The notes beneath the pieces were generated by a model. That model saw only the letters and a list, made by a program, of their open reading frames with translations. It did no database searches and had not been told where the DNA came from. The translations under genes and the position numbers were made by a program. Shown here one piece after another: positions 1 to 64,000 of a DNA stretch of 64,000 nt. The first letter of the stretch is position 1, and the number at the start of each line of letters is the position of its first letter. This stretch comes from Phallusia mammillata (taxonomy: Eukaryota), in NCBI GenBank assembly GCA_965637545.1, contig OZ281498.1:17794001-17858000 (forward strand), written 5' to 3'.

Positions 1-384
1 ACTGTGCATTACAAACGTTCTAAAAAAAACGAAAACTATTTTTCAAGCAACATAATCAGACTGAAATATACATATTAATGTACATTCATTGGCCGGTGCT
101 GATATTCATTGGCCGGTTAATGGGAAAATATTGTCTGTTCTTAGTTGTTTGTGCCATAAACAGTGATCGTAAATGACCATGCTGTCTGTTGGAGGGTCTG
201 ATATGTTGGGTTTAGTATAATCACTCTTTGTCGATCCTGTTTTTTGAATTTGAAAAAAATCCCTAGTGTCACAATGTTTCAACCCTGGTGGTGACCAAAT
301 TATAAAGACCCTTGTGTGTGGTACAACTTAGAGGATTTTTACATAGCGTATGATGGTTTGATATTCAGCAAACTTGTGTTTCAG

Positions 385-467
385 GGCGGAGAACAGTTGG
401 TGGCGAGGCCAGAACAAACGAACTCTTGAAGTCGGAACATTTCCTCGCAAAATTGCACATAACCTAT
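385..467 (+). CDS. TNK2: ACK1/TNK2-like kinase, exon encoding the C-terminal half of the SH3 domain
   Basis: Acceptor ttcag| at 384 and donor |gtaagc at 468. Translates [27 protein letters not shown], matching the ACK1 SH3 segment [21 protein letters not shown] as recalled. Phase 2 in, phase 1 out, which fits the next exon. Confidence 0.93.
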
Positions 468-642
468 GTAAGCGAAGATGACATGTTAGGACTACCTGCA
501 CAAAACCTATGACTTCAATTAAGGCTAAAATTGTTAAGCCTTTTTCAATGCGAACTTTACATTTAGATTAGTACTTATAAATTTATTAGTCACATCTTTT
601 GATACAATTTGTCCCAGCAATGCTATTCCTATGCATTTCTAG

Positions 643-757
643 CTGACGACTTTGGTTCTAGCGACATCAGTTTGCCGTTAAAACATTCCTTTGTTCACAC
701 GGGACACGGAAGTATCGACCCGGAACAAAGCTGGGGGGATCCGGACAAGATTGACGA
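643..757 (+). CDS. TNK2: ACK1/TNK2-like kinase, CRIB (Cdc42-binding) exon
   Basis: Acceptor tttctag| and donor |gtgagt. Translates [39 protein letters not shown], matching the ACK CRIB DISQPLQNSFIHTGHG...WGFPDRIDE. Phase 1 in, phase 2 out. Confidence 0.95.
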
Positions 758-3700
758 GTGAGTTTCTGTGACGTTTATTTCATTTTATACCGGTCTGCTA
801 TCACCACTATTTGAACGAATTTAAGTATGAGTTTAGGACAGATTTAACAACTGTAATATTACTATGTTGCGCTTTTCAGTGCTTGAAACATGTGATAAAA
901 AAATTGGGGAAAAAAATCTAATGCAAACGCCTTTTTTTGCATTAACTGCTGGAAGATAAGTTACTATTTTTGCCACAAGTATTGCGTTTCATTAATTGTT
1001 ATGTCAAGACTGAAACAAATTACCAAGGTTTTCAGCCGTAGGCACGTACATTGCTTTTTGGTGTCCCGCTTTTAGCTTGCCGCCGGAGGGCAATAAAGAG
1101 CTTTTTTGTGCTCCCTATGAGTGTAAAACCTACAAAACTATAAAAACCACAAAAAACATTTATGGCTTACTAGCTAACTCTAAAATTCCAAACCTTTTCA
1201 AGGATTGCGTGTTTCTTAAAACAGCCAATTTGTCGGTCGTTAAGTGGTCCTTTACAAATATCTTTTTGCACATGTTGAATGTTACAAGGTTTTTGCCGTT
1301 TTTCCTTTTTTGTCTTTGGGGAATTTTTGCATTTCGTAACTTCAAAAACCACCTTTCTTGTAATTTCGCCAAAAGATTAGCAGAGAACATCGCATTTTCC
1401 CCAAAATTGATTCCAAATCTAGGCACGAAAGTGAACCTGGGGTGATAACCATCAATACAATAACAAACACTTTGCCAAAAATTCTCACAACATTGTACAG
1501 TCCTATCCCGATTTTGTACTGGGGGTTTTACGGTGTGGTGATAGCAACTATAAGAAACATATGCGGTTTCTTAAAACAGCTTTTTAGATAAGTGTTTTCC
1601 AACCACTATATGCACTGCTACCCTGTGCTGAGAAAGTTTCAAGTGTCGCACAAAAAACGGTTTTTCAATTGCAACTATCATGAAATGTTTTATGCCGTGA
1701 TGACAAAATACAGGGGTACTATTCGACGCTAGACCTCTATTTTAGTTTTATTCGTAAACAAAGTAAACAAAATAAAACCGATCATATTAAAGTTGCAATT
1801 TAATTCCTTTAAACATTTTTGTTGCAAAGTGTTTCTCGAAAAAAAAAATTGTTTGTTTGTGTGCGGCAACTTAAAAAGGCTGAAAAACAATGCTCTATTT
1901 AAATTTATCACCCGTTGAAAAGTGTACGTGCTAGCCAACAACAGCAGTACAAAGCCTATTACAGACCAATGCGACTGTGTTGCTTCCGATTACCTTTTTA
2001 CTTTAATTACTCTTCTTCTTTAAGGCTCTCATTAAGCTTGATTGGAAGATCCTAACCGGCTTGATTTTAAACTGGGCACCATTTTGCAGCATTTCACTAG
2101 TTTTCTGGTCCGCGTACAACTCTGGGTTATTGTTTGGGACAAAATGTAAGACGTTGTTTCGTATTTTTAGGAACTACAGAAAAGTGTCTAACCCCATTTA
2201 TTTGCATAAGGTTTGGGTTGTTTAAATTGATGAAATCCTCTTGTATTTACGCCGTTGTTTTCACGCACCTACTTACAAACCTCAGATTTCCAATTTGTAG
2301 ATTAAATAGGGTGTAAACCGCCGCTGAACCTTTACATTGATTTTACGTGTGCTACCAAAAATCCCTCAGATTGCCTGTTAAAGCTGTTTATGCAAAACCT
2401 TATTGTTGTGTAACAAATGGGCATATGCGACGCAAGCTAATGTAAATCGTTTTACCGCAAGCTTGTGCGTAGGACGACGTTGTTCCGTCGCCCGCTTTCA
2501 GAGAATTTACATTTCCTCCCTGTGGAAAGCCGTCACTTCCCATCAACTCTTACCACATGCCCGGACTTTTCACCCGCGTACGCTTCACTGGTGACGTGGT
2601 ACAGTCATTTTTTGAGGGCGTAAAGTGGGCGCGGTTTGTACGAGTATGTTGGGTGTTTTTACGCAAAGCTTTGGGAATATAACCTGTGACGTTGATAAAA
2701 GACCCAATTTTAAATGATATTCGTTTGGTTTAGCATCTTATATGTAGTGTATTGGGGAGAAATGAAATACTTTTGAATTGTTAAGTGAGGAATTCGTCGT
2801 TAAAGTTGAGAACCACTGTGCTAAAGCTTTTGAACCGTGTTTCGTTCATTCTGCCGGAAAAGTAATACTTGACTGCCGTATGTAATATTAGACCTACATA
2901 ATGTGTATTTTAAAACTTTCAAACGTATTTTTGTTCTACCTTGAAAAAAAATGCGAATTTGGTTACACAAGAAAAAGTGACATTTTTTTTTCAACTGCGG
3001 TTGTAACTGTTTGTGAACTTTGGGACTAACCGTGTCAAGATCGATGTAAACAATACCGGTATTTGTAATCTAGTTTTGCTTTACATAATGTTTTGGATGC
3101 CAAACAAATCCTTTAACACACTGAAATATGGTTTATAGCCCTTCATTTACTAAGAAACGTCCTCACAACAACAGTTGTCCTGCGTCTGTAGGAAGGAAGG
3201 ATGTTATACTGTGGCGTAATAGTTGTTCAGCATACACGTAGAGTTGTTATGTCCGCTGTCACACAGGAATCTCCCTGTCATTTGATGCAAATCAATCTGA
3301 CTCAAACCAAGGAATTGCCGTTTCCTCCAATTGCTCACAAACGTGCTCATCCACGCTCACTCTTCCACTTGCCTCTGATTGGTCAAGCACCGATCACGTG
3401 GTTGCCCAATTGACAGTTCACACGAGCCTCAGTTCACTTGGAGCGGTTTTTGCTTTGCTTGCTATGTGTTTGGGCATGCACAAGCTCCCAGGGTGCAATT
3501 ATAACCACTATGAGCTATATTACACGTGTCGTGTACGCTGTCTCGATACCGTAGTTTATGTGCGAAGCATGGATTTTCTTTGTGTGTTGAGAATGTGCTA
3601 GCGGTGCCCGAAGCGCTTAAAGAACATTGTGGGCAGCCAACCACGAAACTTTAACGAAACTGATAATTAAAGAAAGTTTGAATTTTAAAGTATCGTTAAA

Positions 3701-3859
3701 ACCACTGGACCCAAAACAACAGCTGTTTGAATTAATAACCGTTTAAGTCTTTAATCCCTTCGGTTTAAACAATCTTTAAACTTAGCTGGTTTCCATTTAC
3801 TTGGTTAAAACCTTGTCTAACGTCGGTATATATGCTTGAAAACAACATGTTTACCGTAC

Positions 3860-4177
3860 GACCAAGTATTGCTCATCCAGCAGTTTTATTGTAAACAATC
3901 GACGTTTCGACGTCCTATACAAGACGCCTTCATCAGGATAATGACATAACTTGCAGGACAAATTTCTTTTAAAGCGACAAAATGCAAAACACACACATGT
4001 AAACAAAGCATTTTGTGCAAAATTTAAGTTACTTGATGAAAACAATGGGTTTGCGGGTTGCTTGTTTTCGTTGGACATCTTTTACATTCCATGTAATGCG
4101 TACATTTACAAATAATATTAATGAACTAAACACATAACTTTATTTTTAAAAAGTCCTTTCTGAAACCTTATTCAAAT
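3860..4177 (-). mobile_element. Truncated Penelope-like retroelement 3' end or retrozyme-like insertion
   Basis: ~318-bp segment flanked by the direct repeat ATGTTTACCGTAC (3847-3859 and 4178-4190). On the minus strand it ends with hammerhead, AATAAA and a short tail. Confidence 0.55.
3895..3942 (-). ncRNA. Minimal type-I hammerhead ribozyme motif (Penelope-like element type)
   Basis: The minus strand reads AUUAUC-CUGAUGA-A-GGCGUC-UUGUAUAG-GACGUC-GAAA-CGUC-GAUUGU. Core CUGAUGA and GAAA are present, with a 6-bp stem II and a palindromic loop-less stem III (ACGU). The GUC cleavage triplet has C17 at 3901, and stem I pairs AUC/GAU. Confidence 0.72.
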
Positions 4178-6669
4178 ATGTTTACCGTACATAGCGCCTC
4201 TAAGATGAAGTGTTTTACCATTTGAATAATGTAGCTTTGTATTATTTATACCCTAAGCGTATTTGTTTGTATTGTACCATTATTGCCCCCCCCCCCATGT
4301 TTATAGGGATAATGCGTAATTGGATGTTGAAGCTTGGTTGCAACTGGTTTTAAGAATCCATTTTATCAGCGCTATTCATTAGCTTCCTTCCGGGACTGGT
4401 GACTTAAATGTTGCCCCGATTAATGGAAATCAAACGACAATTGAAAATCATTGTATGTCCTATCACTGCTTTCTACTTAAATGTTCGGTGGTCGGTAATC
4501 GAATTGGATTGTAAACAATATGTTTTGCTGGAGAATCGCACATCGTTTCTCTTGTATGCGAAAGGTAATGGAAAGGTTTTCACATTAACTAACTGCCTAA
4601 ATTAGGGTTTCTTAATCTGGGGTCTATTGATTCCTTATGGGCCCGTACTCAGATTGTTTATGAAACCCATTCATTGCACATTTGAAACAATATTTAGCTA
4701 AATCGCACCTTTTTTGTCGTTTATGCGTTGTTTTTGTCGTAATTTAAGGGGACGTGAACAAAAATGTTAAAAATTTTTGCCATAAATTTGGGCTTTTTTC
4801 AACTTCCGATTTTTATAGTTTTGTGTGCTTTTTCTTGTCGAGGTCAAACAAATTGAGAGACGTTAACTATGTGCTGGTAGTACCATACGATCTCGCTGGC
4901 TTTTAATGTGGTAAACGCAGAGTTCGCTGTGTCAAAAGACAGATGCCTTGTGTGGTGTGCTGTTTTATGTCTTGTTTTTTTCCAGTTAACTTTTATGTCA
5001 GTTATGGTTAAGCTCTATACCTTTGGATTTTAACGTTCGGATTAGACTCTTTTTACTGCGCCGAGTAAGTAGACGAAGACGTCGTCTCTTCAATTTTTTT
5101 AGCATTTCTGTATCGAAATCAGGTTGTTTTTGTCTCAACTACGGTTTACCAACCTCCTTGATTAATGCCCATAGCATCATCTGATGTATTGTATAACCCA
5201 CGGCCACAAATTGTATCGAACACCTAGAGGTGTCTAATTTGTCAAAAGTTAAAATTCCTTGATTTAAACAAAAACATTAAAACTACAGTTAAAAAACTTC
5301 ACGGAACTATATGGTACACGTACAAATCATGTAGCAAGAGTATAACGGACCATCAAACACTTTGTGCTGAAAGGAATATTGTTTTGCCGGAGAAATTATG
5401 TCGAAAAGTCAAAAACAGCAGTAAAACATTATTTTCGGTATTAGCAAAGTAGACATATTGGATGTAAATCCCTTTGTGTACTGTTATATAATACAGTAGC
5501 TCACGAACCCAATACAGCGTGTGGTCCGGTTAGCCACAAGCCTGCGTCAAGGTGGTTTAGTAAGGCTAACATGTAAGCCATGCTTTAACCAGTGTTTAAT
5601 AATTGTGGTCACTAATACCATAGCCTGATGAAAACTGTGTGGTATAAATTCTGTTTAGCAAAAGGGGAGGCAGTAGGGTTTAATTTGCATTCCAAAAAAG
5701 GCTGCATCGCAAACAGGGAATTTTTGAACTATATGTTAGCATATTTGGTTCGTAAAGTTATTGATAGGAATTTTTCGTTGTAAAAACAGCTTTGGCTCGC
5801 TTGAATACGAAATTTTTTTTGTAACACTACTTTATGTCTTTTTAATCAAATTTTAATATGTTTTGCCCACCAGTAAAAAACTATACTTTTTTTGCAACTG
5901 CGGGACATCTGTATGTCAATTAAAAAAAATTGCAGTTGATATAATATAAAAACAAACGCTTACGTAGATCAAAAAGGATTATAACATACCAATATAATTC
6001 ACCCAGTACAGCAATAAAACAGCTGGAGTTGACAAAAGTTGCTCAAAACGTGTTGGTTTTATTGAATATCTATCTTAAAATTTAACTGTCTGTAGTATAT
6101 AGCCCAAATAGATTTTGCCTGTGAAATATTGGTCTTCAAATTACCATGCATATTATCTCCTTCAGTTTCACCCATTGATTGTTCGTACAATACATTTGTT
6201 CGTGCTCGGGTGTAGTGTTCCACACAACGAAATTGGACGAAAATTGAACGGTACATCCATCATCACAATTCATTTACTTGGTCTTACGCAATAGGGAGAA
6301 TCGAGCTGTCTAAAGTGCTTTTCACAGCTGTGGTCTGGTCGCACAAAATCTGCTTTCTCGAAGAAAATCATTAAAACTTTTGATGAATCACGAAATTTGT
6401 TATGTGATGTATCACGCAGTTGAGTCGATGATGTACGGGTCCTGTAACTTTGAATATTTTTTGCAAATATTAATCATTTGGTTCATATACCGACCAAGAA
6501 CGCTTTCACTTCATTTACTCTCAAACATTTTTACTCTTTTTTACCCATAATCACACGAAAGTATATAATCGCAAATCCTGTTGTGACAATTCAAAATCAA
6601 ACTGCCGTGTCAGTTACTATGCTAAACAGAAGTCACAAGGAAAGTTTGGATGATAAAATCATCAAAAGT

Positions 6670-6716
6670 GCCTGGGGACCCCTTTGGAGGTCGCGACCAG
6701 TAGGTTGAGAAACATG
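6670..6716. mobile_element. Solo degenerate hAT right end
   Basis: GGGGACCCC...GGTCGCGACCAGTAGGTTGAGAAACATG resembles the GGTTGAGAACCACTG TIR with a subterminal GGTCGCGACC. A similar solo end GTTGAGAACCACTG is at 2805-2818. No partner end was found for either. Confidence 0.4.
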
Positions 6717-8480
6717 CTCTTCAAGGTTTCATTTAATAAAAAATGACTTAAATGAAGTATAACTTTTTAAACTATTGCAAGGCCTTTTAAAGTATATGTC
6801 CGACAATGCCCTTAATGCTTATTTGGTTGGTGTTCTGGGGTGAATTCTTTAAGTAAAAAATTCAAATTTATAGACTTGTTTTTAACTAATCTAAATCTTA
6901 ACTGCAAAATATAAATATTAGGATGTCGTATTGTTTGTGGCGTTCACTAAAAACTATAAAGTATTGGGTGCGAAATACTTTTTTGTAACGCTTTTGATGT
7001 GTTTTGATCAACAAATGGTTTCCATGCAAAATATTAGTTAATTGATCCCTACGTCACAACATAAGCACTGACGCGGACTAGTTACTGCCCGTCATCCCTT
7101 AAAACAAGGGTTAGGATCTGGATGGAACCACCATTTTTATAGTGCAAGACTGTTACGTTTGGTAAAGCTACTAATATAACAACTCACAGGGACAAAGTTT
7201 GTAAATACCTAAAAAAGCGCCATAAAAGGCATTGACCAGAGTGTTGACTTTGGTCAGTAAAGCGGTTAGAAACTAAGTTAGTTTTAACTTTATTTTTAAA
7301 AAATTGTTTTTATCTTAAGTCAAATATCTATAACCGTGAGATTTTTTGAAATTTCAGTGGAAATAATCACCGGTGCTCTTTGCGCCATCTATCGATATTT
7401 ACTGCACCTTTAATATAAGTTCTCTATGTTGTTGTAATTTCCGTTTCATTGTATGTTCAGCTGCCAATCACATATGTTCCTTTTGAGTCATTTCCTGCTT
7501 AGCGGCTTTTGACCCAATACGACTCATAATTGTTTTTCCTGTGCGACTTCTCAATTGGGGTTAAGGCGATTAAAGCGACGGACATTGTAACGGCTGTGAC
7601 ATTACTGTGGGGAGAATTGGTCCTCATCTCATTTCGTCTTACGCAACTTTACACGTAGCACAGTAGCACCTATTGTGAATTATCGATCATTTCCGAAGCC
7701 TTGTCGCCCATTGGACTACGAATTTTCGCTCCAGTGATCGAGTTTTGTGGTAAACATATTTGTGGCGCCTTTCGTTTGTTGTTTAACAGTTCTATACGCC
7801 TTGCTTTGGCGGTATAATTTGATTCGGTTCTTTTGTAGTGTTTAGTAAATATTTTATCAAAAGCGTTGCGGAGTTGCACTGTTCCAATTTATGCTACTGC
7901 TCCTTGTTACGAGCTACCGGTATCCTACGAAAAGTTAAATTAACGCTGAATCTGTTTAATAAATATAACGCTAGATGTGTGCAAATGTGGACTCTTAAAA
8001 AACTAAATACTGCCCAGTTTAAGTAGAAAATAACGCCATTTCTAGGAATTTGTTAACATATCAACGATATTGATGCGTATTATTTCTGCGATTGTTCAAC
8101 AATAGCCTAAACTACAGTCAAAACATTATGAAAAAATACATACCCAATGATTTGATGATTACCGAAAGTCCTGTAACGTTTCGGATATTTTGCACCGAAC
8201 GTATTCCTGCTTTAGATAGTTTTGTTTCGCAAAAAGTCAATTCCATTCAATTAAATGCCCGATTGCTACAAAACCAGTTGCAAAAAATTCATCACCTTTT
8301 TAATTTAGCATACCTTCACCTCGGCACCTTTGACCTTTAATGACCCCGCACATACGCAAGTCGGTTAACGGATCTTCACATCTACTTGTGTTTATTTGTT
8401 TGCACGCGCCGGTGTTGACCTGTTTGCGTGTTGTTTCGTCACGCAACGGCATTGTGTCGTAATGGCTGTGCACTGCGCAG

Positions 8481-8650
8481 ATTGTATCTCAATAATCCGA
8501 TGGAACCACCCGATCTTATCGACATGACAACCGTCCTTGACGAAGTCGAACGCGCCGAGGAGGAGAGGGAGGAGCAAGAGCAGGAGGAGCGCCGGAAGGG
8601 GAGATCACGTGATCGCACCAAGGAGCCCTCCGCCGCCCCTGCGGAGACCG
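8481..8650 (+). CDS. TNK2: ACK1/TNK2-like kinase, exon completing the CRIB region plus an acidic/basic linker
   Basis: GA|A completes Glu, then LYLNNPMEPPDLIDMTTVLDEVERAEEEREEQEQEERRKGRSRDRTKEPSAAPAET (ACK1: ELYLGNPMDPPDLL). Consensus donor G|gtaagt at 8651, phase 1 out. The acceptor has a weak pyrimidine tract. Confidence 0.92.
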
Positions 8651-11600
8651 GTAAGTGCTAGGAAATGCCTTGGCATTAATTTTTGTCAAGGAAATGTTGC
8701 CAGATGTGGATTTGGAACCTGTTTGTGAATGTGTGTGTGCGCTGTGTGTCTGCGATGCAATAGGATGACAAATTGCATAAAAAGGATCGAATCACAAAGC
8801 CAAAACAGCCTTTAATCCAAGAATTGTTTTCTGTGATAGTAACTGGTTACTTCTAGTTCTATGTATATGTTTATTGATACAAACTAAAGTTAAAATATGT
8901 ATACAGTGAATACAGAAGGGGGCATATTATTCCCAAAAGCTAGCATCGTTTTGCACACTTCAGTTTGTTGTAGTAAATTCCAAGAAAAGTTGGGCTGAAA
9001 ATTCTCAGAACGCGAACTTGTTAAGTTCAGTCGCAAAAGAAACGCTTTCCGGAGCCAAAGGAGAAAAAAATTGCTTCTAATCAGAAAACGAGCATTTAAC
9101 TTATGTTTTCAATGAAAAACGATTTCCTTATTCTTACCCAGAAGGTTCTGCTCCCAGTATAAAACAATCACTTATGTGGTGTATGAAAAACGCCTCTTTC
9201 GTAAGGAGAAAAACGACTTGAAATTAGCACAACTGGTGGTAAAACACCAGTTGACACCAAAACACCAAAACACCAAAAACGTTTTTTTTTCTGACACCTA
9301 CACAAAAAATGTTTTAATTTGCAGAAATGGTAAAAACTTTTCTGGTGTTACAACATAAAAATACCTTTTTCTGGCACTGAAGAGAAAAGTCTTGCTTCTA
9401 ATTAGCAAAACGGATGTTGTCATTTAAAAATTTTTTTTACACCCAAAGATAAACAATTTAGTCCCAATACCCAAACAGGGTTGTAACATCAAAAAAGGCC
9501 AATTCTTGCCAACAAAGAGAAAAAAAATCTGATCTTAATCACAAAATGGAGTTGGCTTTAATTATTAATGCCGGATACTGGGGAATTCGCAACTTCTGCT
9601 GCCAGCCACAAAAGTTTCGCCAATGGGTAATTGCGGCGTCCGGATGCTTGTTTCCTAATTAGGGTCTCGATAAAGTCGGATGTGGGTGTGCCAAGTTAAT
9701 TGATTTTTTTGTCTAACATTTTGGAACGCGCGCTGACATTTTACCAGCTGTTTTACTTGGTACACGCCATGTTGAAATTGTTGCATCCAAAATGTGAAAA
9801 AGGAGAATATTTTTGTTTGGAGAGAATATTGTTCTTGTGTTTTTATAGTTTGGTGTTTTTTTTATTAAATTTGGGAAAGACTGATGATCTTCCGAATTTG
9901 GCCTGGATATTGTATATTTATTGTACATATGATTTAGTTGTTTTATGAACAATGAGAACTTTACAAAATTTCGTTTCAGGTGAAGACAACCTCAATGTAA
10001 AAACGTCCAATTAAAAGTTTTTTTTTAAGTCTTGACAAAATGTCAACTTAGTTTTCCGAAAAACTGTTAAAAAAGTTGTAGAGTCTTACAACGCACCAAC
10101 AATAAGTGTCACAAACAATATTGTGATCACAAATACAAACTGGACAGTCGATTGTGGTCATCTGTCCATCACTTGTCCGTTCTACGTCATACGCGTCTCC
10201 TCAAAGCAGCTCAAGGCGCATTTCAATTTTCTGCGTTTGTTTGCAGTCCGCGTGAACTAGGTCTTTAATCGCCGTGGCCGCTCTATCGCAAGTTTTTATC
10301 ATAACATCAGCTTCGCACGCTATCCTGTACGCCGGTTACGTCCGAAACCCAAAGAGTGATGTCAATATGTCGCTTCGCCGTTGAAACGAACTGTCAAACG
10401 GCGCTGATCTCAACACGCCAAGTGGTAATGCATTGGATACGCGATTTACGCTTTGGGGTGGGTTGCGCTGCTCCGTGGTTAAGCTGTTTATGTTCAGTAT
10501 GCGTACACCATGCTAACGGCTATAACAGACCCTGGTTTGTCTTTCCATATGGACTACTTTATACACATTACTGCGGTTGACACACTAATGTACATAGGAA
10601 AATAATGGCTGCTCAATAAAATGATGTTTGGTTACTGCTGGGTTATACGAAGTTGTGAATAGTGATGGTAATTTGCATCGGACTGTACTTGCATTAGCTG
10701 ACTTCCTCATACGGGTAGTTAAAGAACCGACCGAGTATTTTTATTGTACACTGTACAATGTACAGAACAGTTGTATTGTGTCTATTTTTGAATGTACACA
10801 AACTGCTGGTCGGTAGCGGCGCTAGTGAGTCAGATTAATCAATACTGATCATTAAAACCCAAAAACGAATCCCATTGACACATTTCGAATACTTATTTTT
10901 TTACCATCCAGCTTTATGATTTACTTAAAGAACCTAATATGGAGTTAAACACCTGCCCTTTATGTCTCAAAGATTTATTCAGTGTTTCTTTTTCTAATTT
11001 CTATAAAACGTTTTGCCGAGCTGTTTTTCACGTGACTCAATCCAATGACCTTGCACCAGATTTGCATAAGAATACTTATTTCGTGATGTAAGACTTGTCA
11101 CGTAACATAAGTAACTACTGATTCATCTATCTTTGCGAACGTGACCATTGCATTGTAACCATGACACAACACTAATTGCACTTACTTTTTGCTTAAAGAC
11201 CATGTCAAAACACGAATTGTTATGAGGCTGTAGTATCTTACGTCTTGAATTTATGACTTTTTTCAATGCGGTATTATTGTTGTATTTTTAGATATTTGTT
11301 GGACGTAAAGTTGTGTTGTCTTGTTGGTGCTAGATTTATGGGTTTGAGTAATTTCTCCTTTCTGTGTCATCTAGTTCCAATAGCAATTTACAAACTTTTG
11401 GACAAACCTTAGTAATAATACCCACACGCCTACACTATAAAATACCCTTCCTCATTTATTACGATATGGTTAAGCACACAATGCCTGGCGGGTGTTTCCT
11501 GTTGCCATTTCTTATGCTCAATCTATTTGTTGCGCGTTAAAGCGGAACAGGTTTATTAATTTTTTTACAAATTCATAGCGTATCGCAGCTGCGCAAAGAA

Positions 11601-11869
11601 ACCTTGCGAAAGTCATTGTCTAATTTTAAAAAGCTCTGAGTGACATTGTGTAAGTTTTGAGTTGTTTTTGTATGGGTGGTTGCATATGAGAACCTGTCGG
11701 TCATTTAGGCATGCATGTACTTTGGTTTTTATGTAAGATTTAAAGTTTTTGTAAATATCGACCCCCATATTCTTTGCATATATGTAAAAAAATTATGGCT
11801 TTTGCGTAATACTATACTGTCGTACATTAACGTGATATTCCTGAAAACATCTACGTGATCAATCTTTGT

Positions 11870-12030
11870 TTTTACCTGTGACGTCAAGATTGCTACGTCA
11901 TAAATATCCGCTGCCGGCTTTTCACTTTAGTCACTAAAGCGTGATTTATGTATATTGGTGCAGTGCGAAAGTGACGTGCAAACGATGTTAGTTGCGCAAC
12001 GTGCATGACGTCATGGGCGATGACGTCATT
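11870..12030. promoter_or_regulatory. CRE/C-EBP motif cluster (candidate enhancer or promoter)
   Basis: TGACGTCA at 11879, 12006 and 12021, near-CREs (TACGTCA, TGACGTG), and a TTGCGCAA C/EBP palindrome near 11992. Confidence 0.5.
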
Positions 12031-12127
12031 CCACAAATACAAATTAAATCTATATTATGTTTTTCTGTTTCCTATTAATATAAGGGATTGTATTCAGTTT
12101 GCAAAAAATGAAAACCTCAACCTAAAC

Positions 12128-12423
12128 CAGTGGTTCTCAACCTTTTTTCTTTCGCGGCCCACTTTCATTGCAAAAAAAATTCTGTGGCCCAGTAAATTTT
12201 TAAGATAGAAAGAAATCAACTATAAAATAGGTTCAGAACAAAAAACAAAACAAAAACATTCCTTCTCAATTCCTCCCCAAGTCATTATTCTTATAAAGTT
12301 GAGTGTAGTGACACAAATGAAAGTAAATTCTTAAAAAAGCTTTCTATTTGGTTGGTCTGTGGCCCAATCAAAATGCTTCCATGGCCCACCAGAGGGCCAT
12401 GGCCCACTGGTTGAGAACCACTG
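12128..12423. mobile_element. hAT-superfamily MITE
   Basis: Perfect 15-bp TIR CAGTGGTTCTCAACC/GGTTGAGAACCACTG, perfect 8-bp TSD ACCTAAAC, subterminal GGCCC repeats. Confidence 0.92.
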
Positions 12424-12708
12424 ACCTAAACGCAATGTATCTTTTGAACGAGCCCTTCCCTCCATTCTATGCTAAAGATTACGACTCTTTTTGCTAAACG
12501 CATTGCAAGCACTCGCAATTTGAACACAAAAACAAAAAAATACGGTATCTGTGATTTTGCGTCTAAAATTTGCATTCTCACGACAGCTGGATGTTTCTAA
12601 TCAACAAAAAATAGCAACCGAGTTCCGTGGCGGAAGACCTGTTTGCATATTTGCTTTTGCTACGGAAACCGGTAGTCATGTCTTAACGGATATTAATGAA
12701 ACGTGATT

Positions 12709-12751
12709 ATGGTTGCGCTTGTTGCTCATACAACGACTAATGTTGATATCG
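12709..12751 (+). CDS. Candidate alternative first exon (MVALVAHTTTNVDI)
   Basis: ATG 12709 after an in-frame TGA. Donor TCG|gtaagg in phase 1. Lies ~700 nt downstream of the CRE cluster at 11.9-12.0 kb. Confidence 0.22.
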
Positions 12752-15700
12752 GTAAGGTTCCGCATGTAATGCAAACGATGTACAAAGTAAATGTTTCACC
12801 TTTTACCATTTTTGGCATTTTTTTACCATTGCAACTAATGTAGATTTTTCAATTTTGGCCTTTGTTACAAACAGCCCGAAGATACCTCTTTTGCATTACA
12901 ACCAAAATTTATCTTTGTGTTTATAATTTCAGTTTTTTGTGATGTCAAAAATCAAATGTTACGTATTCGGTTCCTAAATAGCACATTTTGAAACCGGATT
13001 GTGTCAATATTCAAGTCGGAACCGGGTACGCGTAAACCCTTTTAGTTTGCCTTACTCCTGGTTCTACTTAGTCACCGCGTAGAGCCCCTTAAATCATACA
13101 AAAAGGTGGTATAGGCCGCTTTCTTCAATTTTTTTCGCAACGTTGTCATTTCACACCGTATCTCCTTCAGTGTTTGCTGTGTGAGTCAATTCCGCAACCC
13201 ACGCATTCAGTGACAACTGTTTCTGTTGAAATCTTTTGTTCCCGGTTTCGGTGACCCTATGTACACATCTATAGTAGGAACCGGTCTTTTTGCCGTGTTT
13301 CACATGGCGAAACCCTAAATAATGTGATGTATGTTCTATTGTGGCTTATGACTTCGAAAACCACTATCTTTTAGTTACCTTGTGTCGTTTTGACTAAAGT
13401 TTGATAACTCGCAGTGGTATTTGACATACGGTCGCTGGTATGAAATAGTCGTTTTTGACTGTTATTGTTTTTTCTTCAGTTAAAAAATTGAAATTAGAAC
13501 CTTTTTATTTGATTTTTTGATTAGTGGAGAAAAATGATTTTATTACAAAAAAGAAATTTAAGTATTTTGTTGAAAATGTTTCTGCCTAATAAAAGCTTTC
13601 AATTTCCAGTTGAGTAAAAAAAAACCTCAACAAACCATGTATTTTGGGGGTTGTCCGTTTCACCAAATGCGTGTAAAGTCACCCTTCTAACCGGGACAGC
13701 ATTAAGATTACAAAACCCTTAAAAATGCGTTAAGAATGCACATATTTTTTTTGTTTTTTTTAATGCAATAAATGTCACATCATTTCGCCAATGCACCGAA
13801 CATGTTTTACATTTGTGACATTTCCGACAACGACCTGTAATTGCAATTAATGGAATTACTCAGGTCACCAATCGTGTACTAATACAATTTTGTTTCGATT
13901 CCCTTGAAATTTATATTTTTGGTTGCGACCGCAAAAAAAGGTTAGATCGGCTGCCTGTTTGTTGAGGAACTAGGGTATCCATGACCAGAAAATGAACTTT
14001 TTGCAAGCTTTAATCTAAATCCGTCTGTAGAGTTTGTTTTTTTGGTACAATCTAAGCTTAGAAAAGTTTTGTGTGTGTTTTATTTGCTTTTAGCGTATCC
14101 ACATAGTGTTGCTGTTTTCGAAAATGTTTTCGTAATTTGCCTTTTTTGGACACGCAGATTCTGCAATTAAATTCAAAACACTGCAAAACGCAATATGTCT
14201 TGCGTGTTTATTCGACCAACAGGTTATATGAGCAAAGTTTTGCATTGCGAACTGGCCAAATAATTCTTAAATAATATGTGTACGATGAAGAACGTTTGCA
14301 TGTCCTACAAAGCCTTTATTGCATTTTTTGGTGATGGCATTAACCATTTTATGACATTTTTTACCAAGCCTATATTCACACCAAACTAGTGGCATAACAT
14401 ACAAGTTTTGACACTTCCTCCAACGACAAACAGGACCACACGCAAGTAATTAAATTTTAAACCAAAGCAAGTTTTGCAAACAGCCAATCAGCGTAGGCAA
14501 AGGCTGTGACGCACGCTGCTCAGGCAAAGATTAATTGTTCTGCTCAAAACTGTGCGATTGTATCATCAAGCGAACGCAGCTTTGTCGACAAACAGTCCTT
14601 ATCGTGCACCTTCCTTAATGCAATACAGCCTGACATACAAGGGCCGTCCATGCGGTCGCGGTGTGCTTGTGTTTACAATAACACTATAGCGTGTTTTTGA
14701 ACAACTTCGACAGTAAGAAAGCGGAATGTTGTCAGCTCAAATTTGCAGACGCTAGTTTTGGCTTACATTCAAACTTTCTACCTCCTATCTGATTTTAACA
14801 GTTTCCAAGCACTGTTGCCCTGCGCTCATATCGTCCTTATTTGTTGCCCCAACTGGCCATGACGTCATGTTTGCTTTGTGGAATGTTACCATTGTTGTGG
14901 TGCCTGTCTTTTAAGAAAAAGGTTCCTCTACATAAATTTGGGCCTAAATCTGTAATTCTTTAGTAATTTCGTGTTGCTGTCTCTGTTTTATCTGTAAACC
15001 TCAATCAAAAAACTTGTTGCTAGAATTTAAAAGTGCTTTCTGGTATAAAGGTGGTTGTGATTAAGTTTGTAGCTAAATATTAACGATAATCTTATTTAGA
15101 AATGAGGATTTTGTAGTTGAACTAACAAAATTCGTCTTGGTTACGCAATTTTTTAATCTTACACGAACAAAATGTCCACAGTGTGACTAAACTTAAACAT
15201 TATGTTTTTTTACATGTCACACTCGAGGCGAAAAGGACCGTTTTTTTACATGTTACACTCGAGGCGAAAACAAATTCAATTTATTCACAAACAAACCGAA
15301 TCAGTTTATGATTGATTTGTGAGGAAATACAGGAAGGACATGCCATTTCCACTGGCGTTTTATCCGTTCCTCTAAAGCCGTAGTTGATAAATTGATTTAC
15401 AGGCCCACCTACTTTACTGGTCTTGCCTGACCCCTATCACCGGTTTGTCGCGATTTGTTACAACGGCTTTTTGTTAGAGATTGATTAAGTCGTGTCTGTT
15501 GGACGGAAGAAATCTCTGTCCTGCTTCATGCCCTGTCATGTAACCTTTGCTTGTATTTTTATTAATTGTTATCCGTTCCGGGTGTTTTCAATGTGTTTTT
15601 GAAGAGAATTGGCTCAACTGAAATGACTATCCTTACTTTGTACGCTGTAAATTCACTTGACGATGCCAATTATGCTTGTACCTAATAAGCACTTTGTTCT

Positions 15701-16726
15701 AGCAGGTGTTCCGTGTTTCTTGAAAGGTTTATATTCTACAATTGAGTTGTTGTAATTGTAGTATGACAGGCTTTAAATGGTATGTTTGTCATTATGAAGA
15801 TGTGTAATCAAGACGCAAAAACCGCCACCGCGTCCAATTAGTTCTGAAATGTTGTTGCGTTGCTTGCTTACAATGGACAAATATAAAAAAGCATCATGTT
15901 GATTAATAAGTGAACTTTATTGCACGTTTGTCAACAGCAAAAAACAACACACAAAGAACCTCAATGTCCAATTAGTCCTTCATTACATTGACTCATGATC
16001 TATTAACAACGGATCTTAAAGGGCATTGAGCTAATTAAAAATATTTTACATCATTGTTTCTCACATGTCTTGAGGTGAACAGACTTAATGACAATCCAAA
16101 ATTTATTGCAGATGTTATAATCTCAAGATATTTTTTCTGTATTGTTTTTATGTTTTTGAAAAAAAAAAACTTCCTGCACACGTTTCAGATAAAACAAGTT
16201 CCAAAAATTTACTCCACACAACATTTGTACGGCAATGTTTTCAAATTGAAAATTTTAAAGATACATTTTTAACTGTTGGATTGTTGTCGTAAGTTCGCAA
16301 CGAGCTATTGGGTAAAGTCATGTACAAACCCATTCAACTCTTTAGAAATCTAAATCTTTATTTGTTACTACGTGAGATAATTTGTAATTTTTTTACGCGT
16401 ATTTGTATTCCATGTACAGGAATTGAGACTAAACCAACTACTTTGCTGTGCGTTTGAGCACTTAAAAAGTCCTTCCTAGTTTACACTTAAAAGGTTTCAC
16501 GTCTAATCATCGCTAATTAACAGCATCAGGGCACTTGACTCGTAGAATCGATTTCCAGTGATTTTGCCAATTTTCCACTCATTGGTGAGTGTAACGCCTT
16601 TTCCAGATCAAAATTATCCAATTCTCCGTACGTTTTGTTGTTCAAGCACCTCTTGGTTATGATCGCAGTCTAATTGGGACGTTTGTTCGCCTGTAAGCCG
16701 AAAATGGATGTGTCGGGTGTTGATTC

Positions 16727-16820
16727 ATGCAGGAAATGATCTTTAGGTTGTCACGACACGAAATGACTGTGACTGTTGAATTCTTGGTATCGGTTGCCAA
16801 GCACCTCCGTAGCAACACAG
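16727..16820 (+). CDS. Candidate alternative first exon (MQEMIFRLSRHEMTVTVEFLVSVAKHLRSNT)
   Basis: ATG 16727 after an in-frame TGA. Donor CAG|gtagac in phase 1 (this gene uses CAG|gtagaa at 53545). Confidence 0.2.
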
Positions 16821-19800
16821 GTAGACAACACGGAAAATGCACTACTAAATGCCAAAAATGCACAGAAATAAACATACAAATTTAAATAGCATTTATAGTT
16901 TCGTTTACAATAACAAATAAACGTACAAATATAAACCGTATTCATAATTTCGTTATGAACTGACAAAGGGTCGTTAACGGTGTAGTGTACATATTCCTGA
17001 AAACTACTTTCTTATTGGCTAAAAAATAACTTTTTTCTACCAACAATTACGCAAACAGTATATATTTTTCTGAATTCTACTAACTGGATATTCTTTTAGT
17101 TTAAAAATAATGAAATAAAACAAATCACCATAAAATAACAAAAAAAAAACGTTGACATATGCATCTCATTTAACACATCCAACACAATTACGCAGGAACA
17201 CACAAGAAATACACACTTTTACACCAACGCCGCTGCCAACATTCAGTGGCACATTAAACCAAATCATACATTACCCACGCAATCAACGTTAAAATAGATA
17301 ATTCACGAAAACACATAAGTACAGTCATGTACCCAACCCAACCCAACGACAGTGACCTCGTTTGACTCAAAAGGCCAATTTTCATAATGGTATCAAATCA
17401 GATTTGCGTCAAAGCCCACCCCGTACATTATTACTTGCGAGGTATTGTTGTTGGTCGCCGTCTTCACAAAGCCCATGTTTTTTGCGATAACATCGGTACA
17501 ACTTCCTGCGAGTGACTCAGTGCTCGTTATATCTGATGCCAAGGTGCCAATAGAGATTTTGCCGTAACCGACTCTTTGGCGTTGTATACGTTGGGCATTT
17601 TGTTTCTCTCTTAGTGTTGATGGTGAATGTGGCTTTTTCGTGCTGTGAAGAGATGCACAACTTCCCTTTTTTACTTCGATTTTTCCTGATCGCCCGTAAA
17701 CAAGATACGATAATAAATGGCGGTCGTTCGTCCGCTTTGTCAGCCGATAACGAATGTATCCGCTGGCGCTTTGCAGAATTTGCGCCACTATGGTTTGATA
17801 TATTTTGCGTTAACAAGGCTTTAGTTGACAAAGTTTTTCGTTTGTTACCGATTTAATAAAAAAGTTTAAATAGACGGTTGTACAGCTTATTAACTAATAA
17901 AATATAAGATTGTTTTATAAGATCAAATATCCAAAGATGCAGAAATCGTGGGTTCGATTTTGAATAAAATCGCTTGGTTCCTGCGTTTACTGAGCGCCTC
18001 TTAATACCTACCAAATTTAAACACAATCATTAATCAAGTGTTCCATAAATGATACTCATTTGACTAAAATATTTTCAGTACTCTGTCGGAACCAACAACA
18101 CGATGCTACTTCCATATTTGGTTTAGCCCATGAGCGCAACGTAATTGCCGGGTTAACCTGCCGTGTATGTTGTTCACGTACGTACGCTCAAGACGTTATA
18201 GGTATAATGGCCTTGACGTTTCGATGGCTTTGAACGCACGGGCAATGCCATAACCCACGTTTTTTGAAGTGAAGTGCACAATGATATGGAAAACGATTTT
18301 CATCTTAGGATCACACGTTGTTTATACGCTTTAGTGCCGATTTGATTTGAGCAATTTAGACATCTGTCTTTTGGTTTGGTAGAACGTTTTACGATAAATA
18401 CGTATTGCAAAATCCTAAGACAATAAGGCAATTAAAATCTTTAAACTGATTTTAATTGAACACAATTGCCTGAGGTAGCATGAAACATCTTGTAGTTTAA
18501 TTGCAAATCGTGCTTTAGTTTTTTTTTTCAATGCTACCAAAAATCTTTGGTTTGAAACAACCTGGTACGTTTTTTACTGTTAAGCATAATCTAGCAGATA
18601 ATCTTATAGCCAAGGTTGGTGAAAAAAGTCACTTTTGTCCAAGTTTGTGCATAATTTAAGGAAAATCTGACGTTGATACAAGGCGGTCGTTTTTTTTTTA
18701 CTTTTGTATATTTCCTTGCATATCTTTCCAAGTTTTGGGCGATTTGAATCAAACAATATTTTATCTGTTTGACCAAACGATTACGATACTTTTTGCATAG
18801 TCACTCCACAATTTACGTAAGTCTTCGGAACCACTTGATGATAGCCCGCTATTACCGGATCAGGGATTTTTTCTCCCCTTGGCTACTCAAAGATCGATTG
18901 TTAACTTGTAGCATTCGGTTGAATAAACAAAATTACAAGCTCGTTAAAGAGACAATCGCGCAATTATTTCGGAAACCTGCTGTACTTGATATATGAGGGG
19001 GGTAATTATGGAATAAAACGTGTTTTTCTGGAACAACGTGACGATTTATGTGTTGTCTCAACCTATCACATTAAATGTTACAAATATATTGCAGGCAGAT
19101 CATTGTTTTTCCGTCAACATTTAGGTTGAAAATTTCGCAACGTGTGTGCGACCGTTTATTGAATCTGGAATCAAATTTTCTTGTTTGTTTGTTCTTTCTG
19201 ATAGCTGTTGTATATTTTATGCAGGGTCTAATGCAGACATGTAGTTTTTGATGTCCAGTAATGGGAACAATGTCATTGCTCCGGACAGGCTAAATGCGCG
19301 TAAAATGTTTTGTTTTCATTCCTAACCTGCCATGCATCCATCATACAATCAATTACAGACAAATTCTGCATTTTATTCCGTTAATATTCCAAAAATATTT
19401 TTTGCTGAAATATCTTTAAGTCAATCGGGTTCGTTTTGTTTCGATCTCAGTATGTTACAGTTCTGCAGTTGTTTCTTTTGTACCTTAGTTTCTCTGCTAA
19501 CACATATGGCACATGAGGAAAAATGGTTTGTTTCGATTCAAATTTACATATACAAGAGTTAAATTGTCTCCAGTGTCTCGAGTAGTTTTCCACAAATGGC
19601 AATATGAGTGCTTTGACCTGTCTCGTTCGGAATTCGTTCTAGCGATGAGGTGCTCTTTACCTTGATAGTGATCGCGTGTTAGTCTCTACCTTCGTGGAAG
19701 TCTGCTCAGACTCGTGTACTGACCCACCGGTGATGACGTTGACACGGGCTGATAACACGTCATATGACCGCAAGTTCGACCACTAGAGAAGATTTTTCTT

Positions 19801-22800
19801 GGTTTTTGAGACCAAATAAGTGATGACCTTCAGAAACGAACCTGGCTATATTTGTAAGTCCCGTGTATGAAGTGCAAACGTTTTGTGAGTACGGAGCAAA
19901 ATATAGATCACCCTGCTGTGGAGGTCCTGCTGTCTATGTATGGACGCAGAAATGTCTGAAAGGATTATTTGTTTGTTTGTTTTAAATGTCTGAAGTGATT
20001 ATTTCACATTTTCTTCAATATCGACGACAGGAACAAAAATGTATTATTTGCAATACCAAGATGATCAAAAATAGGCAAAAGTCTCTTAAAACGGGTTGTT
20101 TTGTTGATTTCTGTAATTCGGAGTGGACCAAGCACCTTTTCTGGATCTTTTACGGACAGTTTAAGCGCAAAATGCAAGTTACCATTGTTTGGCATTTGCC
20201 CTTATACCGCTAAAAAAATTATATCAGTTATTATACCGCATTCAGAATATTTCATAACGTCACGTGAGAATTTTCAGTTTGGTGAAGAAAACGAGATTGA
20301 TTTCCAGTAAAAAAGAAGGTCACCAACGCAATTTAGGGCATTAAGCGTTACTGATTACTTGATTGTAAACCGATTAATTTCTGTGATAAACTGGCACAAC
20401 GCATTCACCTTTCTTGATGCATCTCAAATACCGGGCAGCTAACACATCTATCATAAGGTCAGCCTAATATGCAAATATCTCGTTGTTATGATGCTTATCC
20501 AGGTCACTTTTCGCTGGTGAACGATTGCGGCTTTAGTGTTGGTTCTCCCAAACCGTCAGAAAATTCTCGAAAAACAGGCGTCATTCGCACGAACCTGTAA
20601 ACAGCTGTCCTATAACTTCAAACCGCGTCTAATTGCATCCTGTTTTCACGACAGTGCAGACCGCAAGGGGATTTGTAATTCCCTAAAGCACCCCTTTGAA
20701 ACCGACAACGATCTTGTTTATAGCGTTTTCGGAACAGACCATGTTCCATTAGCCAAAGAAGGCTCTATATACCTAAGTAGATGCCCCAATTGGACATACA
20801 CATATATGCAAGCGCCATTTGAAATTCTGCAGTGTATACTCTGGACTGTTTGGAAAATATAGCTTTGAATCAATTACGGTTGAAAACAGAAGCCAAAAAA
20901 TGTCAGCATGTCAACCAGTTTGCTATTTTACGACGACAAAGGTTTTTACCCAATGCTCATGCACGTCATGTTTCAAACAGTTACATCTGTGGATGTTCGT
21001 CCTTTTTGCGACCCTAATGACACCGGAAGCCCGCCGAACTTTCGACGTAATCTCTGGCGTATGTCGCAACGCTGATCGTGATTTTCCCCGTAATCTTCGT
21101 GCTGTTTATGTTGCCAAACCAAGTCTGCTAAAAAGTTCGCAATCACCAAAGCCCACGCGTATGTGGGTTTTTGCGTAGCGCTGATAGCTCACGTACATAG
21201 GCTATTAACGTTAGAAAATAAAGTTATTTTGTTGCTTGTAGGATATTAAATTTGAGGTAAAATCCGAAAAAATAAAGATTCAATTAAATGTTATTGATGT
21301 ACACATCCTTTATACTTTGACTATATGTTTGGTGGTGAATAAGTGATTTTTTGGACAGTTTTGCAGCATAACAAACAATTGCCTTTGTGAAGTCAGTTGG
21401 CATATGCGTCTGAAAACCCAGGTAGTGATTTTTACTACATTGACATAAAAGTATTTTTTCCGTTCTTTTTCATGTTGTAAAATACTTTTATGTAAGATAT
21501 ATTGCGATCTGGTTAGAACCCGGGACAAAATCTATCCCAAAACGTTAAGCAAAGGGCATTGGTTACGTAATGTAAGGACCAATTATCCTAACATGCCTTG
21601 CCGGTTTTTGACACATGCCAAAATTAGGACGTATAACACTATACCACGCAGTCACGACTCATCAGATTTCAATAGGCGATTCTATCTTATAAAATTTCCA
21701 TCAAACCGTTCTTGACATCACACACCTCCGAACTTGAACCTATAAAATCGGGTCAATGGATTTTATTGGTTCTTTCCTAAACAATTTGCGCGCAATCTGC
21801 ACCAATTTTAAGCGATATCGCCTATGAGGATTATATGCGATCTAAAGATTCCGGTTTCTATCTTTGTCCCTTAAATTTTGACCCCTGGTGCAAGCGAGGA
21901 CCTTTTGAAAGTCCTTCTTTATCTGAATTGATCTGCGGATTTGTGTTTTGGCTACCATTACATAACTGTCGAATTTGTTTAGTTGCTGGCAGCCACAAAG
22001 CCTGTTAAGTGCCCTTGATGCGGTTGAAGCGATATCTGATAAAACTTTGAATATTTATGCAAGTGTGCATCATAAAAACATCATAAAAATCAACATCATA
22101 AAAAGCACTTTTACGTAACGCCTTATGAAGATATTTAGAAACAAGCTAGTTAGAAAAACGCCACAACTGTTATTGTTCAAAACCGATCAAAATGAGTATT
22201 GTTGCGAAACAAACTACAAAATTTGCAAGACTAATTGATGCTTCTGAATAAGAATCAGTCAACAAATAATCTCAAAACATTTATATTTCACCTATGTGCG
22301 CATCTTCAGTCGCTCTTTAAAACCAACGAGTCTAGAGGTAAAACAATATCAAGTAAACAAAATTTGCGAAGCGTTTTTTTTATTGCATTCTTTGTTATGC
22401 ACAGTATCTTTCTGATCACAAGAATTGTCATATAAATTGGACGCCCTATAAAAGGCGAACTCGACTGTTTCTTTTTCCACTTGGCGGCGCTACACTTTCA
22501 AGACATGCACAAGCACCAACCTCGTCTGTGTCCAAAAACACCTTCCCCTACCATATATTAATACTGATAGATTGTGTCCTCGGTTTCACGGTGTTGTCAT
22601 GTATTTCTATTTCTGGCTATTTTTGCCATGTATCGACTTTTGTTTCTAATTAGGAAATTGAATTGAATACGACCTTCGGAAGACCCCGTTCTTTGCTTCC
22701 TATGATTTGAGCATGTAGTTCCGGTACGTCTTTTACTTATCGTTTCCTATTTTGGTCCACTTGTGTGTATTTCGAGGTGTAACATAAGATGAAAGGTTAC

Positions 22801-23349
22801 AGTGAAATTACGCACGAATTTAGCGAAACTGTTGTTACTCATCGACGGTAGGACTAACAAGGTATTGGTGTTTAATCTGAAACTTTTGTGGTTCTCTGCA
22901 AAAAAGGATTTTAAAATTGGTAAAGTGTGCCAGTAAGAAAGAAATCATTTATTGCATTTAGTATAGCAGCATTATTTTGTTTATCCTAATTACTACCCCG
23001 TATAGCTGGGACTTTAAAATAATTTCATTTAGGCACTTTTTAAAAGGATACCACTACTCTGGTTTGAAGAATCTTTGAAGGCAACATCGAAGTAACGCTG
23101 AACAAAAATTTTGAAATCTTTAAAACGTTTATTGCATGAAGTTAAAACACAGATTATTTTTCGGTCTCACTCTGAAAACCTGTCAGCACCTTCTTGTAAA
23201 AAAGTGGTTGTTTGTTTGGTCTATAAAATTTTTAAATGTCACTACCTTAGAGTTTAATATATAGTAAATTGTAGCGCTGTTCAAACAAGTTTATGTGGAA
23301 TTTCTCTCATATTGTCGGAAGTTTGTAAAATTTACACACCAATCTCATG

Positions 23350-23600
23350 ATTACCACGTGACATCATGTTGTCCAAATGTCCCTTAGCAACGCTGTGACG
23401 TCACAAACGTTTCCGGAAGTCGTGTTTCCGCGTCCATTGACTGGTCACTTTCAGAAAAACCACCACGAATCCATGAATGGAAGCATTAGGCCACGTGACC
23501 GACGAGTCGCTGACGTCATCAAACCGGAAGCGATCAGGCGACTTTCCCAGGGTGCTTGTCACGTGAGCGGAGGGCCAAAGGTCGGTTTTGGGTGCGAATA
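23350..23600. promoter_or_regulatory. CRE/ETS/E-box cluster (candidate enhancer or promoter)
   Basis: Two TGACGTCA (23396, 23511), CCGGAAGT and CCGGAAG, and three CACGTG in a GC-rich patch. Confidence 0.5.
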
Positions 23601-24164
23601 CTTTTCGAAATATTGCCGGTTGTGGGTAATGTAGGAGAAGCTGCAATAAACACTCAATATTTTTGTATCCTCAGTTCCCCCAAGATTTAGCCAACTTTGT
23701 GCTGTTTATGTGATTTTTTATGTAAAAACATCCGGGGTTTGGCTTATTGTAGGCACGAAGCCAAAGACCACTTCTTAGGTATTGATTAATTATTCCTATT
23801 TTTTTCTGTTTTAAAATTACAATTCAATTTTCTCCAAACCAAGTAATGAAGTTTCTTGAGTCTTACAGATGTACAGAAATGCAATTTCCTGAAGACTGCG
23901 ATGTAAATTATTGCACAATGTTGCACAAGTTAAATCCCTAAATGTATTTTAAAAGCAACAATAGCTTGTATACCACTTAGTCTTATGACGTGCTACATTT
24001 CTGAAATGTATTTCGATTTCCAATCTTACGGACATCACGTTTCGCTTAATTTTCATCACGTAATTTTTAAGTGCTTTTTAAAAGAACTTTGTTAACCTGT
24101 GCTCTGACACATACTGTGATTGCGTCACATCTATGGGGTGATTTCCTTACTCGTCACCATAGTA

Positions 24165-24692
24165 CAGGGATGGCGAACCACTGACCCGCGGGTCACAAAG
24201 TGACCCACCACGTGAATTCTAGTGACCCACTTGTAGTTTTAAAAATTTATACTGATTACTATAGGTAGGGTTACCAGATTTCCAAGATTAAAAAGCAACA
24301 CAACAGTTAACTTAACGCTCTTTGCCACATTGCCTATTGTCTTAAAATACCGATTGTTGAGTCAATTGTGAGGCAACAGATGTGCTTATTTAAACGTAAA
24401 ACTTGAAACGATTTGTTGTACCTTTGTTGACGCTGTTCGGTTCCACATATTCATGCGAATCCTTGTTTTCACGCATGAATTTCATACAACCATGTTCCAG
24501 GAATCGTCTCAGCTCAGATATGACTGCTGCGTGTATTAAACTGAAAACTACCTAAGACTTGCAGAAAAGATGCAACAACAAGCATCTTAGCATTGACATT
24601 GACATACAATAAAATATGTGACCCACTTTGTTTTCTTTCCGAATTTTAATATCATGTTTGACCCATTCAACTAAAAAGGTTCGCCATTCCTG
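24165..24692. mobile_element. hAT-superfamily MITE
   Basis: TIR CAGGGATGGCGAACC / GGTTCGCCATTCCTG (14/15), perfect 8-bp TSD CCATAGTA, subterminal TGACCC repeats. Confidence 0.9.
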
Positions 24693-27600
24693 CCATAGTA
24701 GATATTATGTAAAGAATTTTTAATGCAATTTTGATGGGTGGGTGAAATGTACATAGATTGAACAAGTTGACGTCATTTATTCGTGGCTTGTCGTCATAAT
24801 ACGGTTGGTTCCTTTCTATTTTGAAACGCAAATTGATTTCACGTCTGAGGAATAATTGCATGGTTTCAATCCGATTTGTGAATATTTGTCGAAAGCGTGT
24901 TATTATTTTTATCCCAGACTTTGTACATCAAATACTTTATTCTGCTGTGTGGTGATTTTAGGGAAATACACGGTTTGACAGCTTTTACTTCTGTGTTCGA
25001 AACCTATTATTTGAGATATGTGATTTGTTCTATCTAAAGATTTACCATGGCGATATTAATGCTCAAAGAGAGGAAAGTAAAAAAATATGAAAACAAATAG
25101 TGCGTACAGATTTGGGTTTAAACTTTCATTTATATCAAACTTTCAAATCTTGGGCAAAATAGAAGAAAGAAATAGGTTTCATTTTATTCATTTCGTCCAT
25201 ATCTCATGCAACAAACGCCGTGGTATTGAAACGTAGCGGTTTAATCGATTTTGAACTTCAATACCAATAGCGTTTTTTTTTTCATTCTCTTTGCTATTAG
25301 CCGTACTTAGAGCGGTAAATATCGAAAACCCTGTCGATTTGGGGACATGGCGACCCTGGCCCTACAGTCTACAACCTTTTACGTTGAAAGGCCAATTGCC
25401 CAGCTCGACCCAAAAATAAGCCATCACCCCATGTTTGTCACTTCATAACTTGTTGTGCGGAAGTATACGTCATTCAAATGACGCACGTACGTCGCACGTA
25501 ACGTCAGATCGTTGACAGCAACTCCAATAACGCCTTGTCGTGCCCTCAGCTGATCACGCATTAGTCAATGAAAAGACTAAATGGTAGCTTGCATGCGGTT
25601 TGCTTTATAAATGTTTCCAAAAAAGTCATGCACGTTTTGCGTCAGTGCGTGAATCAGTTAAAATCGTTATCCTATTGTGTCTTACATTGGTCTTACGTCG
25701 TCACGTTACTTCAAAGCCATTGCCCGAAATAATTATTTTGAGTAAATCGTAAAGTTTTTATGGAGCAAAACGTGAGTAATGTCTGTCTGTTGCTCTTTTA
25801 AAGCGTTGAATGTTTGCCTTTACTTTACAGGGAGTATCGTTAAACGTTTAAATTTGATTAAATTCGCTGCATTTCTAGAGGGGACTTTTCTAAACCTAGC
25901 CATTCATAACTACAATACCAAACAGCGACTTCCCTCTGCAATAAATGTTTTAATTACATTAAAGTCAACAGAATAAATCCCGATCAGTATACACATCACA
26001 CTGCTGAAATTCTTCTTTTCCGACGTTTGTCAGAAAATGGAGGTCTGTTTTACCTACTTAATCCCATTTTAGAGTCATGCTGGATTTGTATCTGTATCTT
26101 CGAGGTCATTATATTCTATCTTTGTATAACCGACTTCTTACATACACAAGCATCCAATTTTCCTGAAACAGTTCCCTGTTGTATTATATATTCTGTCAAT
26201 AGAAGTAAACCGAAACATAGCGAGAACTTTAGTCTAGTTTTCCCTACTATTCATCAGTCTTCCGCTGCGAATGTCAAATTTGCTTATCGTAGGTGCTTGT
26301 CTTTCATGCGACCGCCAAAAGTAAAGATTTGAACGTACAATTGAACCTGAGTTGCGCAACTTGTGAACCGCGATTAGTCATTTACTTTTTGGGTAAACCG
26401 CAGGTGACGAATGTGTGTTTTGTCGTTTGCCCCACCCTTAAGCAACCAACCGCCGATTTGGTTGTTACTGTTCTCTGTCTGGGAACCCACGCAGTGGCAA
26501 ATGCAACAGTAAATTGTGATTAATCTGCAAGGTAGAAAAAGGTCACTAGGTATAGCCTAAATAGAACTTTTTTAAATGGGCCTGTACACTGCCAACGTTA
26601 GAAAGTGCTTCACATAATTTTTTTTGAATAACTTCAGTTTAGGTAAATTTGCACATTATTAACGAATATGGATAAATTAAATACCTTCCGACCAATGTTT
26701 GTAAAACCTAACCTTTCAAACACCCTAAATAACGACCACATAAAATTCAGAAAAGGGAGTTGCACATACTATCATTGCCGATGTGTTTGATGAATCCTAA
26801 AGTTTTTTTATATATATTAATAAGGAGTACAGACAAACAATCGCTTAATTTCCAGACAACATATGAAAACCTTACAACAACCCAAAAAACAACCACACAA
26901 AATTCGTAAAAAAGCTTTTTTCTGTTCTACCAACTATATCATCGCTTATGTGTGTTTGATACAGTGCTGGTAGTCAATAGACAGGACATGTCAATCACAA
27001 CTGTTAGTGGGAATTGTGATGCCCAATAGCCAGCTTCGTCATGTCATATCTTGGCGTTGAATGAAGCCTGGTATCCGCCATTCCAATTAGTCGATTTCAT
27101 ACAACGTAATAGCAAAGTATGAATGATTACAAAGTTCAGCACTCTGTCTTTTTGTCTTGCAATATTTCATATAGCTGAATAATTTTAAACTGAACAAAAT
27201 TGCCAGACTAATCAATACTTAGATGACCGCCCAGCAGAACTATAGACCGGTGAATGGACCCAAAAAGTTGAAGTATTCTGGTTAAATTTTTGTCTATTTG
27301 CTTAAATTCGTTTTTTGTGGGTAACATTTGTTTTTCCACACGCACTGAAAAGTAGTGTTTAAAAATAGCCTTATAGGTCCATTGATAACATGCGGTCGTA
27401 CCTTATTTATACTGAATCCAGTGACACGTATTTGTTTATAATCCAGTCTACAGACTCCGTTTTTGTTAAAAACTCAAGTTCTAGAAAAATATTAAGTCAT
27501 TCTTTCTTTTTTTCAAGATATATATATATATATATTTCGCTTTTACAGTATCATCAGTATTTGTAAGTGAACACACCACATCGGTGAAATTGTACGCATA

Positions 27601-30600
27601 AAACATCCAACTGGGTAAAATATTGCTACGAATGTTAAAACAATCTTGTGGTAAAACAGAAGTTGGTTTGCGAATCATCGAATTTCGTGCATTGCTCTGT
27701 ACTTAAGGTTTTGTAACTATTCCAAAGGCTTACATTACGCCACATGGCATCCAAATGACTTCGGCATTAAAGTCGTGCACTTGTGACCTGAATCCATGAT
27801 CATTTGTCAGAAGCCATCACGTTCTGTCAAGTCGAGGAAGAACCGATTGCATGTTGCCTAATGATCGGTTCATCCGGTATCGTTTCCTTCGCGTGACACG
27901 AACCACGTTGTCATTTCATGCTCCGACAAAGGCCATGTTCTCGAGTTATTAATGCATTTCTGCTGTTGTTGGCAGCCGCACAGACATGGTTCTTTTTAAA
28001 TTTGGTGTGTTCCAGTTAAAGTGAACAGATTTGCAACAAAGGCGTCTTCGTTTCTCGGTAAAATGATTTCTCGATTTCACTGCCATTAAAATGTAATATT
28101 GTGTTTCTTTTTATTTAACTTGTATGCTGGTTATATACAAGGTTTTCAACTTTTTACTGTAACATACAAAATAACAGGATTCAATAGGTCCTTTTCATTA
28201 TATCTTATAACTTTCATGGAGTTTTTGTTTCCTTGATATTTGCCTATTACTTAGTACGTTTAGGCAGTTCTTGATGTAATATAGTGGTACCTAACGTTTT
28301 TATAACTAACTGTTCAGACCCAACTACTGCTATAGGGCTAAAAATAGACGAAAGCGAACGTTTTTGCGTAAAAAAATCACCAAAATGATTATACAAAAAC
28401 AATGTTTATTACGTCCATAGTTTTATACCGTATATGTTTAGCCTTAACTAATTAACCTCCTGCTGCTTTTTATGACCCACACGTGGAATGTTGTTTAACC
28501 AATCCGTTATACTGATGAGTTATGCGCTTTTCACAAAAATAGTTCTTGCTCATTATTGTGCAGTCAATTTATCATATGGTTAGAGGTCCAGGTGTTATAT
28601 GGAATCAAGTTGGATATTGCAAAAAAATACAATTTTACATTAGACTTAGTTTTTAGGTTTACATAACTTTCATTTTCTTGTATTGTGTAAACTGAGTTGC
28701 TTTTATCTCTGCTTCTGACGTCAGGTTACCAGTCCAGACGTGTACCATCAATGATGGACATGACAAAGTGACCTGTAATCTTTCACGAAGATCCCCTAAC
28801 AGAGTGGACGTTACGCAATTCTCCCATGTCGCAAAGCTCTAAAAAATCCTTTAGCGGAACAAAAAACGTGCTCGCCTTTTGAGGAACGAAGCCTTATGAT
28901 AAGATAGCGTTTCACAAGATATGACAATAATCCTATTGAAAACATAGTTTGCTTCTGTGATCTTTTGATGGTTCCTTATTTTAGGTATATTTGTACATTA
29001 CTTTGTGGTTTGGGTATTTTGAACTGCATTGTCATGTGGTAAATTTGACGCAGGGGATTTTTGCTGGGAAGCTTACGGTAAAATTGCTTCCTGTGCTGTG
29101 ATGGGATTATTATTTTCCGTTTAGACGTGACCTTTGGAAGCTGAAATTAGTTTACTCCGGTTGCCTTACATAACATGCATTTGTAAAGTACAAGTCTGGC
29201 GACACTGCTTTAACATAGCAAATGCTTAGTTAACTGGAGGAGGAAAATGGACAGAGGCCACCGACTTTTGTTGGTTATTTCTTTTTCATTATTTATGGCG
29301 TGTCACAACTGTCTTTCAAATGCTAGTAGTATTTCTTCTGTTTGTTTTCTTAGTAGTATTTTCTTCTGTGAGTTTGAACCGGTTTACACTACCCAAAAAA
29401 CAAACAACCTTTTTTGTAAACCGTTGGACAACTATTGAAAAACATGGCCATAGCATTACATAGTAACTTAACTAAGAACAAAATTTCCATTCAAGTTGCA
29501 TAAATCGTATTCATTTTACTATTTAGACGTATTGACAAAGCTATTGTCAATTTAAGTGGCAAATTGTGTATTCTATTTTAACACAGTAAAATTTGACTAT
29601 TTCGTTGTATATTGAAATCTGATGCGCCGGCCAAGTCTTACCTCCTTCTTACAACGTTCCCGCATAATACGACTCCGCCCAAAATAAAACCACTTGTAAT
29701 TTGCAAACACAAATCACGTATAGACACCACGCGCACTTCATTAAACCGCCCACATTAAGCCAAACCAAACATACCATTTCTTACTTAATGCAAATGACTA
29801 TAGGAGAAGGTCCACTCTTCAGCCAAGCGCCTTTTGTGGCTGAGACAACATTTGGTTTTTGAGTAGCCCTTAAAATTCAATTCGCGTGTATTGATTTTGG
29901 TTAAAATGGCCCTTTGGTGTGGAGAAACAAGCCTTGTGGTGAAAATCTGAACCCAAATTTCAATGCTTTGACACTGGTGTTGTAGCGTTTATTTGCCGCT
30001 GACTCAATATCGACCGTAGGAAAATAAGCTTACCAGGCTTTTTTACATTGAGAATGGCAAACCTTTGGGGGGCTGGCACTCGGTACTTTGGAAAACTGCT
30101 TTGTAATTGGAGAATTGTTGATTTGATTTATAGAGTGGCCCAGATTGAACTGATCTGACTTTTGTTGATATGTTGTAATCGTGAATCATTTTTTCGTACT
30201 ATAGATATTCATTGTTTGACTGCAAATGTGCGAAGTATTGCAAATGGGTAACAATAATTTATTGAAGGTTCTTACTGTTTAGGTGCCACATAAAAATTAC
30301 TGTAGTCGCAAACTATTTTTTAAAAGACGCAAGAACTTTTTCAGTCGCAAAACTATATATTCCGACGACTTCGCCTTCTATAATTAAGCACAAGCTTTCA
30401 TTTGGAAAAATACTGCGTTACGTACGTGCGATATTTGACCGATAAAAACCTTTTTACAATCCGAAGTGTACAGTATTAGTTTAGCTTTTAGCACATTAAA
30501 GTGGCATGTGTGCACCACATTGCGTGAAATGCAATTTTGACGGTCATTAATAGGCCTTTAGAGGTATTGCGGCCTTACAATGCATGGAACATTCTCTTAT

Positions 30601-30636
30601 GTGTTATTTTCCAATTTTGTAGATCAATACTTGTTT

Positions 30637-30953
30637 AAATTAGTCTTTTAGTTTGTACCTACAACATTTGGAAAGTAATTGCCTCATGCAATCAACAAAC
30701 AGAACGGGTGTAAAACACTAAAAAAAGCTTAATTTGGTTCATTTGTCATATTAGGCCTAAACATATGACAGCAAACATATGTATTATTAGGGTTCAAATT
30801 AGTCGTTTAGTTTTTACCTACAACAATTGGAAAGTAATTGCCTCATGCAATTAACAAACAGAACGGGTGTGAAAAAGTCAAAAAATATCTTAATTTGGTT
30901 CATTTGTGTCATATTAGCCTTAAAAATATGACAGCAACCATATGTATTATTAG
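30637..30953. repeat. Tandem duplication, two ~160-bp copies
   Basis: AAATTAGTC...ACCTACAACA..TTGGAAAGTAATTGCCTCATGCAAT.AACAAACAGAACGGGTGT...TATGTATTATTAG occurs at 30637 and 30796. Confidence 0.9.
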
Positions 30954-33900
30954 TGGAATTTTAAAATATTCAAAACAACGTGTTTAAAATGCATTTCTCA
31001 GGTTGAGGAATTGCTGTAGATGTAGTAAAAAACATTTTAAAAACATTTTCAGACAGCAAAAAATGTGTGTTTACGAAAGCTTGGAAGTGTTTTAAGATTA
31101 AAGCTTCACGTAATCTTGACCGAGAACTTCTTATGATAGTGTTCCCTTCCCTTTGTAAACAATAGTACACCGTATCTTATCCAGTTTGCGCTTCCGCCTA
31201 TTTCAATAGCAAATGCGTTGTGTTTGTTTAAAAATCTTCAACTTAATGTCTTTGCTGTGGAAATTAAATTCTGTTCATCTTCAATGATCTGATCCTATCG
31301 GATAAAATAAAAAGCAAACAAACACGTTCATGCATTTAGGCAAACAAAGTCCGAAAACGGTCTCTGGTGTTATAATAATAAATCGTGTCGTTTCTTGGGA
31401 CCCCGAAATCAACGATACGAGTCCATTACCCGGGGTTGATGCGATAAACGTGCAGCACTACGACCAAATTCTTCCTTTTTGTGTGGCTGAATCAAGATTA
31501 TCTAGTCACGCGTATGAATAGACATGACGTACAGTTTAAGGAACTATGTGCTATTATAAAAGAGTGTTAAGCCTTTAAAAATAATGAACAATTTTTGTTT
31601 AGAATGTAGTGCGTTTTATGGTAATTGCCACATCTAACTGCAAAATACAACCGCTTATAAGTGCGGCCAAAGGGATGAGCCGTTTATAGCTCATACATAT
31701 TTAGTTTTCTATTTCGAAGACGAGTTACCATTTTTAGGAAGACTCGTCTAATCTTGTATTGGGAGTACGGTATTATTTATTGACCAAGTCAAGCACTATC
31801 CTTTGGCTTTATCAGTTCATCGAATATAGCTGATGAACAAGCCACTATTCTCTGGGAATACGTCATTTTACGATAAAACAAGAACAGTTTAGCCGCTACG
31901 ACCTTGTTCAAGTCGCCAGCATTTCCATTACCAAGGTTCATTGCGTGTGAAAAAAACTCAGTCGAGGCAGGCAGACAAAACAAAACTCGCCCCCACGCCA
32001 CACAAGGTCATGGCACGACATCAAAATTATTTCCTTCGACTTTCTCCCGGGCCAATAAATGCCTTGACGGGAGGTTGATATTTCCGTAGCTCTGCTTGCC
32101 TCTAGCAATCACTATTTCCCATAAACAAGCCTTTTCTGGCCAAGAACCGTTTGTTCCGGCGACTTGACCTCGGTGAAAGGGTAAAAAATTGTAAGTTGTT
32201 CAAAAATTGATTGAGGTATCGCAAAGTCGTTAAAGGCAATAGGAAATAATTTCTGGCGCCGTGAAGGGTTGTGAGATCTTTCGTTGACAGTGATATGGTC
32301 GGGAGAAACTTGATTGGTTTCCTGATGGTTGAATGACCTACCTTTTTGGCAGTGTTGCAAAATCGATATTTTGCCTTTGTCACTCGGCATATGCGCCTGT
32401 TGAGAAACTCCTATTTCACGCCGTCGCTAGTTTCAAGTCCATCCCATCGATCACTATTAAAACCATCGCCTCTTCTCTCCATATGTGCACATGGGTAATC
32501 TGCCCACGCACCTGTAATCCCACAAGCACAAAAGCGCGCCGAAAACGCAGTCGGTCTCCTGGTCTAGACGTTGAAAATCCAGCAGAAGCTCCAGTCATTT
32601 GTCTCCCGGCGGGCCCGCAAACCCAATAGGAGTGAGTTTCTATATTTAGACGCTGTGTATTTTGTTTGATGTTAAGATCGAAACGAGCCATTCATGTCGG
32701 AGAAATGGAACCTAGAATCAATGCACTTTATTGACATTGCCACCACCAACATGTTATTTATCTGCGTTTTTCTTCTTTTTCTGTCGCTCAGGAAAAACCG
32801 TCGCGACCGCTCTTAAAGCTTGGTTGGAGATTTTGTCGGTTTTCAGGCCGTAAGTGATCGAGTCATATAGTTTTGGTATACCTAGGCGTTTTGCTATATG
32901 AATTGCAATTCTTTGCAAGTTCTGTTCGGAACCGTGTAGGTTGTTGGTTCGACTCCCACCGAGGACGTTGTGAAAACTGGTGATCCCTTTGTTAAATAAA
33001 ACATGAAGCAACTGGTCCGTTCTCGTTATGTCATGACAAAATCTTTATAGACAACAATACAAACACTAAATCTTTGTAAAATGCGAAAAACCGGTCATTC
33101 AAAGATTTGCAGTATCACCCTTGCTATTAAAGTGTGTTTTGAATAAACTCCTGACGATGTTGTTAGTCTACACTTTTTGTAAGGACCAAAAACAACAACG
33201 ACAACAAAACTACGCCACATTCCGATGTGTGAAATAACTCGGTCTAAACGCAATGACTGGCAACTTTGTATCAGCGGCACATTACACTGCAGACAAGCAG
33301 ATGATTCGCCCAAGCACTCCGCCTCATTAACCACGGTGGCCAGCTACTTGAGAGTGTTGCCTTGCTGGCGGCACAGTGATAGATTGCAAACGTTGTAGAT
33401 GGCTGTGTGATGCTCAATCAGCCATATTTGGCGACTGCCTCGGTCGACCTGGAATGTCCTCCTTTGTGTTGTTTACCGCGCTTGAAATGCTGGTTTGTTG
33501 TGATTGTTTATTGTCGTTGCCCTATCTCTGACGCTGGTCGATGGGTTAGGGCGTAAACAAATATATCTCTGGGAACAATAGCGCTTTTTACGCACATTTG
33601 GGCGCAAATACTGCAGAAAAATTGATGACCCATTTCTTTTTCTATGTTTGAATTTTTTGTTGCCTAAATATGCGAGGAAGTATCTCCGTTCTGCTTCTCC
33701 TGTCAGTAAGGTAAATTAGGATGAAATGCGCGCTCAACTGATGAAGCAAGTTTCCGTATCCTATAGCGACGTGGTATAAGTTGTACACAGAGCAATTTTC
33801 TGCGTGGTGTAACTGCTTTTTTTCGCAACTTTTCACATATCTCAATGTTTTCAACATAAAAAGATTTGTGTTTGAGTCACAGTTTAGTGATGAAAACTTG

Positions 33901-35756
33901 CATTTGTAGTTGCAACTTTTAATGAGGTAATGCAAACAGAAATCTAAAATAATAGTGGCAGCTCAAATTACACACTTTTGCTCTTTTTGGACGCCACCGC
34001 TTATGTGATGCTGACTTGGCATTTCTCACAATCTTTAAATTTCCAGACACTTGTTTATTGGTGTAAATAAATAAAATCTATCTAAAAAGCAGATATTTTA
34101 ATGTTCAACATGTTGACACAGCGATTTTTATCCTTGTTCCTGAGACTTAACGGCGCTTCGCAGTGATTTGATATGTCAACAACCGACATAGACAACATAC
34201 GAGTTTGATGGAGTGTTTATTCTCCGAATTTCTCTTTCTTCGTATTCGAATGGAAGCAAAACAATGTGGACGTGAGGCAGTGAAGCTATAGCTTGTCATT
34301 TATCTTACGGAAGTTGCCCCCGCCACACAAACACGTACCTTTCTCAACACTTAGGAAACAAACAATTTCCTTTTTAAGGGCATTAAAAACTGAGGTACGT
34401 GCACTAGAAACAGAAATGCCCTGGTTAGGTTTTCGATGCAACCAGAAAACAATTACAAGTTCATGTTATCATGTGTATGGATGATATCGAAAGAAATACC
34501 CTATGTCAGTTTCAATGCCGATTAGCAGGTGAATGGATTTATATCGTAAAATGTAACTTAAAGCGATTTCATTTCCAAATATAGGCCAAGGTGTTTTACA
34601 GACTGAGGTGTTTTAATTCCAAATTTCCAATAGCAAACGGTTTTCTGTATCACCGCTATTCATTATTTCCCACTCCCAAAAGTATTAGAATAGACAATGT
34701 CGTCTTTTGATGGAAGAAGAAAGGCAATATTTGTGTTTGATGATTATCCATTGTTGTTGTTACTTCCGTTACTCTGCAACTCAAAAGGTCGGCGGTCTTG
34801 AGCAAAGGCACCTGTTTTGTCGGGGCTCGTTTCTCCCATACGATCGCCACTTGGCCGCCGTATTATCTCCGCACCGTACACGTAAACACAAAAACACGCA
34901 AAAACCTTTTATTTTCCACTGTCTGTTTTTCTTTCACCTTTCCAGTCTTGTTCTTTTCATGCCCTGCTCGTCACAGAAGCTTTTGAAGATGTCAAAAGGG
35001 AGAACAAAAACTATAAGTCGGCGCATGGTACTGACGACAAAGTTTGCCTACGTCATAGCGACTTATGACGCACATGTCGCGTGCTGAGCTTGGATAGGTG
35101 CCAACTGATTAGAAGCCAATCAATCATGTCAATTAGGCAGGAATTTTCTCATACATTGTCGACAACCTGGTGTGAACCGGGCAAATATTTTCGTGGTTCT
35201 TATCTGGTACGTAGATGCGGTTCTTCTTGATAAACGAAAATGGATTTGTTTGTTGCGATACAAATCTGGCCAAAGCCTGCTTCCTTTTCTGGTTATGTTT
35301 CTATAAGACCTCACGAGCGGTATGGAGTGACATACCTCAGAAATGAATTGCACATTTTATCTTGTTTTTGATGAAAAAATGGAGCCAGTCATATTTACAA
35401 AAAACTTTATCAAACTTTGTTTCGCAATAAATATATTTCTGCAAAAATGCTGTTTTATTCCTTTTTTCCTGCTTTTGGGGACTTTTATGATGCCGTTTTG
35501 CAAAAAGGCAATACTGTGGTAAATTTCAACTGGTAAAATGGGTTCTTTTAAGAAGCGAAAACAAAATAAGGCTACAAAATCGACAGAAATACTTCTACCA
35601 GAATGTGCACAATGGCTAACAAATTGAAAAATCGTTGTAAAACGAACTCATTTTGTTTTTGGGAGTTTCTGAAAATACGCGAGTATAGATGACTGTTAAA
35701 TTTGTGGTCAATTTCCTTCAAAACAACCTAGTGTTTGGCGCCAATCTGGTCAAAAC

Positions 35757-35835
35757 GCCCAGGGTGGTTTTGGCTGTGGCGAGAATCGAAACCGCGACCT
35801 ACACTGTAACAGGAGCCTCCAACGATCTTCTAGGA
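35757..35835 (-). repeat. Possible tRNA-derived SINE remnant
   Basis: The minus strand has AGGTCGCGGTTTCGATTCTCG (B-box-like) preceded by a degenerate A-box region. Confidence 0.3.
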
Positions 35836-38387
35836 ATTCGTTTTCAGTGCACTGGCGTTACATAGAAGCCACTGAAAAACAAGTTTACCAACTGGCTTCG
35901 TATACCTTGACAATGGAGAAGCAGACCTCACAGGTTTGATGACATCAATTGTTGTATGACGTCACATGTTTGATGACGTCAAATGTTTTATGACCTGATC
36001 GATTGGAAATAAGTTTCCAAGTGACTAGTGCAGTTCAGCTATTATGCTACGATTCGAAAAACTTTCTTATTCATGCTACCTATTTTCAATGCACTTCTTA
36101 TTGATAAAGCATTGGTTGTGGAACAGTTACTAGAATTGTTTGTGTGAAAAACAAATCTACTATACACGTACGCAAGCGCATATGTTTGGAAATATCACTG
36201 TGGGAGCAACCTGTGTTGTTTTCCGTTTAACTCTGACTCTGACTTACGCGTCTGCAATTCAAAACAGCCGCAAAGCGTAAGGTCAACCCGTCATTTCCAC
36301 CACTGAGAAAGTTATACCTCTCATCATTACGCAGTAAAACTACGTAATATGAACTTCAAAAAAATATTTTTGAGAGGTTGTTAACCCGCTGCACGTACCA
36401 CTGTTTTTAACTGCAATTTCACGTGCTGCCACTTTGCTATTGAATATGAGACGCGATAAAGAGTGCGGTTGGTCTTCACGCATTTCCGCATTCCACTACG
36501 TGATATTTTCCTGTCTGCCTCTTCACAACAACCACGTGTCGTGATTTGAGGACTTTGACCCTGTCAGTGGCATGTCGCGTTATATAATGACACGTTTTCC
36601 CTGGGGATATGTTTGTGTCTCATGGTATTAGATTTTTTTTAGTGTTTTTTCAGGCGACGCCTTTCTGGCGTATTCTACTGATCTAGCGATAAATAGAAAA
36701 TAGATTCTACCACTGCTTGGCAACACTTTTGTCACTTGATCGTGTTGGAATTTGGAATAAACCCAGTGTGATTTCCGCTTTTGCAATAAGCGCAAGTTAA
36801 TTAAGTGAGTCTTGGTTCAATTAAAAAAACATAACCAATTGAGCTAAACGAAACATTGGAACTTTGTGACGTCGTACTGTAATTTAGTATTTCTTGACCT
36901 TTTTAGGTCGTGAACTACATTTCTTTTTATCACAACCATTCGTACATTATGTTAAAAAGAACAAGTATTAAAACAGTATGGAGAAACATTTATACCTAGT
37001 TTAGTGGTCCAGGACTTACTTAAACCGTCAAACGAATCAATTAAAATACATTAACAAACTTTATGTCGTGCGCAAAAACTTCCACATTTGAATACTACGA
37101 TATTTTTTCCAACTTCCTCGCGACACCCTGGCATACCACGCGGTCTTCCAGGCTTTGTCACGAGTACGTATGACGTCACAGTCGCCGGTTGTTGCGTCAT
37201 AATCTGTACCGAAGATAGTATTGGCATCTGGGAGGTGTGTAAACACGTTTTATCGCCTTTATGTTTGCCGGCTGTCATCTGACTGGAACTATCGCCCTGT
37301 TTGTATGCTGAGTAACCGATTTTCCGGGAACCGATCATCGACGATTGCGAGTGTTTCTGGATTCTCCGTTGCGGGAAATCACAGCAAATGGGCTGAACAC
37401 ATAGTGGTGAATTCGGGACATTTAACTTTCTCATCAGTTCAAAGCGTGTAGGTTCGAAGTTTTTCGGATAGCTTGAGTGATTTAACCTCTGTGGTCAGTT
37501 TGATTGGCGTTAAACGGTTGTGTGACAAACTGGTAGAGATGAATGGATTTTGTCGCAAAAATACCCAAATATTTAGTTGACTAGGCTTTTTCTTAAAACT
37601 TTGAGAACTCAGATAAATTCTAAAATCTGACCAAGCTGGTTGATACAGCCTTTATCTGAGAAAACCGCCGCCCTATTTCAGTGATACTATAAAACTTTAG
37701 GCGTGCAAAGTGTTATTGACCTTACATAACATTGAAAGTCGCAAAGCAACCTTTGGGAAGAACTGAATCCCTGTTTACCCATTTTTTTACCCATGGTGAC
37801 TTTTTGCGTGTCTGAAGTAATTGCGTATAGAATTTCACCCCCATGTGTTGCCTAAAATACTAAAACTACCTCATAGCGACCTTAACTTCGCCTACAAAAC
37901 TTGTCACACAATAGCGTTGAATTGACACCAACCACAACCACGGAGGTGTGGTTTTTCATGCGTGACGCCTTTGCGGGAAAATCGAGCCTTGCAATTTGCT
38001 GACGAAGCAAACCACGTGGATACCATGGAAACTGTGTCAAATAGATATCTTGTTACACAGATGCTTAAAACCGGATACAGCACCGTTTGGAAAAGCTGGA
38101 ATTTCGTGTGTAGGCGTTTGCGCGTGCAAATAGCGGATGCTAGATTTCGTGCTTGTTGCCTTAGCAACTGCCGCGGGCCCCCGCGTTAGATGAACTCAAC
38201 GCACTTGAACCCGAGATGTCTTCCGTCTTAATCACTCCGGGTTCGTGTGATTAGTGATACTACGAACAAACAGCGCCGACAAGATGTGGTTAAATGGCAT
38301 AATAGGCTTAAATGTTGGGCAATGAAAAACAGGAACAAAAATGCAAAAAGGCCACGTACAATGCATACCAGTTAAAATGTGGATAGG

Positions 38388-38693
38388 CATGGACACCGGA
38401 AAAAATTTTCGCAGAAGGGGCATATTTTGACACATACTTGTGATATTAACTGATAACGTATATATAGGGATAAATTAATCACCGTACAATCAAAACCTGA
38501 AACACTCCGCGAAGAGGTGATGGAAATAACACCAGAAAGTCAAGCATCGTTAGACTCGCTTGTTTAGACATTCACATTCGCTTCTTCACTTCACTTATTG
38601 AACATTCATTAAATTTTTGACAAAATATGTTTATTTTGAGGAAATCCCAAGGGGACAAGTGCAACCTCTTGCTCTTACGTGTCGGCGCCCATG
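38388..38693. mobile_element. Old TIR element (CATGG-type ends)
   Basis: Left CATGGACACCG and right CGGCGCCCATG are imperfect inverted repeats. The flanking 8-mers TGGATAGG/TTGATTTG match 5/8. Confidence 0.35.
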
Positions 38694-39214
38694 TTGATTT
38701 GTCGCTGTTAAGCATTTTATAATTTTGCATTTCTTGTAATTAAACTGAAGTACAACACTTGGTTTCACATTACCACCGTTCTTCGCTTTGATGCGCCTCA
38801 AAAGTTGCGTGCACTTTGAGGTAGCAACAATTACTATGTGTTGACAACCAAATCCCCGCGCTGTAAGGAGAAAATCTCAGTGTTTGCTTTTTGTAACTAC
38901 AGCGAGTTTTTGTATTTGACAATCTCCAGCTGCGTAGTCCCCAAGACCAGCGTAAATTTTTAATGAGCCGCTGCGCCGGTGTTTGGCCCCTGTTTTGTCA
39001 CGTGACTCATTCATTGCTACGTCATATATTGGTGATTAGAATTTATTGTGTCCAGATTAACCCCCTGTGTTGACACGCAATGTGTTTATCTCTGTACACG
39101 TTAGTTAGTTTGCATTGTGACGATTTGCTTACGCACTGCGTTGAAAACAAGAATGTTTGTGTGACCAATGGGTTTGCTATTGATCATCGTACGTTATTCG
39201 GTTAATCTGATGAG

Positions 39215-39611
39215 ACCATGTCAGTAGCTTGTACCCCCTACCCTACTACACTCGTTGTTTGCAAGACGACTGATGATTTGGCCAAATATACACCATTTAA
39301 CACTGGGTGTTGACTGATTCTGATTAGGAAGCTATGTTGCTGCGTCAATTACCCCTACCCAACTACGTCATTGTCTGAATGTTTAGTTGCACAGATGCGT
39401 TATTGCGCAACAGGGATTGAAAGTACGTTGCAAAGCACTGAAAAACGTTACGTGTTGCGCAATAAAGCAACAATACTTCCTAATCAGAATCAGTCTTCCT
39501 AATCAGAACAAAAAGTGTTGAACAATATATATTTGGCCAAATTATGAGTCGTCCTGCAAACAACGAGTATAAAGGTTTAGCAGGGTATAGGCGACAAGCT
39601 ACTGACATGGT
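39215..39611. mobile_element. Foldback or long-TIR MITE-like element (~400 bp)
   Basis: Arms 39215-39341 and 39465-39611 are inverted copies. Outer 18 bp ACCATGTCAGTAGCTTGT is perfect, ACTCGTTGTTTGCA(A/G)GACGACT..ATTTGGCCAAATATA is shared, and 19 bp ACTGATTCTGATTAGGAAG is perfect. TSD not resolved. Confidence 0.8.
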
Positions 39612-41559
39612 TCCATATAAGTTGAAGTGCATTTTTCTTTAAGTTAAAAAAAAGTTTTTTTTAAGTGCGAGTTACAAAAAATGCAAACCATCAACAAAAC
39701 CATTCGCAACTTATATTAATTGTAAAATCATTCGCAAAAAATTTGCCCTTAAAGTAAAAAGTCCCGTAGCTAGTCATAAGTTGTTTCATACAATTCTGAC
39801 TCATTTCCTGGTTTTTCACGCTACGTTACCCACCCGCACCCCCACTCAGACCCCCAAACCCTACCCCTTTGAGAACCGCACCCCTAAATAAACAGTTATT
39901 TACCTAAGAGATTAAAGCAGACCTTTGACAGTTCCCCTCGCTTCGTCAAACGGTATCAAAACACCCAAAAGTGCCCGCGACAGCTGCTATTGGTGCGCAT
40001 TGACGCGTGCAAGATGGTGTGATGCAGCCTTATTCGAGGTCATGACCTTTGAAGTCTTGCTTGCTTAAGTGCTAGTTGGCTGCCAAATCGTGTGGTGGGA
40101 ATGTTTTCGTACGCTTGATTTGCAGAGTGTAAGTGCGCTGCTTTTGAACCATTGTCGCCTTCTCAAGTCTTTTGGTGCTCTCTAATTGCGTGTTTGTACG
40201 CTAAGAACACAAACTCATGGAAAATCGACTGCTAATTGACGAAAAAGACGCTTTGCTTTGGGTTTGGCATGTAAATTATGTAGTTTTTCTTGTTTTTGAA
40301 TTGGTTTCAATTTTGACCTTGTACAGTTGTGAAACATGACCAACTAGATGGGAAATTGTTATAAAAAAATTTAAAAATAGGAGTAAATACGGTGGTTCAC
40401 TGTATATGTTGCTTCAAAAACATTACAAATTATAACACACAAAGTTTTTTTTGTATGGGTCAATTTCTGTGTTGTCTTTCACCCTGTTATTTTGCGTTAT
40501 TCACCATCTAATGTTAACGTACAGACACAATTTTGCATTTGAACTTAGGATAACTTTCACCTAGTTTCGCATAAAAGCCCCGCGCCCTTCATCATACGTT
40601 ATGGTCGACAGCCTTTTTTCATTCATATGCAGCGGTGCGTGTGCTTTGTCTGCTTGCCCAGATTTGGGGATTTTACAGATTAGGACATTTTTTTCTCGGT
40701 CTAATCTTATGCCCTTTTTAAGACTGTGTTGTGTCTGTGACTTGTTTTGAAAAATATTTTTTTTGCAGCTTTTTAAAACTTTACTTGTTTGCTCCCTGAC
40801 AATCTTTAAAGAATAATTGACCGTTAAGTTTATTTCAAATGCTTTGATAGCCTAATTAAATTATATTAGCACCTATGTTTACCCCCAAAGCATGCCAAAT
40901 CGATCCCTAGGGGCAAATTTATGTCAAAAAGTTACCATGTTCCAAATGGATGTAGTGAAAAAAAAAGGCAATGAAGCAACGTTGAACTTTAAACACTTCG
41001 CCACACAGTTGTAGTGGGCATGGAACTGGATCTCGAACCCGTTTTTGCTAAAAAGCCCGAATTTTGCCCTAAAATTAGCAAAACAAAACTGGTGAAAGTT
41101 GTAAAACACAATGCATTAAACGCATCGTTGGAAATAGTAGTACTGGAGCGAAGTAAAGGTGTTATTTTTTGCGATAGTCCATGTAAATTGTGAGATTATC
41201 AATGTAAACATACTACTCAAATCAGAGTAAATGCAACGCCAGACCCGATTCAAACCGTTTTGATCAACATTAACTTTTTCCTGATTCAAAAAGTCAGACC
41301 CGACTTACAACTCTAATTTGACAAGAATTCGTTGCGTAACAAGTTATAGCAGACACAGGCAGACTTGTCAGTCGCAAATCCGCGTGTTATGATTCCAAAA
41401 TCACCTGCGCGACTTGTCATAAAGCCATCAGGTCTTCGACTGTCGCAGCGGAAAAAGGAGAAAACCTCCTTAAAACGCGCTCAGACTCCAAGAATCTATT
41501 AATTCGAGCTCGTCGAAGGCCACCTGCAGGTCATAGTAACAGAATCCAGCCATTTTTCA

Positions 41560-41830
41560 GCAATTCTGTGACTCAAATCGGCCCACGAGCACCTAATCAG
41601 CGTTTGTTATGACATGCTCGCGCTGATTACGCGTATGTTTGTTTCCTTTGCCATTGTGACGTCATAAGGCATTAGTGCGGGCTCCCGAGCTGGCTTGAAG
41701 GGCCGCGCGGCCGCCGGCAATTTACGGAGGTTTATTTTGCTGTTTACTTGTTTGTTGCGGTGCGCATGCGCGTGCAGATTAACCGCGTTTGTGAGAAAAT
41801 GACGGAGCCACCCGGGTTGGACTGTCATTG
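41560..41830. promoter_or_regulatory. CpG-rich promoter-like patch
   Basis: TGACGTCA at 41657, a perfect NRF1-type TGCGCATGCGC at 41761, and GGCCGCGCGGCCGCC. Confidence 0.5.
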
Positions 41831-42536
41831 TTGGCATGAATCAGAATATGTTGTTGCGATGATTTTATGATTGCTTTGAGGTTTTTTATAGGCCGACAAA
41901 TGTTGTCTGAAATTATGGATTGTTTGAGATTTTGTTTGCTTCAACTCTACACGTTGTATTAACCTAACGGAAAAAGGCGAAAGCCTGCGATGAAAAAATG
42001 AGCAGTCACCTGAACAGACATTTGTGTCCATCGTTAATGTTCACTTTGAACTTTTTGTTAAATTACCTTTGCGTAAAGGAAAACCTGCTACATGTAATTT
42101 AAGTTACTTTTAAGTAAAAGAAAACCGATTGCATTAGTATCAATATGTCTCTTGCTATTAACGGTTTGAAAGTTGTGCATTGACAGCGTTGACAACAGTG
42201 GACCGACAGATTAATCTACAAAACCTGATTTTAACGTGATTATATAATAAAGTTCACGACCTAGGAGTTTCATGTTTCGTGATTATACACAAAGCATAAA
42301 AGCAAAACGTACACTTGTCAAACTCAAAATGTTAGCAATCGTGGGCAACTTGGCCATTCTGACAGAGCTAAAGCCACACACAAACACTTTCAGTAATCTA
42401 AGCGTTCGTAGGCAGGCCTCGCGGAAGGTCCGAATATTTTGCCAACAGCAACAACAATATTGCCGCGAATTCCACGGGTTTTGACCTTTCACGTTTACAA
42501 GTCCAAAACTGCCATCAAACTTGACTTTAATCGCCA

Positions 42537-42606
42537 ATGCAATGCACAGTAATGAACACTTCGGCCAGTTTTAATCGTTTCAACCAGGTCCAAAGCTCAA
42601 CAAATG
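42537..42606 (+). CDS. Candidate alternative first exon (MQCTVMNTSASFNRFNQVQSSTN)
   Basis: ATG 42537 (or 42552) after an in-frame TAA. Donor ATG|gtaggt in phase 1. Lies downstream of the CpG-rich NRF1/CRE patch at 41.56-41.83 kb. Confidence 0.22.
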
Positions 42607-45289
42607 GTAGGTTTGGGTTCGGTTAAACTTGCTTCTCGAACTTTGGAGCTTGTGGCTAATGGTTTATGCCACATTGTATGTTTTATTCTTGAGATTATGA
42701 ACGTCGTATAATTCCACACGATTATCCATGTTTTTTGGCTCGAGGCGCGAATTCCTGGTGTATGAAACAAAGTGTTGATGTTGCTTCCGAAAATAGGTAC
42801 AAATTCTTTTCACATAGCTGCTTGTTGTGTTGAGCGATATAGCCTACTAGTTTGAAAGCAGGTTATCGAGGACGTGAAAAATCGCCCAACCTTTTCAATG
42901 CGATGCTTAAATGCCAAACCACGGCACCAAATGTATCTTTTATTAGATAAACCTTTATACATATAGAAAAAATTTCTACATATATCGTGTTACCTTTTCT
43001 AATGTACTTAGGTTTTTATAACATGTGTTTTCAAATAATATAAATTTAATAAATCGTTACCCACCAATCCTAGACTTGCTGTTGGCAGACGCAAACCGTT
43101 CTGTAATACTAGTAGTTGTGTAGTATTAGCGTGACGTGGTGAGTCTACATGCTGTTCCTCGAAATTAAAACATAAACAATAGCTGAATAACCTGTCGCTG
43201 TTTATTTTGCTCGGCCCGCCAACATCCGGGTGACTAATCGGATAGCTTTATCGCTATTTCCTGTCCGCACATTCGGGCCACGTGACTAACGCGACGGTCA
43301 CGTGATTACGCGTGCTGAATCGACCAGTTGCGTTTAGTTGCTAAGAAAATCGGCAAAATCTACGCACAAAAATTCCCAAACGAGTTTACTCCGTATAGTG
43401 TTTTATTTTTGGTTTTAAACTGTTTGGATTTCGAATTTTATTTTGTTGTTTCTGTAGCACGTCTATGTGACGTAGACGTAGTGGCAAGTCTCAAAATGTT
43501 TTTTCAACATGAACGATCTTTAAATTCGGTTAAGCGTTTTGAAAAGCGTATCTTGTTGATTTAGTTTTAGTTTTGCTTCTTTGTCGTTGTTAAATAAAGC
43601 ACACCATAGAATGGAAGCTTTTAACACCAAATTAGGTGGTTTGCAAATTAGAATTAAACGCCCATTCCGTTTAGCCCACTTTTTGCAAGTAAAAAAAACT
43701 TTTCGTTTTCACAATTCTATATGCATTAATATTTTTGCAGCAATACAGCAAAAACTATTCCATTACAACCTTTGCCAAGGCCTTTCTATACCAAGCCCCG
43801 ACTATACTGATGTGTTCACAACACGTTGCGTAAGCCCTCCCTCTGTTGTGATTATTACGACACAGCCAGTGATTGTTGCACGACACGTGATCAATCGTTT
43901 CCGTGTGTGACGTCAGCACCGGATAGTAATTATCCTGTCCCGGCGCGCCAGCCCTTTTTATGAATGAACGCTGCCTGGGAGCCGGGTGATTTAGCACAGC
44001 GTGTATGAAATGCGTGATTTGTGAATGAATGAATTGGCAATTTTTTTGTGAATGAATGATCGGTGCATTGTGTGAGAACAATGGACGTGTCGTGATTTGT
44101 ATCCCCTAAAAATCGTTTGATGGAGCCGTTGGAGTTGGACCAATAAAGCTATGTGATGAAAATATAAACATCCGCTTTTAAGGCCAAGCTGATTTACTTG
44201 TTGAGGGTTATGATACATTAAGTTTGTTTATGCCTTAATTTTCACATGAAATACAAAATGCAATTCATTGGAGTGGCTGATGCTTTTAAACGTGCCTTTT
44301 GATCACAAACTGCTTAACGAACAAAGCTGTGCAAAAAGGTAGCATAAATTATGTCAACATCATGCTTTGGTAGTCCAAAGGAAGTTGTGCAAATCGCGTC
44401 CTCTGAAAACGACCGTTATTACGTCATACACGAAAGGACGCGGCGTTGTCATAGCAGCGATTTGCGCTCAAATCGTGCGATTGCTTGTTAATTGCGTGTG
44501 CACATTTACTGAGCTTCCGCACTTGTTAGAATTTTTGTGTCACTTTTTGTGGGGAACCTGTTTTGGCCTCTCACACCACCTGCAACTTTTTGTTTTCGAG
44601 CTTTTGTCTTCAGTACAGCAGCCTTTGCACCTCTTACGCCTGCCTTTGGCAACTTGCTGATATACGAGACTAAGCGTGCCCTCGACTAACTTTTTGAACC
44701 TTACAAAACTCTTTTATACTGGTTAGTGTTTTTTATAGATAATTCAAATGCATTTCTGGTAAGGATAGGCAAAAAAATAAAGTTAAAAATGTAATAAACA
44801 TTTAAATTAGGCCGTTTTTTCGGTAAAACCTTGCAGATTATGAATCTCTTTAATTAGTTTTGCTTGTCTATTTTTGTTGTACTTGTTTTAGCTCTGTTTG
44901 ACGCGAGGAGTTTTTTAGTTTAGCGGCCTTTTTTTAGCACTAGTGGTTCGGTTTTGGCAAAACTAATCGAAAACAGATATTAGTAGCAGGGTGGAGGGCG
45001 TCGAGTCAGATAATGATCACGCAATACACATGTCAAGCATCCGGTCTTAGCTGTCAATCAAAACGCAGAAATTGTCAGACGCTTCTTCCTCTACTGGGAA
45101 CGTTGCACCTATTTGCTAGAACCAGTTAAATTAAACGAAGCCAATTGAAAGAGAAATTACCATTAGCTGTGTTGTGAATATCGGTCACGTTATTAACGCG
45201 TCGGCATTGCTAGCCAAATTCTGACCCCAGACTTAGGACACACTTCTGGGCCCAACCGGACTTGTATGTCACGATTTCGTGACTGTAGC

Positions 45290-45550
45290 GCGCTTGACCA
45301 ATCCCCACACTCACTTGTGATTGGGTAGTTATGATATGACGCGCCGCCCATTGACAATTTTTCAGCGTTTTTTTTTGTTACTCCCTTCAGTACCCGTTTC
45401 GTCAGATGACAGATAAGGCGGTTTTAAAGTCTCAGCTGCAGTCATTTGCTATGTAGCACACGTCCAGGTGGTAAACAAAGGAGTATTCGTCGCATTTTTC
45501 TTGGAGTTCGTCAGCAGGGTCAAACGAGGCTTAAATCATCGGATGCGAGG
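45290..45550 (+). promoter_or_regulatory. Candidate internal promoter and 5' exon
   Basis: Opposed CCAAT boxes (GACCAATC, GATTGG), TGACGC and GCCGCCC, ending at the consensus donor at 45550. Confidence 0.4.
45543..45549 (+). CDS. Candidate alternative first exon end (ATG CGA G|gtgagt; Met-Arg)
   Basis: Perfect consensus donor GAG|GTGAGT at 45550, in phase 1 relative to the ATG at 45543. Preceded by CCAAT boxes and a GC box at ~45295-45350. Confidence 0.35.
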
Positions 45551-48474
45551 TGAGTAGGAATACGAATTTGCTGCGCAAACATATTTTTTGTCAGTAGCGT
45601 GCTTGCGTCGCGTCGACGACGACATCTGCTTGTTTAATATTTGATGCGGAGGTAGAATCCCATGAGAGGTTGTGTTTTGTCAATGGGGTCGCGTCCTTCC
45701 AGCTTGCGTTGTTTTGAGCTGTACTGACGTGAGGGTGGCCACCATTTCCGATTTAATCTGCTGAGGCAAAAAGGTGTCGAAAATCGACTGTATATGTATT
45801 TTAGTTATTTATCTACAGCATCTTATATGTAACAGCCATATTGTGTCGTGATTAATCCTGTTTACAGTAGCACTTGTTGCAAATCCACCCAAAACGTTTT
45901 TTGGGGCGTTTGTTTAAACATTTTTTCGCTAAAATTGCTGGTACAGGATACTCAATTGCTCTCAAAAAGCACGTTTAAGTTTAACAGACCATGCTTAAAA
46001 TTTCATGCAAAACTAAAACTGGGATCGGCTCTGTTTAAAAAAATGCATTTGCAACGATTGTTAATTTCTGGTCATTATGGATCTTGTACTTATAACATTG
46101 GTCGTGACGTAGGAATTTTATGGTATATTTCATATACGGTAAAACAGACTGTACAAAAACCCTTCAACGACGCCCATTTTGTCGCTGTTTTTATAGCTGT
46201 CGAGCTGTCGTAAAATATCCTGTGACTCACAAATTTTGACCTCGCGTATGCCGACCCTTGCTTAGTTTAAATTAAAACAAACGTAAATCCATTTCACCTA
46301 TCGTGAGAAGACCGTGCGTTTTTCAGCTTGTCCTATCGATTTTAGGCCGTAAAACTTTGCGCTGACGTCAAAATAGTCGTTTCGCTGACGTCCAATGGTC
46401 GTTTTCAAATGCGACAATCGCCTTGTCTGGCGCATTGTTTCCACCAACCCAGACACTAGAACATTGTGCGTTAGATCATAAACGATATGTTAAGGCCAGT
46501 GGCCGCAGTGCCATGACCTTTTAAGCCAAAACCTTTGTTAGATCGTCGCCTTTACCTTGTTTGGACCGATAATAACTCCTAATTTGTACTTTTGCGCTCT
46601 AAAATTCATGTGAGTTTTGGAGAAGGGATATAGTGACATTACTTTTTTGGCGTGGTAAAATGCCCAGAAATTATGTTTTTCAATCTGATGTAATGTCTGG
46701 ATGCCTTATCTTTTGAGTTGTTTATAGGTCAATCTACCGCTTTGTTAATATTGAGGTCAATTTACAAATAAAGAAGTTATACAAACATGATTCATGCGGA
46801 CTAAAGTTACAACATTTAATGTGAAAGCTTAGCAACACCAATTAGGATTCCAAACGAAGCCCTTAACTTCGTAAGCTATTTAATAGAAAAAATATTTTTT
46901 ATGCTGAAAAATCTTTTGTTCAAAAGCAGTAAAAGAGGGAAATGCTTTTGAAGTTTGCTATTATGATTTTATCGCACTTCTTACTTAAAAATGAGGACAA
47001 AAAAAACATTTTTAGTGAACATAAATTAGTTGAGAAAACATATCTGATTGTAACATTTCTTGAAGTGTTCCATGTTTAATATTTGGAAAGCGTAATTACA
47101 ATTCTTCCAACGTTTTCCGTTGTTTAAGAGTTTGTCATGAATCAACAAAAATTTATAGGAAGTTAGTCATAAAATTGTTTTATATTGAGCATTCTAAATT
47201 AGCTTATTTTCGTTTTATGACTTTACACATCATTTGTCTGTCTGTAGCACTTTAATAGCGTTTTGTTCTTGTGGAAATTGATGTTATTCGTGCGATTTAG
47301 GAATTCAAAACGTCACAATTTCCAATTTTGTCATATGATAATGGAATATGAAATTGGAACTAGTCATTATGGTAATTAAAGTGTTGCTGCTAAATGAAAC
47401 ATTTGTTACTAAAAAAGGATCTTATTTGTAATAAAGTCAGAATAACTGTTTTAGTGTGGGTTATAAATTTCCTTTGTGTGGTGGTCGTCGCTTTATTAAT
47501 CTTATTGTACAATTGGTCGTACTAAATCCGTTAGCATTTACGCTGATTTTGTTGTAACTTGGTGTTATTGTGAAGAGTTTTTACAAGCAAAATATTTGTT
47601 TAAAAGTATCTGCTACCAGCTGGCTTTTTATTGTTGATTTAATGGCTCATCTTAGAAAAATGCGAAATCGCTCACCTACTATTCATGTCTGTGTTGACGA
47701 ACTGCGATGACCGGTTTGTGTAAATATTGTGCAGAAGCTTTGAAATCCAAAACATCATCTTTGATTTTTTTGTCTTTTTATACTTGCGTTAGGTCACGTA
47801 TAGTTATTTGTTTGCTTATCTTAAAAACTAGCACTGGTATTTCTAGCTGATTCCAAAGGTTGACAGTGCTAAACTGGTTTAAAAGCCATTGCGCGCGTAC
47901 AAACTTAACGATAATCCTATTCTCATACAAATAGGTATCAACAGACTTAACATCCTGGCCAAAGAAACGCAAGCGCAATGTATAGGCAATACTTATCCAC
48001 TCGCGTTTCCCACATTTGGCTTGTTTTTCTCGAAAACTAGCGACCGAACAAGCTATGGCAATGTCCACAATCCTTTAATCTACCTTCTATTCACCCACTG
48101 TTGTGAGACTATTTATAGAAATCTCGTTCCAAAAACGTGTGTAACAAACCACGGAAACTACAAGCATTTGCCGCGCTGTTTATTGCTGTGCAAGTCATGG
48201 CCCTGCATTAAACCCAGGATGCATCACATTTGTCGCCCATTAATCGCCTAAACAACGCGCCGTCGTTGTCGACAAATTGGCTCTAGTGAGAAAATCGCTT
48301 AACAGGGCTTTGTGGCTACGCCGTTTAGTCGCAAATGAACCCGGGTTCTTACGAAACCTTAACTTGGCACGATTACTCAACGTGCGAGATCGTCTCAAAA
48401 AGAGCTTTACGGATAATGCCTTGATGCCTCGTCGGTTCTGTGTAGGATTCATCTCTTGAGTTTCGCATTCAAGC

Positions 48475-48975
48475 ATCGGACCAATCGCAGCTCACCAGTG
48501 TGGGCGTTCCCCTTGACGCGCTCCACTGACTTTCGCACGTGATTGACATCATAAGAAAACATTTCTGCAGACGGCCCACAAACTGAACCGCAATGCCCTG
48601 CAGGATATTCCCCATATTTCAGTGCAATTTGTCAGCGAAGAGCATTGCATCAGCAACACGTACCCGAAAACTCCTATAGCAGTGACGTTATACGCGAGAA
48701 ATCTCCCCTTCTGACAAAAATAATCGAATGCAAGTTCCTTTCCCCCGAATGTCACTTAGTTTCGAATCTGTGTAGCACTTTTCCGGTTTACGACCCGCGC
48801 CGTTAACCTCCTGACGTCACCTAGGGGGTCCTGTGACGTCGCATCGTCACGTGACATCCGACGTGTACTGGAGAATGTTGTTTTGCAGGCGGCTCTCCTA
48901 TTGCGTGTAACCTTGCTGTTTACTCAAGCTGAAAGGCAAACACGTTCCGTTTCAGGTTGCAGATCACGTGACTGT
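48475..48975. promoter_or_regulatory. CRE/E-box/CCAAT cluster
   Basis: GACCAATCG, GCACGTGA, TGACGTCA at 48812, GTCACGTGAC at 48847 and ATCACGTGAC at 48964. Confidence 0.45.
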
Positions 48976-51899
48976 GCCGTAAATAGCCTTTTACCTGGAA
49001 TCGCGAGTTCGTCTTGGTTAACGATTCAACTTTGCTCTTGCGGGTTTGGTCGCTTCTTGGCCTCGCAGAAATGTTTGTGTGTTGAAGCCCTTTACGATAT
49101 TTGATCTTTTGCACACTTACGCTGTGCCGCGTGAACTCGGAAAAATCTTGTTTTGTATCGAAAGCCTTTCACAACGAGTGGGGCTGCGTTTGCTTTAGAG
49201 TACTGTGTATATATTGCTGTACAATTTTTTTAATTTTAAAATCGACCTACAAAATATCATTTTGTCAAAAACATCTGCAGACATTTCAGATTTTAAATGA
49301 CCTTGTTTAAACGTTGAAATGGGCTTGTAGTTTCCTATCAATATTTTAGTTTTTTCGACGAAGGTTCCTGCAAGTCTTTTTGTGACTGTTTTGTTACGTT
49401 TGAGCTTCAGTTCGGTTATGTGATCTATGACATGTTACCAGCGATCAGGGTCGCATCAATGCCCAAAAACGTTTTCTAGTGTTACAAAATTGCACGTTAT
49501 TTTGAACAACAAAGACAAACAAAGTGCGTACAAGTGTTGGCAAATAGTCATGTGACCAAAGACGTTGCGTCAATATTTGCCACGTCAGAGGTCGACTCCT
49601 AATCGGGAACCCAAGTGAGAAAATCCTTACTTAAACAATCGACACTTCATCGCCTACTACACCTTTAGTGTTTAAAGCGTTTCGCACTAGCTACTGTCAA
49701 AGGCGTTAACCCTAGCGCCGAAAACCGGCTTTTTGCCTTATCTGTTATCACTGCTAGATAGCATGTGCGTAGGAAGAGCACAATGTATGGCGTTGTACGT
49801 TCCCAGTTCCTTTTAATACGATGCCAGTGATTGTTTAGTCGAACTCGCGCTTTTCCCTTATCTCTGGTCTCTTCTACGCTCTCGTTTATTGGCCTAGTTT
49901 GATTTTTTGGTGGAAACATTTTCGTTGATCAAAATCGAAAGTGACTTACCTTTAAAAAAAAGATGAAGCTTCTATCAAGTTTATAGATCATTTAAACTTT
50001 CTCTATGATTTTCTTTTTGCGAGAAAAAAATTTGTGACAAGATACTAATGTGACTTTGTGCGTATACAATTTTAAACGCATTTACAAATAAGCAAATTTG
50101 TGCTTTTTTGCCATTTAAAAATAGCAAAACTGGACCGTTCAGTCAAGCAAAACCGGTGGAATAGGTAATATCCGTTGATTTTCAGACAGTGCCTTCCATC
50201 GGAAATGCCTCGGCGGCTAAAATGGCTCGAATACCCCTAAAATTCTATTTGTTGTGTTATTGTCTGATATGTGCTCTGTAAACTGGTTAAAATTCGTGGT
50301 AAATACGCATCGAGCAGTTTCGAAAATATTTCTGAAAATATGATTTGTTGTTATGTGCGATTGGGCGATCACATGGTACGACGAAACATTTCTCCTCTCG
50401 TTGGCTGGTGCGTTACGTCATTATGACGTCAGAAGTAGCCCCTCTTCAATTTTGCGGTTTCGCAATTTTACGTGCACAAATGGGAATGCACTGAAAATAT
50501 ACGGCCCAATACAGATTTGTGCGACTTATATAGACATGGGCCGACGCGTCACAATTTGTTATTGTGTCACATTGCTAAAATGCAAGAATAAGTGTTTGTT
50601 CTATACCCAGAACAGTGTGGCAAAATACTCCGTAAAATCGCTTATATTTTTCCAAGTGTGTATTTCAAGCAACTCGTTAGTTTGTTTTCATTCAAAGCTG
50701 GTTAGCAAGGTACCTAATTCTTCCAATCAGACGCAATGACGCAATTCATACCCTAATTTTTCTTCAGCATGTTAATTTAACTGAAGCTATACCCACTTTA
50801 GTACGTTGATTCTTGTTGCATTGTCGATAAACTAGTGGAAACTTCAACCTTTTCACGAACTCCCACCAAAAAAGCATGCTACCTCACACAATGTTTTGTC
50901 CATTTATCAACGTTTTGTATGCGTAGAGTCTAACCCGATAAACCAACTGCGGTATGACGTGAGGCAGGAATTAAATTCCCGTTAAATAATTAACTTTAGT
51001 TTTTTTCCGGCATAATTAACCGCAAATTTATTTGATTTTTGTATTTCGTGGTCGCTCTAGTTGTACCTGACTTCCTGTCCTTACATACGAAAATCAAAGA
51101 ATGTTAAATTCGCATCTAGGGACTTGTGATTGACGGCGTTTGTGTATTTTTCATCAAATGGGCTTTTTCTCTTATTTGAAGCTGGATTCGACATTTCAAA
51201 CACGGAAGCCAACCTCTTTCGTCATACAGTTGTCGGATTTAATGTACTAAAAATGTAACCTTATGCAAGTCCTGACGACGGTTTCCAATTACGCACTTAT
51301 TCCAATCAGGTAGTGACGTCATGTTGCGCTTATGACGACACACTCCCGCCTTAAGTCTCGAAAGGGAAGTAAGACTATTCGGTCATTGCGGGAAAATTAC
51401 ACTTTCGTTTGTTGAGCAAAAAATCCCGCCTATGATGAGTAACTAGAGTAAGTACAAGGACGCGGTTCTTTTCTCCATTTCGGTATAACAAGGCACAAGT
51501 GCGGGGCGTAGGCGTATGTGTAACTTTTCTGTGTGTATTCGTCTCATTTATGAAGACAATGAATCAGAATTTTATAAAAGATTTTCCACTTTAGAAATCA
51601 CGTTTACTAAACCACTGACTTTTTCACGGAAAGTTATCAACGTTAATTTTTACGTATTACTACTAGGTGATACGACTTTTAATGAAGACTGGGCGTAATC
51701 CATACTTTCACCATTCTCCGACGCATAAAACACAATAAAAAATAAAATTATAGATATTTTGGTACCAATTTCTACGGTAACAGCATGTGTTTCTGGTTTA
51801 ACGAAAGTGTGCTTTAAAAACTCGTGTATTTTAGCCAGAATCGCTGCAACTTGGGCAAAATCGCATTAACATTGAAAAGCGATGGAACCTCGCAGAAAA

Positions 51900-52120
51900 C
51901 GAATCGCTACCGAAAAAATGGTCCTATAAGACCGAGCCATTTTCCTTGTCCTCGCGTTTGACCAGCAGAAGGTGGTGTGTGTGCGCGCGCCATGGCGCAT
52001 GTGCACGCGTGTGTCGACGCACGCCCTTTTTTTTCCCTCACCGGACGTCGTCATTGAAAGAGGCGGGCACTGGGCTTCGGTGCTGGATATAAGGCTTTGC
52101 TGGGCTGTGAAGGCTAGGTT
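51900..52120 (+). promoter_or_regulatory. Candidate internal promoter just upstream of the ACK C-terminal exon block
   Basis: GC-rich patch with GCGCGCGCCATGGCGCATGTGCACGCG (NRF1-like), a GC box AGGCGGGC near 52063 and a TATA-like GATATAAGG at 52086. Confidence 0.45.
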
Positions 52121-52635
52121 ATTCTTACCGGTCTCTTGTCCGCGACCATCAAGTCTTAGGTTTGTTCATTGTAAGGCTTTGTATTGTATTGGCGCGACGC
52201 AGAGAGCATTGAAATTGGGTTTGGCATGCGGAATTGCATTACTCGCGGATTTTATTGGCGTTGATGTATCAGCTCGACAGGGCGATGACGTTGGATTATT
52301 GCGTTATTGGACAGCAGTTAGCCGTTAGTGTCGAACCCTAATTCCGGTTCAAGACCCAAAAATTGCGTTTTTGCCTTAGAGGACGAAACATGCAGGTTTA
52401 AAAAGGTTTAAGTAACAGTGTTTAACTCAAGTTTCTTTGTTCTGTCTATTTTCCTTTTGGAATCAATTGGTAACGGATATATATGTGATTATGTGTTGTT
52501 TTGAAACAGGCTTTACATACATAAGATAGGAAAATTAGCCTTAGTGACGCCAAATGCTGTGGCAAACTGGAGTGTACAGTGCCAAATTGTCTTGTGAAGT
52601 CGGTCGGGTGCTATACACCAACTAACACACCGAAA

Positions 52636-52684
52636 ATGAAGCTCAAAACTATGTACGCTTGCCTTAACCGAAGAAGTACCACTG
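52636..52684 (+). CDS. Candidate alternative first coding exon (MKLKTMYACLNRRSTT) for a kinase-less ACK isoform
   Basis: aaaATG at 52636 with an in-frame stop upstream at 52522. Donor CTG|gtaggt in phase 1 lies 252 nt before the phase-1 acceptor at 52937. There is a good acceptor ttttgaaacag| at 52509 and a promoter-like patch at 51.9-52.1 kb. Confidence 0.45.
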
Positions 52685-52936
52685 GTAGGTAAACGAGCGG
52701 AAGCTATAACGCCTGGACTGTTGTATTTACTGTAGCCAGCTGATTCAACTGTGTGCTACACATGCGACTATTTAAGGCGATTTAGGGAGGTGTTTTTTGT
52801 TGTTAAAAGATTGCGTTGTGGTTGTTTTGAGTCGTTGACTGATGGTGTGTTGCTGAAATAGGTTGTTTTAAGTTGGTGTGCTTTAAAACTTGACAGGTGT
52901 TTAGATTCGGTTTTCACACTTTGTTTTGTTTTGTAG

Positions 52937-53018
52937 AGACACCCTTTGAACCCAGCGACAAAAAATCTTATCAACAAACTACCAAGTTACAAAAGCCTAA
53001 CAAAAAGGCCGCATTCAG
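52937..53018 (+). CDS. TNK2: ACK-like kinase, first exon of the C-terminal block
   Basis: Acceptor ttgttttgtag| and donor cag|gtaagc. 82 nt, phase 1 in and phase 2 out, translating (E)TPFEPSDKKSYQQTTKLQKPNKKAAF(R). It links the reading frame to exon 53098. Supported by splice signals and phase, not by homology. Confidence 0.8.
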
Positions 53019-53097
53019 GTAAGCCATTTAGTTAAATATTATCAAAATAAAATATACTTCAATAAACAAATATTTAATCATACAAATGTGCTTACAG

Positions 53098-53333
53098 GCC
53101 AAAGTGGCAAACGCCCTCAAAGTCCAAAACAGCGACTAAGAACGAAGACGACGATAGTACCCCGCCTTCGGATCTCCACTCTCCGCCGGCAAACTCACCT
53201 CAGATCCCCGCACAAGTCGATACACGAACCCGATCTAAGTCGGCCCGCTTACCCCTGCCGGCGAGTTGCCAGACCACTGGTGGATCAGCCCCTACCTCTC
53301 CTTCCGCCATCTTGGATCGGCGGTCTCTTCCAG
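53098..53333 (+). CDS. TNK2: ACK-like kinase, Pro/Ser-rich exon
   Basis: cttacag| ... cag|gtaaat, 236 nt. The frame PKWQTPSKSKTATKNEDDDSTPPSDLHSPP...ILDRRSLP is open with phase 2 in and phase 1 out. This is a different frame from the ORF-track call at 53088. Confidence 0.85.
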
Positions 53334-53422
53334 GTAAATTTTTAAACCAACCCTAATCTCTTTAAGTTGTCAGTAAGTTTTTGCTAAGGAATCTTTAATA
53401 ATGTGTTGTGTTGTTACGTCAG

Positions 53423-53544
53423 GTGAACTGCCTTCCCCTATCAAGCCGTTGGACAGTATGGCAAACCCCTTTGGCTCGATGCCAGAAGTTCGAACGGACG
53501 AAAATTGCAATAGAGAATGGAAACACACGTTCGACAAATCACAG
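53423..53544 (+). CDS. TNK2: ACK-like kinase exon containing an NPF motif
   Basis: tacgtcag| ... cag|gtagaa. Translates (G)ELPSPIKPLDSMANPFGSMPEVRTDENCNREWKHTFDKSQ. Phase 1 in, phase 0 out. Confidence 0.85.
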
Positions 53545-53659
53545 GTAGAAACACCTGCCAGTTGCACTGCAATATACTTAACTAAAAACTCGAAACAATA
53601 AAGTTACTCGAAACCCGCTTTTGTGTATACTTTACTAAAAGCGATGCATGTATCTACAG

Positions 53660-53771
53660 GACAGTCCACCCTTCGTTGCATCTTTTCCTCGATACGATCC
53701 AGTGGCTCCTGACCCGGTGACACGTGATGACGTGTTCTCACGAAGTTCTCCTACCTGGTCAAACGGTGGAG
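53660..53771 (+). CDS. TNK2: ACK-like kinase exon with YDPV motif
   Basis: tctacag| ... gag|gtcagt. Translates DSPPFVASFPRYDPVAPDPVTRDDVFSRSSPTWSNGG; YDPV resembles ACK1 TYDPVSED. Phase 0 in, phase 1 out. Confidence 0.87.
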
Positions 53772-53965
53772 GTCAGTATAATACAATTCTGACATATATA
53801 ATAACTTCTTGTCTGGGCAAAATACTGATTCGAACGATTGGATTTTTTAAAATACACAGAGATTTTAGTATGTAAACTATGTATTAAGTGAATTAACTAT
53901 TTGTGTCTTTCTCATATTGGTAAAATTGGCATTGTTAATCAATTAAAACCTTGTGTCTTCAACAG

Positions 53966-54735
53966 CTGACAACTCGTGGGATAAACGGTTTCCAACTAGC
54001 GTGGGCGAATCCGATGACGGGACGGTAAAACTACTGAAAGCCCTTAAGCTAAGTTCTCTTCAACAACAAGCAATGAAAGACTCACAGTCATCGCCCGCCC
54101 AGCAATTTGGTGGTGACGAGTTTGAGGACTTAAAAAACGAGATGATGAAACAATACGGTTTTGTCGGCCTACAAGGCGCCGTGGCGTTTGCGCCTCGTAC
54201 CGAATCAGGCGCTACAATGGATAGTTTATCATCGATGTCTTCATCCACATCAAGCCTCGTTACATCGTCTGCTGAACGAACCGCGGCGCCTTTTGAGCCC
54301 GTAAGGACATTTTGCGATGAACACAAGTCCACCGTCACTACCTGGTCAACTGATTTTCAAACTGACTCACATGCGCCATCAAGTGCCGCGATCCCTCGCC
54401 GGGCGTTTTCGACGTCCGCAAAGGAAGTAAAATGGAGCGAAATTCCTCCTTTAATCCCTCCGCGGGAGCCGGTACGTCATCCCCGGAGCTCTCCACCTCA
54501 GCGTCACTCTTCCACTCCGTCGCCTACGTCAACGTCACCCGTAACCATGGGAACAAAGACTCCCTCTCCCGTACCACCGACGTCAAGACCGAAATACCAG
54601 ACGCAGTCGTCGACCACCACTGTGTTTTCGGCCCTTCCTCCTAGCATGACCAGCTCAAACCCGGTTATCCTACCTATTATGAAGGATGGGAAGCAGGAAA
54701 GCCACACGCATTACTATCTCCTACCTGAAAGCAAG
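53966..54735 (+). CDS. TNK2: ACK-like kinase, large exon with the MIG6-homology (EGFR-binding) region
   Basis: caacag| ... aag|gtaaat, 770 nt open. Contains PPLIPPREP (54445-54471) and ILPIMKDGKQESHTHYYLLPE (54667-54729), matching ACK1/MIG6 PPxVPPREP and CILPIxxxGKKVSSTHYYLLPE. Confidence 0.95.
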
Positions 54736-54943
54736 GTAAATTTAGGTTTACCAGTTTGAAGTTTGCAAATTTTGCAACTGTGACCTCATGAAAACTGTTT
54801 TTAAGAATTTTTTTTCGTCCAACATGTATCTTAATTTCCGAATTAATCTTTTTTTTTCAAACCCGTGAACCTATTACGGTAATAAAAATGATGCAATTAA
54901 GGGTCAATTTCACTTTTCTAAATTCCTGCTTTGTTTTCAACAG

Positions 54944-55115
54944 TCCGCCGCTGCGAAAAACCAACGTAGCCAACAGAAGTACGAACCAGCGAACGGAATT
55001 GCTCGACCCACACCCTCAGCACGGGTGGCGCCCTTCAACCGCTCGACGGGCGCACCCCCGCCACGCCCACCTCCACCCACCAGCACCACCTTCACACCGT
55101 TCACTGCATCTTTAG
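54944..55115 (+). CDS. TNK2: ACK-like kinase, proline-rich exon
   Basis: ttttcaacag| ... tag|gtgagc. Translates SAAAKNQRSQQKYEPANGIARPTPSARVAPFNRSTGAPPPRPPPPTSTTFTPFTASL. Phase 0 in, phase 1 out. Confidence 0.88.
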
Positions 55116-55305
55116 GTGAGCTAAATTCGATTTTGTGTCTAAACATGCTAGTGTCTGATGATTTCGAATACTTTTAACGGGCTGCAGACCGTGTAGCTTT
55201 AGGTGAATGAGTTAAAATGAGTTAGAAAACGATGAAAATGATACCTTGCTATAAGATTTATGGAAAAAAACTCTGTTTCTTAACGTTACATTTTTTCTTA
55301 TTTAG

Positions 55306-55568
55306 CGCCAGAACGGTCCTCACCCAACCATCTTTCACCTTTATCAACTTCCAACCCGGCTTCAACCTATCCACCGCGCCGTAACGCTGTTTCTCAAAGC
55401 ACGAACTCATCCTTCCACGCTCGTTCGACCCCGAGATATTCGGAGATGGGCCGCGGGGAAAAAGTCGTGGCTGTCCAGGGTGAAGTCTTCGGCGTTACCG
55501 ATGAAGAATGCCGATCAGCGCTGCGACTTAACGAGTGGGATGTGCCAAAGACCATAAACTACCTTAAG
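55306..55568 (+). CDS. TNK2: ACK-like kinase, exon with the first part of the UBA-type C-terminus
   Basis: ttatttag| ... aag|gtgtgt. Ends KVVAVQGEVFGVTDEECRSALRLNEWDVPKTINYLK (ACK1: [28 protein letters not shown]). Confidence 0.93.
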
Positions 55569-55708
55569 GTGTGTTTCACTTTAAACTCATTTAATGTAAA
55601 AAATACCCCTTTTCAATAAGAAATAATGATGTTTTGATTTATATTTGAGTAATAGTTTGAGAATTTTCCTCAATTTAGGCAAAAAACTAAAACGCTTTTT
55701 TTCATCAG

Positions 55709-55831
55709 GTCGAACAGTTGTTCCGTATTGGCGTTGCACCACGTGACGTATGCCAGCACATCCTCCAATCAACGTCGTGGAATTTACAAACCGCGTCACG
55801 TGTTCTTCTTGAACAGCATTGCCGCAGATAG
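55709..55831 (+). CDS. TNK2: ACK-like kinase, terminal coding exon (UBA-type region)
   Basis: tttcatcag| then VEQLFRIGVAPRDVCQHILQSTSWNLQTASRVLLEQHCRR* (ACK1: [34 protein letters not shown]). Stop TAG at 55829-55831. The 11 exons sum to 2248 nt, i.e. 1 nt plus 749 codons. Confidence 0.95.
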   Translation, partial: VEQLFRIGVAPRDVCQHILQSTSWNLQTASRVLLEQHCRR

Positions 55832-56697
55832 TCTCCTTTGACCTTTGAACCCGTCGGGTGCTAAAATTTCTCATTCTGTCGACTGCATTTGGCAAAATCA
55901 TCGTTGGAGCTGATCTTATGCGATTTATTACTGAAAAGTGCAAAGCAGTTAGTGGTGTGTGGGCGCGTGGACGCCGGGCCCGGGTGGAACCAAAGTACCT
56001 CAATTACTGTGAAGTGTTGCGTGCCGGGCGACAGGGCCGATCGCGTCGGTAATACTAAGCCACTGTTTCGTGAAGTGATTGTTTCTCTTTTCGCCGCATC
56101 CTTGCAATCATAGTCCCTATGTTTTCACAAGTCCCCATCGCATTGATGTCGTCGCTGAACAAAAAAGAAGAACGGCTTTTACTGCCTAATAATATTCTGC
56201 CCCGATGATTAAAAATAGACTTTCAGCGCCACGTGAATGATACGATTAACTGCTCAGCCCTTCTATTTTATTTTTCTTCGCAGTTTTTAAGTTATTGCAA
56301 AAAGTCTTTGTTTTTATTCCCTTATGTGTTGACGACCTCAGCCCCTATTAAGTCTATAGCGTCCAAGCGAGCCGGTTTTCGAGTCGTTTACCTAACTTGT
56401 ATTTTTCGTCGCCCACTTCCTTTTTGCAGTATTGCTATATCGTTGTTGTTTTTTTCTTTTATAATATTTCTGTTCTAAGTATGACTCTATTTTTTTCCTT
56501 CTCGTTCCGCACCCACAAAATTCTCTTTTTATCAGTTTACCAAATGGCAGCGGAATACAAACATTAAACTTTCAACATTGTGCTGTTGCTAGAAGACAAC
56601 GTTAGAAGGAGTAGTTTCAAGTTCTGGAAAAAAATTAAGATATGAGACACGCATATTTTAGGATCTTCTACATCAAACTTTTATAGATAGATGTACC

Positions 56698-56875
56698 CAG
56701 TGGTGATTCAGCCGGTTCGCACCGGTTCTATAGAACCGTCTCACGAAATTTTATGAGATCAGCGAACCGGTTAGCATTACTGCTTACTTTCAATAGACTT
56801 TTTGTAACAGAAGCGGCTGAAAAAAAAGACTTTTGTGATAGAACCGGCGGACAAAAAATTTGAATCCCACCACTG
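56698..56875. mobile_element. hAT-superfamily MITE, downstream of the ACK stop (possibly in the 3' UTR)
   Basis: TIR CAGTGGTG(GG)ATTCA with a 2-nt indel, perfect 8-bp TSD GATGTACC, internal GAACCGG/CCGGTTC repeats. Confidence 0.88.
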
Positions 56876-57383
56876 GATGTACCAATATTTGGAGTTACAT
56901 GTTGGTGGACTGAAGGGTGCAAAATTCTATTTCTTTAAAAGTCTCGGTGTGGCTCAATTTAAATGTGTCTGTTAGCAGAAGGTGTATGATTTGTAATAAT
57001 AAACTTGGCACTCCTGGACTGCTATGATGTTGGCAGCATTTAATTAGATTAAAACCTATGGACTACTGCTTCATTCGTCTTAAAGTCATTTTCAAAATAC
57101 CACCCTTTTGTGTTTACAAAGTAAAGATCTAAGGATTGTATACACGTGATATAGGAACCCAAAATACATGTGATATCGGAACATAAAAACGACGACAGGG
57201 CTGGAAAACCGTTTTTTTTAACTTTGTTAATTTAACGTTGACAGACAAATGCTTAGTAGCAGACTTCGCAGGCCGTTTTATCTGCATGTTTCACGTAACG
57301 TTTGTGAAAACAATGGATTATGTGTTATAACGGTTTGTAAATAAACTGTTTAAATAGTAAAACAATTTTATGGTTGCCTATAT

Positions 57384-57615
57384 CATTGGTCGGCACCGCC
57401 GGTGCGCGGCCGGGTGCCGGGCCGCGAGGAGTTCGTTACCGGGCCGTGTAATTTTAAGGATAAGTGCTTTAAATCATTTTCATCGTGTATTCCGGGGATG
57501 ATAAAGTAATTTAGGCGTTTTTATTGATGAATATTTGTAGTTTTATGAAGGCCGGTCCGTGATAAAATTTAACTTTTGAAAGCGGTCCGCAGTGCAAAAA
57601 AGTTGCCAACCCCTG
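57384..57615. mobile_element. Degenerate hAT-like MITE
   Basis: Right end AAAAAGTTGCCAACCCCTG, degenerate left end CATTGGTCGGCAC, GGCCG-rich subterminal repeats. No clean TSD. Confidence 0.5.
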
Positions 57616-57758
57616 AACTAATATTACCTGATGAAACCTGTGTGATAAAACTCATTACTGAGGTTGCTGAATTTACTCTATGTCGCCCACTTACGACCAT
57701 ATTGCACAGTTGAATCATGCGTCGATTGGAGGTACGCATTTTGGACAGTTCATGGAAA

Positions 57759-57827
57759 TACAGACATATAAAACCTTAGTCGGGATTCTGTAAAGCGTCC
57801 TGGGTACGAACCCCGTAGAAAAACAAA
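57759..57827 (+). repeat. Diverged copy of the same tRNA-Leu-derived element
   Basis: ATACAGACATATAAAACCTTAGTCGGGATT...GTCCTGGGTACGAACCCCGTAGAAAAA aligns with 58637-58710. Confidence 0.65.
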
Positions 57828-58439
57828 GTTTCACATAAAATTTTCATATTTATAAACAGAAATATTTCTTTCGGATTTTTTTATGTAACGCTTTCTTATA
57901 AGTTATTTAAACCCTATTTAAACTTATTACCAAGCTAATTGTAAGCGATAAAATTTCAATGTTTTTGACATCCTCTTTTGCCGCAACACTGACATCATTC
58001 ATCAAAAAATTTGTAACAAATCAATAGCAAATAAAGATTTGCAAAGCTTGCGTTTAGCATGAAACAATTTCCAGGACAGAGCGCTAAAAAAACAAGTTTA
58101 AGTTAAAATAACTTTGGAATCATATTTGTGAGTTGTTTATACGGTTATACGGCTAAAGTTGTTGGGTAAAGTTTTTTTTTAAATAATTTGAAATATCTCG
58201 GCTAAAAAACAGTTTTAATTTTAAATGCACGTTGAAAACTGTCGTACTTCACTACGTGAGTCATTGTCTGTTTCTTATCAATGCCTACAAAAAGTATTTT
58301 TTAAAGATGTTTTGCACCTAGACAACAGTTTGTAAGCCTCGAATTTACTTGTCAAATAGATCCCAACCCCGGAAAATTGCAAACACGGTAAACAGAAGTT
58401 GACCAGACCAAAATCTATTGCATACAATTAATAAAAAAA

Positions 58440-58768
58440 TGTATTGTCGGTAGATGGCGTTTGCACATCACGCCTCTTGCTTAGATGCCAAAAAAAAAAC
58501 TGATCGGGATTCGTCCCCGGGAGAGTCCTGGGTTCGAACCCCGTGAAAAAAAAAAAAACAAAAAAAAAAAAAAAAAAAAAATACTTCGGTACCCGGGGCA
58601 GGAACTTGGCCGAATGGTCTGGCGCGCCTGACCCACATACAGACATAAAAAAAAAACCTTAATCGGGATTCGTCCCCGGGAGTGTCCTGGGTTCGAACCC
58701 CGTGAAAAAAAAAAAAAAAAAAAAAATACTTCGGTACCCGTGAAAAAAATACTTCGGCACAACATTTT
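58440..58768 (+). repeat. Tandem tRNA-Leu-derived SINE-like units with poly(A)
   Basis: A box TGGCCGAATGGTCT at 58607 and B box GGTTCGAACCC at 58531 and 58690. GTCCCCGGGAG resembles the tRNA-Leu variable arm. Unit period ~159 bp, long A-runs, spacer TACTTCGGTACCCG. Confidence 0.7.
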
Positions 58769-58789
58769 ACAACCTTCCTTTCATAATTC

Positions 58790-59075
58790 ATGGCATATAA
58801 GCGTGTCATCCGCTTAGCGGTTAGACGTTGTCACATATTTCTTTCAAGCTCTGTCGATTCGAGCAGCATCGAATTAGCTGCACAAGTGACGTGGCATTTA
58901 CTGCATGTTTAATTCGCTCTATATATTGCAATCTTTGCCTTCCCCTTGATTTCTTGCCGTGGGGTCTTCCATGTAAGCACAAATATTCCAAAGTTTCCGA
59001 GTGTCGATTTATGTGTCCATAATATTTTAGACATTGTTTTTGAAATTGCATGCATTGAACAATTAAGGGATCAAA
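58790..59075 (-). mobile_element. 5'-truncated RTE-clade non-LTR retrotransposon 3' end
   Basis: The minus-strand ORF KQCLKYYGHINRHSETLEYLCLHGRPHGKKSRGRQRLQYIERIK...SNRQSLKEICDNV* matches the RTE ORF C-terminal pattern (L-x-[YW]-F-G-H...G-K-R-x-R-G-R-P/Q-R). It is followed by a short 3' UTR with a GATGACAC motif and ATGA-like tail units. Confidence 0.8.
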
Positions 59076-60339
59076 TTTGCAGGGGATGAAAAGCCGCATA
59101 TTAAAGTATAACCATCAAATGATCAAAACTTCAATACAATAACATTTACAAAACCAAAACAGAATATTTGTTTACCACTTAAGCCTAAATAGCGCTTTCA
59201 TGCCCTTTGTGTGAGATCAATGCAATAGCAAAATAACTTAATTTTTTCTTTAGGATTATTTGTCAAAGTTACGCCAAACTGGAAACCAGTCGCTTTTAAT
59301 GTAAGATCGTTTATGTCCTAATGAAAAATTGATTGCTAATGATGGCGTGTGCATAAATCGTTGTCAAAAATCCAGCACAGCGTGTGAGGCTCCCAACTGT
59401 AGAAAGATTACGCTGTTTTTTTAGACAAGAGTCGCATTTTTACGTCACCATCTACTCTCTGTACGTACAATGGCGACGTCGTGTATTGAGTAGGCGGTCT
59501 CCTGCACTGCATTTTCAGTTTACTGTGAAGCTTTCCAGGAGACGGATTGAATAAGGAAGTGCAGAAGCGATTCTTGGCGCTACTGAATACGGGCTTGGAG
59601 CCTTAGGTCACGAACGGTAGATTCAATGGTTTAGTCAAACAATATTAACTGCAGTGAAAGGAGGTCAAATCAGTAAGCTAAGGCTACAGGTTACACACAG
59701 CAGCAGTTGTACATTTGTGGATTGCGTTTGAACATTATTTAGGAATATATTTAACAAATTGCGATAATAAAGAATACTGATGCTAATTTGGAACATTTAT
59801 ATACTTTTAAGCCATGGCATGCCAGATACTTGAACTTATGCTGTGATTCACACCAAACAAAAGTTAACTATAACAATTGACGTTGTAGGGAACGAAAATC
59901 CATGATGTAGTTCCGGTTTTAGCAAGCGATTGTGCTAATTAGCATTAGCATGCGATGAACAACTATAAAGCAGAAGTTTATAACGCGAGCATGTTCATAG
60001 AACGAATGTTCGCTGATACACTGCACGCGCAGTTCACTGAAGAAGTTCAAAACACATATGAATTACTGAACTTTTCATTGTGGTGGCTTTGCAGCGTGTT
60101 TAGAGGTTACCATAGGGTTAATAAACGAAAACCGAAACCTACATACATACAAGGTAGCTGTTTACAAGCGTTTTAAACTATGTTTCAGCATCAAAGTAAT
60201 TGTTTCCAAGTTATCAAAAACTTATGTAGTGGGTAATATGGGTGTGGGCAACTTAACAGGAATGAAAAATAGTTTCTTCCTTGTTGTGTGCTGTCAAGAA
60301 TGTTTTAGTTCCTGCTGTCCAAAGGTCAGTGAAGCGGAA

Positions 60340-60580
60340 CGCGTAGAAGGAAGTCGTTGGGCCAATTGAGCGGCAGCAGTGATTTTCATTTTTCTCTCAT
60401 TAGGCGAAAATAACTAGGTTTCAAATTGCTGATGGACGAGCTTGGCCCTTTTGACATATGTAAACATAAGTGTACTGCTGCACGAACTCAAAGTATTGAC
60501 GTAGCTTCCGCCGTTGCGTCATAGCGCGACGCGTATTGGCGTCGGAAATAATGACTGTTTGCAATGTTGGTGTAATGTGA
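60340..60580 (+). promoter_or_regulatory. Candidate promoter of the ARF-like gene
   Basis: CpG-rich patch with GGCCAAT, TGACGTA, CTTCCGCC, TGCGTCA and ATTGG, 600-800 nt upstream of the acceptor at 61143. Confidence 0.4.
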
Positions 60581-61170
60581 GGAGCTGTCACATACATGGG
60601 TTGCCACTGAGAACTTTAGTGTGGGTTGAAGCTTGTTATTCATAAATCAGTTCTTGACATGTTTACTTCACAAAAGATAGGCGTTTATGCTTAAAACTTG
60701 TGAAAAGATTACAGAAAACGGTTGCGTTAGTTATGTAGCCAAGATACAAAAAGAAATGTAAGCAAAAGAAAGCAGTGACGTAATTGAAAGAACGAAAAAT
60801 TTAGAGAAGCAATCGCGAGACTTTAATCAGACAGGATTCCAAAAATCGGTATGATTATTTCTGCGTTAGCTACCGTAAAATAAACCTGAAGCTATTATCC
60901 GAGTAGTTTTTAAATACCGATACTAGGTCGAAGGTTTGTGCCTTACAGTAAATGTTTTTAGTGTAGCGAAACCGGAATAACATCACAAAGGCTTTTTGGG
61001 CCATTTAACAGTCAATGGTTATCAGTATTCCTGATCCAACTTTAGAACAATCTTTTTTGGGATAATAGCTTTGGGTGAGCTTCTATCCTATTGGATAGCC
61101 CATTTTTCATGGTACCTAAATATTTCCATTTACTTTTAATTAGGTGTTATTTTTTAATAAGGTTTTGGGA

Positions 61171-61689
61171 ATGGGTAATTCGTGCTCTGGGCGTCGAGAG
61201 GTACGCTTGGTACTGATCGGCCTCGACCTTGCTGGTAAGACTTCCGTGCTGAACAAACTCAAGCATGGAGAGGCGGGTTCCACTACGCCTACTGTTGGGT
61301 TCAACTTTGAGACTGTTGTGTTCAAAAACATAGACTTTAACATTTGGGACACCGGCGGCCAGGACAAGATCAGAGACCTGTGGAAACATTACTATGAACA
61401 AGTCGACGGAATTATGTTTGTTGTTGACTCCGCGGATGAAGGTAGAATTGACGAAGCAAGAGTTGCCCTCCATAAGGCTTTGCACGACATCAATTTGCAG
61501 AATGCATTTGTGTGCATCGTAGCCAACAAACGCGACTTGGAACAACGCATGTCCATGGACAGTATCAAGTCTGGTTTGCAACTGAACAGTTTGCCCGAAA
61601 ACCGAAAATGGGCGCTACTGGAAGTCAGTGCACTGAAGGGCACTGGTTTGGATGAGGTTCTTATGTGGACTGCAAAGCAAAAGAAGTAA
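61171..61689 (+). CDS. ARF-family small GTPase, divergent ARF6-like, intronless CDS, 172 aa
   Basis: MG start (myristoylation site), G1 GLDLAGKT, switch I TTPTVGFNFETV, G3 WDTGGQDKIR, RIDEAR, G4 NKRD, G5 SAL. The real ATG is at 61171; the ORF track starts at an upstream GTG. Acceptor ttacttttaattag| at 61143 suggests a 5'-UTR intron or trans-splice site. Confidence 0.93.
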   Translation: MGNSCSGRREVRLVLIGLDLAGKTSVLNKLKHGEAGSTTPTVGFNFETVVFKNIDFNIWDTGGQDKIRDLWKHYYEQVDGIMFVVDSADEGRIDEARVALHKALHDINLQNAFVCIVANKRDLEQRMSMDSIKSGLQLNSLPENRKWALLEVSALKGTGLDEVLMWTAKQKK

Positions 61690-62043
61690 TGTTTTGCAGA
61701 ACTGAAGCTTTAGCATCTATTTATAAACATTCGGCCGACTGTAAGTCCGTACAGCAACGTACAATTGCGATCAGCCTATTTTAGGCTACAGTGCTGTACT
61801 AAGCGCATTCACGATGTCAAAGTCTGCATATCAGATTTTTAATTAATTTTAAGAAAAACGATTTTTAATGTAATATTTTTTTAGTTTCGAAGCGATCAGA
61901 TTTTTATCTTTCAAGCTGAAAAGGCACAGTTTACCAACAGTTCAATGTGTCCTTAGTTTCCATTCTTGGTGGGCTATAATATGACAAAAGGCCCAAATAT
62001 AAGCGCAGTATATATGATTTGGGTTTGATCCAGCATTCTATAA

Positions 62044-62344
62044 CAGTGGTTCTCAACCTTTTAATTGGGCGGACCAGTAAACTTTCTAAACAAATTTTGC
62101 GGACCGGTGGACTTTCAAAATCAACCCAAAATGCAATTACGACAAAAATATGCAATTCAAAAGTATGAAAATTTCAATTTAATGAGAAGTTTGCTGCTGT
62201 CTGTTTGATACCTTATGTGTTAAACGCGGTTCTTGGAAATTTACAAAAATTAAATTGAGATAAAATTGTAATATATTTGGCGGACCGGCAGGAAAGTTGA
62301 CAGGGACCGGCACCGGTCCGCGGACCAGCGGTTGAGAACCACTG
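62044..62344. mobile_element. hAT-superfamily MITE
   Basis: Perfect 15-bp TIR CAGTGGTTCTCAACC, perfect 8-bp TSD TTCTATAA, subterminal GGACCGG repeats. Its interior differs from the 12128 copy. Confidence 0.92.
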
Positions 62345-63613
62345 TTCTATAACATCCCTTCGAGGGTTGACATGGCAAACAGTTGGACCACATCATGTTT
62401 GACTTCTTGTTTATAAGTGGACAGATTTTATGTCTGACAAGAAGTCGTGTTTTTGCCTACAAACATGTGTTACTTACTGATCACAACCCTATTGCTACTG
62501 TGTACCTAAAGTCAAACATCTACAATCGGCAGCATAGAAAATCGTGTACTATGTTTAGGATGAATATACAGAACTGATTAAATTCGTCCTATTTTTGGTT
62601 AAGACCAACACAACGTTGTTTTTATTCATGCAAAAGACCAACCCCAAACATGAACTATTGTTGTTTGTTCATACAAAAATCATCTAGATATGTACTACAA
62701 TATCATCGTTGTTGCCAGGTAGTATTTTTGTGAACTTCACTTGTAAAAAATCATCTGCAAACTAGAGCAGCACACTTTTTGTATTTTTTCTTTTTGCCCT
62801 GCATATATGGTCCTTCAATTTCCATTGAATACAATTTAAAATTTGACATTTTATTTTTTTCGTTCCAAATGTAAAAACATTTGTTTTGGAACATACCAAT
62901 GTATTACAAAAAATAGTATTGCCCTGCCCCAAAGGCAATCGGCACGTGGATGATATGCTCATCTTTCCTATGTTTTTTTGTGTATTTGTTTTGCTTGCAT
63001 TTATTTTTGAAGTTGCTGTTTCTTAAATAATATGTTTCAAGGCAATGATCATTATGAGTATAAGCTATGGTTAGGTAGTGATCAAATAGATTGTAAAACA
63101 GATATTGCATTGTCCAGCTCCAGGCTGTTTGCTAAGTCAAACGGATACAGACACACAAAAAAAGAAAATAAAACCTTGGTGCAGGGGTGCACAACTATTT
63201 TGCTAGAACGGCCGCATCGCAGATTCTTATTTCACCAACGGCCGCCATTTACCTGCTTATTTTTGTTTCAAAATACTTGGTTTATATCATGCATTTACCA
63301 TCTAATAGCGCCCCAAAAGCCCATATTAATTTCTAGCTTGGTGCACACATTGAGCTGCACATCGAAGAGATCAGTCTTAAGTGTTTATGATGTTGTACTG
63401 ACCCAGTGGGTAGACAATTAAACACTCCGTGTATCTGACTCTAATAAACAAACAAACTATCACTGTCGAAACAAACCTAAAAAGACGCAAACTGATTTAA
63501 CGTTCCCACATTATATTTCAATAAAGCATGCCACGAAAGCGCCTCTTGCGGCTAAACACGCAACACAAAAGTCACCGCGCCACGAATCAACTGTGAGATA
63601 TCAATTCCAATGC

Positions 63614-63708
63614 GTACTCTGGTCACTCTAGGTAACTTAAGGTCTTATGCACTGAAGGTAACTTATGCATTCTTATGGTAACTCTAGATGACTGTAGGTA
63701 ACTCTAGT
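63614..63708. repeat. Degenerate minisatellite of GGTAACT(C)TA units
   Basis: GGTAACT at 63631, 63657, 63677 and 63697, plus GGTCACT at 63621. Confidence 0.6.
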
Positions 63709-64000
63709 TTTTAGTTTGAAACACGTCGGTCTTTATAGCGCTCAGGTCAAATGTTGTTATGCAAGCTGAGCTGTAAAAACGTACGCCCGAGAAGGTTAAG
63801 TAAGTTCTAAACCGTAATTATTCTTTAAATTGCTTATAGAAGTGTCAAGTTTAACATGGCTGGAAGCAGATTAAGACGTTGCTTCACGTTAACACGTAAG
63901 GGGACGATAAAACGATAGCCTTAAGCAGTAATTGACCGGTTTAGTGATAAGAAAAACAGGTTTAAATAGCCGGTCAAGCTTTTGTGTAGAAAAAAGGCGA

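What the first reader, a model, noticed from the sequence alone, without database searches (positions are those of the whole stretch)
51900..55831. Internal promoter may produce a kinase-less, MIG6/ERRFI1-like protein from the ACK locus
Seen: a promoter-like patch (51.9-52.1 kb), an acceptor at 52509, then aaaATG 52636 and a phase-1 donor at 52685 that splices in frame onto exons 52937-55831. The sum is 1929 nt, a 642-aa protein lacking kinase, SH3 and CRIB but keeping NPF, PxxP, the MIG6-homology region and UBA. Established: vertebrate MIG6/ERRFI1 is a kinase-less, inducible feedback inhibitor of EGFR that shares this region with ACK1. Inference: a non-vertebrate chordate could make a MIG6-like inhibitor from the unduplicated ACK gene via an internal promoter, a possible ancestral state of the ACK1/MIG6 pair.
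Basis: partly seen in the sequence, partly recalled or inferred. Interest (0 to 1): 0.78.

Follow-up and report, generated by a model that had tools for sequence, protein, structure and literature searches.

The report
Kinase-less ACK isoform in sea squirts
This sea squirt's ACK tyrosine-kinase gene also makes a shorter mRNA that starts at its own small exon inside a 44-kb intron and encodes only the non-catalytic tail (MIG6-like region plus UBA); the same dedicated start exon is conserved in seven other tunicate sequences, so it looks like a real, selected non-kinase product.

Summary

**RNA evidence**
- Spliced contigs from four public runs carry all seven downstream junctions.
- One run (X1) carries the predicted 52684^52937 junction.
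- Another run (X3) shows the canonical junction 8650^52937, which spans a 44-kb intron.

**Gene identity.** The gene is an ACK/TNK2 orthologue. The window starts inside its SH3 domain, so the kinase exons lie upstream of the window.

**Conservation**
- The 16-codon start exon (MKLKxMYAC...) recurs in seven other tunicate sequences. In three genomic loci, counting this window, it is 49 coding nt ending in a phase-1 GT donor.
- Five of the seven are transcript contigs with kinase-less ORFs that carry only a UBA domain.
- One of these contigs begins with the Ciona spliced leader.
- Invariant residues are encoded by varying synonymous codons, which indicates selection on the peptide.

**Promoter.** An internal promoter is likely but not shown. 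TATAAG lies at 52088, a contig starts at 52116, and a G+T-rich stretch of about 0.4 kb follows that looks like an outron.

**MIG6 comparison.** MIG6-like function is untested. Only MIG6 segment 2 (THYYLLPE) is conserved. The isoform lacks CRIB and keeps the UBA, so it resembles FRNK or telokin more than MIG6.

The parts
383..457 (+). ACK SH3-domain exon piece. The window begins inside the ACK gene; the kinase exons lie upstream of the window.
   Evidence: tblastn of Ciona intestinalis ACK (P0018, XP_026694587.1) aa 354-378 gives 76% identity. The ORF reads [23 protein letters not shown]. No kinase motif occurs anywhere in the window.
651..758 (+). ACK CRIB (Cdc42-binding) exon.
   Evidence: tblastn of P0018 aa 383-418 gives 72% identity. 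The ORF reads [20 protein letters not shown].
8481..8650 (+). Last exon of the full-length form before the long intron (LYLNNPMEPPDL...). Its donor is 8650|8651, phase 1.
   Evidence: Sequence read. tblastn of P0018 aa 419-438 gives 85% identity. The X3 loose end in front of 52936 equals window 8620-8649.
8651..52936 (+). 44.3-kb intron of the full-length ACK transcript. It holds the alternative start exon at its 3' end.
   Evidence: Canonical junction 8650^52937 in X3. The homologous intron in Ciona intestinalis is 8.1 kb, L006 19995-28127.
51950..52115 (+). GC-rich promoter-like patch with TATAAG at 52088-52093.
   Evidence: Sequence read. GC is 0.50. TATAAG lies 28 nt before the start of the X3 contig at 52116, which sits on a T|A dinucleotide. 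Ciona TATA boxes sit at -32 to -29 and TSSs prefer CA/TA (PMC4691747). No RNA contig covers 51200-51987 in any of the 4 runs.
52116..52509 (+). Putative outron: transcribed leader removed by spliced-leader trans-splicing. Alternatively a long 5' leader.
   Evidence: Low-depth unspliced contigs cover 52116-52337 (X3, depth 3.9) and 52182-52391 (X1, depth 5.2). G+T is 0.599, in the top 1.3% of same-size windows of the 44-kb intron. This matches the G+T-rich, roughly 450-nt outrons described for Ciona. The reading is an inference.
52510..52684 (+). Alternative first exon. The 5' boundary is uncertain: acceptor 52509|52510, acceptor 52544|52545, or a TSS after TATATAT at 52479. The coding part is 52636-52684 (MKLKTMYACLNRRSTT plus 1 nt).
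   Evidence: The X1 contig covers about 52548-52684 and joins to 52937. The peptide is conserved in 7 other tunicate sequences with synonymous codon variation. A uORF lies at 52554-52625.
52937..53018 (+). First shared exon (E2). It is entered in phase 1 from either 8650 or 52684.
53098..53333 (+). Shared exon E3 (PKWQTPSKSK...).
   Evidence: Junctions in 4 of 4 runs. PKWQP is conserved in relatives.
53423..53544 (+). Shared exon E4. It contains LPSPIKP and the species-specific NPF.
53660..53771 (+). Shared exon E5.
53966..54735 (+). Shared exon E6 (256 codons). The MIG6-homology region is at about 54511-54729 (IPPREPVR ... PVILPIMKDGKQESHTHYYLLPE).
   Evidence: phmmer against PDB finds ERRFI1 peptide 4ZJV_C, E 1.2e-4. 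A profile of nine tunicate sequences matches 4ZJV_C segment 2 only, E 6.3e-7.
54944..55115 (+). Shared exon E7, proline-rich (APPPRPPPPT).
55306..55568 (+). Shared exon E8, first half of the ACK-type UBA region.
   Evidence: PDB 8THA/8FZ3 (human ACK1 UBA fusions), E 5e-3. Pfam UBA_4 hit is weak.
55709..55831 (+). Last coding exon, second half of the UBA region. The stop codon TAG is at 55829-55831.
   Evidence: PDB 8THA/8FZ3, E 7e-7. Pfam UBA_4/UBA_8, E 2e-4.
55832..56560 (+). 3' UTR, at least this long.
   Evidence: The X1 contig runs unspliced from 55707 to 56560.

Best explanation
The ascidian ACK (TNK2-like) gene has a second transcription unit nested at the 3' end of its 44-kb intron.

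**How it is made**
- Transcription most likely starts at an internal TATA promoter: TATAAG at 52088, TSS near 52116.
- The leader of about 0.4 kb is probably removed as an outron by spliced-leader trans-splicing, at an acceptor at 52509 or 52544.
- The small dedicated first exon (ATG 52636, 16 codons, phase-1 donor at 52684) is then spliced to exon 52937 and the eight shared exons.

**What it encodes**
- The product is a 642-aa protein without SAM, kinase, SH3 or CRIB.
- It keeps the proline-rich adaptor region, the MIG6-homology region (segment 2, THYYLLPE) and the UBA domain.

**Likely function.** By analogy with FRNK (from FAK) and telokin (from MLCK), it most likely acts as a non-catalytic competitor or regulator. 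It could occupy partners of ACK's tail, or bind a tyrosine-kinase domain through the MIG6-homology region. That kinase could be ACK's own or EGFR's.

**Shown:** the splice junction in RNA, the in-frame ORF, the domain content, conservation of the start exon in tunicates, and spliced-leader capping in one relative.

**Inferred:** the promoter and TSS, trans-splicing in this species, translation, and any inhibitory function.
For: **Junction and frame**
- Junction 52684^52937 appears in an RNA contig of run X1, depth 66.9 against 91.6 for the common contig.
- The common contig breaks at exactly this exon.
- The frame and the 1929-nt sum were checked.

**Relatives**
- L001 (Logan ERR6338309) begins GGG plus ATTCTATTTGAATAAG, which is the Ciona spliced leader (PMC1488885 Table 1). 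A 96-nt UTR follows, then MRLKNMYAC... in frame with a 598-aa kinase-less ORF.
- L002, L003, L004 and L005 carry the same start with upstream stops or a conserved N-terminal extension.
- Pfam finds only UBA on these ORFs. It finds kinase, SH3, CRIB and UBA on full-length Ciona ACK.

**Genomic copies of the exon.** Each has 49 coding nt and a phase-1 GT donor, in front of the homologous shared exon.
- Ciona intestinalis: L006 28002-28050.
- An ascidian metagenome contig: L008 1736-1784.

**Codon pattern.** Leu3 is invariant but encoded by four different codons. Lys4, Tyr7, Ala8 and Cys9 vary mainly at third positions.

**Promoter pointers**
- TATAAG lies 28 nt before the contig start at 52116, and nothing is laid on 51200-51987.
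- The putative outron's G+T is in the top 1.3% of intron windows.
- In Ciona, TATA sits at -32 to -29 and outrons average about 440 nt with G+T-rich starts.
- In Ciona, trans-splicing prefers the first functional acceptor after the TSS.
Against: - The alternative junction was seen in only 1 of the 4 runs laid, as a single contig. Contigs show neither strand, nor ends, nor reliable level.
- That contig starts at about 52548. This matches neither candidate acceptor exactly and shows no spliced leader.
- Run X3 has the 52116-52337 contig but no alternative-exon contig. That piece may therefore be something other than the outron of this mRNA.
- The 20 unaligned letters in front of 52116 in X3 were not displayed. 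They could be an adaptor, a spliced leader joined at AG 52116-52117, or an upstream exon.
- Non-coding similarity of the promoter patch to Ciona (CTCACCGGACG; TAAGGCTTT) is not above chance.
- There is no protein-level evidence.
- MIG6 segment 1 is not conserved in tunicates.
Confidence: 0.72

Rival explanations
1. There is no internal promoter. The short mRNA is cut out of the full-length ACK pre-mRNA by spliced-leader trans-splicing onto an acceptor inside the 44-kb intron. On this reading isoform choice is a splicing decision, not a transcriptional one.
For: A relative's mRNA is leader-capped. PMC11155486 reports that trans-splicing in Ciona can occur at an acceptor that has a paired upstream donor, and does not exclude single-promoter models. 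No TSS was observed directly.
Against: - In Ciona, trans-splicing is preferentially at the first functional acceptor after the TSS, and outrons are mostly under 500 nt. This acceptor would lie many exons and at least 44 kb downstream of the ACK TSS.
- TATAAG sits 28 nt before a contig start at 52116.
- The intron just upstream (51200-51987) is uncovered while 52116-52391 is covered.
- Runs X3, X6 and X13 express the full-length form without the short one. This suggests separate control.
Confidence: 0.18
2. The 52510-52684 segment is a poison cassette exon of the full-length transcript. It would be spliced between 8650 and 52937, shift the frame and trigger decay, so no kinase-less protein would be made.
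For: A usable acceptor lies at 52509 and another at 52544. Inclusion would add 175 or 140 nt, neither a multiple of three, and bring in-frame stops. The X1 contig does not reach the 5' end of the exon, so its upstream partner is unseen.
Against: - Five transcript contigs of relatives start with this exon, and their 5' UTRs carry no ACK upstream exons. One is leader-capped.
- The peptide from the ATG onward is conserved with synonymous variation, while the sequence before the ATG is not. A poison exon has no need for this.
- The coding segment is exactly 49 nt with a phase-1 donor in all three genomes.
Confidence: 0.05
3. The transcript is real but functionally neutral, or is not translated from the MKLK start. 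It would be transcriptional noise from an intronic element.
For: There is no protein evidence. A uORF (52554-52625) precedes the ATG if the exon starts at 52510 or 52545. The junction was seen in one run only.
Against: The start exon, its length and its phase are conserved across lineages whose non-coding DNA no longer aligns. In X1 the alternative contig's depth is of the same order as the shared contig's. The ATG has A at -3.
Confidence: 0.05

Closest known systems
FRNK (FAK-related non-kinase), made from an intronic promoter of the FAK/PTK2 gene. Likewise PRNK from PYK2 and telokin/KRP from the MLCK gene. This comparison rests on my own knowledge, not on a tool result.
   Same: In each case a kinase gene also expresses its non-catalytic C-terminal region on its own. 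The transcript starts inside an intron downstream of the catalytic exons, uses a short dedicated 5' exon, and is in frame with the shared exons. The product is expected to compete with or regulate the full-length kinase.
   Different: The kinase family differs: here it is ACK/TNK2. The 5' end is probably made by spliced-leader trans-splicing, which vertebrates lack. The tail carries a MIG6-homology region and a UBA rather than a FAT or Ig domain. Neither the promoter nor an inhibitory function has been demonstrated here.
MIG6 / ERRFI1, the vertebrate feedback inhibitor of EGFR.
   Same: Both are kinase-less proteins that carry the region shared with ACK1. Segment 2 (ILPI..GK...THYYLLPE, with the two tyrosines) is conserved: E 1.2e-4 for the window exon and 6.3e-7 for the tunicate profile against PDB 4ZJV chain C.
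   Different: - It is an isoform of the ACK gene, not a separate gene.
- It lacks the CRIB that MIG6 retains.
- It retains the UBA that MIG6 lacks.
- Segment 1 is not matched by the tunicate profile.
- Pfam Inhibitor_Mig-6 is not reached.
- Inducibility and EGFR binding are untested.
Full-length ACK1/TNK2, for example Ciona intestinalis XP_026694587.1 and human ACK1.
   Same: It is the same gene with the same C-terminal exons. The MIG6-homology region and the UBA are those of ACK. In ACK1 the MIG6-homology region both autoinhibits the kinase and binds EGFR (PMC10047419).
   Different: The short form has no SAM, kinase, SH3 or CRIB. It has a conserved 16-residue N-terminus of its own (MKLKxMYAC...) that is absent from the full-length protein.
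Spliced-leader trans-spliced mRNAs and alternative promoters of Ciona (PMC1488885, PMC4691747, PMC11155486).
   Same: The 16-nt leader sits on the homologous mRNA of a relative. Outron length, G+T richness and TATA position all fit the published description.
   Different: In this case the acceptor lies deep inside another transcription unit of the same gene, and its use changes the protein's domain content.

Membership tests
ACK/TNK2 family gene (the locus) | SH3 domain C-terminal to the kinase, followed by a CRIB/GTPase-binding region | tested here: met
   Window 383-457 and 651-758 match Ciona ACK aa 354-418 at 72-76% identity. Pfam GTPase_binding and SH3 fall on that part of the Ciona protein.
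ACK/TNK2 family gene (the locus) | Tyrosine-kinase domain | not testable with these tools
   No kinase motif occurs in the window, because the window starts inside the SH3 domain. RNA contigs of X3 and X6 extend about 1.7 kb upstream of exon 52937, but their letters were not available.
ACK/TNK2 family gene (the locus) | C-terminal MIG6-homology region followed by an ACK-type UBA | tested here: met
   4ZJV_C, E 1.2e-4. 8THA/8FZ3 human ACK1 UBA, E 7e-7 and 5e-3.
MIG6/ERRFI1 (the short product) | Separate kinase-less gene | tested here: not met
   The product shares all but its first exon with the ACK gene.
MIG6/ERRFI1 (the short product) | N-terminal CRIB domain | tested here: not met
   The CRIB exon (651-758) lies upstream of the alternative start. 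Pfam finds no GTPase_binding on the kinase-less ORFs of relatives.
MIG6/ERRFI1 (the short product) | Segment 2 with the YY motif (substrate-site binding after phosphorylation) | tested here: met
   PVILPIMKDGKQESHTHYYLLPE aligns to 4ZJV_C residues 44-70. The tunicate profile gives E 6.3e-7.
MIG6/ERRFI1 (the short product) | Segment 1 (binds the EGFR C-lobe; Phe and PKY) | tested here: inconclusive
   RPKY is present in this species and aligns to DPKY, but the Phe position is not matched. Ciona has KPKH. The nine-sequence profile does not align to segment 1.
MIG6/ERRFI1 (the short product) | Pfam Inhibitor_Mig-6 (PF11555) match | tested here: not met
   No hit at E up to 1 on exon 6. No hit at E up to 0.01 on four kinase-less ORFs or on full-length Ciona ACK.
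MIG6/ERRFI1 (the short product) | Binds and inhibits EGFR; induced by growth-factor signalling | not testable with these tools
   This needs co-immunoprecipitation, a kinase assay, and expression profiling after stimulation.
FRNK/telokin-type autonomous non-kinase isoform | mRNA starts within an intron downstream of the catalytic exons, with a dedicated first exon in frame with the shared exons | tested here: met
   Junction in X1. Frame checked. Leader-capped or complete 5' ends without ACK upstream exons in L001-L005.
FRNK/telokin-type autonomous non-kinase isoform | Own promoter in the intron | tested here: inconclusive
   TATAAG at -28 of a contig start, the upstream intron uncovered, and a G+T-rich 0.4-kb leader. 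No TSS data were available.
FRNK/telokin-type autonomous non-kinase isoform | Product antagonises or regulates the full-length kinase | not testable with these tools
   This is inferred from the known autoinhibitory role of the ACK1 MIG6-homology region (PMC10047419).
Spliced-leader trans-spliced mRNA | 16-nt leader ATTCTATTTGAATAAG at the mRNA 5' end | tested here: inconclusive
   Met for the homologous mRNA L001 (leader sequence in PMC1488885). Not seen for the window's own species: the X1 contig stops at about 52548 and the loose ends there were not listed.

The most novel reading that the evidence does not exclude
In tunicates the single ACK gene also does the job that MIG6 does in vertebrates. 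The conserved kinase-less isoform would be an endogenous pseudo-substrate inhibitor of EGFR and/or ACK, acting through segment 2. The vertebrate ACK1/MIG6 division of labour would then have arisen by partitioning a two-promoter ancestral gene after duplication.
Probability: 0.12. Interest if true: 0.85.

Novelty: new member of a known kind. Interest (0 to 1): 0.6.

Why it matters
ACK1/TNK2 is a cancer-relevant kinase, and its tail both autoinhibits the kinase and binds EGFR. A naturally expressed, evolutionarily conserved tail-only form would be a built-in regulator of that pathway, as FRNK is for FAK.

Ciona is an experimentally easy chordate in which to test what the MIG6-homology region does when free of the kinase. 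Electroporation, CRISPR and TSS-seq resources already exist for it.

It also bears on how vertebrates came to have a separate kinase-less gene (MIG6) that shares this region. The domain mismatch (no CRIB, UBA kept) argues against a simple precursor relationship.

In practical terms, the isoform is missing from the NCBI Ciona intestinalis models seen here. X1-X3 are full length, and newer models split the gene elsewhere. Annotations of ascidian ACK genes should therefore add it.

Tried and rejected
- **Kinase exons in the window.** Motif scans in all frames found none. The window starts in the SH3 domain.
- **Pfam on single exons.** Only weak UBA hits and no Inhibitor_Mig-6. The MIG6 homology had to be shown against PDB chains instead.
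- **Bacterial promoter/terminator scan.** Irrelevant for this eukaryotic locus.
- **CpG observed/expected.** It is about 1 across the whole window, so CpG islands are uninformative, as published for Ciona.
- **Non-coding conservation of the promoter patch.**
  - A global alignment with Ciona is uninformative.
  - The best local matches, CTCACCGGACG and TAAGGCTTT, are collinear but are reached by 18 of 500 shuffles and 9 of 72 other intron pieces.
  - Against the closer genome contig L008, only coding exons align.
- **Literature.** Four searches of the paper library found no description of a kinase-less ACK isoform or of MIG6 outside vertebrates. This is absence in that library only.
- **P0010.** This 757-aa vertebrate-like tail-only model could not be traced to a contig.
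- **Possible leader on L004/L005.** Both share a TTTTGATTT... start that might be another lineage's leader. I did not claim it.
- **Joined 642-aa model.** Exons were searched singly by reference.
- **Caps.** The 5' end of the exon and the loose letters at 52116 could not be re-examined.

Full report
**1. What is at the coordinates**

- ATG is at 52636.
- The first coding segment is 49 nt, ends at 52684 and is followed by GTAGGT (phase 1).
- The acceptor is at 52936|52937.
- The exons are 52937-53018, 53098-53333, 53423-53544, 53660-53771, 53966-54735, 54944-55115, 55306-55568 and 55709-55831.
- The total is 1929 nt, or 642 aa. My first pass mis-read the 55568 boundary; the corrected one restores the frame into VEQLFRIGV...

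The last two exons match the solved UBA region of human ACK1 (8THA/8FZ3, E 5e-3 and 7e-7). The end of the 256-codon exon matches the ERRFI1/MIG6 peptide co-crystallised with EGFR (4ZJV chain C, E 1.2e-4). Pfam on single exons gives only weak UBA hits and no Inhibitor_Mig-6.

**2. The locus is ACK, and the window starts inside it**

No kinase motif exists anywhere in the window. The beginning of the window does hold the following:
- an SH3 piece (about 383-457);
- the CRIB exon (651-758);
- an exon at 8481-8650 (LYLNNPMEPPDL...).

These were confirmed by tblastn with Ciona intestinalis ACK (XP_026694587.1) at 72-85% identity. The kinase exons therefore lie upstream of the window. The closest named relatives found here are Ciona intestinalis and C. 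savignyi, at 50-85% identity, so this is a different ascidian.

**3. RNA evidence in this species**

Twenty public runs hold the stretch. Those holding about 45-49% of its words carry it spliced. I laid four runs from four studies on 51200-57100.
- All seven junctions downstream of 52937 are present in all four runs.
- In X3, the 30 letters in front of 52936 are identical to window 8620-8649. The full-length mRNA therefore joins 8650 to 52937 across a 44.3-kb intron, in phase 1.
- In X1, one contig (depth 66.9) runs from about 52548 to 52684 and continues at 52937. This is the predicted junction.
- In the same run, the common downstream contig (depth 91.6) begins at 52936, the G that both upstream exons share just ahead of exon 52937. 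An assembly graph does this where two upstream paths converge.
- In X3, X6 and X13 the contigs run straight through the canonical junction, so the short form is absent or rare there.
- Contigs give neither strand, nor true ends, nor reliable levels.

**4. The same start exon in other tunicates**

An exhaustive protein search with the 256-codon exon gave 14 hits. One of them, P0009, lies on a 2272-nt transcript contig, L001.
- L001 begins GGG plus ATTCTATTTGAATAAG. This is the 16-nt Ciona spliced leader (PMC1488885 Table 1).
- A 96-nt UTR follows, then ATG MRLKNMYACVVTRRSET..., in frame with a 598-aa ORF that ends in the UBA.

Word and profile searches and contig look-ups added four more transcript contigs.
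- L002 starts MKLKSMYAF... with an in-frame stop upstream.
- L003, L004 and L005 contain ...MKLKNIYAC... preceded by a conserved extension of about 30 residues.

Pfam finds only UBA on these ORFs. It finds kinase, SH3, GTPase-binding and UBA on full-length Ciona ACK.

Two genomic loci show the exon in place, just upstream of the homologous shared exon.
- Ciona intestinalis: L006 28002-28050, MKLKGMYTCVTRGVDS plus G|GTAAGT, 77 nt before the shared exon and inside an 8.1-kb intron.
- An ascidian metagenome contig: L008 1736-1784, MKLKAMYACVNRRPAT plus G|GTACGA.

In all three genomes the coding part is 49 nt and phase 1. Across the eight sequences, Met1, Leu3, Lys4 and Tyr7 are invariant, and Leu3 uses four different codons. 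Lys4, Tyr7, Ala8 and Cys9 vary mainly at third positions. The UTRs do not align. This is the signature of selection on the peptide. It rules out a chance ORF and makes a poison exon very unlikely.

**5. How the 5' end is made**

Leader capping in L001 means the mature 5' end is a trans-splice acceptor.

The published Ciona data say three things (PMC11155486, PMC4691747):
- trans-splicing is preferentially at the first functional acceptor after the TSS;
- outrons average about 440-460 nt and are G+T-rich near the TSS;
- TATA boxes sit at -32 to -29, and initiation prefers CA/TA.

The window fits this picture.
- TATAAG is at 52088.
- A low-depth contig (X3) starts at 52116 on a T|A step, 28 nt downstream.
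- A second low-depth contig (X1) covers 52182-52391.
- Nothing covers 51200-51987 in any run.
- G+T over 52116-52509 is 0.599, in the top 1.3% of equal windows in the intron.

I therefore favour an internal TATA promoter with an outron of about 0.4 kb. The caveats are as follows.
- X3 has that piece but no alternative-exon contig.
- The 20 unaligned letters before 52116 were not shown.
- A second TATA-like run (52479) lies 30 nt before 52510.
- Promoter-patch similarity to Ciona is not significant, and L008 aligns only in coding exons.

**6. What the product is like**

It lacks SAM, kinase, SH3 and CRIB. The following are conserved among the tunicate short forms:
- PKWQP;
- LPSPIKP;
- FEDLKNE..YGF;
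- IPPREPVR;
- PVILPIMKxGKQxSxTHYY;
- a PPRPPPPT run;
- the UBA.

The NPF is specific to this species. A profile of the tunicate MIG6-homology region matches only segment 2 of MIG6 (E 6.3e-7), and segment 1 is not conserved.

In ACK1 this region both autoinhibits the kinase and binds EGFR (PMC10047419). The best-supported functional guess is therefore a non-catalytic competitor or regulator of ACK and/or receptor tyrosine kinases, in the manner of FRNK or telokin. The comparison with FRNK and telokin rests on my own knowledge.

It is MIG6-like only in being kinase-less and carrying segment 2. It lacks MIG6's CRIB and keeps a UBA that MIG6 lacks. This weakens the simple 'ancestral state' reading.

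**7. Novelty**

The searches of the paper library found no description of a kinase-less ACK isoform. The NCBI Ciona intestinalis models seen here are either full length (X1-X3) or split the gene elsewhere, and none starts with MKLK. Community Ciona models could not be consulted. The kind of thing, a non-kinase isoform from inside a kinase gene, is well known. This instance appears to be new.

**8. Step left out**

Noticed in passing
window 56705-56880: A short element just beyond the ACK 3' UTR is covered at a summed depth of 1,500-15,000 by dozens of different RNA contigs in all four runs, with many diverging flanks. It looks like an expressed interspersed repeat (SINE-like).
   Followed up: no
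window 61144-61686 (+): An intronless ORF of about 170 aa starts MGNSCSG... and carries WDTGGQ and NKRD motifs. By eye it is an ARF/ARL-type small GTPase gene downstream of ACK.
   Followed up: no
window 8651-52936 versus L006 19995-28127: The intron that hosts the alternative exon is 44.3 kb here but 8.1 kb in Ciona intestinalis. In both species the exon sits at the very 3' end of the intron, 252 nt and 77 nt before the shared exon respectively.
   Followed up: partly
L006 (Ciona intestinalis AP043567.1:7605429-7644331): Newer NCBI models split the ACK gene in two. XP_078493480.1 (640 aa) runs from the kinase to an exon read into an intron. XP_078493508.1 (436 aa) starts inside the large exon. 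Older models X1-X3 are full length. None uses the MKLK exon at L006 28002.
   Followed up: partly
L003, L004, L005 (JGI metatranscriptome contigs), first 180 nt: In one tunicate lineage the ORF extends about 30 residues upstream of MKLK with a conserved GKNIDLANII..LKRRYAA segment, so there the MKLK methionine is internal. L004 and L005 also share a TTTTGATTT... 5' end that might be that lineage's leader.
   Followed up: partly
window 52554-52625: A 23-codon upstream ORF lies in the 5' leader of the alternative exon, out of frame with the main ATG. It is relevant only if the mRNA starts at 52510 or 52545.
   Followed up: no
window 52037-52047 and 52090-52098 versus L006 27598-27608 and 27722-27730: CTCACCGGACG, and TAAGGCTTT next to the TATA, occur in the same order upstream of the alternative exon in both species. 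The match is not above chance by shuffling.
   Followed up: yes
window 58431-58830 (-): Two tandem copies of a unit with long T/A runs give repeated ORF text on the minus strand. This is probably a repeat.
   Followed up: no
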